From: a virus
Lineage: Duplodnaviria > Heunggongvirae > Uroviricota > Caudoviricetes
Reading direction: 5' to 3' (one strand)
IMG/VR virus record: IMGVR_UViG_648028025_000017
DNA length: 57,405 nucleotides
Made by a program: the position numbers and the translations under genes
Shown here: in pieces, positions 1 to 57,405 of the stretch
Layout: every line of letters starts with the position of its first letter
How positions within the stretch are numbered: the first letter of the stretch is position 1
Notes under the pieces: model-generated
What the model was told of the DNA's origin: nothing
The model's input: only the letters and a program-made list of their open reading frames with translations
Database searches by the model: none

Positions 1-1158
1 ATGCTCACCGTTAAGCAGATTGAAGCAGCAAAGCCGAAAGAAAAACCATACCGCCTTCTCGATGGTAATGGCCTGTACCTTTATGTTCCTGTATCCGGGA
101 AAAAGGTATGGCAGCTTCGCTACAAGATTGACGGTAAGGAGAAAATCCTGACCGTCGGAAAATATCCGCTAATGACTTTGCAGGAGGCAAGGGATAAGGC
201 ATGGACTGCGAGGAAAGACATCTCGGTTGGCATCGATCCGGTAAAGGCGAAAAAGGCTTCGTCTAACAACAATTCCTTTAGTGCGATTTACAAGGAATGG
301 TACGAGCACAAGAAGCAAGTATGGTCAGTAGGGTATGCGACTGAACTTGCAAAAATGTTTGATGACGACATTTTGCCTATCATCGGCGGCCTTGAAATTC
401 AGGATATTGAGCCGATGCAACTGCTGGAAGTAATCCGCAGATTTGAAGATCGCGGTGCAATGGAGCGAGCAAATAAAGCCCGCAGAAGATGCGGCGAGGT
501 TTTCCGTTACGCTATTGTCACCGGCAGGGCTAAATATAACCCGGCACCTGACCTTGCTGACGCCATGAGGGGATACCGCAAGAAGAACTTCCCGTTTCTT
601 CCTGCAGACCAGATCCCGGCATTCAATAAAGCACTGGCAACATTTTCAGGAAGTATCGTATCGCTCATTGCCACCAAGGTTTTACGCTACACAGCCCTAA
701 GAACAAAAGAGCTTCGTTCCATGCAATGGAAGAACGTCGATTTTGAAAACAGGATTATCACCATTGACGCCAATGTGATGAAGGGACGCAAAATTCATGT
801 TGTCCCGATGTCGGACCAGGTGGTTGAACTTCTCACTACGTTAAGCTCCATCACCAAACCAGTATCAGAATTTGTTTTTGCCGGGCGCAACGATAAGAAG
901 AAGCCAATCTGCGAGAACGCGGTGCTACTTGTGATCAAACAAATCGGCTATGAGGGTCTGGAAAGCGGTCACGGATTCAGGCATGAATTCAGCACGATTA
1001 TGAACGAGCACGAATGGCCTGCTGACGCTATTGAAGTGCAACTGGCACATGCCAACGGCGGATCTGTGCGCGGTATTTACAACCATGCTCAGTATCTCGA
1101 TAAGCGCAGAGAAATGATGCAATGGTGGGCGGACTGGCTTGATGAAAAGGTGGAGTGA
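1..1158 (+). CDS. int: Tyrosine integrase, P4/CP4-57 type (prophage integrase; att/tRNA expected upstream, outside window)
   Basis: 385-aa ORF; N-terminal LTVKQIEAAKPKEKPYRLLDGNGLYLYV arm-binding motif typical of P4-family integrases; C-terminal GHGFRH...Y catalytic region. Confidence 0.9.
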   Translation: MLTVKQIEAAKPKEKPYRLLDGNGLYLYVPVSGKKVWQLRYKIDGKEKILTVGKYPLMTLQEARDKAWTARKDISVGIDPVKAKKASSNNNSFSAIYKEWYEHKKQVWSVGYATELAKMFDDDILPIIGGLEIQDIEPMQLLEVIRRFEDRGAMERANKARRRCGEVFRYAIVTGRAKYNPAPDLADAMRGYRKKNFPFLPADQIPAFNKALATFSGSIVSLIATKVLRYTALRTKELRSMQWKNVDFENRIITIDANVMKGRKIHVVPMSDQVVELLTTLSSITKPVSEFVFAGRNDKKKPICENAVLLVIKQIGYEGLESGHGFRHEFSTIMNEHEWPADAIEVQLAHANGGSVRGIYNHAQYLDKRREMMQWWADWLDEKVE

Positions 1159-1402
1159 ACCACCTTAACCACTATCGAAGTGCACAAAGCCTTGCAATCC
1201 AGTGCAAAGCTTGTGTGTCTTAGATTTCAGGGTTGCTTTCTTAGGCGTACAGGTTAATGAAATGCATCAAAATACCATTCACATCCACCTCACCCAGTAC
1301 TTCATAACCAACTGTTATCAGTGTATTTCCTCTCAGTTTGGTAAAGTGACAACCCTATGAGTACGAAATCGGTTAGGTGCTATCTGGCTATTGCTCTATT
1401 TA

Positions 1403-2545
1403 TCAAGGTGCTTCTCTAACGGATTCAGTTTTAATTGAAGATACATCTGATTTTTTTTGCATTCTACGAGCGATGGCATGCCCTATGGATACTGATGGTT
1501 TTTCAATAAAGTTATAAGATATGATTGATATAATAAAAGTAGCGCAAATCATAGCTAGAAAAACACCAAATCCTTTACTATCCAATACCCCGTACGGTTT
1601 GAGATATAAAACAGCAAGACTGTATACAACCATATGATTAATGTAAAGTGAATAGGATATTTCACCAACATACGTTAGAATTTTATTTCTATATACATCC
1701 CTACACTTAGAAATAAGGACTATTGGGGCTATAATCATAAATGAATAAGCCCCCCATGCTACAATTCCAGGTCCATTCCTTAACCCTAGACATAAAAAAA
1801 GCAAGGCAATCGCTAATGTAATATTAAGAAATTGAACAACAGGCATTTTATTTATAAGTCTAGAAGGTAGCCTAATGTAGGCCTCTGCAATAATCATCCC
1901 CAAAATAAAGTCATATATTATTGGATTTGATACAAATACCAGATTACGAATAATTCCATCACCAGATGGCGGTTGCGCGATAGGATTTAGAAAAACATCT
2001 CCGTGAAAGTACAGTTGACCAAGAACGCAAATAATGATGAGAAGAAATGATGCGATCGCAGTTCTATATTTATGGCTGATGCATAATGAAAAAAAGAAAA
2101 CCACATAGAACCAAATTTCATACGTTAGTGTCCATGCAGGTATTATTATACTATAACCTGACCATGGCCCTATAAAATTATAGTCAATTGGTATGAGCAA
2201 GTAGCTCTTTATTATTTGTGATGATGTATATATTGCCTCATAGTTGAGGTATATAGCCAGAGTAAGGATTATAAAGTAAACAGGGTACAACCTAAAAAAA
2301 CGCTTAGCAGCAAACACCATTGGCCGGTTTTTTGCCTTATTCATTGAAGAATAAGTAATGATAAATCCACTTATAACAAAGAATATATCAACACCAACCT
2401 CACCTATACCAAAAAGAATGTCGCCCAAGTCCTTTTGGGCATACACTCCATTTAAATATACTCTAAAGTGAAACGCAATGACTAGAAGTACCGCGATCCC
2501 TCTAAGGACTTGAATAGAGTCTAACTTATTTGTTTTTCTTTCCAT
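1403..2545 (-). CDS. Acyltransferase family 3 integral membrane protein (Oac/OafA-like, probable LPS/O-antigen O-acetyltransferase)
   Basis: 380-aa polytopic ORF, very AT-rich, N-terminal LRGIAVLLV..H motif of acyltransferase-3 family; sits between integrase and tailspike as serotype-conversion modules do. Confidence 0.8.
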   Translation of the reverse strand: MERKTNKLDSIQVLRGIAVLLVIAFHFRVYLNGVYAQKDLGDILFGIGEVGVDIFFVISGFIITYSSMNKAKNRPMVFAAKRFFRLYPVYFIILTLAIYLNYEAIYTSSQIIKSYLLIPIDYNFIGPWSGYSIIIPAWTLTYEIWFYVVFFFSLCISHKYRTAIASFLLIIICVLGQLYFHGDVFLNPIAQPPSGDGIIRNLVFVSNPIIYDFILGMIIAEAYIRLPSRLINKMPVVQFLNITLAIALLFLCLGLRNGPGIVAWGAYSFMIIAPIVLISKCRDVYRNKILTYVGEISYSLYINHMVVYSLAVLYLKPYGVLDSKGFGVFLAMICATFIISIISYNFIEKPSVSIGHAIARRMQKKSDVSSIKTESVREAP

Positions 2546-2615
2546 ATCAAAATGTGTTTTACTGATTTTTTTTAAACATACCAGATCAAAGTAATCATTT
2601 CAATACATAGGTCTT

Positions 2616-4739
2616 TTAAAAGTTTCCCTCTGATAAGAAAGAATAGGTTCCTGGCCCACCTGGAATATTGCATGTCCATGCCTTTGGTTGTCCTGAAGCA
2701 GGTGCGCTATTGATAACACGCTCACCTATATCCCAGAAACCGGATGTAGGTACTGACGAAAGATAAAATGTTGTTTTTTCAACTTGCAACGCGTTTGATG
2801 GCATTCCATATGCACATAGAGAAGGTGAGTTTATGAGTACATTTCCTGAACCATAATTTCTTATACCAACATTTATAGCTGTATCAGTTTCGTATATATA
2901 CACACCACAACTAACATAGCTCCATTTCCCATTACCAGCTAAAGGTGCTGTAGAGTCTGTTTGTCCTGCACCATTAATTATAAACATAAGTTTTGACGCT
3001 GATCCCTGGTCATTGACCCACGCACCAAACCATACAAATTTCCCTTTTAGTTCTGGTGATTTGTTGAGGTCTATCGTTCGTCCCCAAACTCTATCTCCTG
3101 TCGTAACTAAGAATGAATAATTACCAGCATAGATGTTTTGAGTTTTTATCAATGTTCCTGTAGTTCCAGATGCCGCAGTCCAGAGCAACATATTTCGATC
3201 AAGATAGTTAGCAGTTAACTCTCTGTTCGCAATATCTATTAAATGCGCAGTGTCAGGGTTTTGTGTCGCCGGGTCATAACTACCAACGTATCCGATGGAG
3301 TTCACTGTGTTGTTGGCAAGATATAGCCTGTCAGTAACTTTGGACGAAAGATTATTGTGGTACATTGCTAATAAATTATTCACTTTCGATGCGTCTAATA
3401 ACTGATTATTTTCAATCGTCAGGTTTTTCGCATAGTTCGTGAAAATAAATCCGTCTTGGTTAGGTAGCGCGCTGGCGTAGCCAATCGCGGTCTGCTGATT
3501 CCCGCGAATAGATACGGTATCATTAATTTTTGAAAGGTCAGGAATTAATGTAAAATTGTTCGCGATAAGGTGGATATCCGCACGTACTGTAATAGACTCA
3601 GGTACACTATACGGGTAACCAATCTCACCGTTGCGTTCCCAATAGTTAGCATCAAGGTTAAGGCCTTTAACCCCGTAAGCCAAAAGTCCGTAGAACTTAT
3701 TTTGCTCTATATTGTTGCCATTAACTCTGACGCTCATACCGCCCTCAGCGTAAGCTGGCGTAAGTAAAACTCCACCGGCTCCGTTACCATAGATACGGCT
3801 GTTGATTATATTAATATTATTGCAGTAACCACCAACATTAATACCGTTACCGGCGTTTTGAAACAACCGGCACCCAATGATGTCAATGGAGTAACCGTTA
3901 ACTAATATTGCGTTGTTATTAGTATTAACCACGTCAATATTTTCTATTTTAATGTGGTTGGCTTCAGTAAGACTGATGCCGTTAGCTGCGTAGCCATTTC
4001 CGTCAAGACCAAAGTCCCTGAACTCGCAGAACGTAATTACCCCATCTTGTTGCGTGATTATCGGTGCCGCTGTACCCGTAGAGAAAATTCTGGACTGATA
4101 TGCGCCAGCACCTCGTATCATGGTGACAGTATTCTTAATCGTAATACCAGGGTCAACAATGAACGCCCCCTCTGGTATAACAATCTCAGTTGGCAACGTA
4201 GCATCATCAATAGCCTTCTGAAATGCAGCTTTGTTCTGAGCACCGGTGTTTCCCTCAGCAAACCCGTAGTCTGTAAGCGTCCTCAGGTCGATAGTTAGCT
4301 TTTTTGAGAGAATGGTCGATGTGCTATCGACAAACTGTGGGTTATGCATGACTAGAGAGTCGCCAAGTGAGTGATCTTCGCTCAGGAGATTGCCCTTAAA
4401 CTGATCTGGATCATACTTTAGCACATTCGGAAAATAGAACTGCTGCGCACCGTATGCATCATAAACAGCCATAGAATGGCCTTGCACAGTTACGAACTTG
4501 GCAATCTGTCCGTTATATACAGGGTAACCAGCAGCGTTAATGATGATTGGTTGCGAAACAGGAACGTGAGAACCGTCTTCGTTTTCCACATAAACCTGAA
4601 TCTGGTTTTCTGGATTTACCGGGTCAGTGTCAATTTTACCGATATAAATTTTTCCATTGGCTACGGCTTTAAAAGAGCGAGACATAGTGAAGAGTTGCGA
4701 AGGCATGCTGACCACAACATTTGCGGTGATATCTGACAT
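2616..4739 (-). CDS. Tailspike protein: P22 gp9-type N-terminal head-binding domain fused to a divergent beta-helix receptor-binding/depolymerase domain
   Basis: Start placed at [10 protein letters not shown] (ATG 4739, GGAG 8 nt upstream); first ~110 aa match recalled P22 gp9 N-terminus ([31 protein letters not shown]); remainder repetitive G/N-rich beta-helix-like. Confidence 0.9.
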
Positions 4740-4827
4740 TTCATTGCTCCAGAAGAATGATATGATGCAACCATGATGTGATTGCATACCGAAATGGTAC
4801 TATTGAGTATTTATCCAGTAGGTTACG

Positions 4828-5127
4828 ATGCCATTCCACCCAACTGGTGAGGCATCAAGGATGTACAGCAAATACGACGAGGCGCAGTTTCACTTGAGAC
4901 TTCCGCATGAACTCCACGCGAAAATTAAACAGCGCGCGAAGATGAATAACAGGTCGCTGAACTCAGAGATAATTGCAGCGATTGAAGAATCGTTGGCTAA
5001 ACAAAGCTCTGCATCCGTTTACATTGATGATGCAGAGCGTATGGCAGAACAACAATCTGATATGGTTAAGAAAATGGTTTTTGAAACGCTTAAGACCATG
5101 TATAGCAATAATAAAAAGGAAACATAG
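4828..5127 (+). CDS. mnt: Arc/Mnt-family ribbon-helix-helix repressor (alternative start at 4861)
   Basis: FHLRLPHELHAKIKQRAKMNNRSLNSEI RHH motif and C-terminal SDMVKKMVFETLK resemble P22 Mnt; position between gp16 and tailspike equals P22 immI. Confidence 0.6.
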   Translation: MPFHPTGEASRMYSKYDEAQFHLRLPHELHAKIKQRAKMNNRSLNSEIIAAIEESLAKQSSASVYIDDAERMAEQQSDMVKKMVFETLKTMYSNNKKET

Positions 5128-5197
5128 AAATCTAGTTTCCGGCTAAAATGGCATTGCCTTCATGATATCCTGTGAAAAACTAAGGAGAGTTAACCAT

Positions 5198-5683
5198 ATG
5201 AAAAAATCACTGTTAATTATCCCGCTTCTGCTGGTTGGATGCGCAAAAGTAAGTGACTATCAAGCAAGTTGCGAACAACGCTATCAAAAGCTTAGCGATA
5301 TGGCTAATTGCCTTGATGCCAGTGTGAAGAACGACTCACGCATGGCATCAGCACCAACACCTAAGCTGTATGTCCTTGCTGCAAAGATGCTCGGGAAAGG
5401 TGTCGATGAAGGCAAGATAAGTGACGCACAGGCAAGACTTGAGCTTCAGAATCTTTATGTTCAATTACAAAGCCAAGAACAAGCCCAACAAATAGCACAA
5501 AGCCAAGCATTCCAGCAGGCTTTATTGAATTATCAGGCTGTAAACACAATGCAAGCGATCGAGCAAAAAGCGCGCCAGCCTGTTATAACTCAACCTTACC
5601 CAACACGCGTTGACACATATACAAACTGCAATTCAGGATTTGGAAACACGGTAACATGCAACAGTAGCAGTAATATCAGGTAG
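5198..5683 (+). CDS. Lipoprotein of unknown function (possible superinfection-exclusion moron)
   Basis: Start at MKKSLLIIPLLLVGC with AAGGAGAG RBS; lipobox LLVGC; Q-rich mature part; no family recognised. Confidence 0.6.
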   Translation: MKKSLLIIPLLLVGCAKVSDYQASCEQRYQKLSDMANCLDASVKNDSRMASAPTPKLYVLAAKMLGKGVDEGKISDAQARLELQNLYVQLQSQEQAQQIAQSQAFQQALLNYQAVNTMQAIEQKARQPVITQPYPTRVDTYTNCNSGFGNTVTCNSSSNIR

Positions 5684-5697
5684 TTACATCTTATCTT

Positions 5698-7545
5698 TTA
5701 TTGCTGTTCTGCTGTAATTTGGCTTGAGAGTATAGGGCGTATCGCATTTGCAGCATTATTTAGCGCTCTTTCATAGGCTGGTGTTCCTGCTTTGGTGTTT
5801 GCCAAACGTAAGAGAGCATTCCTTGCTGCTTTGGACTCATACAAGCGCATCATTGCACCGAAACCAGCCTCAAGCCCCATTGATACGCCAAGAGTCGCAG
5901 TTGCGCCAATCGTCCTTATCCTGTTGGCTTGCGATTGCCCAGTCTGAGTTACTACATTTGCGGTGTCTGACCTTGCTGTTTTCTGTAGAACTTCATGAAG
6001 AGAATCAAGCTCTTTCATGTGCTTTCCAGAAAAAATAGTGTTGTAAATTTCACCACCTGACTGAGATTTCAGCTTATTAACTTCAGTGATGAACTTGGCT
6101 GGAGAGTCACCGGCCTTTTCCGCTATTTTGCTGACGTAAGCTGCACGCATAGCATCTTTCCCTTTATCATCCAATGCGCTCCAGATTCGTTTCACGTCAG
6201 ATGGTTTTCTGCTTAATACAACAGTATTTATAAGTTCAGGACTGGCTTCACTGCTTGCCTTGTTGAGCTTGTTAGCAATGTTTTTATTAAGCACCTTATT
6301 ATAAACGTTTGCATAATCGGAATTTGCTTTAAGGTATTTTGCTGCGTCTGACGCACCGAGGTTTTTTGCAACTGCGTTACGAAGGTCTTTTGACATTGCA
6401 TTCTCTACCATATTGGTAGCTGCTTTTGCCTGGTTGGGGAAGACCATAGCATCTCCCTGAACATTAGATCTAAATGCTGTTCTGTGCTGACGCAAGAGAT
6501 CAAACGTAACATCCAAATCAGTTGCAGGGTTTGCTAATTCTTCACGCAGGTTACGCAAGGATGTAAGCAGGCTTTGATTGGCTGAAGTCCCAAGCCGTTC
6601 CTGTCTTGCGATCGCTGTATTCAGAGCATTCATGGTATTTGTAGTATCAACTGCGGCATTACCCATTTTATTGGTGACGTCATTGATAACAGCGCCAGCA
6701 GCATCCTTCCGCCCCCTTAACGTGGTGGTCAGAGATTTCACCACATCATCAGGGTTGTACTCACCAAAACGGTCAAAATAATTGCTTACCAGCTTACTAC
6801 GCGTTGCATATTGCTCTGCTCGCTTTGAGCCCGTCCCGAGCAAAGCCCCCTCGGCATCCTGAGTAAGGCCGCGAGTGAAAGCATTTTTCGGCGGGATAAC
6901 ATCAGATGTCATTGGTGTCACGCCCATCGATTCTGATGTGGCAATTTTCTTCGCCACTTCTGGCGCAATATCACCTTTTATAGCCGTTATTCCACGCCCT
7001 ATTCCCTTTGCTGCTGCGGAAAGAACACCCTGAGCGGCAAGGTTAACTCCGGCATTTTTAGCTGCATTTTGTGCGAAATCGCCTTTCTGATTTGCGGCCT
7101 CTGCCAGCGATCCAATAGCCATGCTTCCTGCCGTTCCAACTCCTGGAACTAAATACCCACCAATTGTTTCACCGGCTTGTGCGTATGGGTCTGTCGGTTT
7201 GTCTACTGGACGATAAACATCATCCAAAACTTTTGGCCCACCAAGCCCCTGACTGATTGCATTAATCAGACTTGCGCCACCCTGCAATACGTCAAATGGT
7301 ATGTTTACCAGACCACGACCAGCCTGTTCTGCAATTTGCCCTGCACTTTGACCACCAGTGAGCCAATCGCCAGCTTGTTGCATCAATGATGGTTCGTCCC
7401 GTGTTGGTGCATTATTGGCCTGATTAACTGTTTGTTGCTGAACAGCCTGACCAGCAAAATACTCATCAATGGCGGTGCCAATATCTTCGGTGCTCGTACC
7501 ATCAGGAAAGGTAAATGTCTTACCGTTTGCAGTTACTTTCATCAT
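5698..7545 (-). CDS. Ejection (internal virion) protein, P22 gp16-like
   Basis: 615 aa, position and size match P22 gene 16; A/G/N-rich. Confidence 0.75.
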
Positions 7546-8948
7546 TCCACCGTAAATTGAATGCCTGATTTTGAGGTATATGATCCAACCTGATTCCGTG
7601 GTTCTCCTGAAGGTGTCGAATCTTGTGCTGGCGCTGCGTCAGTATTCATTGACATATACCGCTTAACGGCACTCCCCAATGATTCACCTTTTTTAACATC
7701 CAACCCCAATATCTGACCGCCATTACGCGATTGTCCAGGGTTGCCATTCGCGCTCATCCACTCGGCTTTAAACTCATTAAACTGCGCGTTTCGTCGCTCA
7801 AGGTTTGCCATTGCATCAAGCCATCTTGCGACCGTCTCAGGGTTATCCATGTCAGTTGGCGCACCCTGTCGAACGATCTCAACGTCTTTATCCGTTGCTG
7901 GGCCGGGAGGTAGGAATTTAAGAACCTGACTGTTAACAAGGGCATTTTGGCGAATGCGCAAATCACGCAATGTTGTATCGCTTCCGGTAAGTTTTGCGAA
8001 CATGTTCTGTGCGTTACCGAACAAACCTGTCGTTGGTTTTTCTGCTCTGAACTGTTGAGCAAGCGCACTCATAGAATTGGCTGAGTTTGATGATGCTGTA
8101 GCATTGTTTACAGCCGTCTCGATGCCTTTTTCCATGTTTACTGACAGCTTAGGTGCTTCGCTAATCAACTGCTGAGCCTTTTCCTGCGCTTGCTGCATCT
8201 TAAACCCGAACTCTTGCTGATCCAGAGCCAAGCGTTGTGCTGCGATATTGTGCCCAGTCATTGCTGACTGATAGGAAAGGTTTTGCCCTCTCGCCTGAAG
8301 TGCTTCTCCAGCCTGATTGCTGCGGATTGTCTCTGCCAGTCTGCCTCGGTCAATTTCACGACCAGCCATCTTGTCCTGAACATTGAAGTAATCAATTGGA
8401 CCAAGAGCAGCCATTCCAAGGTGATCAACAAACTCACCAAATCCTGAAGGGTTCTGCTGATACATCTGAGCAACGCTGTTAGGGTCAACACCGACGCGAG
8501 TCAGTTCCTTGGCGTTGTTTTGCAGCCATGATTGCATTGCTTCTGGAGACGATGACGCAAGGCGTGCGCCAGCCGCTAAGGTGCCGATAGAATTACGCTG
8601 GTCTTCATCAATGAATCCCATGCCTTTACGAACGGATTCAATCTGGTCTGGATATTGAGTAGCCAACTGACGCAAAGCACCGCGATCACCAGACGCATAA
8701 GCATTAGCGTACGCCTGCTGAAATTCTTTCTGCCGCTGAGCCTGCTTTTCCTGCTGAAACACCCCTGCAATACCTGAAAGGCCTTGCAAAGCAGTCAGCC
8801 CAACATTGTTAGCGCCTGAACGATCAATATCATTGTTCTGCCTGATAAGCTGAAGCGTATTGCCGATGTCATTTACGCTCGGAGCGTTTGAGTTGACGCC
8901 GCCGATACCAGCCAACAATCCGCCGTTTGTTCCTTGCCAAGTAGCCAT
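7542..8948 (-). CDS. Ejection protein, P22 gp20-like
   Basis: 468 aa; 4-bp overlap with downstream gene; position/size match P22 gene 20. Confidence 0.75.
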
Positions 8949-8957
8949 GATTACCCC

Positions 8958-9650
8958 TTAAAACAACGAGCCAAGCAATCCGATACCAGCACCAATGCCA
9001 GCGCCCCAAGGCGTTGATGTTCCCAAAAGGCTGGCAAGACCTGCACCGGCAATCGCACCAGATGTGCCGCCGCTAATTGCAGTCTGAAGACTTGATGGTT
9101 TATTGGCATTAGCAGCGGCAAGTGCTGCGCTTTGCTGTGCAATGCTGCTCATGTTGTTGGCGTACGTCTGCCCGGCGTTTGCCTGACCTTGCAGTGCACC
9201 AAGCCCAACGTTTGCCAGATTGTTGTAATTGCTCATCTGATTTGATAACCAAGACTGACCGAGTGTCGGCGCGATCGTAGCCAGTTGATTGCTTGTGGCT
9301 GTCGAACCAAGTCCACCCGTCGCCTCCGCAGCAGCAAGACTCTGGTAACGAGCCTGACCTGCAAGGTCTTTATACTGCTGAGAGTTGTAATACTGATTAA
9401 GTGCCTGCCCCTGACCTTCTAAACTGGAAAGATTCTGAAGCTGGTTAACATACTGCTCCGCAAGCGGCGTGAACGGAGCAAGGTTTTTCATGATCGTCTG
9501 CCACTGCTGATTTTGCAGGTCTGCGGCATACTTCTGAGCTTCTGCTGCATACTTTGCGCTTTTATCAGAGCTGCCACCTTTCCCGCCTTTTTCAGGGCAA
9601 TAAGGTTCCTCGCCGCGCAGTTTTCTGCCCAGCTTAAATGCATATAACAT
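8958..9650 (-). CDS. Ejection protein, P22 gp7-like
   Basis: 230 aa; glycine-rich C-terminal tail; position/size match P22 gene 7. Confidence 0.75.
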   Translation of the reverse strand: MLYAFKLGRKLRGEEPYCPEKGGKGGSSDKSAKYAAEAQKYAADLQNQQWQTIMKNLAPFTPLAEQYVNQLQNLSSLEGQGQALNQYYNSQQYKDLAGQARYQSLAAAEATGGLGSTATSNQLATIAPTLGQSWLSNQMSNYNNLANVGLGALQGQANAGQTYANNMSSIAQQSAALAAANANKPSSLQTAISGGTSGAIAGAGLASLLGTSTPWGAGIGAGIGLLGSLF

Positions 9651-9652
9651 AG

Positions 9653-10108
9653 CTATCTCCCGTGATTCAGGAAGTCGATTAGTTCTTCGCGTGTGGCGCT
9701 GTAAAACGTCACGTCATCCACGCCTTTGAAGTATTTCTTGATGGTTCCTACACGCTTAAGGCCAATCATTGCGCAGTACATCTGACCGTGGCGGAATTTG
9801 CGCGCAGCGAACGATGTGACGCACTGAACGGTGGTGTTAGTCAGAATGTATCGCCAGAACGCCAGCCCGATTTCCTTGCTGAATCCACGAACCTCTGGCA
9901 GGTACATGGCGTGGCAATCGAATGTAAGCGGCTGAATTTCCTGATAGTAAACAATGCCGCCAAACTGACCGTACACGTTAACCTCAAAGTAACGGCATTC
10001 AGGCTTGTAGTCGTATCCATCACCGTTGTTGCTTCCGGCAATAATGTCAGGGTGATTTCCGACTGCTTCTATCAGGTCGATGTTTCGCGTTGGTTTGAAC
10101 TGAATCAT
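9653..10108 (-). CDS. Head assembly / DNA stabilisation protein, P22 gp14-like (by position)
   Basis: 151-aa ORF between tail needle and gp7 homologues; assignment by synteny only. Confidence 0.55.
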   Translation of the reverse strand: MIQFKPTRNIDLIEAVGNHPDIIAGSNNGDGYDYKPECRYFEVNVYGQFGGIVYYQEIQPLTFDCHAMYLPEVRGFSKEIGLAFWRYILTNTTVQCVTSFAARKFRHGQMYCAMIGLKRVGTIKKYFKGVDDVTFYSATREELIDFLNHGR

Positions 10109-10956
10109 TACTGCTCCGCGATTATCTTGATGGTTGTGGCAGTAAACGCCGCACCATTTGACTGAATGGTTAACGTGCTGCCATTTGTGGCAAGAAAGCC
10201 GTCTTTATCCACGCTGAAGAACGTAGCTAACAGGATGTTATCGGTCGTTGTCGCCGAGTTGCGACTGCTTACCAGTGTGTCAGGAACAGAGCCGGAAAAT
10301 GTTAGTTGCATTGACCTGTTGGCGGTTCCGCTGGGCCACGTCCCGACGATCGACAGCTTGAAGAACAAGGTTTTGTTCTCGTTGAACACAACCATCTTGT
10401 TGTTAACGGTGTCGAAGAATGGTGCCAACGAGCCTGATGACGGCGTGAGCGTTTTCAGCAGGCTAACAAGGTTGGTCGGCGCTGTCGGGATGGTTACAGA
10501 TACGCCAGAGTAAACAACCTCTGACTTCTTGCGAGTAGTGGCATACTCCAGAGCATCAATGCGCGATTCATGGTCTGAAACCTGCGATTCCAGCGACTGA
10601 ACTCTGGTATCAAGCGACGCAATATCGCTTTCATTCTGAGCGATTCGCGTTTCATGTTCCTGAAGAGTTGATTCTGCCTGGCTGATTCGCTCCTCATGAT
10701 TAACAAGCGTTGCTTCCGCAGCAGAAATTCGCTGCTCATGGTCAGCGAGAATCACATCCTGCTCATCGTTCCTGACTTGTGCGTCATAAGCGCCCTGTCC
10801 GGCCTCGTTGGCCTTGTTAGCCACATTACCAACATCAGTACCCTGTGCGATAACGTAAAGCAGATACGACTGCGAGAAGATATTGCGTGGAAGGACTGAT
10901 GTGTCGAGCCGTGTAGCCTGAATGATTACCGGCACATTGAGATTCGAATCCGCCAT
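10108..10956 (-). CDS. Tail needle protein (P22 gp26-like trimeric coiled coil with C-terminal knob, Sf6-type)
   Basis: 282 aa; heptad-repeat middle ([43 protein letters not shown]) and distinct C-terminal domain. Confidence 0.85.
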
Positions 10957-22234: not shown

Positions 22235-23029
22235 GTCTTACCCCCAGAAGGGGATCTGTTCAAATTAGGAATTATGGATATGGTCGCTTGAACAAATCCG
22301 GGTTACGGTTGATTTGTAACGGGTTTGTTCGTGACCGCATTCATGAGCAAATCAGGCGTGGATTGCGCCAACAATACATGCCGCTCATATCACGAAGCCC
22401 AGCCATTGATGCTGGGTTTTCTTTTTTAAAGCGTACTAGACAACCGTATCCACAGAGTGTCAGCAATGAGTTGGTTAGGTCTGGTTCTTGGTGGAAGTAC
22501 GCTTTAAAAAATGGGCTGATGGTGTAGCCCAAAATACTGAGTGAATGGTAAGGATGAACAACGGTTTTGCTCTGGGTGGATTTGGCTGTGGTGGCCGGCG
22601 CTGATCTCCGGCTTGTATACAGGCACCTTGTTCTTCCGAAGCTCTCCTGCGCGCATCAGCCTGCGCATTCACCACACCGGAAAGAGCACTCAGTTGTACC
22701 GGCCAGTTGTGCCACTAAGAAATGCTTTCGCAGACCGTTAAGCTCTTTGCCAGTTCTTTAATGCTCTTACCTGTTGTGTGCCCATTATTAATCACACCGG
22801 GCCAGTGCGCCGAATTTGTTTACAAGGAGTCGGAAGACCTTGCTGACTTACAGGCTATTACGCCGCCATCAGAACAACATCATCGTTTGCATTTATCTTT
22901 GTGGTCAGTTTCTAAAAAACCGCAAAGTCGCCAACTCTGACGAAAACTATCGTTGTGCTGCCACAACGATAAGAGCACTCGGTGCATTTAAGCCAAGCCC
23001 CATAAGGGAGAATGCTCTTACCTGTTACA

Positions 23030-23095
23030 CAGATATAAAAAATCCCGAAACCGTTATGCAGGCTCTAACTATTACCTGCGAACTGTTTCGGGATT
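23030..23095 (-). terminator. Candidate tR'-like intrinsic terminator of the short late leader transcript downstream of Q
   Basis: 11-bp inverted repeat AATCCCGAAAC/GTTTCGGGATT (23041-23051 / 23085-23095) followed on minus strand by T-run. Confidence 0.45.
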
Positions 23096-23306
23096 GCATT
23101 TTGCAGACCTCTCAGCCTGCGATGGTTGGAGTTCCAGACGATACGTCGAAGTGACCAACTGGGCGGAATCGGTAGTAAGCGCCGCCTCTTTTTATCTCAA
23201 TACCACAACGAGCGAATTAACCCATCGTTGGGTCAAATTTACCCAACTTTATTCAATAAGTCAATATCATGCCGTTAATATGTTGCCATCCGTGGCAATC
23301 ATGCTG

Positions 23307-23930
23307 CTAACGTGTGACCGCGTTCAAAATGTTGTCTGCGATTGACTCTTCCTTGTGGCATTGCACCACCAGAGCGTCATACAGCGGCTTAACAGTGCGT
23401 GACCAGGTGGGTTGAGTAAGGTTTGGGATTAGCATCGTTACAGCGCGATATGCGGCACTTGCTGGCATCCTTGAATAGCCGACGCCTTTGCATCTTCCGC
23501 ACTCTTTCTCAACAACTCTCCCCCACTGCTCTGTTTTTGCTATATCAACCGCACGGCCTGTACCGTGACAATCTCTGCATCTTGCGCCCGGCGTCGCGGC
23601 ACTACGGCAATAATCCGCATAAGCGAATGTTGCGAGCACTTGCAGTACCTTTGCCTTAGTATTTCCTTCAAGCTTTGCCACGCCACGGTATTTCCCCGAT
23701 ACCTTGTGTGCAAATTGCATCAGATAGTTGATAGCCTTTTGTTTGTCGTTCTGGCTGAGTTCATGCTTACCGCAGAATGCAGCCATTCCGAATCCGGCTT
23801 GTGATTGCGCCATCCCCATAGCAGCCATCACATCAGTACCGGAAAGAGAGTCAGAAGCCGTAGCCCGTGGTGAGTCGCTCATCATCGGGCTTTTTGGCGA
23901 ATGAAATTTAGCTACGCTTTCGAGTCTCAT
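23307..23930 (-). CDS. Q: Late-gene antiterminator Q (lambda-type)
   Basis: Start at [21 protein letters not shown] overlapping upstream stop (ATGA); near-identical to recalled lambda Q. Confidence 0.9.
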
Positions 23931-24592
23931 GCGCCTTCTCCCTGTACATGAATCAATGTGAGGTTTCCGCAGAACACTGCGCCGGTATCGATATACATCT
24001 GGTTGGCAAACTTGAGTGGTTTCACTGCTGGCGTATGACCAAAGATGAACATGTCCGCTCCTTTGATTTCTTTCACGATCCCGTCTTGTGAGTTGCTGAT
24101 TCGTTCGCGGTTCCAAATTAACTGCTGATGATCAACTGGCTTTCCAAACTCGTATTCGTCACAAGGATAATCGGCGTGGCAGATGACATATTTTTTATCT
24201 TTGCTCACCAGTTCGATGATTAACGGAAGTTCACCTGCTTTATGGGCAAGAGCTTTAGCCAGAATTTCTTTGTCGTAATCGAGATTAAAGAACCAGCCAC
24301 CGCCATTAAGCAGCCAGTGATTGACGTTTCCACGCTCTGATAAGCCATCAATCATCATTTGCTCATGGTTTCCACGTACAGCTCTGAACCAGGGGAATGT
24401 GATTAATTCCAGACATTCGACGTTCTCTGTACCGCGATCGACCAAATCGCCAACCGAGATAAGCAGGTCTTTTTTGGTGTCGAATCCTATCGTCTCCAGT
24501 TTTTTCATCAGGTTCGTGTAGCATCCGTGCAGATCGCCAACTACCCAAATATTTCGGTATTTGCTGCCATCAATTCTTTCGTAATAGCGCAT
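23927..24592 (-). CDS. Ser/Thr protein phosphatase (lambda NinI/orf221-like)
   Basis: Start at [30 protein letters not shown] and GNHE metallophosphatase motifs. Confidence 0.9.
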
Positions 24593-24776
24593 CTCTTTCA
24601 CTCCATCCGCGATGAACCATAAGAACGTCGTTGACGATGGCGTGCATTTTCCCGTCTTTATCATCAACGTATTTTCTTACCGTGCCGCGACTACATTTCA
24701 GTCTGCGTGCTACTTCTGTCTGGTTTCCGTATGCTTCAACGAGCATGTCTGGAATGGTTTTTACTGAGAACGTCAT
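24570..24776 (-). CDS. ninH: NinH
   Basis: 68 aa, [37 protein letters not shown] matches recalled lambda NinH. Confidence 0.85.
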
Positions 24777-25378
24777 GCGGCCTCACTTCTGCTATTTCGC
24801 AGGTCTTTGAGTTTCTGTTGGTACTCTGCCTTGATCGCCTTGCACTCTTCGATAGTCCAGCGATGGCGGCTATGGTTTGATTCGATTTCGTCTACTGCTT
24901 CCTGCCCTATGCGGTTAATCAGTTCGACGCGATACGGAACGAGATTTCCGCTTTTGTGCTGGTTGCACACCACGCATTGCTTGTGAATATTGCGTTCATC
25001 AAATCGGAGTTGAGGTGCCGCAGCAGTTGTCCGGTAATGTCCGGCATCCCACTGAGCAGACGTGAGCGTTCCGCACGAGATACATGGTAAGTCGCGGTCT
25101 CTTTCTCTGATGAAGGCGTTTACAGCTTGTTGGGCTTGTTTAATCCAGTAACTGCGGGGCTTTAAGGCGAGTTTTCGAATCTTAAGTTTATCTTTCTGTT
25201 TCTGCTCCTCTCGTCGTCGTTTCTTCTCTGCTGCTTTTTCCGCTTTTTCGCGTTCTTTACTTCGTCGTTCGAGTGCTAATTGAGTTCCGTGTTCCGGGCA
25301 GCACCACCACTGATTTGAGAATGCCGGGTGAAACCATTCCTTGCATATTTTGCATTTCCTTCTCGCTGGTTTAGCCAT
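24773..25378 (-). CDS. ninG: NinG (Rap) recombination protein
   Basis: 201 aa; cysteine-rich N-terminus [10 protein letters not shown]...WCCPEH; position in nin region. Confidence 0.85.
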
Positions 25379-25547
25379 CGTATTCTTCCTCGTACATTGA
25401 GCTATTCGGATCGCTCATCAGTTCTGCACAGCAGTGCTCACACACGTGAACTTCCAGCACATGCAGCTTCTGACCGCAGTTAGCGCACGTTAAAGCTCGC
25501 TCGACGCTTTCTTTCTGGTATTGAAGGGATTGGGATGGGCTAAGCAT
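25371..25547 (-). CDS. ninF: NinF
   Basis: Start at [40 protein letters not shown] matching recalled lambda NinF. Confidence 0.75.
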
Positions 25548-25947
25548 GGCTTTCACCATTAAAAAGTCGCTTGTAAGCATCAATGTCTCGTTTTGCTTCA
25601 CCGAGCTTTCGTCTTAATTCCATGTTTTCTGATTCAAGCTTTTCCATGTCTTGTTGGTATCGATCGCGGTGTTCTTTCCATGCTTTTTGATACGCCTTCA
25701 TGTATGTCATATTGGCCTTTCTCTTTGCCTGACGAACTGCGTGGTGGTTTTTCACAAACCAGTCAGGGTCGTTAAATGCTGCTCTGGCGCATGTATACCA
25801 ATAATTTGTTGCCTCCCTGTTTAGCCAATAAATACTGATAAATGGCAACCGGATAGACACCATTTTTCGTTGTGACTCTTTCTCACCAAACATGTGGCCT
25901 TTTTTGATGCTAAGTCCAAATCCAGGTTGAATTAAAAGCATTGTCAT
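25540..25947 (-). CDS. Hypothetical basic protein in nin region (occupies ninE position; start uncertain)
   Basis: ORF 25540-25983 overlaps NinD 3' end; internal start MTMLLIQ assumed. Confidence 0.4.
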
Positions 25948-26120
25948 TTCCTCGCACGATGTCTTAGCCACCGGATATCCCACAGGTGAGCCGTGTAGTT
26001 GAAGGTTTTTACGTCAGATTCTTTTGGGATTGGCTTGCGTTTATTTCTGGAGCGTTTCGTTGGAAGGTATTTGCAGTTTTCACAGATTATGTCGGTGATA
26101 CTTCGTCGCTGTCGTCTCAT
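25944..26120 (-). CDS. ninD: NinD
   Basis: Start [38 protein letters not shown] with GGAGG RBS. Confidence 0.7.
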
Positions 26121-26527
26121 TCGTACCTCCTGTCGGTAAATCTGACGCCCTGACCAATAGCCCATGCTGTCGTGTACTCAATCAGACTTGCCATACGCTT
26201 CACACTCATCTGCGCGCTACTTTCGCGAATGTTGACGTATTCGCCTTCAAGGCCGGGCAAAACATCAGCTTCCTGCTTTGTTGCCACTGCATGACCGCTA
26301 ATCAACAAAACCTTCCATTGTTCTGGTTTTAACCACTTATCGCACCATTGAACCTGACGTGCGATATCCGCCAGCATCGCGTGAAATTTTGCGTTCTGGT
26401 CAAGGTTGCGCTTGTAGTCAGTAATGCGGATGGTGACTGGCTTGTCTTTATCGAGTGGTGTTGCGAGGATGGCGTTGATTGCGGCTTGCTGTTGTTGCTT
26501 AGTTCGGAGGAATATTGTTTGCTTCAT
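26117..26527 (-). CDS. ninB: NinB recombination protein
   Basis: 136 aa; [19 protein letters not shown] resembles lambda NinB. Confidence 0.8.
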
Positions 26528-26867
26528 CGAAATTCTTCTCTTTAATTCCAGCGGCTCTGATAGCTTTCATTACTGCAATTACCGTTTTGTCACGCCCATC
26601 CTCATAACCCATCGCATAAGCACCTTCTTCACCATCTTTCCAAAAGTCGTCATTCGATTCTGGCCAGTCGATATCCAGTTCAATAGCTGCTCGCGATGCC
26701 TGCCATAAAGTCCACCACTCATTTAAGGAGTGACGAATATCCATGCTTGAAAATGCGAAGTACCTATCACCATTTCTTGCCTCGGTTATCATCTCGAATG
26801 GTAATCTCAATTTTTTGGCAACGTATTCCTCAAACTGCTTTCTTGATTCGTCCATATCACTCTCCAT
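26499..26867 (-). CDS. Hypothetical protein
   Basis: 122-aa acidic ORF, correct strand within nin region. Confidence 0.5.
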   Translation of the reverse strand: MESDMDESRKQFEEYVAKKLRLPFEMITEARNGDRYFAFSSMDIRHSLNEWWTLWQASRAAIELDIDWPESNDDFWKDGEEGAYAMGYEDGRDKTVIAVMKAIRAAGIKEKNFDEANNIPPN

Positions 26868-26882
26868 CGATGATTTTTTGGG

Positions 26883-27065
26883 TTACCAATAATATTTGAT
26901 AGTCGCCATAATTATCGGTAGCAACGCGCAGACAACTGAAAACCGTAAAACAAAACCTACTCCCAATATGCGATATCCATTATTCCAGAGAACAAAACTC
27001 ATCATCAGAAGGAATCCATGAAAAATCGCGACAAGAAATAAACTACAAATAAATGCATTTACCAT
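26883..27065 (-). CDS. Small hydrophobic protein
   Basis: 60 aa, two predicted TM segments; purine-rich sequence upstream. Confidence 0.4.
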   Translation of the reverse strand: MVNAFICSLFLVAIFHGFLLMMSFVLWNNGYRILGVGFVLRFSVVCALLPIIMATIKYYW

Positions 27066-27124
27066 CGGTACTTACCCCTCGCTCTTAATCCAATAAAAAA
27101 GGGTTTGCTTCACTGAACACTCCT

Positions 27125-27316
27125 TTATTTTTTATGCCTGTAACCCCATTCTTCCAGCAACCTTGCGGCGTACCACCCAAGAAACAAAGGAAAGAACATT
27201 ACAATGAGATATTCCCCGCCACGGTCAATGTTCGAAATTGACCAGATTACGATGTAACCAGTGCAGGACAGGAATATTACAAACCCCAAAAAGCTACTTC
27301 TTCGACTCATGCTCAC
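27125..27316 (-). CDS. Small membrane protein
   Basis: 63 aa, two hydrophobic segments; strong AAGGAG RBS. Confidence 0.5.
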   Translation of the reverse strand: MSMSRRSSFLGFVIFLSCTGYIVIWSISNIDRGGEYLIVMFFPLFLGWYAARLLEEWGYRHKK

Positions 27317-27320
27317 TCCT

Positions 27321-27536
27321 TCACTTTAAATCCAGACTCCGGATTATTCTGTTGCGCTGAAACTCATTGTTGAGTTTGAACAACCGTCGAAGGACACGGT
27401 CACGCGGATAGCGTCGTGCAGCAGGTGAATGCTCATACAACTCATCAATCGGCAAACTGGACGATGAACGATACCGATACCAACGCACCAACTCTTCACG
27501 AAAATTAGCCCTGACAAGCTCAGCTATCGTACTCAT
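27321..27536 (-). CDS. Small basic protein
   Basis: 71 aa; GGAGG RBS 9 nt upstream. Confidence 0.5.
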   Translation of the reverse strand: MSTIAELVRANFREELVRWYRYRSSSSLPIDELYEHSPAARRYPRDRVLRRLFKLNNEFQRNRIIRSLDLK

Positions 27537-27622
27537 TTCTTAAAGCCTCCAATTCCCTCTCCCCCAAATAAAAAGGCCTGCGATTACCAGCAGGCCTGTT
27601 ATTAGCTCAGTGATGTAGATGG

Positions 27623-28999
27623 TCATACGTCAGCCCCTTGTGCATATCGTCTGCCACGCGAAGCAGGTGCATTTGATGCTGTGCAAATCTGTCTGGCTTC
27701 ATCCTGGTCACATGCAACAAAGTGTCCGTTACAGAACCGCTGGTAAACCGTACCAAGTGGGCCAAACCGGTTTTTCGTCACAATGATTTCAGCAAATGGT
27801 GCGGCGCTACTGTTCTCGTCATATACCGCTTCCCGATAGAGCATGATGATTGAGTCTGCGTCCTGCTCAATGCTTCCTGAATCACGCAAATCTGCGTTTG
27901 TCGGGCGTTTGTTTGGTCGCTTCTCAACATCGCGCGAAAGCTGACTTAGGGAGATAACAGGCGTTTTCAGGTCTTTCGCCATCGCCTTCAGGCTTCCTGA
28001 GATGTGAGCAATTGCGAGGTCGTTGCGGTCTGCTTTCGGCTTCTCAATCAGGCCAAGATAATCCGCCATGATGAGTGACAGGTTTGGATTTTCCTGTTTG
28101 TTCCGCTCTGCGATTGAGCGAATTTCTTCTACCGATAACCGCGAGGCATCGACTACCCATACATCCAAATCTGCAAGCTGACTCATGCCGTTAGCAACAC
28201 GCGCCCAGCCTTCGTCATCCATCGATGCAGGATTTCGCAGTACGCTAACCGACATCCTCCCGGCGTTGGCAATGCTCCGCTCTGCAATCTGCAATGCGCT
28301 CATTTCCATCGAGAAAATCAACACTCCGCGCCGGACGTCAGAACCAGGAATAACGCGGCTTGCAACACCTTCGGCAATCTTCAGCGCCAGTTCGGTTTTC
28401 CCCATACCAGGACGAGCGGCGATAATCACCAGGTCTTCCGCGTTCATCCCTCCGGTGATGGCGTCAAGTTCTTCGATTCCGGTCTTCAGGGTATCTGACT
28501 CTTCTCCGTTCCTCAGACGCCTGTCAAGCGTGTCAGTGTAGTCAGTGATGATTTCCCCTAACCGTACAGGTTTAACCTCGTCACGGGGCTTTCTGATGGC
28601 TGAGAGACGCTTTACAAGCTCGTCCATCGCCTGACTCGATGTATCGATGGTTCCGCTCTGAATTGGTTCACGCATTTCGTCCATGATTTCCAGCACCAGA
28701 CGGCGGTGATAGTTATCCGCGACCATTCCGGCATATCCCTTCAGGTTTGCGGCACTCGGGCAGTTTTTGCTGGTCATCAGGATTGACGTGAAATGCTCCT
28801 CTCCGCACGCCTCGGCAACCATCAGCGCGTCGATTAGGTTTCTGTTTCTCGCCTGCTTACGGATAACTTCGAAGGCTTTCCGGTAGAGCGGAATTGAAAA
28901 CGCTTCCGGCTCCAGCGTTGCCAGAACGTCGCTGGCGGTTGGTGTTAATCCACCAATCAGCAAGCCACCGATAACGCTCGCTTCGATATCCTGTCTCAT
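27623..28999 (-). CDS. DnaB-type replicative helicase (P22 gp12-like)
   Basis: 458 aa; Walker [16 protein letters not shown]; RecA-like C-terminal domain; 4-bp overlap with initiator gene. Confidence 0.9.
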
Positions 29000-29817
29000 G
29001 CAATCCCCCTGTCTGCAAACTTCCCTTCCCGAACTCCCGTTAACGAGTCTTCCCTCAGCAGGTAATCAAAATCTGCCGTCCAGCCCGTGTCGTTGTCTCC
29101 GAAGTAAAACGGCTTGGCCTGATGCACAAACGCCCTGACATACGCTCTGAAACCGTCCACGTTTGGCGTTTTCAGTTGCGGGATGATTTTCTTCAGGCGG
29201 CGTTTTCGTTTCTCGTTGACCGCAACAGCGTGTGGAAGTCTGTCACCGACTTCGGTGTTGTAGGCGTTCAGGAAGGATTCGTAGTCGATTCGTTCTGCCT
29301 TGCGACGTTCAGGTTTAACCTGCCCATCGCCGCCCCCGTTAGGGGGTAAGGGGGTATTTGTATTTATTGTCTTTTGTATATTGTCTTTTGTGTTTAGCTG
29401 ACTTGGCTTATACCCATTAGCCGACTCGGCTAATGTTTTATTAGCTGTTTTAGCTAATGTTAAGCTGTCCTGGCTAATCCACTGAGAAACCACCTTGTTC
29501 ACTCCGATTTTCACGCCATCAGCAATGAGGAATTTACGCTCAATAAGCTGGCGCTTGGCAGCGCAAACATGAGTGTGATGAATACCTGTCATGGCTGCTA
29601 TCTGCGTGTTTGTGAGTCGATCCATCGGCTTATTGAATCCGTATGTCTTGCGCATGATAGCGAGCATCACCTTCATCTGCCGGACGGTTAAATCAGCCAT
29701 CAGCAGACTGTCGATAATCTCGTTAGCAACGCGCATGAAACCATCTTCGGTATCTGCCACGCGATGCTCCACGACCTCCAGTTGAGGCCTGTAATCAGCT
29801 AACTTAACGACGCCCAT
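28996..29817 (-). CDS. Replication initiation protein (lambda O / P22 gp18-like)
   Basis: 273 aa; iteron-like repeats inside the gene (ori). Confidence 0.8.
29340..29480. repeat. Putative replication origin: iterons plus AT-rich segment inside initiator gene
   Basis: G-rich CCGCCCCCGTTAGGGGGTAAGGGGG, direct repeat TATTGTCTTTTGT x2 (29365-29377, 29379-29391), GCTAAT motif x3. Confidence 0.5.
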
Positions 29818-29965
29818 GTTTCACTCCTGCTTTGGCTAGTCTGTAAACACCAACAAGGCGCTCTGCGAACGCCCTGTTATTTGCTGCGGCTACCACTAAT
29901 CCCTCAGGTGAATCAGGGTGTCGAATCTCTTCTTTTTCCTGGTATTTCTTACGACGTTTTGTCAT
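29804..29965 (-). CDS. Small basic ORF (53 aa) between cII and initiator gene
   Basis: ATG with AGGAG RBS; MTKRRKKYQEKEEIRHPDSPEG...; ends overlapping initiator start. Confidence 0.35.
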   Translation of the reverse strand: MTKRRKKYQEKEEIRHPDSPEGLVVAAANNRAFAERLVGVYRLAKAGVKHGRR

Positions 29966-30000
29966 AATTACTCCTGTGGATTGATACAGTCTTTCTACAA

Positions 30001-30279
30001 TCAGGCCTCAAAACTGTTGCCGCAGTCTTGAGGCTTTTCTTTTGTCAGCACCATGGCTACTTTCTTTGCCAGCTCCGCTAATTCCTCGTCTTCAACACCC
30101 CACTCCAGCACAGCCAGAAGCATGGCCATCTTTGGGATAAAGCTGTCTTTCCATCGCGAAATTTGCGATTCATTGATCCCTAATGCATCAGCAACCTTTC
30201 GCTGACCACGTACAGCAATTCGATTCAGGATGTTGCTTGTAATTGCATTCGCTTTCTTGCGAGTACTTGTAAGTTCCAT
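30001..30279 (-). CDS. cII: CII transcriptional activator
   Basis: Start at MELTSTRKK with AAGGAAATA RBS; VADALGINESQISRWKDSFIPKMAMLLAVLEWGV close to recalled lambda CII. Confidence 0.8.
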   Translation of the reverse strand: MELTSTRKKANAITSNILNRIAVRGQRKVADALGINESQISRWKDSFIPKMAMLLAVLEWGVEDEELAELAKKVAMVLTKEKPQDCGNSFEA

Positions 30280-30336
30280 ATGTAAGTATTTCCTTAACAA
30301 ATAAGAAGTTATGCGCATCAACTTATGCGCGTTGTA

Positions 30337-30381
30337 TTCCCGCATTTCGGCGGGAATGAGGACCATGACTGTTAAAGAGCG
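30337..30381 (-). promoter_or_regulatory. nutR-like site (boxA CGCTCTTTAACA + boxB hairpin)
   Basis: On minus strand: CGCTCTTTAACA ... TCCCGCCGAAATGCGGGA, identical to the site upstream of N. Confidence 0.6.
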
Positions 30382-30388
30382 GTGTTAC

Positions 30389-30613
30389 TTATGCTGCCTG
30401 ATTCGGTTTTGGAAACAGGTGTGGCAAATCGGGGCGAATTTCGTAAGCCTTGATCTGCCCTCCAGTGGCGTTAACGATGGCGGTAACTTTCTCTGGAGAG
30501 ACCAACCCGCCTTTCAGCCATTTGTGTACTGCTGGCTGCGTTACACCACACTTGTCGGCAAGGCGCTTTTGGCTACCGACAATTTTCAAGGCTCGTTGAA
30601 TTACTAAATTCAT
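30389..30613 (-). CDS. cro: Cro-like repressor
   Basis: 74 aa from internal Met (AAGAGG RBS); HTH QKRLADKCGVTQPAVHKWLKG; divergent from cI across operators. Confidence 0.7.
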   Translation of the reverse strand: MNLVIQRALKIVGSQKRLADKCGVTQPAVHKWLKGGLVSPEKVTAIVNATGGQIKAYEIRPDLPHLFPKPNQAA

Positions 30614-30635
30614 GAGCATACCTCTTGTGGTCATT

Positions 30636-30712
30636 ACTTATAACCAAAGATAACTCAAGTTATAAAAAATAGCAATAACCTTTGTTATTTTACTTTGGAT
30701 AACCGTAGTTAT
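30636..30712. promoter_or_regulatory. OR operator region (three ATAAC-N4-GTTAT palindromes) with divergent promoters
   Basis: ATAACTCAAGTTAT (30650-30663), ATAACCTTTGTTAT (30675-30688), ATAACCGTAGTTAT (30699-30712). Confidence 0.7.
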
Positions 30713-30724
30713 AGATTTGTGGGT

Positions 30725-31432
30725 ATGAAAACATTCGCAGAAAGACTAAATGCAGCCATGAGCTCAGCAGGGGTATCACAATCACAGCTTGCTGACATGG
30801 TTGGAATATCTCAGCCAGCCATACAGAAGATGTCGTCCGGTAAAACAAACGGATCTCGCAAGATGGTTGAATTAGCCAATGCTTTAAAAGTGCGCCCTGA
30901 ATGGCTTAGTTCTGGTATTGGTGAAATGAGGGATGGTGCACATGAAGAACCATCCAATGTCCGTGATTCATCTTTAAAAGCTGTGGTATGGGAAGACATT
31001 AAAAGAAACGATGACGAGTTTGTTGCGTTGCCTCTTCTTAACGTTTCGCTTTCAGCTGGAAGCGGTAGCTGCGAGCTAGAGGAATCATCGGAGTTCTCTT
31101 TGGTTTTCAGAAAGCACTATCTGAAAAAGATGGGAGTATCTGAAAGATCAGCCAAGCTAGTTAGGGTTGTAGGGCAAAGCATGGAACCAACGCTTCACGA
31201 TGGCGATGTTGTTGGTGTTAACACGCAAGATACCACAATCAGAGATGGTAAAACCTACGCTATTTGCCAGTCTGATTTGTTACGAGTAAAAACATTAATC
31301 GCCACCCCTACATCGGTGATAATCAGATCAATAAATCGCGAAGAGTACCCGGATGAAGTAATGGATAGAGATGAATTTCATGAAACCGTAAGGATTATTG
31401 GCAGAGTATTCTGGTCGTCTCATAGTTGGTAA
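30725..31432 (+). CDS. cI: CI repressor (HTH + LexA/S24 peptidase-like C-terminal domain)
   Basis: HTH GVSQSQLADMVGISQPAIQKM; C-terminal GQSMEPTLHDGDVVGV autocleavage motif; start moved to Met downstream of operators. Confidence 0.85.
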   Translation: MKTFAERLNAAMSSAGVSQSQLADMVGISQPAIQKMSSGKTNGSRKMVELANALKVRPEWLSSGIGEMRDGAHEEPSNVRDSSLKAVVWEDIKRNDDEFVALPLLNVSLSAGSGSCELEESSEFSLVFRKHYLKKMGVSERSAKLVRVVGQSMEPTLHDGDVVGVNTQDTTIRDGKTYAICQSDLLRVKTLIATPTSVIIRSINREEYPDEVMDRDEFHETVRIIGRVFWSSHSW

Positions 31433-31472
31433 CCGATAATCAGAAGAAGACTTACGGAAGTGCGGAGGGATA

Positions 31473-31769
31473 ATGGAATTTCTGATAGTTTTTGTTGTTG
31501 TTTTGGTCATCATTCTTTTTGTTTTGCTAAGCATTAGTAAAAAGCTATCTCAAATGATTGAACATAGCTCTAATCGTGCAAAAGAAGAAGAGCATATAAT
31601 TGATATAAAAGAGATTCTCTCTGATATAAAAATCACATTAGATGAAATAAAATACACAACAGATCTAATTGAACAGTATAAAATACCAACCCCAAACGAG
31701 AGAAAAGCAATAGATCAATATCGTATTGACTTAGAAATCGACGAAATGCTAAGCAAAAGAAAAGACTAA
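31473..31769 (+). CDS. Small single-pass membrane protein, cI-linked moron (rex/sieB position)
   Basis: 98 aa; N-terminal TM FLIVFVVVLVIILFVLLSI; very AT-rich; 40 bp downstream of cI, followed by terminator. Confidence 0.6.
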   Translation: MEFLIVFVVVLVIILFVLLSISKKLSQMIEHSSNRAKEEEHIIDIKEILSDIKITLDEIKYTTDLIEQYKIPTPNERKAIDQYRIDLEIDEMLSKRKD

Positions 31770-31774
31770 AAACA

Positions 31775-31800
31775 CCCGGCCTCAGCGCCGGGTTTTCTTT
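31775..31800 (+). terminator. Intrinsic terminator ending the cI-moron transcript
   Basis: CCCGGC-CTCAGC-GCCGGG hairpin followed by TTTTCTTT. Confidence 0.7.
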
Positions 31801-31922
31801 TCCTGCCGTTCACCACCCAATCAACCATCCTCATCATAGACAAGCATCAAGCCAAAGGTAACACCTTCACCCCGCACGCAAGCCCTCAAACACCAATCAA
31901 TCAGCAACATTTACAAAAATAA

Positions 31923-32005
31923 AATACCTTTGTTATCCATCACTTATAACCTATTCACCATAAAATATAAATTAGGTTATTGACCACACCTATAACCTAA
32001 GTTAT
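31923..32005. promoter_or_regulatory. OL operator region / pL
   Basis: AATACCTTTGTTAT (31923-31936), ATAAATTAGGTTAT (31967-31980), ATAACCTAAGTTAT (31992-32005), related to OR half-sites. Confidence 0.6.
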
Positions 32006-32054
32006 CTTTAAGCCATCAGCAGGACGCTGGAAGCCAAACGGAACAGATTGGCAG

Positions 32055-32097
32055 GCTCTTTAACATTGATGGGATTGTCCCGCCGAAATGCGGGAAC
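32055..32097 (+). promoter_or_regulatory. nutL-like site (boxA + boxB)
   Basis: GCTCTTTAACA followed by CCCGCCGAAATGCGGG hairpin, upstream of N. Confidence 0.6.
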
Positions 32098-32202
32098 CAA
32101 AGAGTAGTTGGCTTTGGGGTGACGTGAAGTGCAGCTGCAAGACGGCAACCGGAAGATAAGCACGCGGCGCGTCACCGCCAAAGTCAATCATCGGAGGTCA
32201 AC

Positions 32203-32475
32203 ATGACAGTAGTCATTACATATCTGGCTGACGATAACGCCAGAAATCGCCGCAGAGCACGCAGACAGGCTCAACGTGAACAGGCAATGCAAGAACAGCG
32301 ATTGGCACGAAAAATTGCGCTAAAGCTCTCTGGTTGCGTCAGAGCAGATAAAGCAGCATCACTCGGAAGCCTTCGCTGCAAGAAGGCAGATGAATGCAGT
32401 GGAAGTATTTGCCTGCCAAACGTAGCCATTTACGCGGCAGGCTACCGGAAATCAAAACAACTGACGGCGAGGTAA
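32203..32475 (+). CDS. N: N-like antitermination protein with arginine-rich motif
   Basis: 90 aa; DNARNRRRARRQAQREQ ARM; GGAGG RBS; first gene after pL/nutL. Confidence 0.65.
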   Translation: MTVVITYLADDNARNRRRARRQAQREQAMQEQRLARKIALKLSGCVRADKAASLGSLRCKKADECSGSICLPNVAIYAAGYRKSKQLTAR

Positions 32476-32477
32476 TT

Positions 32478-32840
32478 ATGGGTCAGGAAGAAAAATATGA
32501 GCTTAAAAAGCTCATTGGAGAAGACGCCATAGAAGAAATTGCAGCATTAACAACAGCTATAAAGAATATTAGGTATGCGCTAAATACGCTTATCTCCTCA
32601 TGCGACAAAAATAGCAGGGAATTTTTGATACTTGGCGCAGCTCTAGGAATAGTTGATGCGGCAACGCTTCACCTAATTACTCATGACGATATTCTTATTG
32701 AGCCGTATGAAACATTACTGCTTGTCAGGCAAAAAATGGCTGATGCCGCAGCAAATGGAGACCTTCAACTTTACATCGACTTAAGGAAAGTATTAAGGCG
32801 AATGGTCAAAACTGAAGGAGATATCCCCCTGACAAAGTAA
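32478..32840 (+). CDS. Hypothetical protein
   Basis: Start MGQEEKYELKK with GAGG RBS, 2 nt after N stop. Confidence 0.5.
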   Translation: MGQEEKYELKKLIGEDAIEEIAALTTAIKNIRYALNTLISSCDKNSREFLILGAALGIVDAATLHLITHDDILIEPYETLLLVRQKMADAAANGDLQLYIDLRKVLRRMVKTEGDIPLTK

Positions 32841-32870
32841 GGGGGTGAAGAGGCCATTTCAGGAATAAAA

Positions 32871-33365
32871 TTAATAATTTGTCAGCGGCGGTACATATAC
32901 AGGCTTAGGGTCTGGCGCTCTATACATCCGGTATTCATTCTTACAGCGAGGACATGAATGCACAAAGAACCCATTAGATTTTATAGTAACCGTGCTTGGT
33001 TGAAGTATCGATATTTTATGTTCGCCGAAGCAATGTGCACAAAGGTTATGCTGCTGAATAGAAGGATCGGAATGACTCTTAGGTCGATACACGACAGAAC
33101 CACCTTCAGTTGTATGAAGTTCATAATTCTCAGCTTGCACAACAAACATCTTGATTTTTCTATTTTCATCTCGAAGCTTCATTGCGATCTCCTTCTCGGC
33201 CTGATAAAGGCCAGAGAGCTCCGCATTAAGCATCTGTAAGTCAGTTATTCTTTGGTGTAGATCACCAATAGCTTTAGCGATAACAGCATCGTCTCTGGTT
33301 TCTTTTATTGTCTTCAGCAGATCATAAGCCTGTTTCGCGGCAGTTATACCAGATAACACATCCAT
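32871..33365 (-). CDS. Hypothetical coiled-coil / zinc-ribbon protein, oriented against the early-left operon
   Basis: 164 aa; N-terminal coiled coil; C-terminal C-x2-C ... C-x2-C (CAHCFGEH...CPRCKNEY); AT-rich. Confidence 0.6.
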   Translation of the reverse strand: MDVLSGITAAKQAYDLLKTIKETRDDAVIAKAIGDLHQRITDLQMLNAELSGLYQAEKEIAMKLRDENRKIKMFVVQAENYELHTTEGGSVVYRPKSHSDPSIQQHNLCAHCFGEHKISILQPSTVTIKSNGFFVHSCPRCKNEYRMYRAPDPKPVYVPPLTNY

Positions 33366-33565
33366 ATAAATTACTCTCTTACTGTAGGGGTAAGAGGATT
33401 TTACTATTTTTCTCGCTGTAGGGGTACACGAGAACCACCGAGCCTGATGTGGTTAAAAGACAGGCACAATCTTTACTACCGCAAGCCACGCAGTGAAATG
33501 GGTGTGACTTGTGTTGGTCGCCAGAAAATGAAATTAGACAGCAAACCACTTATTTGAGGTGAGAT

Positions 33566-34036
33566 ATGACAAAATCATGGAGCGTACCTTTTCCTGAATC
33601 AGAAACTGAACATGATGGAATGCCTGTTTTCTGGAGATTCCAGGCGACAGTTGAAGAAGATGGAATCAAAATATTCGCACTTCAATATATAGCTTTTCAT
33701 CAGACAGAGCATTATGCATGGTTGGTTCCTGCGCATTGGATTGTTAATTTTAAACCAGCACCAAATCAGTGGTTACAGGAATGGAAACAAAAGAGAAATA
33801 GATATGCAATTAAGAAAGTAGCAAAAAATGCAGAAAGATCTTTTGCATTCCCAACGAAGAAACTTGCTATTGAAAGTTTATTGCGCCGGAAGAAATACCA
33901 TTTAATGAGAATAAAACAAGATTTGGCTGTTGTATCAACTCTTGTTGATGGGATGAAAAATATTGATACATCAACACCAGATATTGAATATAACTTTGGA
34001 CACAACCAAGAAACAGAAAATTGGGTATTTTATTAG
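33566..34036 (+). CDS. Hypothetical protein
   Basis: 156-aa ORF with GAGG RBS. Confidence 0.55.
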   Translation: MTKSWSVPFPESETEHDGMPVFWRFQATVEEDGIKIFALQYIAFHQTEHYAWLVPAHWIVNFKPAPNQWLQEWKQKRNRYAIKKVAKNAERSFAFPTKKLAIESLLRRKKYHLMRIKQDLAVVSTLVDGMKNIDTSTPDIEYNFGHNQETENWVFY

Positions 34037-34179
34037 TACGAATAAGCACTGTGTATTCATTCCAACGAGTGAATACACGGAGCAATGTCGCTCGTAACTA
34101 AACAGGAGCCGACTTGTTCTGATTATTGGAAATCTTCTTTGCCCTCCAATGTGAGGGCGATTTTTTTGACGGAGGAAAT

Positions 34180-34491
34180 ATGAAATTACGTGTCTGGCAT
34201 ATCCCGCAAGTACCTATGAAACCGTTCATTGCAGAAGTGGCAAGTGTTGAAGAGGGTGTTCGCCTGATGGGCGCACTGGCTGATTATGACGCCTTTCAGT
34301 ATGACAACAACATCAAGCCTGATTACTGCAATGCTAACGGCCTTGAGATGTGGGATGAGAGCCTTACCGATGAAGATTTATCAGAGGTGGGGCTTACTGA
34401 TCGCTGGGTGGATTGGTACAGCGAATGCCAATGTTACGACGACCCACGTAAATATCTCGAAAGCCTGAAAGAAGAAACATCAGCCGCCTAA
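34180..34491 (+). CDS. Hypothetical acidic protein
   Basis: Start MKLRVWHIPQ with GGAGG RBS. Confidence 0.5.
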   Translation: MKLRVWHIPQVPMKPFIAEVASVEEGVRLMGALADYDAFQYDNNIKPDYCNANGLEMWDESLTDEDLSEVGLTDRWVDWYSECQCYDDPRKYLESLKEETSAA

Positions 34492-35094
34492 GCGCGGCTT
34501 TACCGCATACCAATAACGCTTCACTCGAGGCGTTTTCGTTATGCAATCAAATATAAGGAGTTACCCATGATGCACTTTCAGCTCGCGGGTAGCGGCGTCA
34601 TGTCCGCTTTCTACCCGCACGAATCTGAATTATCACGCCGAGTTAAACAATTAATTAGAGCAGCAAAGAAACAACTGGAGGCGTTATGCGCAATGAAATA
34701 GCCATTAATCACCAGATGCTTCGTGCGGCACAAAACAAAGCAGTAATAGCCAGATTTATTGGTGATTCAAAAATGTGGCTTGAAGCAAATAAAGCGATGA
34801 AATCAGCTATCAACCTTCCGTGGTATCGCAGGAAATGAGTTTCACAGATAACTGGTCAGACGAAGAATTCATTCGTCAGATGAAAGAATTAATCGGTAAC
34901 GAAGGAGATATTCATGTCACTTGCAACCACAGTGAAGGAGAGCAAGTTACAGAGACGCATGTACACGCAGCAGGCGTTAATGTATCGCCAGAAGGGAGAT
35001 CGTGAAGGTGTTCGCGTATTTTTAAATGCGGCAAAGACTGAAGTATTAAATCAGCGTTATTTCCTTGGGCCATGCCCATTCTGAGAACAAACAT

Positions 35095-35700
35095 ATGAGC
35101 AAAGACTTTTACGCAAGACTGGCAGCTATTCAGGAGAACTTGAACGCGCCAAAGAATCAGTACAACTCATTCGGTAAATATAAATACAGAAGCTGCGAAG
35201 ACATTCTTGAAGGCGTTAAGCCGTTACTGAATGGCCTGTTTTTATCAATCAGCGATGAAGTTGTGTTGATTGGTGATCGGTATTATGTGAAAGCCACGGC
35301 AACTATTACCGATGGCGAAAACAGTCATACGGCAACCGCTCTTGCACGAGAGGAAGAAAGCAAGAAAGGAATGGATTCTGCACAAGTTACGGGAGCTACA
35401 AGCTCTTATGCACGCAAGTATTGCCTCAATGGTTTGTTCGGCATTGATGATGCGAAAGATGCAGATACCGACGAGCATAAACATCAGCAGAACGCAGCAG
35501 CAAAGCAGTCAAAACCATCACCTACACCTGAACAGGTTCTAAAAGCATTCACTGACGCAGCATTGCAGAAAAACACCGTGGAAGAGCTTAAACAGGCGTT
35601 CGCCAAAGCGTGGAAGATGCTCGAAGGCACACCGGAGCAGCACAAAGCGCAGGACGTTTACAACATCAGACGAGACGAATTAGAAGGAGCTGCTGCTTAA
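35095..35700 (+). CDS. erf: Erf single-strand annealing protein
   Basis: MSKDFYARLAAIQENLNAPKNQYNSFGKYKYRSCEDILEGVKPLLNGLFLSISDEVVLIGDRYYVKATATITDGENSH matches recalled P22 Erf. Confidence 0.9.
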   Translation: MSKDFYARLAAIQENLNAPKNQYNSFGKYKYRSCEDILEGVKPLLNGLFLSISDEVVLIGDRYYVKATATITDGENSHTATALAREEESKKGMDSAQVTGATSSYARKYCLNGLFGIDDAKDADTDEHKHQQNAAAKQSKPSPTPEQVLKAFTDAALQKNTVEELKQAFAKAWKMLEGTPEQHKAQDVYNIRRDELEGAAA

Positions 35701-36083
35701 TGGCACATTCGATTACTGTAAGACTAAACAAGCCCGCAAGAGAGTTTCAGGCCGGGGAAAATATCGGATTCAACATCCGTGCTGGCGTTCAGTATTACGA
35801 TCGCCAGACAAAAAAGAAAGAATGGACAAACTACAGCGCCGTTGTATTTGCCAAGCCGGGAGCGCAAGCGGATTACTACCGTAGTGTTCTTGTTGAAGGT
35901 GGCATTGTGGAAATTACCGGAGAAAACATCAGGGTTGATGTTTATCAGGGGCAAAATGGTCAATCAATCACTCTTGAATTACTGAATGCAAAGATTGGAT
36001 TTGCAGCTTCAGGAAATGGCCCGCAGCAGCAAAGTAGTAACCAGCAGAACACTCCTGTATACGACGATTCCATCCCATTCTGA
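35700..36083 (+). CDS. ssb: Single-stranded DNA-binding protein (acidic C-terminal tail DDSIPF)
   Basis: Start overlaps erf stop (TAATG); 127 aa; C-terminal ...VYDDSIPF like SSB tail. Confidence 0.7.
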   Translation: MAHSITVRLNKPAREFQAGENIGFNIRAGVQYYDRQTKKKEWTNYSAVVFAKPGAQADYYRSVLVEGGIVEITGENIRVDVYQGQNGQSITLELLNAKIGFAASGNGPQQQSSNQQNTPVYDDSIPF

Positions 36084-36106
36084 TTTAGAAAAATAAGGAT
36101 TTAATT

Positions 36107-36400
36107 ATGCCAGCGCCTCTGTATGGTGCGGATGACCCACGCCGCTGTTCCGGCAATTCCGTATCGGAGGTGCTGGATAAATTCAGAAAAAACTACGATC
36201 GGATAATGTCGCTACCGCAGGAAACGAAAGAGGAAAAGGAATTTCGCCATTGTATATGGCTTGCAGAGAAAGAAGAACGCGAGCGAATTTACCAGACATC
36301 AATCCGACCATTCCGCAAAGCCACATATACCCACTTCCCTGAAATTGACCCGCGCCTGCGTAATTACCGCTCACGCTATGGCGCTATCAGTAATGACTGA
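36107..36400 (+). CDS. Hypothetical protein
   Basis: 97-aa ORF in early-left operon. Confidence 0.5.
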
Positions 36401-36571
36401 GGAATTTACCATGAGAGGACTTGCATACAATCCCGGCATTCTTCCGGCAGAAATGATTATTCGCCAACGCGTAAAGCCAATGCCATCGAGAGAGTAATTG
36501 CTTAAGAGAAAGAGTTTCGGTTCTGTTAATGACAACAAATATCTGAATGCTATGTGGCGGAGTGGGAAAAA

Positions 36572-37159
36572 ATGAAACAAATGTCACTAATTGAGATGGA
36601 TGGTTTTCTGAAAGGTAAATGCATCCCACGAGATCTAAAGGTTAACGAAACAAACGCTGAATATCTTGTCCGTAAGTTCGGTGAACTTGAATCAAAACTG
36701 GAAACGGCGTTGCGGGAGTGTCGTTCTGCTGGAATCACGATTGATAACCTTGAGGCCAAGTGCGCGGCGCTGGCAGCGGAGAGTGCGGGGATGAAGAAGT
36801 TCTGCAAAGACGCTGCATTCGATGCCGATTACGAAGCAGAGCTAGGTATGGAGCGTGGTTTATTCAGTGATGCGCTTAACGAAATCAAAACCCCAGCCAC
36901 CGATGCTTTCCTGGCTGAAGTACGTGCGGAAGCACGCAACGAGGGTATTAACTATGCCGCAAGCCGTCTTGCTGCTGCTTTCAACCACGGATTTATCAAT
37001 AAGTCTTTACGTGAAGTTTTCGATGTTACGCGCATGATTCTGTCAGCGAAAGAAGAGTTGGCTAATGAACCGCATCCGATTGATGGCCTGTCTGGTGAAT
37101 ATGCGGAGAAATCCCTTGAAGAATGGGCGGAACAGATTCGCAAAGGAGGCAACCAGTGA
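36572..37159 (+). CDS. Hypothetical protein
   Basis: Start MKQMSLIEMDG; 195 aa. Confidence 0.5.
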   Translation: MKQMSLIEMDGFLKGKCIPRDLKVNETNAEYLVRKFGELESKLETALRECRSAGITIDNLEAKCAALAAESAGMKKFCKDAAFDADYEAELGMERGLFSDALNEIKTPATDAFLAEVRAEARNEGINYAASRLAAAFNHGFINKSLREVFDVTRMILSAKEELANEPHPIDGLSGEYAEKSLEEWAEQIRKGGNQ

Positions 37160-37824
37160 GCCTGATTGACTATCAGGCACTGCGTGCCAAGGCAGAAAAA
37201 GCAACGTGTGGTGTATGGTCGCTCGAATATGGAGAGAGCCGATTTGATTGTGATGATGCGTTAATTCATCGTGAAGTTGTTGGATATCTTCCCATTTGCA
37301 GAATTGAAGGAGCACATCCAGAAAGCGGTTTCGATGAAGATTTCCAAATGGAACAGCAGGCCAATGCTGAATTCATCGCCGCAGCCAATCCGGCTACTGT
37401 GCTGGCATTACTGGATGAACTGGAAAGAAACCAGCAATACATCAAACGCCGCGATCAGGAGAACGAGGATATTGCGCTAACGGTAGGGAAACTGCGTGTT
37501 GAGCTGGAAGGCAAAGACAAGCTGATTGCAGAGCTTGGAAAACAATGCGCCGAATGGGAGCGAAAAGCATTAAGCAACTTTGAAGAGTGTGCTGCGATGG
37601 CTGAACGTATCGAAGAGATGAGTAAGCAAAGTTGCGAAGCCCGGGAGCGTGATTTGTTTGAATCATGGGTAATGCATTCAATTTGTATCTCCAAATCGAC
37701 GCTTGAAGGATTGCGTACCGAAACTGGATACCGTAACGCAACCTTATCAGGCACAGACTTCAACCGAATGTGGAAACAATGGAAATCTATCCGCGCTACT
37801 GGCATTCGCATCAAAGGAGAGTGA
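37156..37824 (+). CDS. Hypothetical protein (Ea22-like?), GTG start
   Basis: GTG start with AAGGAGG RBS overlapping upstream stop; AANPATVLALLDELERNQ motif reminiscent of Ea22-like proteins. Confidence 0.45.
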   Translation: MSLIDYQALRAKAEKATCGVWSLEYGESRFDCDDALIHREVVGYLPICRIEGAHPESGFDEDFQMEQQANAEFIAAANPATVLALLDELERNQQYIKRRDQENEDIALTVGKLRVELEGKDKLIAELGKQCAEWERKALSNFEECAAMAERIEEMSKQSCEARERDLFESWVMHSICISKSTLEGLRTETGYRNATLSGTDFNRMWKQWKSIRATGIRIKGE

Positions 37825-37825
37825 G

Positions 37826-38014
37826 ATGTCGCTGACGGTTAGGCAGTTAATCAGCAAGCTCAGAAAAATGCCTCCTGAGGCTGTCGTGGTCTGGCAGGGC
37901 TATGACCAATCAGAGGGTGAGTATAACGACTTTGTAGGTCATGTTGCTGATGTTACAGATGAGAATGCACCATCTTTTGACCCAGAAGTGCGCGTTGTGG
38001 CGCTAAGAGGATAA
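37826..38014 (+). CDS. Small hypothetical protein
   Basis: 62 aa; AAAGGAGAG RBS. Confidence 0.4.
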   Translation: MSLTVRQLISKLRKMPPEAVVVWQGYDQSEGEYNDFVGHVADVTDENAPSFDPEVRVVALRG

Positions 38015-38017
38015 CCC

Positions 38018-38635
38018 ATGACCACTATTACCAAAGAGCGACTACTGACAATCAAGCAGTGGCGCGAAACATACGGACCTGGTAGCAACGTTGTACTGCC
38101 AGCAGAAGAAGCGGAAGAACTGGCACGAATTGCTCTGGCATCGCTGGAAGCAGAGCCTATTGGTGAGGTTTCAGAGAAGCGACTCGGCCTTGTTATGGAT
38201 GGAACGGTAGACCTTGGCGGGAAATCAACTTATCGCATCATTAAGGGAGAAAAAGCGATGAAGTTGTTGCCGCTGGGGACGAAGTTTTATACCGCACCGC
38301 CAGCGCCGATAGCGTTGGAGGCCATTGAAAATGCAATAGAATACATCCGCAGTATCGCTTTTCACATCGATGAAGACGATTACCACGGCAAACATATTGC
38401 GTATTTCATGCGACAAGCATTGGCCTGGCTGGAAGGGCATTCATGCAGTGATGACAGTCAGGGCAAATCCGATAATTCACCATTGCCGCGCTACCAGGTG
38501 ATCGAATTAACAATGCTGGTTAAACAATTGGTCAGCCAACTGAAAAAAGCAAAACCTGATTGCAAATTACCTGATAGGGCGATGGATTATCTTTTGCGAA
38601 ACGGACTGGTAAGTGCGGAGGATGTTTTACGATGA
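38018..38635 (+). CDS. Hypothetical protein
   Basis: 205-aa ORF, translationally coupled to neighbours. Confidence 0.55.
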   Translation: MTTITKERLLTIKQWRETYGPGSNVVLPAEEAEELARIALASLEAEPIGEVSEKRLGLVMDGTVDLGGKSTYRIIKGEKAMKLLPLGTKFYTAPPAPIALEAIENAIEYIRSIAFHIDEDDYHGKHIAYFMRQALAWLEGHSCSDDSQGKSDNSPLPRYQVIELTMLVKQLVSQLKKAKPDCKLPDRAMDYLLRNGLVSAEDVLR

Positions 38636-39219
38636 CCATTTCTACAAAAAAGCCTCTTTATGCTGAGGTTCACAATGTTCCTGATGATTATGAGTTCACT
38701 GACGAGGAACTAAACAGAATTATTGCAGGTGATATGTTCACTCCTCGTCAGGCCGCAATAATGGCACGGGAGATACAGAAACTCCGCGCCGCCATGCTTC
38801 ATGGTGCCGAACCTGTAAGCCAAACTTACAAGTCACAACATACGCAGTTTGAACAAGTTGCTGACCTCTACGAAATGCAATTTGATGACGGTCGCACTTG
38901 TGCCTTTCACACTGATGCGCAAAAGGCTGCGCAATGGCTTCAGGCATGCGACGGAAACAGGGTTCAGGAATACGTGAAGCTGGAGCGATTGCGTAATGCG
39001 CTATCGGGCAACTCTCCGGTAACTCCGGATGGTTGGATATGCTGTAGTGAGCGAATGCCGGATAAGTTAATTCCGGTAATGGTCATGTATGAAGACGGTG
39101 AGATGTGGTCTGCAATGTGGAATGGCAATCGCTGGGATGATGGCACCGAATATCCGGATCCGCACTCAGTTACGCACTGGCGTGAAATGCCAGCAGCACC
39201 GCAGCAGGAGGTGAAGTGA
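38632..39219 (+). CDS. Hypothetical protein with DUF551-like C-terminal domain
   Basis: C-terminal DGWICCSERMPDKLIPVMVMYEDGEMWSAMWNGNRWDDG...THWREMP pattern. Confidence 0.55.
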   Translation: MTISTKKPLYAEVHNVPDDYEFTDEELNRIIAGDMFTPRQAAIMAREIQKLRAAMLHGAEPVSQTYKSQHTQFEQVADLYEMQFDDGRTCAFHTDAQKAAQWLQACDGNRVQEYVKLERLRNALSGNSPVTPDGWICCSERMPDKLIPVMVMYEDGEMWSAMWNGNRWDDGTEYPDPHSVTHWREMPAAPQQEVK

Positions 39220-39497
39220 TGGACTCCTTCGCGAAATATACGATTATTGACTGGATAGCATTCCTTCAGGTTTTGCTCATCTGGTTTTATATGGCTTACA
39301 GGAGTGGGCAGTGGATTGTCAGTGTAGCCTGTAGCAAGGGATGGCGTTGGTGGAACCGAAAGAATAAAAAAGCGCTGGCCTTGGATTCGTTTTACGAAGC
39401 ATTCAATCTTAACAGTCTTCAGCCTGGTTATGTCATTGTAGTCACCACTCAAAGCGGCATGACCATTCAGATTCATAAACCAAAAGAGGAAAAATGA
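39216..39497 (+). CDS. Hypothetical membrane-associated protein
   Basis: 93 aa with one hydrophobic segment. Confidence 0.5.
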   Translation: MMDSFAKYTIIDWIAFLQVLLIWFYMAYRSGQWIVSVACSKGWRWWNRKNKKALALDSFYEAFNLNSLQPGYVIVVTTQSGMTIQIHKPKEEK

Positions 39498-39642
39498 TGT
39501 GGCCTATATGTGTTAATTGCGGACGGATGTGCCTATCTGGATGGTGCCGAAAGTGCGACAAATGCACGAAGAAAAGACAATAACAATCCTCGCACTGACG
39601 GGGATTTCTTTTATCTGAACTCGCTACGGCGAGTTTTGTTTT

Positions 39643-39954
39643 ATGGAGATGATTATGGCCTGTTCAACATTCAACCCTTTAACGTTACAGAAATACCAGC
39701 CAGACCCTGAAGATTTATGCTCACTGTGTGGCGGAAATCATGGTAAAGCTGCCATGATCGAATGTAAGGACAAAATCCACATATGCCTTAATTGCGTTGA
39801 TGTCCTCGTTGATATCAAAAATGAAAGAGAAGATAAAAAGCGTAGCGAGGCTATTCGCGCCTTAGATTCATGGATGCGAGATGGGTATAGTGCTGCGCAA
39901 ATTTATGACTTAGCCATTTCAAAAGGCGAAATACCAGGTGTGCGAATCGAATAA
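39643..39954 (+). CDS. Hypothetical cysteine-containing protein
   Basis: 103 aa; CSLCGG...CLNC. Confidence 0.5.
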   Translation: MEMIMACSTFNPLTLQKYQPDPEDLCSLCGGNHGKAAMIECKDKIHICLNCVDVLVDIKNEREDKKRSEAIRALDSWMRDGYSAAQIYDLAISKGEIPGVRIE

Positions 39955-39974
39955 GAAGCGCACTCAAGCATCTT

Positions 39975-40157
39975 TTGGGGAAATCACAAATGCACTTCCG
40001 AGTCACAGGTGAATTGAATGGAGAACCATTCAACAGAGTTATCGAAGCAGAGGACATCAACGACTGCTATGACCACTGGATGATATGGGCGCAGATAGCA
40101 CATGCAGACGTAACCAATATTCGAATTGAAGAACTGAAAGAACACCAAGCCGCCTGA
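39975..40157 (+). CDS. Small hypothetical protein
   Basis: 60-aa ORF, last gene before terminator. Confidence 0.4.
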   Translation: MGKSQMHFRVTGELNGEPFNRVIEAEDINDCYDHWMIWAQIAHADVTNIRIEELKEHQAA

Positions 40158-40170
40158 TGGCGGTTTTTTA
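40150..40170 (+). terminator. Intrinsic terminator at end of early-left operon
   Basis: CCGCC-TGAT-GGCGG hairpin + TTTTTT. Confidence 0.7.
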
Positions 40171-40178
40171 TTGCCTGA

Positions 40179-40195
40179 TTTGCAGGTTCGATTCC
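40179..40195 (+). other. att-like fragment: tRNA T-arm-like 17-mer (TTTGCAGGTTCGATTCC)
   Basis: Matches T-arm segment of tRNA-Arg (argW) as I recall it; diverges after GATTCC. Confidence 0.5.
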
Positions 40196-40214
40196 CTATT
40201 CGGAGATAGCACTC

Positions 40215-40415
40215 ATGCAACACGAACTACAACCTGATTCACTGGTTGATTTGAAATTCATCATGGCTGATACTGGCTTTGGTAAAACCTTCATCTACGA
40301 CCGGATTAAGTCCGGCGACCTGCCTAAAGCCAAAGTTATCCACGGTCGAGCAAGATGGTTATATCGTGACCATTGTGAATTCAAAAATAAGCTCTTAAGC
40401 CGCGCTAATGGGTAA
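40215..40415 (+). CDS. xis: AlpA-family excisionase / transcriptional regulator (Xis-like)
   Basis: 66 aa; LVDLKFIMADTGFGKTFIYDRIKSGDLPKAKVIHGRARWL fits AlpA pattern. Confidence 0.7.
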   Translation: MQHELQPDSLVDLKFIMADTGFGKTFIYDRIKSGDLPKAKVIHGRARWLYRDHCEFKNKLLSRANG

Positions 40416-40483
40416 AATAGCGGGTAAAATATTTCTCACATCTAAAAAATACCATTCTAATCAATCCCCTGCCACTCTAAGTA

Positions 40484-40503
40484 GATGTCTGCAGGGGACA
40501 CCA
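40484..40503 (+). other. att core-like fragment: tRNA 3'-acceptor end (CTGCAGGGGACACCA)
   Basis: 15-nt match to 3' end of tRNA-Arg (argW) from memory, including CCA; 176 bp upstream of the second integrase gene. Confidence 0.55.
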
Positions 40504-40678
40504 TGCACACCTCTCCTGAAATCTACCATACCCCACAAAAAGCCTTTATAATCAGCACATACCCTTACTTATGTTACTCAAATAGTCGCCTTAATTCTCC
40601 TCAGGGGAACGTAAATCAAGTCACATTTGGGGGCCTATTTAGGGGCACATCTTGGTCAATCTATTGCGAGGCCCCCAG

Positions 40679-41869
40679 ATGCCACTGACAGCTCGACAAG
40701 TTGAAACAGCCAAACCCAAAGATAAAATTTATAAGATTGCCGATGGTGGTGGGCTCTACCTTCAGGTCAATCCTAACGGCTCAAAGTACTGGCGAATGAA
40801 GTACCACTATGCGGGGAAGGAAAAGAAACTATCATTTGGCACCTATCCAACTATTACATTGGCTGAAGCTCGCAAACGTCGGGATGAAGCCAAGAAAATA
40901 CATGCCGATGGTAAAGATCCCGGTGAAGTCAAGAAAGCTGAAAATCTTGAGAAAAACCTTTCCGAAGGAAGAACTTTTGCCGCAATCGCCACCGAGTGGT
41001 ACAACGCAAAAGTTTCAGGCTGGTCTGCCAGCTACGCTGATTATGTCGACAGAGCATTCAAAAATAATGTGTTTCCCTACATTGGAAACAGACCCATTAG
41101 TGAAATCGAACCTCTTGAACTTCTCGCAGTTCTTCAGCGTATCGAAAGCCGAGGAGCCTGCGAGCTAGCTAATAAAGTTCGCCAACGATGTGGTGAAGTG
41201 TTTCGGTATGCCATTGTTACAGGTCGGGCACGATACAATCCAGCTTCTGATCTGGTTATAGCAATGAAAAGCTATAAGCGAACACATTACCCTTTCCTGC
41301 TTCCTCCTGAACTACCAGAGTTTTTATACAAACTCGAAAACTAAACCGGCAGTATTGTAACCCGTGAAGCTACAAAATTGTTGATGCTCACAGGGCTGAG
41401 AACAGTAGAATTACGTATGGGGGAATGGTGTGAGATCGATTTTACCCAAAAGATATGGGAAGTTCCTCCGACCCGGATGAAAATGAGGAAGGAGCATATC
41501 GTCCCTCTGTCAGATCAGGCAATCCAGTCTCTGCAAATCCTCAAAGAACTGACTGGAAGATACAGATACATCTTTGCCGGAAGAAATGATGTTAACAGGC
41601 CTATCAGCGATGCAAGCGTCAATATGGTTTTGAAGAAGATTGGCTATGACAAAAAAGCTACCGGGCATGGATTTCGTCATACAATGAGTACTGTTCTACA
41701 CGAGCAAGGATTCAATAGTGCATGGATTGAAATGCAACTTGCACATACGGACAAAAACAGCATTCGTGGTACATACAACCATGCTCGTTACCTTGAAGGA
41801 AGACGAGAAATGATGCAATGGTACGCTGACTACCTTGATGCTCTTCGAAAAGAGTCACCAGCTATATAA
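40679..41869 (+). pseudogene. Second P4-type tyrosine integrase interrupted by an in-frame TAA (41342-41344)
   Basis: N-part ends ...FLYKLEN*, next codon in same frame continues TGSIVTREATKLLMLTGLRTVELR...HGFRH...Y; aligns collinearly with the integrase at 1-1158. Confidence 0.8.
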
Positions 41870-42537
41870 TCGCTTGATTTTAAAGGCTGACTTAACGATA
41901 TCCCCCTGATAGTCATTTATCAGTTATCTAATTATTAAGTCAGCCATAATCCCCTAAGTATCATTCCTTAATCAGATTCAGCACCTTGTAATACGACCGG
42001 TTAATTTAGAAAGAGACGATAGATAAACGCTTATGATGAAATACTAAGAAATTACTTCAGGCTCTATTAACTGGAGCTGTAATAGACAATAATTTAAATA
42101 ACGCAATAGTTATATTTATATCTTAATATAAATTTCCACTGTATTTAACGTCCAGGGAGCCATCTTGAAAGGATAAAAATTCACATTATCACCATAAAAT
42201 CACAACGACACCAAAACACATTTCACAACAACACCCTTGCAATAAACCTGTTTTTAACAAAAAATCAAAGACTGAAAAGAGTTTTGATTCAGAAAACCAC
42301 ATGAGACATGCTTAATATTTTTCAGTTTATCTAAAGGACGCGTTCATCTTTATTACAAAAATATAAGTACACTGTACTTATTAAACATCCAAAAATCACA
42401 CCAGTTAATATTTCTTGTATTACTGTAATTTCTGGAAAAATTTCTTCAAAAAAAATATAGCATACATATCTTTATATGCTATAAAAGATAAGGCAGATTT
42501 ATAACATACTTGCCTCAATAGAACTATCTAAGGGTTT

Positions 42538-42565
42538 GCCTCCACATATAGTGGAGGCTTTTTTT
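42538..42565 (+). terminator. Orphan intrinsic terminator-like hairpin in ORF-free AT-rich spacer
   Basis: GCCTCCAC-ATATA-GTGGAGGC followed by TTTTTTT. Confidence 0.6.
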
Positions 42566-43134
42566 ACCCAATAACAATATTATTCTGACACTTTATTCCT
42601 GTAATCAACAGCAAAAGTATCAAACCAGATGATAATTATTTTCATATTGAGTTTTATTATTCTTTTATATTGTCAATTCTAATCATAATTTATAATAAAT
42701 TTTTAATTATTATATTTGCAAAACACAATAATAATAAATTTCTCATTTTTAATTGCAAGTAATATACCTATAACATTTCAAGAATAAACTTTCACAGGTG
42801 ATTATGACCAATGATATTAACGCCGAACCAAAACACCTACAAAGTAGTAACCAATAATAGGCATGTGACATTACTTAACACTGGAATTAAATATCATCAC
42901 GCAATGTAAATATTTATAAATTAACCAGATTACATTGACCATTTTGTTCAGTTTTATAATTATTCCAATATAATGATATTCCAGTGTAAGTAGTTCAGGT
43001 TAGTTCATTTGAATTTTATAAGTAGACATGACGAGAAGAAATATGCGTTACTTTTTTATCATTTCTGATCTTATTATCTATAAGTCGATCAAAGAAAGAT
43101 TGATTACTATGAAATTTGATTCATGGAGTGACAC

Positions 43135-43256
43135 ATGACAAAGGGGAATATATCTGAAAGAGACTTTGATATCCTGATCAAGCTATCAGGAATACATAGC
43201 GAGAAGGCAATTCTTGCTTTGAAAAAATACTATGTCGATGGGGTCATCAGGAAAAT
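43135..43256 (+). pseudogene. 5' part of a small ORF interrupted by IS3-family insertion
   Basis: ATG with GGAG RBS, MTKGNISERDFDILIKLSGIHSEKAILALKKYYVDGVIRK, then IS inverted repeat. Confidence 0.35.
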
Positions 43257-43286
43257 TGATCCTACCCACGTAATGTGGACACGGCC

Positions 43287-44130
43287 CTAAGCGAGATTAT
43301 GGTTTTCAAATTGTTCCGGGCTGAGACCGCCACAGGCACTGTGACGACGCCAGCGATTGTAATCACACTCGATATAATTAAACACCGTTGCCCGCATTAT
43401 TTCCCGGCTGCTAAAGCGTTCCCCGTGGATACATTCCACCTTCAGCGAATGAAAGAAGCTTTCCACACAGGCATTGTCATAACAGTAGCCTTTCGCACTC
43501 ATACTGCCACGCAGGTTGTGTCGCTTCAGCAGCGCCTGATAATCCCCTGAACAGTATTGACCACCACGGTCCGTATGAACAATGACGCTTTCCGGGCGTC
43601 TTCTCCGCCACAACGCCATTTGTAGTGCATCACAGGCCAGTTGTGCTGTCATTCGCGGTGACATCGACCAGCCAATGACGGCGCGTGACCACAGGTCGAT
43701 GACTACTGCGAGATACAACCAGCCCTCATCGGTACGCAAGTACGTGATGTCACCCGCCCACTTCTGGTTCGGGCCTCTGGCGCTGAAGTCCTGCTCCAGC
43801 AGATTCTCCAATACGGGCAGGCCATGTGCACGGTAGCTGACCGGGCTGAACTTTCGCCCGCAGCCCCTGACGACGCAGGCTGGCGGCAATGGTTTTAATA
43901 TTGAACTCCGGCAGTTCGTCAGCAAGGCGGGGAGCACCGTATCGCTGCTTTGCCTCAAAGAATGCCTTATGGACAGCGGCATCGCAGGTGAGCCGAAACT
44001 GTTGGCGAAGGCTCATCTGGTGACGACGCCTGAGCCAGACATACCAGCCGCTGCGGGCAACCCGAAGTACACGACACATCGCTTTGATGCAGAACTCTGC
44101 CCGATGATTTTCGATGAAGACATACTTCAT
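43287..44130 (-). pseudogene. IS3-family transposase OrfB, split by a frameshift
   Basis: N-part ([13 protein letters not shown]...LRRQGLRAK) and C-part ([15 protein letters not shown]...DDE region) lie in different frames. Confidence 0.75.
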
Positions 44131-44426
44131 TTCAGGCGATTCGCGAAGTATGTCGCGGCCTTTTGGAGGATGGCCAGTTCCTCAGCCTGCTCCGCCAGTT
44201 GTCGTTTAAGGCGGACATTTTCAGCGGCCAGTTCGCTTTCGCGCTCTGACGAACTCATTTGTTGCTGCTGTTTACTGCGCCAGGCATAAAGCTGAGATTC
44301 ATAAAGGCTGAGTTCACGGGCTGCGGCGGCCACACCGATGCGTTCAGCGAGTTTCAGGGCTTCGTTACGAAATTCAGGCGAATGTTGTTCACGGGGCTTC
44401 TTGCTGATTGATACTGGTTTTGTCAT
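44127..44426 (-). CDS. IS3-family transposase OrfA
   Basis: [50 protein letters not shown] matches recalled IS3 OrfA. Confidence 0.9.
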
Positions 44427-46366
44427 GAGTCACCTCTGGTTGAGAGTTTACTCACTTAGTCCTGTGTCCACTATTGGTGGGTAAGATCAGATCAACGAAG
44501 AGAAGATCAGCATATATGCACTAGAAACCAAAATATCGAGCCAAGGCAATTGTTAACTTGCGTGGACAGATGCTCGTTATGTATTAAAATCCCATTGCTT
44601 AGTCACGAAGATAATGATCGTATGGCTTCCTTAAGGGCTGGTGAGACACGTTGATTAAGTGCTTCATTAGCCCAGTCGGATTGCACGGGTATTCTACGCA
44701 ATATCACTGTGTTTAAAGCAGCAAACAAACGATGCAGTAAATGTATAGAACCGGTCGCGATAGCTGTATCCACCCACTGGTCCGCATAGAGCCATGGGGC
44801 TGAAAATAAATCAGCCATCGCCTGAGTAGCAACTTCAATAGACGCTTTTTCTAGGCAAAGAACATCACCCTGATCGCCAAAATTATGCTCAAAGTAAGGC
44901 AATCCTTCTATATTCGTGCGAATTAGAGGAAATGGGCAGCGCCCAATGCTCAGTAAAATATAGGCGTCTATACGCTGATCATCGTCACCCACCTCTGCTG
45001 ACGGCAGTTTCGCTAGTTGCCCGAGTATCATCCAACTGGTTGATTTAGAAATGACCTTTGGGATTTGATCCTCTAAATTCACCAGAACACTCTTTGCATC
45101 ATCCCCGTGTTTAGAAATCCACGCTAATCCATCCTCAATCTTTAGATTGACTTGTTGGTTGTCTGGCATGGCTAAAGTAAACAATCCGTTTTTTATAGGT
45201 TCTTTATATGGCTCAATGCTGAGAAGGCCCTGAATAATTCCAAAGCTGAAATATCTCTCTTTAGCTGCCATACGGCGTATGGCTTGAGCACCGATCATAT
45301 CTCCAAGATAAGTGGCGTCTAGCCGTTCGCCAAGCCAAGCCCCGGCGTCTTGAGGGTCTTGTTCTGCCCGTAAAACCAGTTCATCACAAACAGCATCCGA
45401 CAGTTCCAGAAGGTAAGCTGCGGGAACTGTCGGCACCACAACATCTTCCCATCCTGAAAGGCGAAAAATACGAACTGCCCCCATATGTTTTAACTCATTC
45501 ACTACACCACGAGCTTCGTCAGAAAGTGCGTCATACCGCACGACAAATCCATTCGCTTTAGCAAACATTAATTCTACTGAGTGGGAGTTTGTGTCAGCTA
45601 GTGCGCAGCGTGCAAGAACCCGATAATAACGAAGAAGATCATACTGACTCTCATAGCTCTTTTGCGCAGCATCTATAAGTTCCATACCGGGTGATGGAGG
45701 AAGATAGGCGATAAGATCCGTTTTCTGGTATTGATGATTGCGCACAATGTCATCATAAATAGTGCGAAGAACCCAAGGCGAGCGGTAGTCATCGGCGTAT
45801 TCTGCTCCCTGTTGAAAAACTATCCGCTGGTCCGAGAGAATCTGTTGCGCCAGCTTAAATTCATCTAGGGACATAGGCGATGTTTTAAATACCTTCGACC
45901 GGCTACCAATTGCAGACGGAGTTCGTCCGTTTGGATTTTTCAGTAACGCGTTGGCATGATAGGTCGTCAGAACAACCACCAGCCTGTTGCCAAAACGTAT
46001 ACCCGCAAGTTCCTCAAGATCAGTAGCCATTTGGGAGCCTGGTTCAACGTCGTCGATAGCAAGCATAAGCGATGGACCTTCAGTGCAGTTAGACATTCGT
46101 CTTAACCAGTTACGTGCATCATTTGAGGTTAAATTCCATTCAAATTCAGCTGCAAAAAGATTGGCCAGAGCCTGAAATAGTCCTGGTCCGGAACCTCGTA
46201 ACATCAGGACAGCCAAAAGATCGCTACTTTCCGTTTTTAGCGAAATTTCACGGAGGCAACTGCTTTTTCCGCTTTGTGCATCACCCTCAATGATAGTGAA
46301 AGCTGTACCCATTGAACCGCCCCGGGAATCCTGGAGACCAAACTCCCTGAGAAAGAGGTAAACAGG

Positions 46367-46693
46367 ATGACTAAAAATACACGTTTTTCCCCCGAGGTCC
46401 GTCAACGGGCAGTTCGTATGGTTCTGGAAAGTCAGGGCGAATATGACTCACAATGGGCGGCAATTTGTTCCATTGCCCCAAAGATTGGCTGTACACCAGA
46501 GACTCTGCGTGTGTGGGTTCGTCAGCATGAGCGGGATACCGGGAGTGGTGATGGTGGACTCACCACCGCTGAACGTCAGCGTCTGAAAGAGCTGGAACGT
46601 GAAAATCGTGAACTGCGCCGCAGTAACGATATCCTTCGCCAGGCTTCCGCTTATTTTGCGAAGGCGGAGTTCGACCGCCTCTGGAAAAAATAA
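46367..46693 (+). CDS. IS629-like transposase OrfA
   Basis: 108 aa HTH protein [26 protein letters not shown]. Confidence 0.9.
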
Positions 46694-47580
46694 TGCCGCT
46701 GCTGGATAAGCTGCGTGAGCAGTACGGGGTCGGACCGGTATGCAGTGAACTGCATATTGCCCCGTCAACGTATTACCACTGTCAGCAACAGCGACATCAT
46801 CCTGATAAACGCAGTGCCCGTGCTCAGCGCGATGACTGGCTGAAGAGAGAGATACAGCGCGTATACGATGAAAATCATCAGGTGTACGGTGTGCGTAAAG
46901 TCTGGCGCCAGTTGTTACGCGAAGGTATCAGGGTGGCCAGATGTACAGTGGCGCGCCTCATGGCGGTTATGGGACTTGCCGGTGTTCTCCGGGGTAAAAA
47001 GGTCCGTACTACCGTCAGCCGGAAAGCCGTTTCCGCAGGCGACCGCGTAAACCGTCAGTTCGTGGCAGAACGTCCTGACCAGCTGTGGGTGGCTGATTTT
47101 ACTTACGTCAGCACATGGCAGGGCTTCGTCTGTGTGGCGTTCATCATTGATGTGTTTGCCGGATGTATCGTGGGGTGGCGAGTCTCATCGTCTATGGAAA
47201 CGACATTCGTGCTGGATGCACTGGAGCAGGCGTTGTGGGCCCGTCGGCCGTCCGGCACAGTCCATCACAGTGATAAAGGTTCTCAGTATGTATCACTGGC
47301 CTATACGGAGCGACTAAAAGAAGCAAAACTGCTGGCATCAACAGGGAGTACAGGTGACTCGTATGACAACGCGATGGCGGAGAGCATCAATGGTCTTTAC
47401 AAAGCGGAGGTAATACACCGTAAGAGCTGGAAAAACCGTGCAGAAGTGGAACTGGCCACACTCACGTGGGTGGACTGGTATAACAATCGACGATTGCTGG
47501 GAAGGCTGGGTCATATCCCTCCGGCAGAAGCAGAAAAAGCTTATTATGCTTCCATCAGAAACGATGATCTGGCAGCCTGA
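46693..47580 (+). CDS. IS629-like transposase OrfB (DDE integrase core)
   Basis: 295 aa; HSDKGSQY ... DNAMAESINGLYKAE motifs. Confidence 0.9.
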   Translation: MPLLDKLREQYGVGPVCSELHIAPSTYYHCQQQRHHPDKRSARAQRDDWLKREIQRVYDENHQVYGVRKVWRQLLREGIRVARCTVARLMAVMGLAGVLRGKKVRTTVSRKAVSAGDRVNRQFVAERPDQLWVADFTYVSTWQGFVCVAFIIDVFAGCIVGWRVSSSMETTFVLDALEQALWARRPSGTVHHSDKGSQYVSLAYTERLKEAKLLASTGSTGDSYDNAMAESINGLYKAEVIHRKSWKNRAEVELATLTWVDWYNNRRLLGRLGHIPPAEAEKAYYASIRNDDLAA

Positions 47581-48919
47581 GTTCACAGATAAAACACTCT
47601 CCAGGAAAACCGGGGCGGTTCACATCACAGCAGATTCAATTACAAGAGACGTGATTTTGCGAGGAAAAAGTAGGTTGTTGGCAAATGGATGTTCTGAATG
47701 CCCAGGCTGATCAGTTATATCAATCAGCAGCCGGGCTGTTTCTTCTCGCACAGCTGGCACCCAAGCATTAGTTTCTCGCCCCATCAAGGCTTCAATAGCC
47801 CAGCGCATGTCAGCCGCCGCCAACTTTGCAGAATTGGCGAGCATCTTGTTTACCGCTGCCGAGGCATCCTGTCCACCCGACCACTGTTGTCCATTACTTG
47901 AGTCATAAACGCGCGTATCTTTACCGTTCGTAACTACAACGAGAGGCGGACGTGGTGTTAACTGGTTAGCGTAGCTTTGAGCCTGTTCATAATCATCATG
48001 GGTCAGTGTCAGGTCTTCACGTTTCAGTTCAATAACCGCAAGTGGTCTCTCCCGATGAAAGATCAAAACATCCGCTCGCCCGTATTTTTTCCAGTGTGCG
48101 GCGCTATCTATTTTGTAAGTTCCATGGCCTAGCCGAACGGTAAAATGGCGCTGTTCGATAAGATCTTCGCGAGGAATGTTAGGAAATGCTATGTTTAGTG
48201 CTGAAGTAAGCCGGCTTTCTAGCTCGGCTTCAGTTCGAACGAGTGGAGAGCCCGTTTTTGATTGCATACTTTTCATGACAAAGTATCCTCAGATATTAGT
48301 CATTGGCTAAGTTTTTATTTCACTTACTACCTTTCCAGATTAATGCGAAGACGCATAGCATTGGATTAACGGATGTGAAATGGATTATTGACAAGCAAAG
48401 TAACTTTTTCCGCATAACTATCAATTGATTAGCTGAAGAAAGGGAATATGATTTAGTTCACTCAGGTTTCTCCAGCACGATGTGCAGATGCTAAAGCCAC
48501 GATTAATTCTAAAGCAGATTAATATAACCCTGAAACAGGCAGAGCTGGAAACGCCTGTATCGGAAGTATGCCGCATGACCGCCCCCGATAACTCACACCG
48601 AATGCCAATAGGAATGTCAGCCCCTCGCTCATAGCAGACCTTCGGGCCTGGCAGCTTAGTGCCAAGAACACTCCCCAGTGGCCTATCGGCAAGTGTAAGC
48701 GTACGAATATCGCCTCCGTGCTACACAGTAGACGACTACATTTTCGACGCATGAGCAAATCGTGGCTTTAGTTGTCTAAAACCAGTGCTTCAACACTTTT
48801 TTTTCACCAAACAACGCATCGTAGAAGCACTAGTTGGATTCCACAGGCTTACGTAAACAAATAGCGCTAACGGCTAAGCTGGTCCATTAGACGCTCAATC
48901 ATCCTCGCAAGAGGTATAG

Positions 48920-49936
48920 TTACTCGATGCCCAGAACAAATGACATTAACAAATCTAGCTTTATTTTCATGTCTGCAGTTGCCGAAGCCGCATTAACCTG
49001 CGGCAAGGCAAGCCATCTGTTTACGGCATCGGAGTTGAATCTCTGCTGCCTTAGGAACGAAGATACCGACGTTTCCCAGGAAAAGATTTCACCCCCACAA
49101 AGTTCGACGGGCTGCTGAGAGCAGGCTCGCTGAATAGTCATTCCCAAACCGACGTAGCGGAGAAGCTCACGTCGCACATTCTCATCTTTTTGCATGACTG
49201 GTGCATCCAGTTTCGGTTTCGGTCCAAAGTACACTCCGGTAGTACCTGGTTGTAATGTCGGGTCACTGGAAAAATAAACCGGAACTCCCATCAATTTAAA
49301 TGCCGCTGTCAAAATTTCATAACTAATGTCTGATCGACTCCAACGGCCCATGTGGGGTGGTACTTTTGGCAAACCGACCAGATCATCGCCACGGCTTACA
49401 ATCGATACCCCCTCAACTGGCACGGATGGTTGCATTCTGAATACAGCGTCAGAATCGATTTCCCAGCCAGCTTCGCTTAACAATCGCAAAAAATTACCAG
49501 CAGCCACGCACGATGATTCACTCCACTCAACACAACCGATGCGCAGCTTGTCCCGCTGACCGAACTGTCCTGTTCGAAATAATTCGAGGTATCTGTCGCG
49601 ATTGGAACTATTAACGGCATATGCATCAATCACAGTAGGCGGTACAGGTTTACTTGCAGATTCAGGATTTTGTTGAAGCAAATCTGGGCTTATGAAAAAC
49701 ACTATAGCGAAGATCGCCACTGCGCCAGATGCTCTTAACCACCCATTAAATTTTACTTCAAGGAAACCAGGCAGAACTGCACCAATACATCCGGCAGCCA
49801 GAACCAGAACTATTCGGTAAACTATATATTGATAAGGTGTGGGATTGGGGGTTGTGATAGTAGTAATGAGTATGGCAACTATCGCCACAACCGCAAAACC
49901 ATACCTAATGAACTTGTCTGTCCTTACACTGCTCAT
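48920..49936 (-). CDS. Membrane protein of unknown function (N-terminal TM helices + about 240-aa soluble domain)
   Basis: 338 aa; hydrophobic segments AVVAIVAILITTI, IVLVLAAGCIGAVLPGFL, AVAIFAIVFFI. Confidence 0.6.
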   Translation of the reverse strand: MSSVRTDKFIRYGFAVVAIVAILITTITTPNPTPYQYIVYRIVLVLAAGCIGAVLPGFLEVKFNGWLRASGAVAIFAIVFFISPDLLQQNPESASKPVPPTVIDAYAVNSSNRDRYLELFRTGQFGQRDKLRIGCVEWSESSCVAAGNFLRLLSEAGWEIDSDAVFRMQPSVPVEGVSIVSRGDDLVGLPKVPPHMGRWSRSDISYEILTAAFKLMGVPVYFSSDPTLQPGTTGVYFGPKPKLDAPVMQKDENVRRELLRYVGLGMTIQRACSQQPVELCGGEIFSWETSVSSFLRQQRFNSDAVNRWLALPQVNAASATADMKIKLDLLMSFVLGIE

Positions 49937-50408
49937 TTTAATTTTGACACCTGAATCAAGTCCATAAGTCGAAAATCCCGCATTAAACTGCTCCCCAATG
50001 ATTAATACAGCTTTATACGCGTAATGAGGCTATTGGCGTTGGTGATGAGTGTAACTGTCCATTCCTCGCTCAGAGCAACCTTCTGCTCCAAGAGTCAGTC
50101 TACAGTGTGCAAAAAACAGACGTTGATCACAATATCGAGTTAATCATTCGGCCGTTTATCACTCCCATTGAAAAATTTCTCAGTATCCAATATACCAATG
50201 TTGAGGGCTTCCCTCTTACATCTCAAAAGGATAACTATCATGGGTCTTAAACCTGGTCCAAAACCAATTGCTAAATCGACAGGAAAACCAGATCAACGCC
50301 GACGAGATAATAAAGATACTCCTGGCAACACTCCGGGACTAAAGCCAAGTAAGTCGTAACCGGCTCATTTAAACCGTCTGGTCTGTTTCCTCCGGCTCTA
50401 CAAAAATA

Positions 50409-51086
50409 ATGTCCATCATTTTTAATGGACACTATCGTATGAAACACCGGACCTGGATCACTGAAGCTTTACGTCTTCACTTTGAAGAACATTTACCCCG
50501 GGTTGTGGCCGGGCGTCGCCTGGGTGTACCAAAATCAACAGTTTGTAGTATGTTCGTGCGCTTTCGGAGAGCTGGCCTTTCGTGGCCTTTGCCCGCAGGC
50601 ATGTCGGAGCAGGAACTTGATGCCTGCCTTTACGGACAATTTTCCACGGTACCAGTCGTACGTCCTGAAAGCACCGTTATATCCGAAGCCCCCGTGGTAA
50701 AAAAACGTCCCCGGCGGCCCAACTTCCCTTATGAGTTTAAAATCGCCTTAGTGGAGCAGTCACTGCAGCCCGGAGCCTGTGTGGCGCAGATCGCCCGGGA
50801 AAACGGAATCAACGATAACCTGCTCTTCAACTGGCGCCATCAATACCGGAAAGGTGGCCTGCTGCCTTCCGGAAAAAATATGCCGGCACTGCTTCCCGTG
50901 ACGTTAACGCCGGAGCCGGATAATAAAATCCCGGCCCCCGCACAGGAACCAGAGCAGATAAATACACCGTCCGACAGTCTGTGTTGTGAGCTGGTTCTGC
51001 CGGCCGGAACTCTCAGGCTTAAAGGTAAACTGACGCCGGCGTTATTACAGACACTTATCCGCGAAATAAAAGGGAGCAGCCACTGA
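50409..51086 (+). CDS. IS66-family accessory protein TnpA (start uncertain)
   Basis: HTH segments incl. IARENGINDNLLFNWRHQYRKGG. Confidence 0.7.
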   Translation: MSIIFNGHYRMKHRTWITEALRLHFEEHLPRVVAGRRLGVPKSTVCSMFVRFRRAGLSWPLPAGMSEQELDACLYGQFSTVPVVRPESTVISEAPVVKKRPRRPNFPYEFKIALVEQSLQPGACVAQIARENGINDNLLFNWRHQYRKGGLLPSGKNMPALLPVTLTPEPDNKIPAPAQEPEQINTPSDSLCCELVLPAGTLRLKGKLTPALLQTLIREIKGSSH

Positions 51087-51433
51087 TGATATCTCTCCCT
51101 GCAGGTTCGCGTATCTGGCTGGTTGCAGGTATCACCGATATGCGAAATGGCTTTAACGGCCTGGCATCAAAAGTTCAGAACGTCCTGAAGGATGACCCGT
51201 TCTCCGGACACCTGTTCATCTTCCGCGGACGCCGGGGTGACCAGATAAAAGTGTTGTGGGCTGACAGTGACGGACTGTGCCTCTTCACCAAACGCCTGGA
51301 GCGGGGCCGCTTCGTCTGGCCAGTCACCCGTGACGGCAAGGTGCACCTTACTCCGGCTCAGTTATCCATGCTTCTTGAAGGTATCAACTGGAAGCACCCG
51401 AAACGAACGGAACGCGCTGGAATCCGCATATAA
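51086..51433 (+). CDS. IS66-family TnpB
   Basis: 115 aa; RIWLVAGITDMRNGFNGLA typical of IS66 Orf2. Confidence 0.85.
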   Translation: MISLPAGSRIWLVAGITDMRNGFNGLASKVQNVLKDDPFSGHLFIFRGRRGDQIKVLWADSDGLCLFTKRLERGRFVWPVTRDGKVHLTPAQLSMLLEGINWKHPKRTERAGIRI

Positions 51434-51452
51434 CCCGTTGTAAAGTGAGGAT

Positions 51453-53024
51453 ATGGACACCTCACTTGCTCATGAGAACGCCCGCCTGCGGGCACTGTTG
51501 CAGACGCAACAGGACACCATCCGCCAGATGGCTGAATACAACCGCCTGCTCTCACAGCGGGTGGCGGCTTATGCTTCCGAAATCAACCGGCTGAAGGCGC
51601 TGGTTGCGAAACTGCAACGTATGCAGTTCGGTAAAAGCTCAGAAAAACTTCGTGCAAAAACCGAACGGCAGATACAGGAAGCACAGGAGCGAATCAGCGC
51701 ACTTCAGGAAGAAATGGCGGAAACGCTGGGTGAGCAATATGACCCGGTACTGCCATCCGCCCTGCGCCAGTCTTCAGCCCGTAAACCGTTACCGGCCTCA
51801 CTTCCCCGTGAAACCCGGGTTATCCGGCCGGAAGAGGAATGCTGTCCTGCCTGTGGTGGTGAACTCAGTTCTCTGGGATGTGATGTGTCAGAGCAACTGG
51901 AGCTTATCAGCAGCGCCTTTAAGGTTATCGAAACACAACGTCCGAAACAGGCCTGTTGCCGGTGCGACCATATCGTGCAGGCACCAGTACCTTCAAAACC
52001 CATTGCACGCAGTTATGCCGGAGCGGGGCTTCTGGCCCATGTTGTCACCGGGAAATATGCAGACCATCTGCCGTTATACCGCCAGTCAGAAATATACCGT
52101 CGTCAGGGAGTGGAGCTGAGCCGTGCCACACTGGGGCGCTGGACAGGTGCTGTTGCTGAACTGCTGGAGCCGCTGTATGACGTCCTGCGCCAGTATGTGC
52201 TGATGCCCGGTAAAGTCCATGCTGATGATATCCCCGTCCCGGTCCAGGAGCCGGGCAGCGGTAAAACCCGGACAGCCCGGCTGTGGGTCTACGTCCGTGA
52301 TGACCGTAACGCCGGTTCACAGATGCCCCCGGCGGTCTGGTTCGCGTACAGTCCGGACCGGAAAGGTATCCATCCACAAAATCACCTGGCCGGTTACAGC
52401 GGTGTGCTTCAGGCCGATGCTTACGGTGGTTACCGGGCGTTATACGAATCCGGCAGAATAACGGAAGCCGCGTGTATGGCTCATGCCCGGAGAAAAATCC
52501 ACGATGTGCATGCAAGAGCGCCCACCTACATCACCACGGAAGCCCTGCAGCGTATCGGTGAACTGTATGCCATCGAGGCAGAGGTCCGGGGCTGTTCAGC
52601 AGAACAGCGTCTGGCGGCAAGAAAAGCCAGAGCCGCGCCACTGATGCAGTCACTGTATGACTGGATACAGCAACAGATGAAAACACTGTCGCGTCACTCA
52701 GATACGGCAAAAGCGTTCGCATACCTGCTGAAACAGTGGGATGCACTGAACGTGTACTGCAGTAATGGCTGGGTGGAAATCGACAACAACATCGCAGAGA
52801 ACGCCTTACGGGGAGTGGCCGTAGGCCGGAAAAACTGGATGTTCGCGGGTTCCGACAGCGGTGGTGAACATGCGGCGGTGTTGTACTCGCTGATCGGCAC
52901 ATGCCGTCTGAACAATGTGGAGCCAGAAAAGTGGCTGCGTTACGTCATTGAACATATCCAGGACTGGCCGGCAAACCGGGTACGCGATCTGTTGCCCTGG
53001 AAAGTTGATCTGAGCTCTCAGTAA
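51453..53024 (+). CDS. IS66-family transposase TnpC
   Basis: 523 aa; leucine-zipper N-terminus, CPACGG zinc motif, DDE-like core. Confidence 0.85.
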
Positions 53025-53054
53025 ATATCAATACGGTTCTGACGAGTCGCTTAC

Positions 53055-54193
53055 GGTTATCCGGACTGTACGTGAAAAGCATGCCTGTACTCAGTGCGAT
53101 GCCATCGTGCAGGCCCCCGCGCCTTCACGGCCCATCGAGCGGGGTATCGCAGGACCGGGGCTGCTGGCCCGCGTGCTGATCTCAAAGTATGCAGAGCACA
53201 CCCCGCTGTACCGCCAGTCTGAAATGTACGGCCGCCAGGGCGTGGAGCTGAGTCGTTCACTGCTGTCGGGCTGGGTGGATGCATGCTGCCGGCTACTGTC
53301 ACCGCTGGAAGAAGCGCTTCAGGACTATGTGCTGACTGACGGTAAGCTCCATGCTGATGACACGCCTGTCCCGGTGCTGTTGCCAGGCAATAAGAAAACG
53401 AAGACCGGGCGGTTATGGACCTACGTTCGTGACGACCGTAACGCCGGGTCAACGCTGGCGCCGGCGGTGTTGTTCGCTTACAGCCCGGACAGAAAAGGCA
53501 TCCATCCGCAGACCCATCTTGCGGGGTTCAGTGGTGTACTGCAGGCGGATGCATACGCCGGGTTCAACGAGCTGTACCGGGATGGCCGGATAACGGAAGC
53601 CGCCTGTTGGGCTCACGCCCGCCGTAAAATCCACGATGTGCACGTTCGCACCCCGTCAGCCCTGACGGAGGAAGCGCTGAAACGGATCGGCGAACTGTAC
53701 GCCATCGAGGCAGAGATAAGGGGAATGACGGCGGAGCAGCGCCTTGCCGAACGTCAGTTGAAAACGAAACCGCTGCTGAAATCCCTGGAAAGCTGGCTGC
53801 GTGAAAAGATGAAAACCCTGTCGCGACACTCAGAACTGGCGAAAGCGTTCGCATACGCCCTGAACCAGTGGCCGGCGCTGACGTACTATGCAGATGATGG
53901 CTGGGCTGAGGCGGACAATAACATCGCTGAAAATGCGTTGCGGATGGTCAGTCTGGGCCGCAAAAACTACCTGTTCTTCGGTTCGGATCATGGAGGAGAG
54001 CGGGGAGCGCTGCTGTACAGCCTGATCGGGACGTGCAAACTGAACGGAGTGGAGCCAGAAAGCTACCTCCGCTATGTCCTTGACGTCATAGCCGACTGGC
54101 CGATAAACCGGGTCGGCGAACTGCTCCCCTGGCGCGTAGCACTGCCGACTGAATAACACATCCCCGTCAATACGGTTCTTGCTGCACGCTTAC
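53055..54193 (+). mobile_element. 5'-truncated remnant of a second, divergent IS66-family element
   Basis: Begins mid-tnpC directly after the first copy's right end; own right end ...CGCTTAC at 54187-54193. Confidence 0.7.
53107..54156 (+). pseudogene. Truncated IS66-family tnpC (lacks N-terminal third)
   Basis: Collinear with C-terminal two-thirds of the TnpC at 51453-53024. Confidence 0.8.
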
Positions 54194-54596
54194 CAGTAAC
54201 TTCAGCTACCGTCGTTTCATCTCTCCCACGAACCGGAGCCGCAACTTGTTGCATCACAGGGCTGACAAGTGAACTGAAATCCGCACCTTAATATTCTGAC
54301 TGGCTGCGTACATTCATTGCATGAAGCGGCCGGAGCGGCTGAGCTGAAGGTCCGTTGTGAGCGAGAAGCGGAAGTCCGAAATGGTGCTTATTACTATAGG
54401 GGAGTGATCGTCTATCGGGGTGGGGTCAGTCTAATTAACGACCCTGGAGACGTCCAGATTATCCTTAGCGATTCAAACCTTTTTACGAGACCCAAAGATT
54501 TGATACTCAAAATCTCAGACATAAACCATCTAAACATACGGCTTACTATCATGATGATAGGGGAACGGCTAGCAAAGGGTCAAATTATCTTGATAA

Positions 54597-55331
54597 CTAA
54601 TAAAAGTTCTTTACATCCATAAAATCCATGATGTATTTATCTAATCCTTTGCGATTGAAAAAACCGAAACTTTCAAAGTCTTTTATTATTTTCCAATCAC
54701 TAAATACGTATGCCAAACATACCAAATGAAGAAATTTCACAGGCATAGTATAATTTGCTATTTCGTAATATCTTTCTTTGTGGTTTTCTGGGCAAGATTC
54801 ATTTGTGAATTTAAATAGAATATAAAAACTACGAACCGCAGAAAAGAGAGCCATAGAGGATTCATTATCAAAAATAGAAAATTGTTTGCATAATTCTTCT
54901 GCATTTTTTGACTTACATGAGTTTATCATGTAACTCTCTAAATAGGTTACCGCATCTGAGGCTGAGTAGTTTTTTTTATTTCTACCAGTTATTCTGAGGG
55001 CATCAAACTCTCTTCTAGATACTTCAGCGAGGCTATAAAACGATGATTCAAAAGAGCGCAAGTCATCAATTTCTTTTTGTCTTTCTGAAACCTCATGCAT
55101 GTGCAAATTTTGTTTAATAATGCTGATGTTAGCCTCTTTTTGTAAGTTTATTGATTTAATTAACATAATCATTGTAAAAAATGTCAAAATGGGGTTGGTT
55201 ACGCCGCCAACGAAATCACCAAATGTTCCCCATTCAGACTTATCAATTGGAAAACCATTTAACGGATCGAAATTGAAGAAATAAATCAACCATGTAACTG
55301 ATATAACTAAAAAGGCAACATACTTTATCAT
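54597..55331 (-). CDS. Hypothetical 2-TM membrane protein, downstream gene of AT-rich two-gene operon
   Basis: 244 aa; TM segments VAFLVISVTWLIYFF and VGGVTNPILTFFTMIMLI; ATG 1 nt after upstream stop. Confidence 0.65.
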   Translation of the reverse strand: MIKYVAFLVISVTWLIYFFNFDPLNGFPIDKSEWGTFGDFVGGVTNPILTFFTMIMLIKSINLQKEANISIIKQNLHMHEVSERQKEIDDLRSFESSFYSLAEVSRREFDALRITGRNKKNYSASDAVTYLESYMINSCKSKNAEELCKQFSIFDNESSMALFSAVRSFYILFKFTNESCPENHKERYYEIANYTMPVKFLHLVCLAYVFSDWKIIKDFESFGFFNRKGLDKYIMDFMDVKNFY

Positions 55332-55332
55332 A

Positions 55333-56151
55333 TCAATCCGTTATAACTCGGTGAAGACTATATTTTTTAATGACACCAAGAAAGTTTCTGATTGATGTCA
55401 CCTCTAGCCGTACACGAGTAAAATCACCATTATCTGTGTTGACGTCTAAGTTTCTAGATAGCCAGCGTTTTTGATCTGCTGGAAAATCTCTCCAAAGATA
55501 TGAAGGTTCAAAACTTACAGACTCAGAATCTTCCTCAAGAATGAGCCTTCCCGTCCCCGTTAGCCGATTAAATCTTGTAATAGAAGCTTCAATAATGATC
55601 CTTTCATCATCGGCACGTTCAACAATTAGATTTTCAAGGGTCGTGTGATCATACCGAGCAAGATTTGTCCTTCTCCGTTTCAGCTCAACAGTATAATTTT
55701 GTTCTTCTATGGGCTTATGAAGCTTCAATAGTGGGCCATAAAGCCTCTTCATTAATGAACTATAATCTGACTCAAGTTCTTTAACAATTCTAGCAGCCCT
55801 TTTATATGTGAAATTATAAGGTGTTAATAATGGTCTTGTAAGATAATAAGACATAACATCTAGAAATGCCCCCTCTCCGATTGCGCCATAGTTTCTACGT
55901 TGTTCCTCACCTGTGATCTTGAGCATGAAACGTTGTCTAAACGACCCTTCATAACTGGTACGAAAAGATGCGGTTATGCCTTCGATTGATGGGATTTTAG
56001 TAACTACTTCGCGATTTAGAATCGTATTAGTGAGGACTGTAACTATCTCTGACGTGCCTTCAAGTGCTTTTGACCCATAGTAAAAATCAAGCTCTGTGAA
56101 TCTTTCTTCTCCATCACTTACTACCATTTCCATGGGAACATGAATTTCCAT
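55333..56151 (-). CDS. Hypothetical soluble protein, upstream gene of AT-rich two-gene operon
   Basis: 272-aa ORF, AT-rich, no recognisable motif. Confidence 0.65.
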   Translation of the reverse strand: MEIHVPMEMVVSDGEERFTELDFYYGSKALEGTSEIVTVLTNTILNREVVTKIPSIEGITASFRTSYEGSFRQRFMLKITGEEQRRNYGAIGEGAFLDVMSYYLTRPLLTPYNFTYKRAARIVKELESDYSSLMKRLYGPLLKLHKPIEEQNYTVELKRRRTNLARYDHTTLENLIVERADDERIIIEASITRFNRLTGTGRLILEEDSESVSFEPSYLWRDFPADQKRWLSRNLDVNTDNGDFTRVRLEVTSIRNFLGVIKKYSLHRVITD

Positions 56152-56493
56152 TCTCTAATTCCAAATAAAAACCATGGGTTTAATATGTCCTAATTGATTT
56201 GGTTTTGGCAACTATTTTTGATTGTTTTTCAAGAATAATTCGAAAGCTATTAATTAATGGCTGGAACTAATAGGTTCCAGTTTTCAACTAATCCAGTGAC
56301 CTGCTCCCCGCTGATCAACTCAGACTGTTGTTAGCAACTTACGCTCCTGGTACGGAGCGGGCATTGATTACCCGCTCCGTTCACGTTCCGCCTGGAAGTT
56401 CTGCAATTTATGTCTATCGGCTATTGAAAACCTTCCGGTCCTTCCCAATATCGAAACTGGCACCTTTGCCAGATAACAAAGAGATACGGGAAC

Positions 56494-56814
56494 ATGATGT
56501 ACGTCTACAGAAGACCTCCAAATCAGCTCCTTTCCATTTCTCGTTTGAAGCAGTATTTGTTGCATGAGGTGGAATCAAATCAACACATCATGAGACAGTG
56601 GGAATCTGCCAGAACGGCACTTCGAAACATCCGTAACAAAGGGCATGATCCAGACACCGCCTCCTGGGTTTCACTTAAAAATGATCCCCGAGTCTTCACG
56701 AATGGCGCAGATGAAAAGCATGGGTTCATTTTTGTTGACGACGACGATCAATCAGTCCTTGTTGTGGCCTCCTGGGTGATAGATGAGTACGGTTCCCCCC
56801 TCACTACATATTAA
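56494..56814 (+). CDS. Hypothetical protein (start uncertain)
   Basis: 106-aa ORF with acidic patch FIFVDDDDQ; no clear RBS. Confidence 0.4.
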   Translation: MMYVYRRPPNQLLSISRLKQYLLHEVESNQHIMRQWESARTALRNIRNKGHDPDTASWVSLKNDPRVFTNGADEKHGFIFVDDDDQSVLVVASWVIDEYGSPLTTY

Positions 56815-56931
56815 TCCCTGTACCTGGACAGAAGAGTTTTCTGTCCACAACTACCAATAGCTTTACATAATGTGTGCATCTAACTTCAATAAGTTACTTC
56901 ATTACCAATAATGTCTAAAAAGGAAACGCGC

Positions 56932-57405
56932 ATGGATATTGATACGCTGGGTGGCCAGGAACTTCGGGATAAGATTTTTGCTGGGCTCAAAATATACGAG
57001 GGTAAACCCTTCATCGAACGGTTCGGTCTGTTTATGGGCAAGGCACAGTTGCTAGAGTTTGGCCTAAAAAAAATTCTTGTTTCTTTTCCGGGATACAACC
57101 TTGATGAAGAAAAATTAGAGAGGCTGACATTAGGCCAGACCCGCGTTGAGCTTAAAAAGCTGGGGCTGCGCACGGACTATAATGCTTACCTGAAGTCATT
57201 CAAAGATCAGCGCAATACGATGGCTCACGAGTTCCTTGCTAATTTTGCGGTCACACAGCAGCTTTTAGACGGAGCTGCACTTATTCGCACATTTGAGCGT
57301 GAGTTAGACCATGCCTGTTACGCGGTGGAGCAGTTGATCATCCTTTTCGACTTCATCAACGGTGCCGGTGACGTAACCGCCTGGCTTGAGCCTACTGCCC
57401 CCTGA
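56932..57405 (+). CDS. Hypothetical protein
   Basis: Start MDIDTLGG with AAGGAA RBS; ends with TGA at window end. Confidence 0.55.
   Translation: MDIDTLGGQELRDKIFAGLKIYEGKPFIERFGLFMGKAQLLEFGLKKILVSFPGYNLDEEKLERLTLGQTRVELKKLGLRTDYNAYLKSFKDQRNTMAHEFLANFAVTQQLLDGAALIRTFERELDHACYAVEQLIILFDFINGAGDVTAWLEPTAP

Follow-up and report, generated by a model that had tools for sequence, protein, structure and literature searches.

Organization of the integrase-tailspike region

The stretch of DNA analyzed here (the window, 57,405 nt; IMG/VR record IMGVR_UViG_648028025_000017) is a P22-like prophage (Lederbergvirus, Sf6-type) whose integration site is the tRNA gene argW and whose host is E. coli O26. It opens with the gene for an Sf6-type tyrosine integrase, IntS (1..1158, plus strand; Pfam Phage_integrase and Arm-DNA-bind_3), which is 99% identical to Sf6 Int. 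The tRNA-Arg gene argW adjoins the left end of the prophage, just beyond the window edge, and argW and yfdC lie directly upstream of int in RefSeq genomes. An acyltransferase gene (1403..2545) and a tailspike gene (2616..4739) follow, both on the minus strand, and the module is bounded by an Arc/Mnt-type repressor gene of the immI region (4828..5127, plus strand; Pfam Arc and Repressor_Mnt). The tailspike of the RM10386 prophage (NZ_CP028126.1) is 100% identical in DNA to that of the window; this related O26 prophage copy carries IS600 near kil, and pseudogenes also occur in such copies.

The acyltransferase gene and its leader form an AT-rich inserted block, or moron (1195..2615). Similarity to phages N7 and Sf6 stops by position 1194 on the integrase side and restarts at 2616, the tailspike stop codon, which sets the boundaries at 1194/1195 and 2615/2616. 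Composition within these limits is unlike that of the flanks, the GC fraction being 0.32-0.36 along the block and 0.42-0.50 on either side. Gene by gene, GC content is 34.4% for the acyltransferase, 48.0% for int and 42.3% for the tailspike, with 46.6% for the whole window, in line with a preliminary description of the acyltransferase gene as much more AT-rich than the integrase and tailspike genes between which it lies.

A consensus scan identified a candidate sigma-70-like promoter on the minus strand (2575..2603), consisting of TTGAAA, a 17-nt spacer and TATGTT with an upstream TG; such consensus matches occur in the region at the level expected by chance. The -35 box, the spacing and a TAnGnT pattern at -10 are conserved in two related loci (L007 and L006), and in L006 the promoter-like element is kept though no tailspike gene precedes the acyltransferase gene. 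No terminator was detected between the tailspike and acyltransferase genes or 3′ of the latter, where the predicted fold has a z-score of -0.03, so that it could be expressed solely as the closing gene of the late operon. The leader also contains a six-codon upstream ORF (ATG TTT AAA AAA AAT CAG TAA; 2559..2579, minus strand), which starts within the -10-like box and passes through the A8 tract discussed below. This ORF matters only for transcripts begun farther upstream, for instance by read-through from the tailspike gene.

An AT3-only membrane acyltransferase

The product of the AT-rich gene is a putative O-antigen O-acetyltransferase of 380 aa. The Pfam profile Acyl_transf_3 (PF01757) aligns nearly end to end with it (residues 9-344 against profile positions 2-325 of 326; E 9e-29), and phrog_3333, annotated as 'O-acetyltransferase', matches with an E-value of 3e-103. 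Neither a fused SGNH domain nor any other domain was found in the protein by Pfam. Motif definitions and mutagenesis data for AT3 proteins place R/K-X10-H in TMH1, FFXISG in TMH2 and RXXR after TMH2/3, and all three motifs are essential in OafA and Oac (PMC7448272). The corresponding residues are present here as R15-X10-H26, FFVISG (55-60) and RFFR (82-85), and are conserved in 115-120 of 120 homologues. An AF2 model (pLDDT 88, pTM 0.88) has about ten membrane helices; its best PDB matches are HGSNAT (prob 0.95-0.99) and GWT1 (prob 0.80), with weak E-values of 0.03-0.3 and TM-scores of about 0.39. The predicted structure thus has the ten-helix fold of the TmAT superfamily. Comparison with the homologues in L007, L006 and L099 gave dN/dS values of 0.09-0.11, indicative of purifying selection. 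Judged from its sequence, the 380-aa protein is an intact, full-length AT3-only acyltransferase under purifying selection. Its best match in a sequenced phage, a Pseudomonas phage, is 36% identical. The acyltransferase gene is also retained in the degraded FDN-9 prophage.

A mosaic tailspike with a predicted O26-specific receptor-binding domain

The neighboring tailspike (707 aa) was assigned from its Pfam Head_binding and Beta_helix domains, with a start homologous to that of P22 gp9; the open reading frame could extend to 4787. Head_binding (PF09008) covers residues 1-113 (E 2e-67; scanned as 17-129 of the 723-aa ORF) and Beta_helix (PF13229) matches after it. The layout is a head-binding domain (residues ~1-115; nt 4395-4739), a linker, a beta-helix (residues ~150-520) and a C-terminal beta-sandwich (residues ~520-707). 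Solved tailspikes of the P22, Sf6 and HK620 type match residues 1-115 only (E 1e-45 to 1e-68 for P22 and Sf6), in agreement with the earlier proposal that a P22 gp9-type N-terminus is joined here to an unrelated receptor-binding domain. A weak match to the Sf6 tailspike runs on to about residue 256. Fold recognition beyond the N-terminus, which the preliminary description had suggested, returned beta-helix folds of tailspikes and depolymerases. The AF2 model has a pLDDT above 90 in the receptor-binding domain, and the Foldseek hits to this part include tailspikes and depolymerases of Sf6, CBA120, Klebsiella and Acinetobacter together with other right-handed beta-helix proteins, both polysaccharide enzymes and adhesins (alginate epimerases/lyases, PfbA), all at 15% identity or less. 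The tailspike is therefore a mosaic of a conserved head-binding anchor and a receptor-binding domain with the predicted beta-helix of a depolymerase.

A segment of the receptor-binding domain (2650..4281, minus strand) is shared with the tailspike of a second, Uetakevirus-type prophage in the same O26 genomes (L014), the two being 98.0% identical in DNA over 1,632 bp. This similarity ends 34 nt before the tailspike stop codon and does not include the acyltransferase gene. The protein itself is already in the literature: the RM10386 tailspike, identical to the one in the window, belongs to a receptor-binding protein subtype of Lederbergvirus and Uetakevirus prophages for which O26 specificity was assigned in silico (Virol J 2023, PMC10408124). 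The E2865 Uetakevirus counterpart described there corresponds to the 873-aa tailspike found here. In its available text, that study is confined to the tailspike; the acyltransferase next to it goes unmentioned.

Occurrence in O26 genomes and linkage to tailspike genes

The block comprising int, the acyltransferase gene and the tailspike gene was found at ~100% identity in 104 of 5,426 complete genomes, and the O26 polymerase gene wzy in 108 of the same set. Among the wzy-O26 genomes listed, 57 of 60 also appear among those listed for the module, and a 4.8-Mb chicken commensal that bears the module is likewise O26. The module is thus essentially confined to wzy-O26 genomes, and ~96% of complete O26 genomes carry it. 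Since identity among the 104 copies is 99.8% or higher, they hold little information on selection. As quoted from the literature, the O26 repeat (GlcNAc-FucNAc-Rha) has no O-acetyl group, and a literature search found no report of O26 O-acetylation.

In 7 of 9 contexts, spread over five genera, the gene of the acyltransferase clade immediately follows a tailspike gene, and in another, in Cronobacter, it adjoins gtrABC. The two genes are co-oriented, tailspike first, in the window and in L007, L009, L010, L011, L099 and L100. The receptor-binding domain and the acyltransferase co-occur at three levels of divergence, in the window, in L007 (64% and 87% identity, respectively) and in L099 (56% and 56%). 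In Morganella, a single receptor-binding domain (99%) and a single acyltransferase (100%) are found behind two different anchor domains. Behind a receptor-binding domain of the window's type, an argW prophage of Citrobacter sedlakii has gtrABC and the second O26 prophage has a gtrA remnant; in phage N7 this type is followed by no acyltransferase or gtr gene, only by a small hypothetical ORF on the opposite strand. The tailspike-then-AT3 order therefore recurs across genera and phage backbones, and the repeated proximity of the clade to tailspike genes and gtrABC supports its assignment as an O-antigen-modifying conversion gene.

Homopolymer tracts in and near the acyltransferase gene

The preliminary description had pointed to two A8 tracts as possible sites of slipped-strand phase variation, and both are present, read as T8 on the plus strand. 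One lies in the coding sequence (1451..1458; CDS nt 1088-1095, codons 363-365), where it encodes Lys-Lys in the C-terminal tail, and the other lies upstream (2566..2573), 21-28 nt 5′ of the ATG at 2545. Three T7 runs on the coding strand accompany them, at 2294..2300 (CDS nt 246-252, encoding Phe-Phe of the RFFR motif, where slippage truncates the enzyme), at 1794..1800 (nt 746-752) and at 2089..2095 (nt 451-457). Two runs of at least 8 nt in the 1.2 kb of gene plus leader compare with 0.23-0.29 expected from mono- or dinucleotide shuffles (P ~0.02-0.04), and 5 of the 14 runs of at least 7 nt in the window fall within this segment. The excess is genuine, though modest, and compositional: the T7 runs encode Phe-Phe and the A8 run Lys-Lys, and homologues have similar runs at non-homologous positions. 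The two A8 tracts are interrupted in the homologues of 87% and 81% identity, and runs of at least 7 nt occur at different positions in each homologue.

The placement of the two A8 tracts is also unlike that of a contingency locus. A slip of +1 or -1 in the coding A8 gives a protein of 371 or 382 aa that is changed only past residue 363-365, so that only the last 15-17 residues are altered, in a stretch that follows both the final membrane helix and the Pfam domain. The upstream A8 lies 2 nt past the -10-like hexamer on its downstream side, outside the -35/-10 spacer. Slippage in either A8 thus neither abolishes the product nor shifts the spacing of the promoter boxes. In the A7 form of the upstream tract, the ATG of the short upstream ORF comes into frame with the main ORF, which accounts for 391-aa protein calls.

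Tract lengths varied among isolates, but rarely. In the complete genomes, the coding A8 was identical in 104 of 104 and the upstream tract was T8 in 103, with T9 in strain 2003-3014. The T7 at 2089-2095 had an identical probe in all 104, and the T7 at 1794-1800 showed no indel, only a synonymous SNP at 1790 in 32 of them. For the T7 at 2294-2300, an 81-bp probe was identical in 102 of 104, with one confirmed indel, a +1 slip in strain 13081 that splits the gene into ORFs of 84 and 303 aa. Exact-sequence look-up in draft contigs, against at least 1000 wild-type contigs, recovered products of the coding A8 as A7 on 53 contigs and A9 on 1, the upstream tract as A7 on 21 (draft assemblies L108-L112, called as the 391-aa protein) and the T7 at 2294-2300 as T8 on 3 and T6 on 2, where the sequencing chemistry behind some of the assemblies is unknown, so that part of the calls may be homopolymer errors. 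The coding A7 allele occurs on at least three prophage backgrounds. Null alleles of the acyltransferase make up ~0.5% or less, and among the tracts only the T7 at 2294-2300 yields them; less than ~1% of public copies are truncated by a frameshift. The preliminary description had named invariant tract length as the observation that would speak against phase variation. Rare A7, A9 and T9 variants exist, so that this applies only in part. Overall, the homopolymers give the impression of hot spots for occasional mutation, not of an on/off switch.

Discussion

Among the closest known parallels to the acyltransferase gene is oac of Shigella phage Sf6, which encodes a serotype-converting O-antigen O-acetyltransferase. 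The two proteins belong to the same Pfam family and share the AT3-only architecture and all three motifs, and the two genes occupy the same slot, between a 99%-identical integrase and a tailspike in a P22-like phage at argW. They differ in that identity is 28% over 120 aa (E 4e-5), in length (380 aa versus 333 for Oac), in orientation, oac being co-directional with int and the window gene with the tailspike gene, and in antigen, which is the S. flexneri backbone (group 6 epitope) for Oac and O26 for the host here, where the activity is putative. No close relationship to Sf6 Oac or S. flexneri OacB-D was found. The label 'Oac-like' given in the preliminary description thus holds for the family alone, the likeness in sequence being only remote and the orientation opposite. 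The same conversion slot, by the tailspike gene or the att site, is used by gtrABC of P22, SfV, SfX and BTP1 and by the yfdGHI remnant of K-12 CPS-53 at argW, although these unrelated proteins act in glucosylation through Und-P-Glc rather than in acyl transfer. Salmonella gtr operons phase-vary through Dam/OxyR and are not known to do so through homopolymers. Conversion genes beside tailspikes have been textbook knowledge since P22, Sf6 and epsilon15, and the present cassette is an ordinary kind of prophage conversion module, with nothing new in kind.

We consider it reasonably likely that the block is a lysogenic-conversion cassette of an O26-specific P22/Sf6-like prophage and that its tracts are not a dedicated phase-variation switch. 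The enzyme probably acetylates a surface sugar of O26. If it works as Sf6 Oac does, it would accept an acyl group at the cytoplasmic face, most probably the acetyl of acetyl-CoA, and pass it via the ten-helix pore to the O26 repeat unit on the periplasmic side, on L-Rha, L-FucNAc or GlcNAc. The glycan presumably bound and cleaved by the phage's own tailspike would thereby be altered, and the outcomes may include superinfection exclusion, a change in antigenicity and fewer released virions being trapped. In the lysogen, the gene would be transcribed from the sigma-70-like promoter that accompanies it (2603-2575). The tracts would be by-products of an AT-rich, Phe- and Lys-rich coding sequence, acting as low-frequency hot spots of ordinary slippage, with null alleles arising only from the T7 at 2294-2300. 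Many O26 genomes carry two prophages with 98%-identical receptor-binding domains, which implies either that the order of acquisition was favorable or that the modification excludes such phages incompletely.

It is conceivable, but in our judgment unlikely, that the enzyme acts on another acceptor (enterobacterial common antigen, LPS core, peptidoglycan or a further glycan), transfers another acyl group or is expressed only late in lytic growth. AT3 proteins serve many acceptors (PMC9558356, PMC7448272), O-acetyl is missing from the O26 structure as reported, identity to characterized O-antigen acetylases is low (28% over 120 aa for Oac, 36% or less for phage proteins), and the missing terminator between the tailspike and acyltransferase genes would allow late expression. 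On the other hand, the gene and its relatives adjoin O-antigen-specific tailspikes, sit in the gtrABC slot and even beside gtrABC itself, carriage is limited to O26, and the promoter-like element moves with the gene.

That slippage in the A8 tracts toggles the acyltransferase at high frequency, producing mixed acetylated and non-acetylated populations, appears improbable. Repeat-driven switching of AT3 O-acetylases does occur in Haemophilus influenzae (oafA), and the excess of long runs, the T9, A7 and A9 variants, the coding A7 on several prophage backgrounds and the truncating slip of strain 13081 speak for such switching. However, while the H. influenzae oafA-type contingency loci are likewise AT3-family genes with simple repeats, the tracts here are short (7-8 nt), unconserved in the closest homologues, where runs vary in position across the family, and strongly unimodal in length across isolates. 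The coding-A8 slips keep every membrane helix, the upstream A8 lies beyond the spacer, and true nulls are rare, with some variants perhaps being homopolymer errors.

That the gene is a passenger without function that decays inside a defective prophage, conserved only by recent clonal descent of O26, is very improbable, since the near-identity of the 104 copies, the occasional copies that are frameshifted or have an adjacent tailspike broken by IS3, and the IS elements and pseudogenes of related O26 prophages have to be set against a dN/dS of ~0.1 over diverged clade members, intact catalytic motifs, the rarity of truncated public copies and retention of the gene even in the degraded FDN-9 prophage.

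A bolder proposal, which we put forward as a distinctly doubtful one, is that nearly all E. coli O26 (~96% of complete O26 genomes) have an unreported prophage-encoded O-acylation of their O-antigen, that the AT3 gene responsible moves together with tailspike receptor-binding domains between P22-like and epsilon15-like phages, and that slippage in the T7 at 2294-2300 and the upstream A8 generates heterogeneity within populations. Among non-O157 Shiga-toxin E. coli, O26 is the leading serogroup; serotyping sera, diagnostic glycoconjugates and candidate vaccines are all directed at its O-antigen. If the O26 repeat is truly acylated, the native antigen would differ from the published structure and from recombinant glycans made in prophage-free hosts; if acylation is heterogeneous in populations, serodiagnosis, glycoconjugate vaccines from prophage-free hosts and phage susceptibility would be affected. 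The tailspike-then-AT3 arrangement, including the two-anchor case of Morganella, offers a handle for predicting which glycan a prophage acyltransferase modifies.

Organization of the integrase–acyltransferase–tailspike module

The module begins with an integrase ORF (1-1158, plus strand), followed on the minus strand by an ORF for a 380-aa acyltransferase (1403-2545), which gave a full-length match to Pfam Acyl_transf_3 (AT3), and by the gene for a 707-aa tailspike (2616-4739) with Pfam Head_binding and Beta_helix matches; an Arc/Mnt repressor ORF lies beyond (4828-5127, plus strand). The open frame of the tailspike extends to 4787, and the length of 707 aa follows from its homologues, which begin at MSDIT. 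As proposed in the preliminary description, the gene lying between integrase and tailspike is more AT-rich than either (34.4% GC, versus 48.0% and 42.3%, respectively; window, 46.6%), and comparison with phages N7 and Sf6 placed the edges of the insert at 1195 and 2615. All members of the acyltransferase clade have 30-38% GC, regardless of host. Because the order in Sf6 is attP-int-oac-tailspike, the window gene occupies the slot of Sf6 oac; however, Sf6 oac is on the strand of int, whereas the window gene is on that of the tailspike, and the two proteins are 28% identical over 120 aligned residues.

The acyltransferase carries the motifs R15-X10-H26, FFVISG (55-60) and RFFR (82-85); mutagenesis has shown that OafA and Oac depend on the corresponding R-X10-H, FFXISG and RXXR motifs (PMC7448272). 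The protein matched phrog_3333 "O-acetyltransferase" (E 3e-103), and in its predicted model (pLDDT 88) about ten helices cross the membrane and a long one lies at the C-terminus. The best PDB folds for this model, with weak scores, were HGSNAT and GWT1, both known structural relatives of AT3 proteins; a PDB sequence search gave no match for the acyltransferase, and NCBIfam gave none for it or for the tailspike. Against three diverged relatives, dN/dS was 0.09-0.11. The gene product is therefore an AT3 family member with intact motifs, and it is under purifying selection.

The integrase shares 99% identity with its counterpart in Shigella phage Sf6, and the remaining prophage is P22-like (gp16, gp20, gp7, needle, capsid, portal, terminase and nin region), with torI/xis at its far end. 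Three further features of the window were recorded. The interval from mnt to the gp16 homologue holds an ORF (5162-5683, plus strand) with a lipoprotein signal (MKKSLLIIPLLLVGC), a lowish GC content (about 0.41) and a sole match to phrog_6067, of unknown function; it may be another moron (an inserted AT-rich block) or an exclusion lipoprotein. Just past the xis/torI end, a second integrase (40652-41869) is broken into two ORFs, and RefSeq lists it as a pseudogene interrupted by a stop. It points to decay of a tandem element at argW and is followed by IS66 and IS3 copies. Finally, the gene for a protein with an HsdR N-terminal domain (phrog_26510; 44603-48276), unbroken in strain RM10386, is disrupted by an IS3-family element with a transposase at 46693-47580 and an ALIL frameshift pseudoknot at 46648-46764; the latter is the single Rfam match in the window, and the module region has none.

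A mosaic tailspike with a beta-helical receptor-binding domain

Solved structures (P22, Sf6) cover only residues 1-115 of the tailspike, and the Sf6 match continues weakly to about residue 256. An AlphaFold model built with 20 homologues (pLDDT > 90 for residues 150-707) predicts a right-handed beta-helix at about 150-520 followed by a C-terminal beta-sandwich. Foldseek searches with this model returned Sf6, CBA120, Klebsiella and Acinetobacter tailspikes or depolymerases, together with alginate epimerases. None of these matches exceeds 15% identity; they make the fold class of the model clear but do not reveal which glycosidic bond is cleaved. Fold recognition thus gave a tailspike/depolymerase type, and the proposed mosaic structure, a P22-type N-terminus (residues 1-115) joined to an unrelated beta-helical receptor-binding domain (RBD), was confirmed. 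This tailspike has been described before, in a 2023 in-silico study of receptor-binding proteins specific for O-antigens (PMC10408124). The copy from RM10386 stands there for the Lederbergvirus "O26" type, and a Uetakevirus counterpart is given alongside it.

That counterpart is 873 aa long, has a Tail_spike_N anchor and co-occurs with the module in the same complete genomes. In DNA, its RBD (6957-8588 of L014, the comparison locus) is 98.0% identical to 2650-4281 of the window, with the similarity ending 34 nt before the stop codon; this identity suggests recent exchange of the RBD between co-resident prophages. The 873-aa tailspike gene is followed by a lone gtrA remnant, with no acyltransferase, and then by lysis genes.

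The module is essentially confined to O26 strains

Of 5,426 complete E. coli genomes, 104 carry the block at about 100% identity, directly after tRNA-Arg argW and yfdC, and these carriers are O26 or O26:H11 by name wherever a serotype is stated. O26 wzy was found in 108 of the same 5,426 genomes, and 57 of the 60 wzy genomes listed were also among the module genomes listed; therefore about 96% of complete O26 genomes have the cassette. Among the genomes listed, we saw no module carrier without O26 wzy. This includes FDN-9, a chicken isolate of 4.8 Mb (most carriers are 5.4-5.9 Mb), which has "O26 family" wzx and wzy. Within these listings, the module is restricted to O26. In O26 strain 7_14_47A (L002, 3467-6903), an IS3-family insertion lies inside the tailspike gene and the acyltransferase gene is unbroken. 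A synonymous A-to-G SNP at 1790 in the acyltransferase gene, common to 32 of the 104 genomes, could serve as a prophage lineage marker.

Homopolymer tracts slip occasionally and do not look like switches

The preliminary description had placed one A8 tract upstream of the gene's start codon and another in its coding sequence, and plus-strand T8 runs do lie at exactly 1451-1458 (coding) and 2566-2573 (upstream of the start). The 1.2-kb acyltransferase region holds two runs of at least 8, where shuffling predicts 0.23-0.29 (P about 0.02-0.04); of 14 runs of at least 7 in the window, five fall here. The excess is modest and stems from composition (T7 encodes Phe-Phe; A8, Lys-Lys). The proposal that these two tracts drive phase variation found little support. 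A slip of +1 or -1 in the coding A8 gives proteins of 371 or 382 aa that are changed only after residue 363-365, past TM10 and the Pfam domain. The upstream A8 starts 2 nt after a -10-like hexamer, and promoter spacing is therefore unaffected by slips. Furthermore, the two tracts are interrupted in the homologues of 87% and 81% identity, and other homologues have runs of at least 7 at different positions.

Tract lengths were then counted with 81-bp probes in the 104 complete genomes, and variants in draft assemblies by exact-sequence look-up of the predicted products. Invariance across isolates held for the coding A8 (104/104) and for 2089-2095 (104/104), and the 1794-1800 region varied only by a synonymous SNP (32/104); it did not hold for the upstream tract, identical in 103/104 and T9 in strain 2003-3014, nor for the drafts. 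There, the wild-type protein was present on at least 1000 contigs, the coding-A7 product on 53, the coding-A9 product on one and a 391-aa form on 21. At least three prophage backgrounds carry the coding-A7 allele, and neither int nor the gene has SNPs linked to it; five int SNPs that had seemed tied to it were an alignment-end artefact. Slips that do knock the gene out fall in another tract, 2294-2300, identical in 102/104 complete genomes. In strain 13081, a +1 change breaks the gene into ORFs of 84 and 303 aa; one more complete genome departs from the probe sequence; and in the drafts, T8 and T6 truncations were found on three and two contigs, respectively. Null alleles amount to about 0.5% or less. 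The tracts slip occasionally, like any A/T run of 7-8; because the length distribution is unimodal, the flagged tracts are not placed as switches and nulls are this rare, the gene does not resemble a contingency locus.

We also inspected the region around the start codon. A promoter-like element, TTGAAA-17-TATGTT (2603-2575, minus strand), is kept with the gene in the metagenomic locus L007, and also in L006, a relative's locus where no tailspike precedes the gene; since the number of matches in a promoter scan was at chance level, it remains a candidate promoter. An upstream ATG (2579-2577) was rejected as the true start, which would have made A8 an OFF state, as homologues retain the MERK start and L006 lacks an ATG there. 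A six-codon ORF (MFKKNQ*; 2559-2579, minus strand) begins in the -10-like box and crosses the A8 tract. Upstream A7 puts its ATG in frame with the main ORF, giving the 391-aa form (verified in five assemblies), and with A9 the short ORF would run past the main start in a different frame. No terminator was found for the gene; the 216 nt after its stop codon are no more stably folded than shuffled sequences (z = -0.03).

A recurring but non-obligate tailspike–acyltransferase cassette

Linkage was assessed in nine contexts of clade members, located by exact-protein look-ups; a degenerate-pattern scan of genome contigs, derived from the acyltransferase alignment, was discarded after matching almost only distant AT3 genes in unrelated phyla. 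In seven of the nine, the clade gene lies immediately downstream of a tailspike gene and is co-oriented with it: the window, L007, two Morganella loci (L009 and L010), Enterobacter (L011), Budviciaceae (L099) and Proteus penneri (L100). The Cronobacter gene adjoins gtrABC, and that of Escherichia sp. is at a prophage-remnant site. The two Morganella morganii loci (L009, 2898-6107; L010, 2967-6107) share the acyltransferase (100%) and RBD (99.4%) on two different anchors, Tail_spike_N versus P22 Head_binding; RBD and acyltransferase are thus exchanged as one cassette among podovirus types. An O26-type RBD and the acyltransferase occur together at three levels of divergence: the window, L007 (RBD 64%, acyltransferase 87%) and L099 (56% and 56%). 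In Proteus penneri, the clade member (5001-6104; 46% identical) directly follows a tailspike gene (2712-4889) whose receptor domain matches a GDSL/SGNH esterase (PF13472, E 7e-13); there, an O-acyltransferase stands beside a putative O-acetyl esterase tailspike, an odd combination of writer and eraser.

The coupling is not obligate, because the same RBD type can be followed by gtrABC or by no modifier. In an argW prophage of Citrobacter sedlakii (L016, 5001-10515), a tailspike with an O26-type RBD (79% identical) precedes gtrC-like and gtrB genes, with gtrA seen in the sister locus L017, which hints that Citrobacter has an O26-like antigen modified differently. Phage N7, the sole bearer of the RBD type among 50,697 phage records (59% identity), has no acyltransferase or gtr gene after its tailspike. 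The "conversion slot" 3′ of the tailspike accepts varied O-antigen modifiers, an architecture that is already known.

Implications for the O26 antigen

Expressed in the lysogen from its own promoter, the enzyme would O-acylate the O26 repeat in an acetyl-CoA-dependent manner during periplasmic assembly, and recognition by the cognate tailspike would be altered as a consequence. Three points weigh against O-acylation of O26: the repeat is quoted as GlcNAc-FucNAc-Rha with no O-acetyl group; literature searches found no report of O26-antigen O-acetylation or of this gene; and two prophages with near-identical RBDs reside together in many O26 genomes. The acyltransferase is an uncharacterised AT3 lysogenic-conversion gene, of a well-known kind, beside a mosaic P22-type tailspike. 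What the analysis adds is the recurring tailspike-then-AT3 cassette, the 2294-2300 knockout tract and the near-universal carriage in O26, together with a prediction open to test, that the antigen bears an O-acyl group not yet reported.

Follow-up and report, generated by a model that had tools for sequence, protein, structure and literature searches.

Directly behind the prophage repressor gene cI, the stretch of DNA analysed here (57,405 nucleotides of a Caudoviricetes virus; hereafter, the window) carries a gene of 98 codons and a TAA stop, ORF98 (positions 31473-31769, plus strand, ATG at 31473). ORF98 is a real gene under purifying selection and not a chance open reading frame. We consider it very probable that it is a lysogen-expressed cargo gene, embedded in the cI operon and lying in the rex slot. 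The homology of its terminator, the limits of the cassette to which it belongs and the identity of the slot are new, and ORF98 stands for a new, very small family in a well-known slot.

A probable cargo gene in the cI operon

The gap between the stop codon of cI (TAA, 31430-31432) and the ATG of ORF98 is 40 nt (31433-31472), in agreement with the first-pass annotation of this DNA, which had placed a 98-aa frame 40 bp past the repressor stop on the same strand. A Shine-Dalgarno GGAGG, read from the sequence, ends 4 nt 5' of the ATG, and GGAG is also present 5' of the homologues in the loci L003, L005, L044, and L045. The strong AT bias reported relative to cI is borne out by a GC content of 0.293 (GC3 0.25), versus 0.434 for cI and 0.466 for the window, and only 1.5% of 297-nt segments are equally AT-rich. 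The product is named in RefSeq as WP_000394868.1, hypothetical protein, and a literature search retrieved no paper on WP_000394868. An overlapping reading frame on the minus strand (31328-31534 or 31550-31657) was considered and rejected, as the substitution pattern suits the plus-strand frame.

The features of the immunity region are collected in Table 1. The cro-like gene is the first in the rightward lytic operon, with cII, O, and the DnaB-type helicase gene at lower coordinates, and the product of cI consists of an HTH and an S24 autoprotease domain. A promoter scan found no consensus PRM, as is expected of an activator-dependent promoter, and we infer the position of PRM from the lambda layout. 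PL (TTGACC at 31980-31985, a 17-nt spacer, and TATCTT at 32003-32008) is directed away from ORF98, and a Nut boxA site is annotated at the matching stretch in related phage records. Searching Rfam over positions 30200-32600 returned nothing save a chance match at E = 0.77, and the spacer between the terminator and OL (31802-31904) matched no Rfam family. The same spacer was also considered as a remnant of the convergent small ORF found in relatives, to which it shows no similarity. The motif of the Stx B subunit was not found in the window.

Table 1. Features of the immunity region around ORF98 (positions in the window)
Feature	Position	Strand	Evidence
DnaB-type helicase gene	27623-28999	-	
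O-like replication gene	28996-29817	-	
cII	between O-like gene and cro-like gene	-	
nutR hairpin (same as boxB of nutL)	30337-30356	-	
cro-like repressor gene	30389-30613	-	Pfam YdaS_toxin/HTH_3/P22_Cro; phrog_35; RefSeq CDS in strain H19
Divergent control region OR/PR/PRM, cro to cI	30614-30724	.	repeated TTATAAC / GTTATAA-type half-sites, read from sequence
cI prophage repressor, 235 aa	30725-31432	+	Peptidase_S24 1.4e-17; HTH_3 7.9e-7; phrog_4; RefSeq CDS
Portable cassette (ribosome-binding site, ORF98, terminator)	31463-31796	+	blastn 81% over 334 nt to L003, L005, L007
Shine-Dalgarno GGAGG	31464-31468	+	read from sequence
ORF98, predicted bitopic inner-membrane protein, phrog_18389	31473-31769	+	family match, dN/dS 0.15
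Transmembrane anchor, codons 3-21	31479-31535	+	hydropathy 3.67
Conserved, predicted cytoplasmic helix-turn-helix part, codons 43-98	31599-31766	+	alignments, dN/dS 0.07, AlphaFold2
Intrinsic terminator	31774-31801	+	stem and T-run, homologous to lambda terminator after rexB
C-rich non-coding spacer, terminator to OL	31802-31904	.	GC skew -0.6; nearly base-for-base as L051
OL operators and PL	31905-32010	+	promoter scan; homology to PL of PA28-type phage and SH2026Stx1
nutL: boxA GCTCTTTAAC 32045-32054, boxB hairpin 32068-32085	32045-32085	+	read from sequence
N antiterminator gene, first of PL operon	32203-32475	+	N_peptide 1.1e-15; phrog_271 4e-34

The intrinsic terminator noticed behind ORF98 at first reading starts 4 nt past the stop codon, with a stem (31774-31793) of 7 bp, 6 of them G-C, and a 6-nt loop, followed by the T-run TTTTCTTTT; its folding energy is -13.7 kcal/mol. 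No terminator-like site was found between cI and ORF98. Positions 31774-31820 are 87% identical, over 47 nt, to the DNA that lies directly after rexB in lambda, and both stem and T-run are invariant in five aligned phages, which include lambda, SH2026Stx1, a PA28-type phage, and a Citrobacter locus. The order of lambda (cI-rexA-rexB-terminator-OL-nutL-N) is also the order found here. By this terminator homology, ORF98 sits in the slot of rexAB, which runs from the cI stop, on the same strand, to this terminator and is followed by OL/PL, nutL, and N. The first-pass annotation had named the rex and the sieB position together; the former is thus upheld, and the latter has to be dropped, as sieB lies beyond N in lambda and on the opposite strand.

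The stretch between the cI stop and the terminator is an exchangeable cargo slot, since the same terminator is found behind other cargo or none. In SH2026Stx1, whose cI is near-identical, it stands behind a DUF3024 protein and ORFs of 177 and 44 aa; in a chicken E. coli strain (L051), also with a near-identical cI, it stands behind soluble proteins of 120 and 42 aa; and in the PA28-type phage it follows cI and ~130 nt of non-coding DNA. These other cargos behind the same cI are likewise uncharacterised. The DNA that the window has in common with Citrobacter-type prophages is confined to 31463-31796 (81% identity over 334 nt by blastn), between unrelated flanks. The shared cassette begins 10 nt before the ATG of ORF98 and ends at the terminator. 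Strictly defined, a moron is self-contained: promoter and terminator both belong to the inserted unit, whose composition deviates. ORF98, which had been labelled a cI-linked moron, has the composition and the terminator; it lacks the promoter, given where the cassette starts and given that relatives begin the gene 1-23 nt past the cI stop. Rather than a classical moron, it is best seen as a cargo gene within the cI operon.

Indeed, no promoter of its own was found for ORF98 within the portable cassette. The sole promoter-like match (TTGGCA, 17 nt, CATAGT; 31398-31426) is inside cI, agrees with the consensus at 9 of 12 positions and belongs to a class of matches that chance would produce just as often; for this reason, and because the match falls outside the cassette, we rejected an independent promoter within the 3' end of cI. 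Since there is no promoter in the unit and no room for one outside cI, and since PL faces away, ORF98 could hardly be expressed save by read-through from cI; nor does any lytic promoter read it, PL being downstream and pointing in the other direction. This operon anatomy strongly suggests that ORF98 is co-expressed with cI. Transcripts started at PRM in the lysogen, or at PRE during establishment, would run through cI and ORF98 and end at the lambda-type immunity terminator, so that the protein would be produced whenever cI is, and none of it from lytic promoters.

Selection on the gene and architecture of the protein

ORF98 matches phrog_18389 (function unknown) with E = 6.4e-62, residues 1-98 aligning to positions 1-98 of the 98 in the profile. 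When it is compared with the Citrobacter homologues (76-78% amino-acid identity), dN/dS is ~0.15 at a dS of ~0.8, and it falls to 0.07 for codons 43-98. All 31 IMG/VR loci keep an uninterrupted frame; they represent 15 DNA alleles, none of which contains a stop codon. These values bear on the view that ORF98 is a neutral or decaying passenger, which has no present function and persists merely through its linkage to cI. The family is very rare and AT-rich, as would be expected of a passenger, and shortened variants are known (P0010 is without the membrane helix and P0005 without 5 aa). However, neither the low dN/dS, lowest in the C-terminal part, nor the intact frames agree with decay, and the architecture and motif are retained down to 24-35% identity, as are the ribosome-binding site and the terminator across genera. 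The passenger reading is already disfavoured by the selection analysis, and we regard it as extremely improbable.

The N-terminal transmembrane helix proposed at first reading corresponds to residues 3-21 (mean Kyte-Doolittle hydropathy 3.67), which are aliphatic except for one polar residue, and residues 23-98 contain 14 K/R and 18 D/E. The AlphaFold2 monomer consists of three helices (2-38, 45-68, and 74-96; pLDDT 82.5, pTM 0.29). Hydrophobic occupancy of the heptad a and d positions reaches 87.5% in helix 42-69, versus 30% elsewhere, and 50% in helix 74-96. The first-pass description of the remainder as charged and probably coiled coil therefore holds as far as charge and helicity go, with a heptad pattern that is clear in the first of these two helices and only half occupied in the second. 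Family members are 94-126 aa long and have the same build: the membrane helix comes first, then a linker that varies, and the C-terminal part carries the motif IKY(T/V)TD(L/I)IE.YK(L/I)P...ER..ID....D.EI, with Y69, P72, D81, and E88 invariant. Pairwise identity averages 0.49 over residues 69-93, that is the turn and the last helix, versus 0.16 in the linker. The conserved part is thus the C-terminal helix-turn-helix motif, and the membrane helix is kept in hydrophobicity only. A relation of the motif to SHOCT was considered on account of a SHOCT-domain neighbour in locus L048 and was rejected, as no family member matches SHOCT.

Topology prediction, one of the checks proposed in the first-pass annotation, gives a single membrane helix. 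In 17 of 17 members no K/R precedes this helix, and 1-4 K/R are found in the 15 residues after it; in ORF98 the N-terminal flank is simply ME, with no positive n-region. As the positive-inside rule is obeyed in all 17, an N-out/C-in orientation is predicted, which would place every invariant residue in the cytoplasm, and ORF98 probably encodes a protein anchored in this way, judging from sequence features. Two other identities were rejected: a cleavable signal peptide (no basic n-region and no AXA site) and a type I toxin (excluded by the length of ORF98 and by its conserved soluble domain).

Conservation that lies in the C-terminal part, with a helix kept only in its hydrophobic character, fits an anchor with a small cytoplasmic binding module and does not fit the lining of a pore. 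The contrary reading would make ORF98 an abortive-infection effector resembling RexB or a holin, a coiled-coil oligomer whose membrane helices form a depolarising pore once an infecting phage has been sensed. It would fit the slot shared with rexB, a reported ion channel (PMC8585504), and the combination of a single membrane helix with a heptad-patterned one; the best PDB sequence matches, moreover, are designed helical bundles or barrels, a resemblance in composition only. But the membrane helix, with its aliphatic make-up, single polar residue, poor conservation, and no small-xxx-small motif, looks like an anchor; selection is concentrated on the motif predicted to be cytoplasmic; the cassette has no sensor partner such as RexA; and there is no homology to RexB. 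We find a pore very improbable.

Distribution and linkage to repressors

The immunity region of the window is 99.9% identical to that of the Stx1a-converting phage Stx1a_10051 and 100% identical to that of a prophage in the O26:H11 strain H19. The ORF98 gene is present in 97-98 of 5426 complete E. coli genomes. Carriers are mostly O26 or O111 EHEC, but they also include non-STEC strains from pig, chicken, and human. Among 50,697 phage records, a single one has the gene. A word-indexed search of 5.8 billion proteins yielded 11 clusters, from E. coli and Citrobacter, and among 1.84 billion representatives, all compared with the family profile, there were 14 family members only, whose clusters hold 1-3 sequences each and of which one is named, Yersinia frederiksenii. 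Two scans of species-representative genomes detected no relative, and a metagenome scan detected near-identical copies only. The family is very rare, with clusters of 1-3 outside E. coli, and whatever ORF98 does is not widely needed.

We defined core members of the family by a profile E below 1e-9. In all core members with readable context, the gene is directly preceded by an S24 cI gene of the same strand and, wherever the DNA extends that far, followed by N. The gap between cI and the gene is 1-54 nt in the lambdoid relatives and 1-15 nt in most types. At least eight types of partner cI can be told apart (the window type, with 32 loci; L003; L005/L007; L040; L041; L042/L043; L044; and L045/L046), with mutual identities that range from undetectable to 70%. 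Nearly all homologues are followed by a hairpin and a T-run, and all of them are more AT-rich than their own cI and flanks. The three most distant representatives (E of 6e-6 to 7e-4) have the motif and no adjoining repressor; at this distance, homologues are no longer part of a prophage immunity region.

[quoted passage not shown] The short gaps, often 1-15 nt, suggest translational coupling, and expression from PRE, which we infer, would supply the protein while lysogeny is being established. There is also precedent in Hex itself, a product of the PRM transcript that blocks RecA-mediated cleavage of the repressor and thereby reduces spontaneous induction ~30-fold (PMC3564112). On the other hand, the C-terminal motif remains ~90% identical where the partner cI proteins share only 21%, a membrane tether is not obviously useful against a DNA-bound repressor, and the same cI functions with other cargo or with none. 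The most distant homologues, again, have no neighbouring repressor. A stabilising role of this kind seems quite improbable to us.

The same distant homologues would be in keeping with a function that has nothing to do with phages. ORF98 could be a lysogenic conversion gene, whose product alters a membrane function of the host (a transporter, a sensor kinase, FtsH/HflKC, or envelope stress) to the benefit of the lysogen in the gut or the environment. Many small bitopic proteins regulate membrane proteins, and the simple anchor with a short conserved motif, predicted to be cytoplasmic, resembles such regulators; the range of carriers, from EHEC O26/O111 to the non-STEC strains, would agree with it too. 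However, within lambdoid phages the gene is found in the immunity slot only, no homology to a host factor points to a target, and wherever function has been studied among the slot genes cited here (RexAB, Stk, Hex, and BstA), the effect is on phages or on the stability of the prophage (PMC3564112, PMC8585504). We consider conversion unlikely.

Candidate function and known systems

The first-pass annotation had made ORF98 a candidate for defence or exclusion. This receives support from the other genes of the slot (RexAB, Stk, Hex, and BstA) and none from homology to known defence proteins. The homology search that it had proposed returned no match to RexA, RexB, or SieB, nor to entries of PADLOC, Pfam, NCBIfam, or the PDB. 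With hhalign, the probability of a relation is 1.5% for lambda RexB and 0.3% for SieB, and no Rex match appeared in PADLOC, PHROGs, or Pfam. The defence models of PADLOC-DB v2 gave nothing significant, the lone hit to ZorB (E = 0.017) being confined to the membrane helix. Pfam, searched with ORF98 and all 17 members, gave sub-threshold hits only (DUF5385, DUF4446, and DUF948), which stem from the composition of the membrane helix and coiled coil, and NCBIfam gave only noise. A sequence profile search of the PDB returned designed coiled coils and sodium-channel helices only, again compositional, and Foldseek against BFVD produced no match.

A defence role is proposed by analogy with the other slot occupants (RexAB, 933W Stk, 434 Hex, and BstA). 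RexAB, Stk, and Hex share the PRM transcript of cI and keep out other phages (PMC3564112); the gene for BstA follows cI in conserved synteny, and the interval from cI to N is a known mosaic hotspot (PMC8585504). In the Stx phage Phi24B, two genes downstream of cI show lysogen-restricted expression (PMC3342100). The defence reading is weakened in that slot occupants are not all defence genes, and we would give somewhat less than an even chance to ORF98 being a defence or exclusion factor. In our main reading, the protein would enter the inner membrane by its one N-terminal helix, serving as an anchor only, and would expose ~75 residues to the cytoplasm, made up of the heptad-patterned helix and the conserved helix-turn-helix motif. 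In a defence role, this tethered part would engage some partner on the cytoplasmic side of the membrane, so that a heterologous phage attempting superinfection is stopped while its genome enters or in an early step tied to the membrane. The partner could be a host inner-membrane protein needed by incoming phages, or an early protein of the incoming phage itself. A functional domain in the cytoplasm may suit a block of injection less well. [quoted passage not shown] We tentatively suggest, as a possibility that we hold with some doubt, that ORF98 founds a new family of anti-phage proteins, each encoded by one gene coupled to a repressor and tethered to the membrane, that act through the motif YK(L/I)P...ER..ID....D.EI from the cytoplasmic face of the inner membrane, by a mechanism unrelated to those of RexAB, SieA/B, Stk, Hex, and BstA; ORF98 would then protect lysogens of the clinically important EHEC O26/O111 from other phages.

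The closest system by position is rexAB of lambda, for which the logic of expression, from PRM and PRE, is expected to be alike. RexB is likewise a membrane protein, but it has four membrane helices, whereas ORF98 has one. rexAB comprises two genes (279 and 144 aa), whereas a single gene of 98 aa makes up the coding part of the ORF98 cassette, which unlike rexAB includes no separate sensor gene. In phage 434, too, the PRM transcript carries one small accessory gene immediately behind cI, and its product, Hex, has a double effect, exclusion of heterologous phages and stabilisation of the lysogen (PMC3564112). No sequence similarity between Hex and ORF98 is evident, and they differ in further respects: the hex gene overlaps the end of cI and encodes a protein of ~16-17 kDa (PMC3564112), and the start of Hex, in our reading of the clone sequence printed in the same paper, looks like a secretion signal and not like an uncleaved anchor. 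Stk of 933W and BstA of the Salmonella prophage BTP1 are also lysogen-expressed single genes downstream of cI that act by abortive infection (PMC3564112, PMC8585504), and in diverse prophages BstA keeps to the repressor locus in the same striking way (PMC8585504). Yet Stk is a eukaryotic-like kinase, BstA localises to phage DNA replication sites, and neither is described as a small membrane-anchored protein (PMC3564112, PMC8585504). In ORF98, Pfam and NCBIfam revealed no recognisable enzyme or DNA-binding domain.

T4 Imm, HK97 gp15, and lactococcal Sie2009 are small inner-membrane proteins of superinfection exclusion, and genes of the Sie2009 type adjoin the repressor in the lysogeny module. 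ORF98 has no homology to such proteins in PHROGs, Pfam, or PADLOC, and differs from them in that its conserved part is predicted to be cytoplasmic. [quoted passage not shown] A likeness in architecture is found outside the slot. Protein p16.7 of phi29 is anchored in the membrane by its N-terminus and continues into a coiled coil and a small helical domain in the cytoplasm, and the build predicted for ORF98 is alike. However, p16.7 is made early in the lytic cycle of a virulent Bacillus phage and does not come from a lysogeny gene, and homology between the two was rejected, as the match to phrog_6682 (GP16.7-like replication proteins) is non-significant (E = 0.088) and probably compositional.

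RexAB, Stk, Hex, and BstA were all found in the slot between cI and the terminator, and each has turned out to be a distinct route to phage exclusion. ORF98 will not surprise the specialist, and its value lies mainly in being a clean experimental candidate, a minimal occupant of the slot with one protein of 98 aa in a sharply bounded cassette. The prophages that carry it occur in O26:H11 and O111:H8 EHEC, a Stx1a-converting phage among them, and if it does exclude phages or tune induction, it would influence which Stx phages enter or leave these pathogens. If it has no detectable effect, it is one more uncharacterised prophage accessory gene. The four invariant residues that mark the motif are ready targets for point mutants, and strains in which the same cI is followed by other cargo, or by none, are available as natural comparisons.

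Exchangeable cargo between cI and the immunity terminator

The place occupied by ORF98, the 98-codon gene between the cI stop codon and the immunity terminator, holds other genes in two relatives, the phage SH2026Stx1 and a chicken E. coli strain. Their cI is 93-99% identical to that of the window, yet the cargo is different and uncharacterised, and in each case it is followed by the same terminator as ORF98. On the far side of the terminator, before OL, four relatives (L002 and the Citrobacter-type prophages L003, L005 and L007) carry a convergent ORF of 68-74 aa, and the immunity terminator there is therefore common to two converging genes. No Pfam match was obtained for the L002 and L003 copies, the two that were scanned. 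In the window the corresponding stretch consists solely of a C-rich non-coding spacer.

Coordinates of features in the window and in related loci
Feature	Locus	Coordinates	Strand	Remarks
Slot cargo	L008 (SH2026Stx1)	3821-5193		DUF3024 protein; ORFs of 177 and 44 aa
Slot cargo	L051 (chicken E. coli strain)	3454-3960		Soluble proteins, 120 and 42 aa
Convergent ORF	L002	3427-3648	-	Between terminator and OL
Convergent ORF	L003	5324-5530	-	Between terminator and OL
Convergent ORF	L005, L007	5324-5548	-	Between terminator and OL
Distant ORF98 homologue	L047	4001-4342		24-34% identity (L047-L049)
Distant ORF98 homologue	L048	1229-1570
Distant ORF98 homologue	L049	4001-4351
C-rich spacer	Window	31802-31904
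Hairpin tcccgccgaaatgcggga	Window	30337-30356	-	Downstream of cro
Hairpin tcccgccgaaatgcggga with boxA GCTCTTTAAC	Window	32045-32085 (boxA 32045-32054)	+	Downstream of PL
WP_000382838.1	Window	32871-33365	-	164 aa; hypothetical
WP_000776959.1	Window	34180-34491	+	103 aa; PL operon
ALIL pseudoknot	Window	46648-46764	+	Rfam RF01497, 120.9 bits
ORF of 295 aa	Window	46693-47580

Variants and distant members of the ORF98 family

Alignment A1 contains two natural variants: P0010, a protein of 75 aa with an unrelated N-terminus in place of the membrane helix, and P0005, which lacks five residues (TDLIE) of helix 2. The 139-aa call P0002, on a short contig, probably has a miscalled start. The most distant members (L047-L049) keep the family motif and have no adjoining repressor gene; one is preceded by a gene for a SHOCT-domain protein, and another, in a metagenome-assembled genome, lies near an acetyltransferase.

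Further genes and signals of the prophage

A candidate for a second gene expressed in the lysogen, besides ORF98, is the WP_000382838.1 ORF, which lies within the PL early-left region on the strand opposite to it, the same orientation as lambda sieB. The N-terminal half of the protein is helical, with CxxC...CxxC close to the C-terminus; it had no NCBIfam match, and its sole PADLOC match, to Cas10 (E = 0.0035), is at chance level. RefSeq calls WP_000776959.1 a 'superinfection exclusion protein'; because it matches neither NCBIfam nor PADLOC, this name appears to be based on similarity alone. The identical hairpins past PL and past cro are presumably boxB of nutL and nutR.

In the immunity region the prophage is 99.9% identical to a Stx1a-converting phage, which covers only 59% of window positions 20000-44000, and no Stx1 or Stx2 B-subunit motif was found in a six-frame translation of the whole window. 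The prophage may be a stx-negative mosaic relative. At the start of the 295-aa ORF lies the ALIL pseudoknot, a frameshift signal that belongs to an IS3-family insertion sequence.

What the first reader, a model, noticed from the sequence alone, without database searches (positions are those of the whole stretch)
32871..33426. Oppositely oriented zinc-ribbon/coiled-coil gene inside the early-left operon, with paired direct repeats upstream
Every other gene from N to xis is on the plus strand, but this 164-aa ORF is on the minus strand and AT-rich. It has an N-terminal coiled coil and a C-terminal C-x2-C ... C-x2-C zinc-ribbon. Its upstream region carries two copies of CTGTAGGGGTA (33,382-33,392 and 33,416-33,426), which may be a regulator-binding site or promoter element. 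An independently transcribed insert against operon polarity is a hallmark of morons, often anti-phage or anti-defence genes.
Basis: partly seen in the sequence, partly recalled or inferred. Interest (0 to 1): 0.5.

Follow-up and report, generated by a model that had tools for sequence, protein, structure and literature searches.

The report
Rip1-type phage defence gene with antisense RNA
The backwards-facing gene is a relative of Rip1, a recently described prophage protein that kills infected cells by forming pores around ring-shaped phage proteins. The "paired repeats" next to it are the two hairpin loops of a known antisense RNA (sas), so the locus is a new member of a known kind, wired in a way worth testing.

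Summary
A 164-aa ORF (32871-33365, minus strand) sits against the pL operon of a lambdoid Stx1a prophage, and CTGTAGGGGTA occurs at 33382-33392 and 33416-33426.

The protein is 99.4% identical to HK620 HkaP. It is homologous to Rip1 ("ring interacting pore 1"; PDB 9OOX, phage HK446): profile E=9.3e-18, hhalign probability 98.7%, Foldseek probability 1.0. All share PHROG 1244. HK446 Rip1 occupies the same slot, tail-to-tail after N, where lambda and P22 carry sieB.

The repeats are not primarily a protein operator. They are the loops of two hairpins in a homologue of the P22 antisense RNA sas, encoded on the pL (+) strand at 33370-33482. The 3' 74 nt match published P22 sas at 73/74. Comparative analysis supports both hairpin B and a 3' H-type pseudoknot, and an invariant TAnnnT -10 hexamer for the minus-strand gene lies between the hairpins.

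This ~110-nt module precedes SieB genes (86 loci), Rip1-like genes (38) or other small genes (3), so it acts as a swappable cassette.

Inferred mechanism: the lysogen makes the Rip1-like protein as an abortive-infection defence, and pL transcription yields sas, which shuts its translation off.

Verdict: new member of a known kind, moderate interest.

The parts
32871..33365 (-). Coding sequence of the 164-aa Rip1-family protein (HkaP allele): N-terminal long helices (residues 3-22 and 26-78), then a C-terminal beta-rich domain with CxxC...CxxC (C109, C112, C138, C141).
   Evidence: ORF. 99.4% identical to HK620 HkaP. Homology to PDB 9OOX Rip1. Fold match. Same PHROG 1244 as HK446 Rip1 and JBD30 gp30. 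Invariant cysteines.
33366..33391 (-). Predicted short 5' UTR of the Rip1-like mRNA (ACCCCUACAGUAAGAGAGUAAUUUAU, then AUG). It begins with the complement of repeat copy 1 and carries a weak GAGAG Shine-Dalgarno sequence.
   Evidence: Inferred from the position of the conserved -10 hexamer and the sequence. The transcription start was not measured.
33398..33403 (-). -10 hexamer TAAAAT of the sieB-type promoter that drives the minus-strand gene.
   Evidence: Positions T1, A2 and T6 are invariant in 35 distinct variants of the module, while the inner positions vary (TAAAAT, TAAACT, TATAAT, TAGCAT and others). These are invariant columns A29, T33 and A34 of alignment A2.
33421..33426 (-). -35 position (TACCCC, a poor match to TTGACA) at 17-bp spacing. 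It lies inside repeat copy 2.
   Evidence: Read directly from the sequence. The consensus scan finds no canonical promoter here.
33370..33482 (+). Homologue of the P22 antisense RNA sas. It is carried on the pL transcript strand, antisense to the 5' UTR and promoter region of the Rip1-like gene.
   Evidence: Covariance model hit at 33370-33477, 112.5 bits, E=1.4e-25. Window 33409-33482 is 73/74 identical to the 3' part of the published P22 sas RNA-seq sequence, and 88% over 115 aligned columns.
33375..33397 (+). sas hairpin A (stem UCUCUUACU/GGUAAGAGG in this allele). It contains repeat copy 1 (33382-33392) and is followed by a U-rich tract.
   Evidence: In other alleles the stem differs in sequence and register, but most still enclose CUGUAGGGG.
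33410..33434 (+). sas hairpin B: stem TTCTCG (33410-33415) / CGAGAA (33429-33434), with loop CUGUAGGGGUACA (33416-33428) carrying repeat copy 2.
   Evidence: Helix 1: 97.7% of cells paired, 2 of 6 pairs with changes on both sides, one-sided changes being G.U on this strand. Variants listed.
33435..33465 (+). H-type pseudoknot at the 3' end of sas: S1 CCAC (33435-33438) / GUGG (33449-33452); S2 GCCUG (33442-33446) / CAGGC (33461-33465); A-rich third loop.
   Evidence: the pseudoknot is recovered in 51 of 58 variants, mean score 28.8 against 5.4 +/- 9.0 for shuffles. S1, which was not part of the model, is 96% paired with 3 of 4 pairs compensatory; S2 is 99% paired with 2 of 5 compensatory.
33252..33275 (+). 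Equivalent of the terminator tL1 that the HK620 annotators placed inside hkaP on the pL strand.
   Evidence: Mapped from HK620 annotation L001 2353-2376 through 99.7% DNA identity. Not tested here.
32203..32475 (+). Antiterminator N. It defines the pL operon that reads antisense through the Rip1-like gene and into sas.
   Evidence: Pfam N_peptide, E=1.1e-15.
32478..32840 (+). hkaQ-like gene of unknown function, lying between N and the 3' end of the Rip1-like gene.
   Evidence: phrog_7374, matched from residue 29 of the longer ORF. HK620 hkaQ annotation.

Best explanation
The ORF encodes a Rip1-family anti-phage protein, the HkaP allele, carried as accessory cargo in the sieB slot of a lambdoid Stx1a prophage.

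Shown here:
- Homology and fold match to HK446 Rip1.
- The same genomic slot and orientation as HK446 Rip1.
- A comparatively supported -10 promoter element for the minus strand.

Inferred, by analogy with published Rip1 and P22 sieB/sas:
- In the lysogen pL is repressed, so the gene is transcribed from its own weak promoter and the protein accumulates in an inactive form.
- When a superinfecting phage makes a ring-shaped oligomer (small terminase or portal), the C-terminal zinc-ribbon domain docks around the ring.
- The N-terminal helices are thereby templated into a membrane pore, which kills the cell before progeny are released.
- When the resident phage, or a hetero-immune relative with the same module, transcribes pL, the transcript reads antisense through the gene and yields sas.
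- The sas loops (CUGUAGGGG) pair with the 5' end of the mRNA (ACCCCUACAG) next to the ribosome-binding site. This blocks new synthesis of the protein, as sas does for P22 SieB.
For: Protein homology and fold:
- Profile of 35 homologues against PDB 9OOX chain L (HK446 Rip1): E=9.3e-18. Single sequence: E=1.8e-10 over residues 3-146. hhalign probability 98.7%.
- AlphaFold2 model (pLDDT 87) against 9oox_M: Foldseek E=9e-7, probability 1.0, TM 0.72 normalised to the target.
- The window protein, HK446 Rip1 and P. aeruginosa JBD30 gp30 are all 164 aa. All match phrog_1244 end to end.
- They share Y81, the VYR-K motif, ILQ and four cysteines.

Genomic context:
- HK446 Rip1 lies tail-to-tail after N, opposite to pL.
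- JBD30 gp30 lies reversed between the small and large terminase genes, as the review describes for Pseudomonas Rip1.
- Lambda sieB occupies the same slot.

Antisense RNA:
- Published P22 sas sequence (PMC13397905) against the window: 73/74 identity.
- sas function is described in reviews PMC12197685 and PMC7067206.
- Structure covariation. Strand asymmetry: 17 G.U cells against 5 A.C cells.

Cassette behaviour and promoter:
- Cargo downstream of the module: 86 SieB-like, 38 Rip1-like, 3 other.
- The upstream module is nearly identical between this window and HK446, although the proteins are only 27% identical.
- The -10 hexamer TAnnnT is invariant.
Against: - No experiment on this allele is known to me. 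It is only 26-28% identical to the characterised Rip1 proteins, so its trigger specificity, and even pore formation, are extrapolated.
- The hydrophobic-moment test for an amphipathic N-terminal helix was not above shuffled controls. The same was true for HK446 Rip1 itself, so the test does not discriminate.
- Single-sequence folding energies of the sas region are not exceptional: z = -0.9 on the + strand and -1.0 on the - strand.
- sas regulation has been shown only for P22 sieB. There it acts with an internal Esc start, which is not conserved here.
- Some HkaP-type homologues (L007, L008) lack the sas module, so the coupling is not obligatory.
- I could not read the primary Rip1 paper (Patel et al. 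2026, Nature 651:1060). The mechanism is taken from a review and the PDB entry title.
- Antisense shut-off would not remove protein already present at induction.
Confidence: 0.72

Rival explanations
1. The paired repeats are DNA-level sites, either promoter elements or operators for a DNA-binding regulator of the minus-strand promoter. On this view the RNA structure is secondary.
For: - The distal copy overlaps the -35 position and the proximal copy the start region of the predicted transcript. They flank an invariant -10 hexamer.
- The -35 is poor (TACCCC), which would suit an activator-dependent promoter (one search finds no canonical promoter).
- Both copies change together in L009/L010, which is also what two sites for one protein would do.
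Against: - Each copy sits in the loop of a hairpin whose stem changes in a compensatory way. Many one-sided changes are G.U only on the + strand.
- The + strand segment is a detected RNA in P22.
- No candidate regulator is linked to the module, and the cargo varies.
- The two roles are not mutually exclusive.
Confidence: 0.15
2. The protein is a superinfection-exclusion factor of the SieB kind, as the HK620 record annotates it. It would abort infection by some mechanism unrelated to ring-templated pores, and its similarity to Rip1 would reflect only a shared scaffold.
For: - Same slot, orientation, promoter and antisense module as sieB in lambda and P22.
- The HK620 record calls hkaP a 'putative superinfection exclusion protein'.
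- Only 26-28% identity to characterised Rip1 proteins.
Against: - No match to Pfam SieB (PF14163), whereas the lambda- and P22-type cargo proteins match it at E=1e-29 and 3.9e-21.
- Full-length homology and fold match to Rip1.
- Read by eye, the sequence has no long hydrophobic stretch like those of the SieB-type cargo. No transmembrane prediction was run.
Confidence: 0.08
3. The protein is a nucleic-acid-binding zinc-ribbon regulator, or an anti-defence factor. On this view it is not a defence effector at all.
For: - A helical N-terminus plus CxxC...CxxC zinc ribbon is a common architecture of small regulators.
- A weak, sub-threshold Pfam hit to Zn_ribbon_SprT (E=0.014, 15.8 bits against a cut-off of 28.1).
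Against: - No family reaches threshold in Pfam, NCBIfam or PADLOC.
- The only significant structural and sequence relative is Rip1.
- Its placement in a slot otherwise filled by an exclusion gene argues for defence.
Confidence: 0.05

Closest known systems
Rip1 (ring interacting pore 1) of Escherichia phage HK446 (YP_007111990.1; PDB 9OOX, in complex with T6 small terminase) and of P. aeruginosa D3112/JBD-type prophages; Patel et al. 2026, Nature 651:1060
   Same: - 164 aa, and the same PHROG (1244).
- Same predicted fold: long N-terminal helices plus a C-terminal four-cysteine domain.
- Shares Y81, the VYR-K motif, ILQ and the four cysteines with both.
- Prophage-encoded and oriented against the surrounding operon.
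- HK446 Rip1 sits in the identical slot after N, behind a nearly identical ~105-nt upstream module.
   Different: - Only 27% (HK446) and 26% (JBD30 gp30) amino-acid identity.
- The stretch between the two cysteine pairs and the C-terminal tail differ, so the trigger may differ.
- No experimental data for this allele.
- In Pseudomonas phages the gene lies between the terminase genes and has no sas module.
HkaP of coliphage HK620 (NP_112049.1), also present in HK629 and HK630
   Same: 99.4% identical protein and 99.7% identical DNA, including the upstream module. Same position after N and hkaQ, on the opposite strand.
   Different: HK620 is a P22-like podovirus, while the window is an Stx1a-converting lambdoid prophage. 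HK620 lacks the next pL gene of the window (33566-34036). HkaP was annotated only as a 'putative superinfection exclusion protein'.
sieB / esc / sas of Salmonella phage P22 and sieB of lambda (Ranade & Poteete 1993; reviewed in PMC12197685)
   Same: - Same slot tail-to-tail with N (gene 24).
- Same promoter region.
- Same antisense RNA on the pL strand: 73/74 identity over the 3' 74 nt.
- Prophage-expressed abortive-infection cargo.
   Different: The cargo protein is unrelated: there is no SieB Pfam domain. No conserved internal Esc-like start was found. An AAGGAG-N7-ATG at M62 exists in this allele only.
RAZR (ring-activated zinc-finger RNase; Zhang et al. 2026, PMC13017515)
   Same: A conceptually similar single-protein defence with a zinc-finger domain, activated by assembling around large phage protein rings.
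   Different: The effector is an RNase, not a pore. No sequence or fold match was found: the PDB searches returned only Rip1.

Membership tests
Rip1 (ring interacting pore 1) | Significant full-length sequence homology to an experimentally characterised Rip1 | tested here: met
   9OOX chain L: phmmer E=1.8e-10; profile E=9.3e-18; hhalign probability 98.7% over 147 columns. tblastn also reaches JBD30, DMS3 and D3112 homologues at E about 4e-9. All fall in phrog_1244.
Rip1 (ring interacting pore 1) | Same fold: N-terminal helical region plus C-terminal ring-contacting domain | tested here: met
   The AF2 model (pLDDT 87) matches 9oox_M with Foldseek probability 1.0 and TM 0.72 (target) / 0.58 (query). 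The next-best hits have E about 1.
Rip1 (ring interacting pore 1) | Single small gene carried by a prophage and expressed independently of the surrounding lytic operon | tested here: met
   Opposite strand within pL operons in the window, HK620, HK446 and Salmonella/Pantoea/Yersinia prophages. Reversed between terS and terL in JBD30. Conserved -10 element. Expression itself was not measured.
Rip1 (ring interacting pore 1) | Amphipathic N-terminal helix able to line a membrane pore | tested here: inconclusive
   The maximum hydrophobic moment is 0.51 in residues 1-80, and 28% of shuffles reach it. HK446 Rip1 and JBD30 gp30 are equally unremarkable, so the test does not discriminate.
Rip1 (ring interacting pore 1) | Activation by oligomeric ring proteins (small terminase or portal), a 12-mer collar around the ring, membrane permeabilisation, and a phage-defence phenotype | not testable with these tools
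   Known only from a review of Patel et al. 2026 and the PDB title. Testing needs biochemistry and phage assays.
SieB superinfection exclusion protein (Pfam PF14163) | SieB domain | tested here: not met
   No PF14163 hit for the window protein. Lambda- and P22-type cargo proteins at the same slot hit it at E=1e-29 and 3.9e-21.
SieB superinfection exclusion protein (Pfam PF14163) | Location tail-to-tail after N, transcribed against pL from its own promoter | tested here: met
   Lambda sieB 34482-35036 (+) against N complement 35037-35438. The window ORF is in the equivalent place.
sas antisense RNA (P22) | Sequence homology to the published sas RNA | tested here: met
   Window 33409-33482 is 73/74 identical to the 3' part of P22A-sas, and 88% over 115 aligned columns.
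sas antisense RNA (P22) | Encoded on the pL strand, antisense to the translation-initiation region of the gene in the sieB slot | tested here: met
   The element lies at 33370-33482 (+), directly abutting the start codon at 33365 of the minus-strand ORF.
sas antisense RNA (P22) | Conserved RNA secondary structure on that strand | tested here: met
   97.7% of cells paired against 30-45% with slid partners. 7 of 15 pairs changed on both sides (0 of 500 shuffles reach this). Helix S1 was not in the model yet is 96% paired. G.U favours the + strand, 17 against 5. Caveat: two of the three helices were in the model used to align the sequences.
sas antisense RNA (P22) | Produced from the pL transcript and switching translation of the target | not testable with these tools
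   Needs RNA-seq or Northern blots of the induced lysogen, plus reporter assays.
Type III toxin-antitoxin (ToxIN-like: repeated RNA upstream of a toxin gene) | Tandem array of antitoxin RNA repeats on the toxin strand, processed by a ToxN-like endoribonuclease | tested here: not met
   Only two 9-11-nt motifs, 34 nt apart, sit in the loops of hairpins with different stems. Structure support is for the opposite strand. The protein shows no ToxN-like match in PADLOC, Pfam or PDB.

The most novel reading that the evidence does not exclude
The ~110-nt sas/PsieB module may be a general plug-in control unit for prophage abortive-infection cargo, not a peculiarity of P22 sieB.

- It pairs a weak constitutive promoter with a cis-antisense RNA made only when pL fires.
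- That RNA has two identical recognition loops, both able to pair with the mRNA's 5' end, and a 3' H-type pseudoknot. The pseudoknot has no Rfam family and, as far as I could check, no published description.
- The module is recombined precisely at the start codon onto unrelated killers: SieB, two deeply divergent Rip1 lineages, and at least two unknown small proteins.

If so, Rip1 in lambdoid phages is switched off by the phage's own early transcription. That would explain how a phage can carry a sensor for portal or terminase rings without killing itself.

A weaker extension: in this allele the internal AAGGAG-N7-AUG at M62 might give an Esc-like truncated protein, the ring-binding domain without the pore helices, acting as a dominant-negative inhibitor.
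Probability: 0.4. Interest if true: 0.6.

Novelty: new member of a known kind. Interest (0 to 1): 0.42.

Why it matters
- **Annotation gap.** The gene is labelled 'hypothetical protein' in RefSeq E. coli genomes, including O26 STEC strains. It has no Pfam, NCBIfam or PADLOC (2023) model. Naming it a Rip1-family defence gene fills that gap for Stx-converting prophages.
- **A testable self-immunity route.** Rip1 senses portal or small-terminase rings, which the carrier phage must also make. The locus links Rip1 to the 1993 sas antisense switch, suggesting how the phage avoids killing itself.
- **A defence hotspot marker.** The same ~110-nt module precedes unrelated cargo. It marks a small defence hotspot next to N in lambdoid phages and could be used to find further unknown exclusion genes. 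Two small candidates turned up here.
- **A candidate RNA family.** The sas RNA has good covariation support for two hairpins with matching loops and a pseudoknot, yet has no Rfam family.

Tried and rejected
Searches that gave nothing useful:
- Pfam, NCBIfam and PADLOC scans of the ORF gave nothing above threshold.
- Rfam at a permissive E-value found no family in 33200-33700.
- A literature search for 'hkaP' in 'anywhere' mode returned only unrelated hits such as SPHKAP.
- The primary Rip1 paper could not be read by DOI or PMID, and no preprint was found.
- The guessed PMC id for the 1993 J. Bacteriol. sieB paper is not held. What I say about the sieB promoter in that paper is from memory.
- The genome-contig scan returned only 6 loci. 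Diverged loci were collected instead with the look-up of encoding contigs and a DNA pattern scan.

Tests that did not discriminate:
- Hydrophobic moment of the N-terminal helices.
- Minimum free energy z-scores of the sas region, not significant on either strand.
- The consensus promoter scan finds no canonical sigma-70 promoter for the minus strand. The promoter call rests on comparative conservation of TAnnnT.

Ideas considered and rejected or downgraded:
- A type III toxin-antitoxin reading of the repeats (see the membership test).
- A structured 5' leader or riboswitch on the mRNA strand. The predicted transcript starts inside hairpin A, and G.U pairs favour the other strand.
- An Esc-like internal start. 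A good ribosome-binding site precedes M62 in this allele, but it is not conserved in six related loci.
- The 56-aa ORF at 33379-33549 (-) overlaps the RNA element and is taken to be spurious.
Full report
**Setting**

The window is a lambdoid Stx1a-converting prophage. Region 32400-34100 is 100% identical to LC744178.1. The immunity region reads:
- cII 30001-30366 (-)
- cro 30389-30634 (-)
- cI 30695-31432 (+)
- N 32203-32475 (+; Pfam N_peptide, E=1.1e-15)

The pL operon therefore runs on the + strand, through xis (40215-40415) to a split int gene.

**The observation**

The 164-aa ORF at 32871-33365 (-) is real, and so are the two CTGTAGGGGTA copies at 33382-33392 and 33416-33426.

The window holds five local direct repeats of at least 11 nt, against 0.65 expected by chance. 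The repeat is therefore suggestive rather than decisive on its own.

The ORF is 41.4% GC. That is below the window mean of 46.6% but not below its neighbours.

**What the protein is**

Curated libraries give nothing: Pfam, NCBIfam and PADLOC have no hit above threshold. PHROGs places it in phrog_1244, 'unknown function'.

The DNA is 99.7% identical to coliphage HK620. There the gene is hkaP, also on the strand opposite to pL, and noted as a 'putative superinfection exclusion protein'.

The large protein collection yields 34 clusters, all from Enterobacterales. Invariant residues include C109, C112, C138 and C141. A profile search over 1.84 billion representatives finds 2,132 relatives at E<=1e-3, mostly 140-180 aa.

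The decisive result is the search of solved structures. The profile hits 9OOX chain L, 'ring interacting pore 1 (Rip1)', at E=9.3e-18. The single sequence hits it at E=1.8e-10 over residues 3-146. 9OOX is the cryo-EM structure of phage HK446 Rip1 bound to the T6 small terminase.

Supporting results:
- The AlphaFold2 model has mean pLDDT 87, with helices 3-22 and 26-78 followed by a beta-rich domain.
- It matches 9oox_M with Foldseek probability 1.0 and TM 0.72. Nothing else scores better than E about 1.
- hhalign gives probability 98.7%.
- The window protein, HK446 Rip1 and JBD30 gp30 are each 164 aa and all match phrog_1244 end to end.
- They share Y81, the VYR-K motif, ILQ and the four cysteines, at 26-27% identity.

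**What Rip1 does, from the literature**

I could not open the primary paper (Patel et al. 2026, Nature 651:1060). A review (PMC13434031) summarises it as follows:
- Rip1 is a prophage-encoded single-protein defence.
- It is not toxic on its own.
- Escape mutants map to the portal in Pseudomonas phages and to the small terminase in E. coli phages.
- Twelve Rip1 monomers form a ring around an 11-mer small terminase ring.
- The N-terminal part is an amphipathic helix, and the C-terminal half contacts the ring.
- The complex forms a pore that releases dye from liposomes and lyses the infected cell prematurely.

A meeting report agrees.

**Genomic context**

HK446 Rip1 (F846_gp37) lies immediately after N on the opposite strand. 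Its own record calls it 'similar to HK620p16'.

JBD30 gp30 lies reversed between the small and large terminase genes. That is the position the review gives for Pseudomonas Rip1.

In Salmonella and Pantoea prophages (L012-L016), HkaP-type genes again sit tail-to-tail with N or an N-position gene. In L011 the gene lies next to the repressor gene, with no N gene called.

In lambda this slot holds sieB: 34482-35036 (+), against N at complement 35037-35438.

The gene is therefore accessory cargo in the classical sieB slot. Only 65 of 5,426 complete E. coli genomes carry the ORF plus its upstream region, among them several O26 strains. RefSeq labels it 'hypothetical protein'.

**The repeats**

I compared 220 nt upstream of the start codon across diverged loci. 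About 105 nt are conserved even where the coding sequence is not. The HK446 module is almost identical to the window's, although the two proteins are only 27% identical.

Across 127 true loci, the gene that follows is:
- SieB-like in 86 (Pfam PF14163, E=1e-29 and 3.9e-21 for the lambda and P22 types)
- Rip1-like in 38
- other small proteins in 3

The module therefore belongs to the slot, not to the cargo, and the junction lies at the start codon.

Literature on this slot describes sas, an antisense RNA of P22 that pairs with sieB mRNA and switches its translation (PMC12197685 and PMC7067206).

A 2026 RNA-seq paper prints the P22 sas sequence (PMC13397905, Table 2). Window + strand 33409-33482 is identical to its 3' 74 nt at 73 positions, and the whole alignment is 88% identical over 115 columns.

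**Structure of the RNA**

In 58 distinct variants, each motif lies in a hairpin loop.
- Hairpin B (TTCTCG/CGAGAA in the window) has compensated variants: TTCTCC/GGAGGA, TTCTCTCT/AGAGGGAA, CTCGCT/AGCGGG.
- It also has variants that pair only through G.U on the + strand: TTCTCG/TGAGAA, CTTGCT/GGCGGG.

Downstream, two interleaved stems form an H-type pseudoknot.
- S1 is AACCAC/GTGGTT. Variants: CCACG/CGTGG, TCACG/CGTGA, AACCTCA/TGAGGTT, GACTACC/GGTAGTT.
- S2 is GCCTG/CAGGC. Variants: GCCGGG/CCCGGC, GCCTGA/TCAGGC, CGCCTG/CAGGCG, ACCCGG/CCGGGT.
- The mean pseudoknot score is 28.8, against 5.4 +/- 9.0 for shuffles.

I built a covariance model containing hairpin B and S2 only. It finds the element in the window at 33370-33477 (+), upstream of lambda sieB, and in two loci that were not selected by the pattern (L009, L010).

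On the resulting alignment:
- 97.7% of cells pair, against 30-45% when partners are slid.
- 7 of 15 pairs change on both sides, which 0 of 500 shuffles reach.
- Helix S1, which was not in the model, is 96% paired, with 3 of 4 pairs compensatory.

G.U cells on the + strand outnumber A.C cells by 17 to 5. This agrees with sas being the structured strand.

Caveats:
- Two of the three helices were part of the model used to align the sequences.
- Many sequences are closely related.
- Single-sequence folding energies are unremarkable.
- Rfam has no family for this RNA.

In L009/L010 both loops read UUGUUGGGG instead of CUGUAGGGG. The two copies are therefore kept alike.

**Promoter**

Between the hairpins, the minus strand reads TAAAAT at 33403-33398. 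Across 35 distinct variants the first, second and sixth positions are invariant while the inner ones vary. That is the signature of a sigma-70 -10 hexamer.

At 17-bp spacing, the -35 position is TACCCC, which lies inside the distal repeat and is a poor match. The proximal repeat covers about +1 to +10 of the predicted transcript.

The mRNA would begin ACCCCUACAG, complementary to both sas loops, with a 26-nt leader and a weak GAGAG ribosome-binding site. The start site is inferred, not measured.

**Proposed mechanism**

Shown: homology, fold, slot, promoter element, and the sas homologue with its structure.

Inferred:
- In the lysogen, the Rip1-like protein is made from its own promoter and stays inert.
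- A superinfecting phage's small terminase or portal ring templates the protein into a pore, and the cell dies before releasing progeny.
- When pL fires, N-modified transcription passes tL1 inside the gene (HK620 annotation), reads antisense through the ORF and produces sas.
- sas pairs with the mRNA leader and stops new synthesis.
- This may be how a phage that must itself build portal and terminase rings tolerates carrying such a sensor. Protein made before induction would remain, so insensitivity of the phage's own rings may also be needed.

**Limits**

- This allele has no experimental data that I could find.
- Its trigger is unknown.
- The amphipathicity test was uninformative.
- sas control has been shown only for P22 sieB.
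- Two HkaP-type homologues outside this slot lack the module (L007, L008).

**Verdict**

The gene is a new, untested member of the Rip1 family, sitting behind a known antisense RNA. The anti-phage 'moron' reading is supported. The repeats are reinterpreted as RNA loops that also straddle the promoter. The coupling of Rip1 to sas, and the cassette behaviour of the module, are the parts worth an experiment.

Noticed in passing
L009 2704-2810 and L010 2704-2810 (Shigella flexneri and E. coli chromosomes): A variant of the sas module in which both hairpin loops read TTGTTGGGG instead of CTGTAGGGG. The two copies have changed together, which suggests both recognise the same partner. The linked cargo is a distant (31% identical) Rip1-like gene.
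   Followed up: partly
L017 about 1140-1390 (+) and L100; L116 (minus strand), all downstream of the sas module: Two other cargo types follow the same module in place of sieB or rip1. One is an 80-83-aa protein (MDLEMDIPDMVFPISLTHPIK...). The other is a 105-aa protein with hydrophobic stretches (MDSILSKLALDAWYKVFIWIG...). Neither has a Pfam hit. They are candidate unknown exclusion genes.
   Followed up: partly
window 31473-31769 (+): A 98-aa ORF directly after cI, in the position of lambda rexAB. It has a hydrophobic N-terminal segment and matches only phrog_18389 (unknown function). It may be a second prophage-expressed accessory gene.
   Followed up: no
window 40652-41344 and 41378-41869 (+); 43287-44426 (-): The integrase reading frame appears split into two ORFs of 230 and 163 aa. 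Just beyond lie two overlapping minus-strand ORFs that look like an IS3-family transposase pair. The prophage end may be damaged.
   Followed up: no
window 29365-29393 (+): A 13-nt direct repeat, TATTGTCTTTTGT, recurs 14 nt apart to the left of cII, where a lambdoid replication gene and its origin iterons would be expected.
   Followed up: no
window 33173-33188 (-), upstream of codon M62 of the ORF: A strong internal ribosome-binding site, AAGGAG-N7-ATG, precedes M62 in this allele. It is not conserved in six related loci. It recalls the internal Esc start of P22 sieB, but the evidence is weak.
   Followed up: partly
L012 2244-2813, L014 2303-2812, L016 2197-2772: In Salmonella and Pantoea prophages, the first pL-strand gene beyond the sas module is a pentapeptide-repeat protein of about 170-190 aa. 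The window has an unrelated gene there (33566-34036, phrog_1636).
   Followed up: no
window 33252-33275 (+): HK620's annotators placed the pL terminator tL1 inside the hkaP coding sequence. The identical sequence is present in the window, so unmodified pL transcripts may stop before reaching sas.
   Followed up: no

What the first reader, a model, noticed from the sequence alone, without database searches (positions are those of the whole stretch)
40170..40510. Two tRNA 3'-end-like att fragments flank the AlpA/Xis gene at the junction of prophage and island
TTTGCAGGTTCGATTCC (40,179-40,195) and CTGCAGGGGACACCA (40,489-40,503) together reconstruct the T-arm and acceptor 3' end of a tRNA, which I believe from memory is tRNA-Arg (argW). 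They are separated by about 290 bp containing only the AlpA-like gene. The second fragment sits 176 bp upstream of the second integrase, the usual spacing for P4-type integrases. This indicates tandem accretion at one tRNA att site: the prophage next to the intact tRNA (outside the window) and an older island distal to it. The split arrangement suggests a hybrid att or a further nested event.
Basis: partly seen in the sequence, partly recalled or inferred. Interest (0 to 1): 0.55.

Follow-up and report, generated by a model that had tools for sequence, protein, structure and literature searches.

The report
Known phage attR beside argW island
The region is the well-studied right attachment site (TorI excisionase gene plus 16-base core) of a P22-like prophage sitting in the argW tRNA gene next to an older island. 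Only the second tRNA-like fragment is a real junction, so the finding is largely ordinary.

Summary
Both fragments are real, exact and unique in the window. Together they tile the last 31 nt of argW (tRNA-Arg CCU).

Fragment 2 (40489-40504, CTGCAGGGGACACCAT) is the published 16-nt core of the IntS/TorI recombination module of KplE1, Sf6 and HK620. It is the prophage attR. The "AlpA/Xis" gene is torI, 66/66 identical to PDB 1Z4H, and it belongs to the prophage.

Tandem accretion is confirmed:
- 210 E. coli genomes carry the exact prophage-free junction, argW followed directly by the island integrase.
- A third copy of the core closes the island about 25 kb to the right, beyond the window.

Fragment 1 (40180-40195) is not an att junction.
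- It lies inside free phage genomes (Sf6, HK620, Kapi1), 19 nt upstream of the torI ATG.
- It is outside the 135-bp attR that recombines in vitro.
- No genome out of 5,426 shows recombination at it.
- The CUS-3 GenBank record labels it "att core", apparently in error.

The one unexplained point is that its inner 13 nt (CAGGTTCGATTCC) are conserved upstream of torI across about ten diverged lineages, which suggests an uncharacterised cis element.

Verdict: already known, low interest.

The parts
1..1158 (+). intS, the prophage integrase (P4-family tyrosine recombinase). It sits at the left end of the prophage. attL and argW lie just upstream of the window.
   Evidence: Pfam architecture Arm-DNA-bind_3 + Phage_int_M + Phage_integrase. 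RefSeq annotation 'prophage integrase IntS' in E2865, with argW ending 162 nt upstream.
40100..40177 (+). End of the early-left 'ea' region. It is shared with lambda (29098-29175) and many lambdoid and Stx phages, and it ends in an intrinsic terminator (40147-40166).
   Evidence: Phage BLAST, query 1-78 at 97-99% to lambda, HK630, H19J and others. Terminator scan.
40180..40195 (+). Fragment 1: a 16-nt copy of the argW T-arm (TTGCAGGTTCGATTCC). The deeply conserved part is CAGGTTCGATTCC, 40183-40195. It is phage DNA lying 6 nt before the torI Shine-Dalgarno (GGAG, 40202-40205), not an att junction.
   Evidence: Exact and unique in the window. Present in Sf6 attP, K-12 KplE1, and the S88 CUS-3-like prophage. 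Conserved in 10 diverged lineages. Excluded from the published in-vitro attR.
40215..40415 (+). torI, the recombination directionality factor (excisionase) of the prophage.
   Evidence: 66/66 identical to PDB 1Z4H 'Tor inhibition protein'. RefSeq annotation torI.
40392..40504 (+). Phage-derived part of attR (P arm plus core). It corresponds to the published 135-bp attR substrate. It includes two GGGTAAAATA repeats (40410-40419, 40422-40431), which carry the TAAA motif of IntS arm-type sites.
   Evidence: Primer attR-IHF2 maps at 40392-40411 (PMC3509656). Repeats found. TAAA motif of arm-type sites from PMC2951348 section 8. Assigning these two repeats as arm-type sites is inference.
40489..40504 (+). 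Fragment 2: the 16-nt att core CTGCAGGGGACACCAT (attR core, the K-12 'pawZ' equivalent). It is the displaced original 3' end of argW, and also the left boundary repeat of the island. Inferred layout: C half-site GATGTC 40484-40489, 7-nt overlap TGCAGGG 40490-40496, C' GACACC 40497-40502.
   Evidence: Published core sequence (PMC2951348). Phage homology stops at 40504. K-12 annotation pawZ. The half-site and overlap layout is my inference from the inverted repeat, conserved in other genera.
40408..40551 (+). hkaB / Sf6 gene-17-like small ORF that reads across the att core. Its C-terminus is changed by integration. Coding status is doubtful.
   Evidence: ORF list. Sf6 annotation. Translations compared.
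40505..57405 (.). argW-associated genomic island, continuing beyond the window. Its right-end repeat, ATTCCTGCAGGGGACACCA, lies about 25 kb from 40489 in E2865.
   Evidence: Same sequence directly follows argW in 210 prophage-free genomes. Island annotation and third repeat. Collinear with E2865 except for a 1.3-kb insertion.
40679..41869 (+). Island integrase (P4 family, 48% identical to IntS). It is a pseudogene here through a single C-to-A change at 41344 (TAC to TAA).
   Evidence: RefSeq flags 'internal stop'.

Best explanation
Window 1-40504 is a P22-like (Lederbergvirus-type) prophage integrated into the 3' end of argW by the IntS/TorI site-specific recombination module. This is the module characterised in KplE1 (CPS-53), HK620 and Sf6.

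In that module the integrase gene and the excisionase gene flank attP in the phage circle (torI - P arm - 16-nt core - P' arm - intS). After integration they therefore end up at opposite ends of the prophage. Region 40170-40510 is the right end: a terminator, torI, the P arm, and the core CTGCAGGGGACACCAT (fragment 2). That core is the original 3' end of argW, displaced by the insertion.

The DNA to the right is an older argW island with its own P4-family integrase, now a pseudogene. The island is bounded on its far side by a third copy of the same core. The array is therefore argW | prophage | core | island | core.

On induction, IntS, TorI and IHF would recombine the attL core with the core at 40489-40504 and release the prophage alone. 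This step is inferred from the published biochemistry, not shown here.

Fragment 1 is not a recombination junction. It is a T-arm-like box carried by the phage just upstream of the torI ribosome-binding site. Its conservation suggests a cis-acting role. My best guess is a protein-binding site, because it contains the TorI pentamer GTTCG and the attB-type half-site CGATTCC. That role is unproven.
For: - Core identity: fragment 2 equals the published 16-nt core (PMC2951348) and the K-12 pseudogene pawZ.
- Gene identity: TorI is 100% identical to PDB 1Z4H. IntS has the expected domain architecture.
- Boundary: homology to Sf6, HK620, Kapi1 and 16 other phages runs from 40100 to exactly 40504. A four-way alignment of the window, K-12 attR, Sf6 attP and S88 attR diverges immediately after ...ACACCAT.
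- attL: argW plus the P' arm plus intS are seen in the near-identical genome E2865.
- Empty site: the synthetic argW|island junction is found at 100% identity and coverage in 210 genomes. The prophage|island junction is found in 63 genomes.
- Island: a third repeat closes it, and its Int is 48% identical to IntS.
- Fragment 1 is in free phage genomes and outside the 135-bp attR that works in vitro (PMC3509656). No argW-frag1-torI deletion junction occurs in 5,426 genomes.
- Box conservation: GTTCGATT is invariant in 10 of 10 box-bearing lineages, against a mean identity of 0.52 at torI third-codon positions.
Against: - attL and the third repeat are outside the window. They were read from a near-identical genome (E2865), not from the source itself.
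- Excision competence of this particular prophage was not tested.
- No function for fragment 1 could be demonstrated. It is absent from about half of the TorI-family lineages, including isolated phages (Klebsiella Chronis, Erwinia vB_EhrS_49), so it is dispensable for the module.
- No sigma-70 promoter, no consistent RNA fold and no Rfam family was found.
Confidence: 0.9

Rival explanations
1. Fragments 1 and 2 are two att scars made in this chromosome by a hybrid att site or a further nested integration, and the Xis gene sits between two elements.
For: The fragments tile the argW 3' end exactly, with a 1-nt overlap, as if 293 bp had been inserted into a tRNA end.
Against: The same frag1-torI-core arrangement is present in free phage genomes (Sf6, HK620, Kapi1), in K-12 KplE1, and in the S88 prophage, which has a different right-hand neighbour, dsdC. 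A related form occurs in phages of Erwinia and Salmonella. It therefore predates this integration and is part of the phage.
Confidence: 0.03
2. Fragment 1 is the true att core of a CUS-3-type integration system, as annotated in GenBank CP000711. On this view torI and fragment 2 belong to a separate remnant to the right of the prophage.
For: The CUS-3 record marks TTGCAGGTTCGATTCC as 'attL core' and 'attR core' and ends there.
Against: CUS-3 Int is IntS-type, and its attL continues with the standard core and P' arm. In S88 the CUS-3-like prophage runs on through torI to CTGCAGGGGACACCAT and then dsdC. Panis et al. list CUS-3 as sharing the KplE1 module (PMC2951348). A prophage ending at fragment 1 would have no RDF. 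No genome shows the product expected from recombination at fragment 1. The CUS-3 paper itself could not be read.
Confidence: 0.03
3. Fragment 1 is functionally inert. It is a relic of an ancestral attP with a longer (31 nt or more) tRNA identity block into which torI and the P arm were inserted, or it is simply part of a mosaic 'boundary sequence' that spreads by recombination among lambdoid phages.
For: It abuts the core exactly in tRNA coordinates. The Sf6 record annotates the segment as 'bsq2; boundary sequence'. Nearly the same 5' UTR precedes RDF alleles that are only 48% identical (IMG/VR L170 versus Citrobacter), and the sequences further upstream are unrelated. About half of the lineages lack it.
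Against: In Edwardsiella, Pantoea, Serratia and Erwinia the nucleotides on both sides of the box have diverged while the 13-nt box stays intact. Erwinia phage Midgardsormr38 has it in two tandem copies. That pattern fits purifying selection better than a decaying relic.
Confidence: 0.35
4. Fragment 1 acts at the RNA level. For example, UUCC of the box pairs with the GGAG Shine-Dalgarno 4-7 nt downstream to damp TorI translation.
For: The box sits at a nearly fixed 4-7 nt from GGAG in 9 of 10 lineages. In Serratia the spacing is 13 nt but the possible stem lengthens to UUCCUG/CAGGAG.
Against: The stem is only 4 bp in most lineages. MFE folds differ between lineages and do not recover it in E. 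coli. There is no Rfam match.
Confidence: 0.1

Closest known systems
KplE1 (CPS-53) prophage attR / torI / pawZ of E. coli K-12 (Panis, Mejean and Ansaldi; PMC2951348, PMC3509656)
   Same: Same target (argW), same 16-nt core, identical TorI protein, and the same P-arm sequence including the GGGTAAAA repeats. The same T-arm-like box lies upstream of torI, and intS and torI are at opposite prophage ends.
   Different: KplE1 is a 10-kb defective remnant followed by dsdC. Here the module belongs to a roughly 40-kb P22-like prophage followed by a genomic island.
attP regions of phages Sf6, HK620 and Kapi1
   Same: 96-97.5% identical over 40100-40504, with the order torI - core - intS. The Kapi1 att site was mapped to the same sequence (PMC8787464).
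   Different: Those are the unrecombined attP. In the window the P' arm and intS are 40 kb away at attL.
CUS-3 prophage record (GenBank CP000711)
   Same: Same integrase type and same argW site. The identical 16-mer TTGCAGGTTCGATTCC was taken as the att repeat, which is the inference the first-stage reader made.
   Different: Evidence here indicates the real right boundary is 309 bp further on, at the standard core. The record therefore appears to omit torI and attR.
Hypervariable argW-dsdCXA island region of E. coli (Moritz and Welch 2006, cited in PMC8787464 and PMC9659370)
   Same: An island with a P4-family integrase directly 3' of argW, with the csc sucrose genes replacing dsdC/dsdX.
   Different: Nothing unusual. 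The integrase in this lineage carries one nonsense mutation.
Lambda xis-int-attP
   Same: A heterobivalent tyrosine integrase plus a small winged-helix RDF plus IHF. The sequence just upstream of the RDF gene (40100-40177) is even homologous to lambda 29098-29175, upstream of xis.
   Different: In lambda, xis and int are adjacent on one side of attP and Xis binds the P arm. Here attP lies between the two genes and the five mapped TorI sites are on the P' (attL) side (PMC2951348 section 8).

Membership tests
IntS/TorI (KplE1-HK620-Sf6) recombination module | 16-nt core CTGCAGGGGACACCAT duplicated at both prophage ends, the left copy being the 3' end of argW | tested here: met
   The right copy is at 40489-40504. 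The left copy was read in the near-identical genome E2865, because attL lies just outside the window. Core sequence from PMC2951348.
IntS/TorI (KplE1-HK620-Sf6) recombination module | TorI-type RDF gene immediately inside attR | tested here: met
   66/66 identity to PDB 1Z4H. The stop codon lies 73 nt before the core.
IntS/TorI (KplE1-HK620-Sf6) recombination module | IntS-type integrase at the opposite (attL) end, same orientation as argW | tested here: met
   Window 1-1158. Pfam architecture. RefSeq name IntS. N-terminus identical to Sf6 and CUS-3 Int.
IntS/TorI (KplE1-HK620-Sf6) recombination module | Arm-type IntS sites (TAAA motif) and TorI sites (GTTCG/GATCG/GTCCG) in the arms | tested here: met
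   Two GGGTAAAATA repeats in the P arm. The five TorI sites map onto the E2865 attL at L005 917-944 and 980-1007, using the coordinates in PMC2951348. Protein binding itself was not tested.
IntS/TorI (KplE1-HK620-Sf6) recombination module | IntS + TorI + IHF-dependent excision at the core | not testable with these tools
   Needs PCR or an in-vitro assay.
att junction (direct repeat created by integration), as applied to fragment 1 | The sequence marks the boundary between element DNA and host DNA, and is absent from or unpaired in the free element | tested here: not met
   Fragment 1 is internal to free phage genomes, with phage DNA on both sides. No recombination product at it in 5,426 genomes.
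tRNA gene or pseudo-tRNA | Cloverleaf detectable by ARAGORN or Rfam | tested here: not met
   No tRNA in the window. No tRNA hit at E<=10 in 40000-40700. Only 16-nt and 15-nt pieces are present.
tRNA-associated genomic island with a P4-family integrase | Integrase directly 3' of the tRNA, and an island bounded by direct repeats of the tRNA 3' end | tested here: met
   Int architecture. argW-int adjacency in 210 genomes. A 19-nt repeat of the argW end at the far side in E2865. The integrase is a pseudogene in the window.

The most novel reading that the evidence does not exclude
The 13-nt T-arm mimic CAGGTTCGATTCC upstream of torI is a functional cis element of the recombination module. It could be a TorI auto-operator, or an attB-like IntS core-type half-site that couples RDF expression to the recombination proteins. 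On this reading it was derived from the target tRNA segment that abuts the crossover core. It would be an uncharacterised regulatory part of a well-studied module, and it has already misled att-site annotation (CUS-3).
Probability: 0.3. Interest if true: 0.4.

Novelty: already known. Interest (0 to 1): 0.18.

Why it matters
There are three practical points.

- Prophage boundaries in this phage family should be set at CTGCAGGGGACACCAT, not at the T-arm-like repeat 309 bp inside. Using the inner repeat cuts off the excisionase gene, which appears to have happened in the CUS-3 record.
- The case illustrates two integrative elements with related integrases stacked on one tRNA core. The inner island is immobilised by a single nonsense mutation.
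- The conserved box upstream of torI is a small, cheap-to-test lead on how RDF expression is controlled in the KplE1/Sf6/HK620 module.

None of this changes current understanding of site-specific recombination.

Tried and rejected
- Fragment 1 as a recombination site. A synthetic argW-frag1-torI deletion junction was searched in 5,426 complete E. coli genomes. None covered it.
- Sigma-70 promoter at the box. The scan found none between the terminator and torI. The TTGC-N5-TTGC resemblance to CII-type sites has the wrong spacing and is confined to the E. coli lineage (my reading).
- Conserved RNA structure in the 5' UTR. MFE folds of 10 lineages disagree, and Rfam gave only sub-threshold sRNA noise.
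- More repeats in the window. There is no further copy of either fragment with up to 3 mismatches. A 2-mismatch hit to the box at 41102-41114 on the minus strand is at chance level.
- Pfam and NCBIfam did not recognise TorI. Identity to PDB 1Z4H settled the assignment.
It returned mostly real phage tRNA genes and only 23 of 121 torI-type hits, adding one new lineage, L170.
- Three papers are not held and could not be read: King et al. 2007 (CUS-3), Moritz and Welch 2006, and Menouni et al. 2013. From memory, the last of these deals with Rho-dependent silencing of torI.

Full report
**Observation.** The window has TTGCAGGTTCGATTCC at 40180-40195 and CTGCAGGGGACACCA at 40489-40503. Each is the only match in the 57-kb window even with three mismatches allowed. 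Exact matches of these lengths are expected about 3e-5 and 1e-4 times by chance. ARAGORN finds no tRNA gene in the window.

The window is E. coli O26-type chromosome. Region 39950-40700 is 100% identical to many O26:H11 genomes. In one of them (E2865), argW, tRNA-Arg(CCU), ends 162 nt upstream of the intS ATG, and that ATG is window position 1. The last 31 nt of argW are TTGCAGGTTCGATTCCTGCAGGGGACACCA, so the two fragments tile it with a one-base overlap.

**What the region is.** The gene between the fragments (40215-40415) encodes a protein 66/66 identical to PDB 1Z4H, the Tor inhibition protein TorI. TorI is the recombination directionality factor of the KplE1 (CPS-53) prophage of K-12. That prophage is bounded by a duplicated 16-nt core, CTGCAGGGGACACCAT, and its module (attL, attR, intS, torI) is shared by HK620, Sf6 and CUS-3 (PMC2951348; PMC3509656). 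Fragment 2 plus T40504 is exactly this core. In K-12 the equivalent piece is annotated as the pseudogene pawZ.

A BLAST of 40100-40520 against phage genomes shows 95-97.5% identity to Kapi1, Sf6, HK620 and others, running through torI and stopping at query position 405, which is window 40504. A four-way alignment of the window, K-12 attR, Sf6 attP and the S88 prophage attR is almost invariant from the T-run of the upstream terminator to ...ACACCAT. It then diverges completely into island, dsdC side, P' arm and dsdC side respectively. The prophage therefore ends at 40504, and torI lies inside it. The Kapi1 study mapped its att site to the same sequence and notes that int and xis end up at opposite ends of the prophage (PMC8787464).

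**Tandem accretion.** Right of 40504 lies a second P4-family integrase gene (40679-41869). It is 48% identical to IntS and has the same domain architecture. I built the junction predicted for a chromosome without the prophage: yfdC-argW...ACCAT followed by window 40505-41100. It occurs at 100% identity and coverage in 210 complete E. coli genomes, and 63 genomes carry the prophage|island junction.

In E2865 the island runs about 24 kb, through IS elements, an Ag43 fragment, antirestriction genes and YeeU. It ends at ATTCCTGCAGGGGACACCA, a 19-nt copy of the argW end, just before the csc genes that replace dsdC/dsdX. The window is collinear with E2865 there except for a 1.3-kb insertion at 46313-47622, so this third repeat lies beyond the window's end.

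The array is therefore argW | prophage | core | island | core. The island integrase is a pseudogene here through a single C-to-A change at 41344 (TAC to TAA), relative to the intact allele in strain AMSCJX02.

**Fragment 1 is not an att junction.**
- It is present at the same place, 19 nt before the torI ATG, in the free phage genomes Sf6 and HK620, in K-12 KplE1, and in the S88 prophage, which has a different right-hand neighbour. It therefore predates this integration.
- The attR substrate that recombines in vitro with IntS, TorI and IHF is 135 bp (PMC3509656). Its primers map to K-12 L240 488-622, and fragment 1 lies 197 nt outside it.
- A synthetic junction expected from recombination between the argW T-arm and fragment 1 was found in none of 5,426 genomes.

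The CUS-3 GenBank record (CP000711) labels this 16-mer 'attL core' and 'attR core' and stops there. However, its attL continues with the standard core, P' arm and an IntS-type integrase. In S88 the CUS-3-like prophage continues through torI to CTGCAGGGGACACCAT and dsdC. I conclude that the record's right boundary is 309 bp short. The CUS-3 paper itself could not be consulted.

**The residual puzzle.** I surveyed TorI-family loci in genomes and phages. A box CAGGTTCGATTCC, usually followed by C, sits 4-7 nt upstream of the torI Shine-Dalgarno in about ten lineages:
- E. coli phages
- Citrobacter
- Serratia fonticola
- two Pantoea
- Edwardsiella
- a MAG
- an IMG/VR contig
- Erwinia phage Midgardsormr38, which has two tandem copies
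- Salmonella phage g341c, whose RDF is only 48% identical to TorI

GTTCGATT is invariant in all ten, while mean pairwise identity at torI third-codon positions is 0.52. Sequence further upstream is unrelated between lineages. About as many lineages lack the box, typically where torI abuts or overlaps the preceding gene (Klebsiella phage Chronis, Erwinia phage 49, Dryocola, Tatumella, Rouxiella, Pantoea wallisii type). The box is therefore dispensable but, where present, apparently under selection.

The box contains the pentamer GTTCG, which defines the five mapped TorI sites of attL (PMC2951348 section 8). Those sites are CAGTTCGC, CAGTCCGC, CAGTTCGT, TGGTTCGC and CAGATCGT on L005. The box also contains CGATTCC. 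By my inference from the inverted repeat GATGTC|TGCAGGG|GACACC around the core, that is the 'B' core-type half-site of attB.

I found no sigma-70 promoter, no consistent RNA fold and no Rfam family. The Sf6 record calls the segment a 'boundary sequence' and a 'possible' promoter. A protein-binding cis element, a weak anti-SD pairing, or a mosaic linker or relic all remain possible.

**Mechanism.**
- Shown here or in the cited papers: the identity of the parts, the boundaries, and the empty site.
- Inferred: on induction, read-through from the early-left operon past the terminator at 40147-40166 expresses torI. TorI bound at attL, IntS on the arm sites (GGGTAAAA type) and core sites, and IHF then recombine the attL core with 40489-40504. 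This releases the prophage and leaves argW directly joined to the island, which is the configuration seen in 210 genomes.
- Joint excision of prophage plus island is unlikely, because the distal repeat lacks the phage P arm and the island integrase is inactivated.

**Comparison and novelty.** This is a member of the IntS/TorI module in every testable respect, placed next to a typical argW island in a region known to be hypervariable (Moritz and Welch 2006, cited in PMC8787464 and PMC9659370). The finding is already known biology. The only mildly new items are the annotation caveat for CUS-3-type records and the conserved T-arm-like box, which has no assigned function. Interest is low (0.18). 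If the box proved to be a functional operator or decoy derived from the target tRNA, it would be a modest addition to a well-studied system.

Noticed in passing
window 41342-41344: The island integrase differs from the intact allele of strain AMSCJX02 by one base over 1,191 nt. C-to-A at 41344 turns Tyr (TAC) into a stop (TAA), so the island was probably immobilised recently.
   Followed up: yes
GenBank CP000711 (L003 1581-1596, L004 1-16) versus E. coli S88 (L010 1670-2000): The CUS-3 record annotates the T-arm 16-mer as att core and ends 309 bp before the standard core, leaving out torI. The CUS-3-like prophage of S88 continues through torI to CTGCAGGGGACACCAT and dsdC.
   Followed up: partly
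L006 1775-1805 (Erwinia phage Midgardsormr38): Two tandem copies of CAGGTTCGATTCCC, 15 nt apart, precede the torI homologue.
   Followed up: no
window 40408-40551: A small ORF (the hkaB / Sf6 gene 17 homologue) starts inside the torI stop region and reads across the att core. Its last ~15 residues are therefore encoded by island DNA here and by the P' arm in the free phage. Probably not a real gene.
   Followed up: partly
window 40100-40177: The stretch just upstream of the torI cassette, including the terminator, is 97-99% identical to lambda 29098-29175 (just upstream of xis) and to many Stx and lambdoid phages. This marks a mosaic joint where different integration modules are attached.
   Followed up: partly
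window 46313-47622: A 1.3-kb insertion relative to strain E2865, containing a 295-aa ORF (46693-47580), interrupts the island gene annotated as HsdR N-terminal domain protein. Probably an IS element.
   Followed up: no
L170 versus L018: Nearly identical 50-nt 5' UTRs (terminator T-run, TTGCCTGGCTTCCAGGTTCGATT..GGAGAT) precede RDF genes whose proteins are only about 48% identical. The recombination joint therefore lies at the start codon.
   Followed up: no
window 1403-4787, minus strand: An acyltransferase gene and a tailspike gene lie next to intS. This is the usual position of O-antigen-modifying genes in P22-like prophages (annotation of E2865).
   Followed up: no

What the first reader, a model, noticed from the sequence alone, without database searches (positions are those of the whole stretch)
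54597..56151. AT-rich two-gene operon (soluble 272-aa protein + 2-TM 244-aa protein) of unknown function, embedded in IS debris
Two minus-strand genes are tightly coupled: the stop of the upstream gene lies one nucleotide from the ATG of the downstream gene. Their base composition is far more AT-rich than the flanking IS66 copies. The upstream protein has no motif I can place. The downstream protein has two N-terminal transmembrane helices followed by a soluble domain. A cytoplasmic component paired with a small membrane-spanning partner, in an IS-rich island next to a prophage, is the typical layout of abortive-infection modules, but I cannot match either protein to a described family, so this is my leading candidate for an undescribed system.
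Basis: partly seen in the sequence, partly recalled or inferred. Interest (0 to 1): 0.75.

Follow-up and report, generated by a model that had tools for sequence, protein, structure and literature searches.

The report
AbiC-like membrane protein with OB-fold partner
This is a real, conserved two-gene cassette carried by prophages, phage satellites and small plasmids: a divergent relative of the lactococcal abortive-infection membrane protein AbiC that always travels with a soluble partner of unknown function. It is most likely an undescribed two-component variant of a known kind of anti-phage system, but nobody has tested it.

Summary
Two intact minus-strand genes, A (55333-56151, 272 aa) and B (54597-55331, 244 aa), are separated by one nucleotide. 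They are AT-rich (GC 0.39 and 0.31, against 0.55-0.63 in the IS66 copies) and under strong purifying selection (dN/dS about 0.05).

That is only half right.
- B is a full-length but divergent member of the AbiC/putAbiC abortive-infection superfamily (hhalign 99.7 %, E 2e-26). It falls below the Pfam and PADLOC thresholds.
- A belongs to Pfam DUF7946+DUF7947. Its C-terminal domain is an OB-fold.

A and B are adjacent, in the same order and nearly always translationally coupled, in every one of more than 25 loci examined. These include lambdoid prophage edges (the icd-int slot that holds lit in e14), a PICI-like satellite, IncX1 plasmids and a 4.6-kb ColE1-type plasmid where the pair is the only cargo. 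Stand-alone AbiC-type genes lack A. The most distant A relatives pair instead with unrelated 4-TM or 1-TM membrane proteins.

Best reading: a Rex-like abortive-infection or exclusion module in which A senses and the membrane protein is the effector. No named system matched. There are no phenotype data. The O26 copy is a relic of a prophage edge cut by IS66.

The parts
55333..56151 (-). Gene A: 272-aa cytoplasmic protein. The N-terminal domain is DUF7946-type (about residues 1-180; alpha/beta, no solved relative). The C-terminal domain is DUF7947-type, an OB-fold (about residues 185-270). Superfamily-wide motifs are LDFYxGxKAxEGxSE (res 21-35) and TRFNxxTGxGR (res 192-202, on the OB beta1-beta2 loop).
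54597..55331 (-). Gene B: 244-aa inner-membrane protein of the AbiC superfamily. It has TM1 (res 4-20), a short acidic periplasmic loop, and TM2 (res 37-58) carrying the invariant motif W34-G-x-F-G-D39-F-x-G-G-x-x-N46-P47. TM2 continues as a long cytoplasmic stalk helix (to res ~110, with the FExxFY motif at 94-99), followed by a helical C-terminal domain.
   Evidence: ORF. Hydropathy. Charge distribution. AF2 pLDDT 86.7. phrog_8999, 2e-39. Homology to PF16872-positive P0069, E 2.7e-10. Vibrio putAbiC protein matches the B-only profile, E 4e-15. hhalign to stand-alone AbiC-type profile, 99.7 %, E 2e-26, B res 1-232. dN/dS 0.04.
55329..55335 (-). A/B junction, TGA-T-ATG (1-nt spacer), implying translational coupling. 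In other loci the spacer is -8 to +3 nt, with one of +11.
56152..56286 (-). Native 5' region retained with the cassette (135 bp, homologous to the Citrobacter prophage copy). It contains a -35/-10-like pair, TTGCCA-18-CATATT (56211-56182), conserved in Citrobacter.
   Evidence: blastn block. Alignment. Promoter scan: (site count in the region not above shuffles, so this is weak evidence).
56260..56279 (-). Hairpin CTGGAAC-N6-GTTCCAG at the outer edge of the conserved block. The Citrobacter and Kosakonia copies form the hairpin with different sequences. It is probably the icd-side terminator or attachment-site edge of the ancestral prophage.
   Evidence: read from the alignment; not folded
54481..54564 (+). 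Remnant of the 3' end of a lambdoid tyrosine integrase (aa 339-367 of the 376-aa Citrobacter Int), convergent with B. It marks the cassette as a fragment of a prophage edge with the order icd, A, B, int, truncated by IS66.
   Evidence: tblastn and blastn. Citrobacter and Kosakonia gene order.
53107..54156 (+). Context: truncated ISEc22-type IS66 transposase that bounds the cassette on the left. A complete ISCro1-type IS66 lies further left, 50.4-53.0 kb.

Best explanation
A-B is a self-contained, horizontally mobile two-gene phage-exclusion (abortive-infection type) module.

B is the effector. It is an inner-membrane AbiC-superfamily protein with N-in/C-in topology. Its second transmembrane helix carries an invariant polar, glycine-rich motif (WGxFGDFxGGxxNP) and continues into a long cytoplasmic stalk.

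A is a cytoplasmic sensor or adaptor. Its conserved OB-fold loop (TRFNxxTGxGR) binds a phage-derived cue, most likely single-stranded nucleic acid or a nucleoprotein or protein made early in infection. A then switches B on.

Activated B compromises membrane integrity or energisation. Late phage protein synthesis and assembly stop, which is the phenotype recorded for lactococcal AbiC. The logic is that of lambda RexA/RexB.

Shown here: both genes are real and constrained; B is homologous to AbiC; A has an OB-fold and belongs to DUF7946/7947; the pair is strictly linked, coupled and co-diverging; it resides in Abi/defence cargo slots; A's membrane partner is swappable.

Inferred: the anti-phage function; the direction of signalling (A to B); the nature of the ligand; and membrane damage as the output.

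In this O26 window the cassette is an intact relic of a prophage edge. It keeps its 5' region, but its expression is unknown.

Confidence breakdown: about 0.6 that this is an anti-phage or anti-MGE exclusion module, and about 0.4 for the specific order in which A senses and B executes.
For: 1. Linkage.
- An A homologue sits immediately upstream of a B homologue in all paired loci examined.
- These are 7 genomic or metagenomic contexts, 3 plasmids, a Klebsiella phage, and 5/5 plus 10/10 viral contigs.
- Spacers are mostly -8 to +3 nt.
- Pairwise identities of A and B correlate, r = 0.93.

2. B is AbiC-type. hhalign to PF16872-positive, stand-alone proteins gives 99.7 %, E 2e-26, over B residues 1-232. 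Those stand-alone proteins hit PADLOC AbiP. AbiC and AbiP are experimentally established single-gene Abi proteins with 2 and 1 TM helices (PMC13064643).

3. Cargo slots.
- The pair lies between icd and int of e14-like prophages, the slot that holds lit in K-12 e14.
- It lies at the cargo end of a PICI-like satellite and after the O/P replication genes of a lambdoid phage.
- Its neighbours include Mrr and a CAP12-TIR gene; Shedu SduA_C, DndB and HipA_2; RelE/ParE pairs; and a DpnII-type REase gene plus an Abi family gene on IncX1.
- It is the sole cargo of a 4,652-bp ColRNAI plasmid.

4. A is the constant part. The DUF7946/7947 superfamily has 268 clusters, all about 260-285 aa and never fused. 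Its members pair with AbiC-like 2-TM proteins, or in the most distant branch with unrelated 4-TM or 1-TM proteins. A constant sensor with swappable membrane effectors is typical of defence systems.

5. Ligand-binding site. The nearly invariant residues of the superfamily (N195, G201, R202, F214) lie on the OB beta1-L12-beta2/beta3 face, the usual ligand-binding face.

6. Topology. B's C-terminal domain is in the cytoplasm with A.

7. Functional precedent. In RexABpp, a DNA-binding RexA activates membrane damage by RexB (PMC12894663).
Against: - No phenotype exists for this pair or for any close relative.
- PADLOC 2.0, NCBIfam 2026 and Pfam give no significant hit to either O26 protein.
- The only lactococcal 'AbiC-like' protein (38 % identical to AbiC) that was tested gave no resistance (PMC11381338).
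- The mechanism of AbiC itself is unknown. Pore formation is assumed, not shown.
- The direction of signalling cannot be deduced from sequence.
- No A:B complex model could be computed.
- The O26 copy is a relic beside IS debris and may be silent. The promoter-like sites are no more frequent than in shuffled sequence.
Confidence: 0.5

Rival explanations
1. Reversed, Kiwa-like logic. The membrane protein B senses phage attachment or DNA injection at the envelope. It then releases or activates A, whose OB-fold binds incoming phage nucleic acid and blocks replication or late transcription, without killing the cell.
For: - A has a nucleic-acid-type OB-fold and no membrane segment.
- AbiC's recorded phenotype is reduced capsid-protein production with no effect on DNA replication. 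That would fit a block of late expression.
- Kiwa is a precedent: a membrane sensor (KwaA) plus a soluble effector (KwaB) (PMC11785009).
Against: - Stand-alone AbiC and AbiP work without any A-like protein, so B-type proteins are not mere sensors.
- A's membrane partners belong to at least three unrelated families. That is easier to explain as swappable effectors than as three unrelated sensors of one membrane event.
- A has no recognisable enzymatic or DNA-clamping domain.
- Neither protein hits the PADLOC Kiwa models.
Confidence: 0.15
2. Addiction (toxin-antitoxin-like) module whose main role is to stabilise the mobile element. B is a membrane toxin and A is its protein antitoxin. Any anti-phage effect is secondary.
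For: - The two genes are tightly coupled, with the presumed neutraliser upstream.
- The pair sits between two RelE/ParE pairs on an Acinetobacter plasmid.
- It is the sole cargo of a tiny ColE1-type plasmid.
- It occurs on prophages and satellites that would benefit from retention.
Against: - At 272 aa, A is far larger than typical antitoxins.
- A keeps a conserved OB ligand-binding loop across the whole superfamily.
- Stand-alone AbiC-type genes exist without any A, so B-type proteins are not constitutively toxic.
- Toxin-antitoxin and Abi functions are not mutually exclusive.
Confidence: 0.12
3. A function that serves the phage or plasmid itself and is not defensive. Examples are control of lysis timing (holin/antiholin-like), membrane remodelling, or entry exclusion of close relatives at the DNA-injection step only.
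For: - Both proteins have PHROG families of unknown function.
- The pair occurs in bona fide temperate phage genomes.
- B is a small membrane protein.
Against: - The pair is not in the lysis cassette. It occupies lysogenic-conversion (moron) slots next to int or after O/P.
- It also occurs on non-phage plasmids and on a satellite.
- B is homologous to proven Abi proteins.
Confidence: 0.08
4. In this particular O26 locus the cassette is a silent, decaying passenger of a degraded prophage edge and has no current function.
For: - int is reduced to about 30 codons and abuts IS66 debris.
- The cassette is not at icd. It lies in an argW/csc-side island whose own integrase is a pseudogene.
- There is no evidence of expression.
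- All 82 E. coli copies are >=99 % identical, so selection within E. coli cannot be measured.
Against: - Both ORFs are intact and identical in the listed genomes, and >=99 % identical in all 82.
- The 135-bp 5' region with its conserved promoter-like elements is retained.
- dN/dS against the nearest relatives is about 0.05.
Confidence: 0.1

Closest known systems
AbiC / AbiP (lactococcal abortive-infection proteins; Pfam PF16872 putAbiC; PADLOC AbiP)
   Same: - B shares the N-terminal transmembrane hairpin and the invariant WGxFGDFxGGxxNP motif.
- It shares the FExxF(F/Y) stalk motif and the helical C-terminal domain.
- Profile-profile homology spans essentially the whole protein.
- Both are carried on mobile elements.
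   Different: - AbiC and AbiP are single-gene systems of 285-345 aa. B is shorter (231-259 aa) and in every case examined is preceded by, and coupled to, the DUF7946/7947 protein A.
- B does not reach the Pfam PF16872 or PADLOC AbiP thresholds, even at E <= 1-10.
Lambda RexA/RexB and RexAB-type systems (e.g. P. putida RexABpp)
   Same: - Both are prophage-borne two-gene operons with a ~270-aa soluble protein upstream of a small membrane protein.
- The proposed logic is the same: a soluble nucleic-acid-binding sensor activates a membrane effector that damages the membrane.
   Different: - RexB has 4 TM helices and no cytoplasmic domain. B has 2 TM helices plus a stalk and a helical domain.
Kiwa (KwaA/KwaB)
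   Same: Both are two-gene modules that combine a membrane protein with a soluble protein, and both are carried in defence islands.
   Different: - Gene order is reversed.
- KwaA has 4 TM helices and KwaB is DUF4868. Neither O26 protein hits a PADLOC Kiwa model.
- In Kiwa the membrane protein is the sensor.
Pfam DUF7946 + DUF7947 proteins
   Same: - A is a divergent member: 28/28 and 23/28 close relatives give collinear sub-threshold hits.
- More distant relatives pass the threshold (39.4 bits against a gathering score of 27; best 6e-33).
   Different: - These are uncharacterised Pfam families, and no paper in the searched library mentions them.
- The O26 protein itself scores only 14-15 bits.
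Lit of the e14 element
   Same: Both occupy the equivalent cargo slot between icd/attL and int of an icd-integrating lambdoid prophage.
   Different: Lit is an unrelated single-gene zinc peptidase that cleaves EF-Tu (my own knowledge). There is no homology.

Membership tests
AbiC / putAbiC superfamily (for B) | N-terminal transmembrane helices (two in AbiC) | tested here: met
   Kyte-Doolittle peaks at res ~10 and ~49. AF2 helices 2-20 and 31-110. Charge distribution indicates N-in/C-in topology. AbiC has 2 TM helices according to PMC13064643.
AbiC / putAbiC superfamily (for B) | Significant match to Pfam PF16872 (gathering score 22 bits) or to the PADLOC AbiP/AbiC model | tested here: not met
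   No PF16872 hit for B or for any of 39 close relatives, even at E <= 10. No PADLOC hit for the O26, L019 or L020 B proteins. Control: the stand-alone proteins L021 and P0069 hit both.
AbiC / putAbiC superfamily (for B) | Homology to PF16872-positive proteins along the whole length, including the WGxFGDFxGGxxNP and FExxFF motifs | tested here: met
   phmmer to P0069, E 2.7e-10 in 5.8 billion sequences. B-only profile against the Vibrio putAbiC protein, E 4e-15. hhalign 99.7 %, E 2e-26, 224 columns. Motifs aligned.
AbiC / putAbiC superfamily (for B) | Acts as a single-gene system | tested here: not met
   Every full-length B-type gene with upstream DNA available has A directly upstream. Distant stand-alone AbiC-type genes have no A within 3 kb.
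AbiC / putAbiC superfamily (for B) | Confers abortive phage resistance | not testable with these tools
   Needs plaque and efficiency-of-centre-of-infection assays.
Pfam DUF7946 + DUF7947 (for A) | Match to both Pfam models at the gathering score (27 bits each), in N-to-C order | tested here: inconclusive
   O26 A scores 14 and 15 bits, below threshold but collinear. All 28 and 23 of 28 close relatives hit weakly. 84 and 79 of 115 superfamily representatives recovered with the A profile hit, best 5.8e-33 and 7.2e-14. The A-like protein of locus L016 passes at 39.4 bits.
OB-fold (for the C-terminal domain of A) | Five-stranded barrel with beta1-beta2-beta3-alpha-beta4-beta5 topology and structural similarity to known OB domains | tested here: met
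   [not shown]
RexA/RexB | RexA fold (PDB 8TWQ) for the soluble protein; 4-TM RexB-type membrane protein | tested here: not met
   [not shown]
Any system in PADLOC-DB 2.0 / NCBIfam 20.0 | Significant HMM match of either protein | tested here: not met
   No hit at E <= 1 for A or B.

The most novel reading that the evidence does not exclude
DUF7946/DUF7947 proteins are a previously unrecognised family of small OB-fold infection sensors or adaptors. They plug into at least three unrelated classes of membrane effector: AbiC-like 2-TM, a 4-TM family and a 1-TM family. Together these would form a new family of two-gene defence systems spread by prophages, satellites and small plasmids. The same finding would give the first handle on how the 30-year-old AbiC/AbiP effectors are triggered.
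Probability: 0.35. Interest if true: 0.7.

Novelty: new variant of a known kind. Interest (0 to 1): 0.55.

Why it matters
AbiC and AbiP were among the first abortive-infection genes cloned, yet how they work is still unknown.

This branch of the superfamily has handed part of its function to a separate soluble protein with a conserved ligand-binding loop. That separates a putative sensing component from the membrane component, and makes both genetically tractable in E. coli.

The broader pattern is a constant DUF7946/7947 protein with swappable membrane partners. It defines a compact candidate defence family of about 1.55 kb that current annotation tools (PADLOC 2.0, NCBIfam, Pfam thresholds) miss.

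The pair occurs in pathogenic O26:H11 E. coli, in IncX1 resistance-type plasmids and in Klebsiella plasmids and phages. This is relevant to phage therapy and to typing.

If the pair gives no protection, the result is still useful. It would show that location in a lit-type cargo slot together with AbiC homology does not predict defence.

Tried and rejected
- Direct family scans of both O26 proteins in Pfam, PADLOC and NCBIfam gave nothing significant. Only the PHROG families of unknown function matched.
- PDB sequence searches found nothing with four profiles: A1, A2, A5 and A4.
- The afdb50 fold library was unavailable, so there was no AFDB comparison. The N-terminal domain of A stays unassigned; the Foldseek hits to MoaC and insulin-degrading enzyme have low probability.
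- The viral-contig scan with the close A alignment found nothing. The genome-contig scan gave one truncated hit, in Mixta. The broad alignment A5 was too diverse for pattern search; this was solved by using sub-alignments A6 and A7.
- I tested whether the 1-TM or 4-TM alternative partners are remote AbiP/AbiC relatives. hhalign rejected this, with probability about 1 %, though those alignments were shallow.
- I tested whether A is RexA-like. It is not.
- The promoter and terminator scan found sites no more frequent than in shuffles, and no convincing terminator after B.
- Literature searches for DUF7946, DUF7947, PF25678, PF25679, the two WP accessions and the PHROG ids returned no paper. The DefensePredictor supplements do not contain the accessions, but those files were truncated when stored. 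The domain-centric NAR 2026 paper mentions neither AbiC nor these DUFs. The Brenes and Laub prophage screen is not in the library.
Full report
**1. The observation**

The window is E. coli O26:H11 chromosome. It is 100 % identical to strain 11368, and the 2-kb locus occurs once in 82 of 5426 complete E. coli genomes, always at >=99 % identity.

- The two minus-strand ORFs are as described: A at 55333-56151 (272 aa) and B at 54597-55331 (244 aa). They are joined as TGA-T-ATG.
- GC is 0.39 for A and 0.31 for B, against 0.55-0.63 in the adjacent IS66 copies.
- B has two N-terminal hydrophobic helices. A has none.
- Both are real genes. dN/dS against the Citrobacter orthologues is 0.050 and 0.040.
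- PGAP starts A six codons later. The longer start is supported by conservation of the first residues and by an AAGGAG Shine-Dalgarno at the equivalent position in Kosakonia.

**2. What the locus is in O26**

- The cassette lies in the variable arm of a CP4-type island. The gene order is: integrase pseudogene, IS3, an HsdR-N-only gene, IS66, then the pair, then a DUF4365 gene, YeeP, Ag43, an antirestriction gene and YeeU. A TorI-type prophage is next door.
- blastn shows that window 56286-54502 is collinear (78 % identity) with a Citrobacter segment ordered icd, A, B, int. The match runs from 135 bp upstream of A to about 95 bp into the 3' end of a lambdoid integrase. tblastn finds that integrase remnant at 54481-54564 (+).
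- So the O26 cassette is a relic of a prophage edge, cut by IS66 just beyond B. It is not a gene pair sitting inside IS debris.

**3. Protein B**

- Direct Pfam, PADLOC and NCBIfam scans are empty.
- B nevertheless hits one PF16872 (putAbiC) protein, P0069, at E 2.7e-10 in 5.8 billion sequences.
- tblastn finds distant plasmid relatives that PGAP calls 'putative phage abortive infection protein'.
- A stand-alone Vibrio protein passes PF16872 at 52.7 bits. It also matches a profile built only from paired B proteins, E 4e-15.
- hhalign of the paired-B profile against nine stand-alone AbiC-type proteins gives 99.7 %, E 2e-26, over B residues 1-232.
- The shared hallmarks are the motif W-G-x-F-G-D-F/Y-x-G-G-x-x-N-P at the start of TM2 and an F-E-x-x-F-F/Y motif in the stalk.
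- The charge distribution places the C-terminal domain in the cytoplasm.
- Lactococcal AbiC (2 TM) and AbiP (1 TM) are grouped as AbiC/P. They are single-gene systems of unknown mechanism. AbiC lowers capsid-protein production, and AbiP binds RNA and ssDNA (PMC13064643).

**4. Protein A**

- All 28 close relatives give weak, collinear hits to DUF7946, and 23 of 28 also hit DUF7947.
- An exhaustive profile search of 1.84 billion representatives finds only 268 clusters at E <= 1e-3. Nearly all are 260-285 aa and none is fused to another domain.
- Of 115 full-length representatives, 84 hit DUF7946 and 79 hit DUF7947, best 6e-33 and 7e-14.
- The nearly invariant residues of the superfamily (N195, G201, R202, F214, within TRFNxxTGxGR...F) sit on the beta1-beta2 loop and beta3, the usual OB binding face.
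- The N-terminal ~180 residues have no solved relative.
- No paper in the library mentions these DUFs or the accessions.

**5. Linkage**

- A is immediately upstream of B in Citrobacter, Kosakonia and related metagenomic contigs, two Pseudomonas lineages, Aeromonas, a chromosomal locus and a compost contig.
- The same holds on an Acinetobacter plasmid, a Salmonella Typhi IncX1 plasmid and a 4,652-bp ColRNAI Klebsiella plasmid on which the pair is the only cargo.
- It also holds in Klebsiella phage Kp4865-4, just after the O/P replication genes, and in 5/5 plus 10/10 IMG/VR contigs.
- Spacers are -8 to +3 nt, with one of +11.
- Identities of A and B to the O26 proteins fall together (88/81, 64/61, 44/50 ... 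25/32 %). Across 55 pairwise comparisons r = 0.93; the comparisons are not phylogenetically independent.
- Eleven distant AbiC-type genes in viral contigs (262-527 aa) have no A-like ORF within 3 kb and no consistent partner. The same is true of the Vibrio and P0069 proteins.

**6. A swappable partner**

- In the most distant DUF7946/7947 sub-group, the coupled downstream gene is not AbiC-like.
- Four loci have a ~242-aa protein with four predicted TM segments. Two have a ~180-aa 1-TM protein. One has an 89-aa 2-TM protein. Two have what appear to be tail genes after a larger gap.
- hhalign finds no relation between these partners and AbiC-type proteins, probability about 1 %.
- The soluble protein is therefore the constant element, and the membrane protein is exchangeable.

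**7. Context**

- In Citrobacter and Kosakonia the pair lies between icd (attL) and int/xis of lambdoid prophages. In K-12's e14 that slot holds ymfD, ymfE and lit, the classic 'cell death peptidase'.
- Elsewhere it is the terminal cargo of a satellite-like element that encodes an integrase, a DUF3987 primase, an S78 protease and a capsid protein.
- It also lies beside Mrr and a CAP12-TIR gene; Shedu SduA_C, DndB and HipA_2; HNH and FRG genes; RelE/ParE pairs; or a DpnII-type REase-domain gene and an Abi family gene.
- In O26 its neighbours include an HsdR-N-only protein, a DUF4365 protein that hits a PADLOC Aga-type REase model, and a weak HEPN candidate.

**8. Mechanism**

I commit to a Rex-like model. 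A is a cytoplasmic OB-fold sensor or adaptor that recognises an infection cue and activates the AbiC-type membrane effector B. B then disrupts membrane function and aborts the infection.

- The strongest arguments are B's homology to proven Abi proteins, the obligate coupling, the constant-A/variable-membrane-partner pattern, the conserved OB binding loop, the cytoplasmic location of B's C-domain, and the cargo slots.
- The anti-phage role, the direction of signalling, the ligand and the membrane output are all inferred.
- I put about 0.6 on 'anti-phage or anti-MGE exclusion module' and about 0.4 on the specific A-to-B order.
- The rivals are a Kiwa-like reversal (PMC11785009), an addiction module, a phage-serving membrane function, and silence of the O26 relic.

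**9. Comparison and novelty**

- B is a member of the AbiC superfamily by homology. It fails the curated thresholds and fails the 'single-gene' property.
- A is a member of an uncharacterised Pfam DUF pair.
- The pair works like RexAB but is unrelated to it.
- Nothing in PADLOC 2.0, NCBIfam 20.0 or the searchable literature names the combination. I could not check newer DefenseFinder or PADLOC releases or papers not held in the library.
- I therefore rate it a new variant of a known kind: a two-component AbiC-type module. It is of moderate interest because no phenotype is known.

Noticed in passing
window 54481-54564 (+): A roughly 30-codon remnant of the C-terminus of a lambdoid tyrosine integrase, convergent with gene B. 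It shows the cassette came from the int-proximal edge of an icd-type prophage and was truncated by the IS66 insertions.
   Followed up: yes
window 56260-56279 (-): Hairpin CTGGAAC-N6-GTTCCAG at the outer edge of the conserved block. The Citrobacter and Kosakonia copies form a hairpin at the same place with different sequences (compensatory changes). It may be the icd terminator or the att-site edge.
   Followed up: partly
window 44603-46312 (-), 47620-48276 (-), 48920-49936 (-): Three more island genes. A 569-aa and a 338-aa hypothetical protein have no Pfam or PADLOC hit. A 218-aa protein consists only of a type I HsdR N-terminal (PD-(D/E)XK-like) domain. All lie between IS3 and IS66 copies and are further candidate defence genes.
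   Followed up: partly
L001 18307-20296 (just beyond the right end of the window; NC_013361.1 3322070-3324059): A DUF4365 protein (284 aa) hits the PADLOC model Aga_REase-PNTD1-PNTD2 (5e-12). The adjacent 332-aa hypothetical protein has a weak HEPN_Cthe2314 hit (0.005). This may be another two-gene defence candidate next to the A-B cassette.
   Followed up: partly
window 56494-56814 (+) and 56911-57405 (+): A 106-aa ORF not annotated by PGAP, and a 157/164-aa hypothetical gene that runs to the window end. Neither has a significant family hit.
   Followed up: partly
window 50400-54156: A complete ISCro1-type IS66 (tnpA, tnpB and a 523-aa transposase at 51453-53024) is followed directly by an N-terminally truncated ISEc22-type IS66 transposase (53107-54156). 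One IS66 has inserted into, or recombined with, another.
   Followed up: no
L040-L048 (IMG/VR viral contigs): The most distant DUF7946/7947 proteins are coupled to unrelated membrane proteins: a conserved 4-TM ~242-aa family in L041-L044 and a 1-TM ~180-aa family in L045 and L047. In L046 and L048 the next genes look like tail genes and no partner was identified.
   Followed up: partly
L060 = NZ_CP142969.1 (pKP1906522_4), 280-1835: A 4,652-bp ColRNAI plasmid of K. pneumoniae carries an A-like (276 aa) plus B-like (242 aa) pair as its only cargo, besides Rop and an HTH gene. Near-identical pairs appear to sit on about 15 IncX1-size (38-51 kb) E. coli and Salmonella plasmids. Only pTy004_02 was inspected.
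   Followed up: partly
AJ512679.1 (phage P2-EC45), 358-645: The 'putative lysogenic conversion protein' of a P2-like phage hot spot has a B/AbiC-like N-terminal region (tblastn 2e-4). This suggests AbiC-type genes also occupy P2 cargo slots.
   Followed up: no
L018 2-2437: The stand-alone putAbiC protein P0069 directly abuts (0-nt gap) an Eco57I/TaqI-type RM methylase gene on a Rep3 plasmid contig. This is a possible RM-AbiC operon.
   Followed up: no
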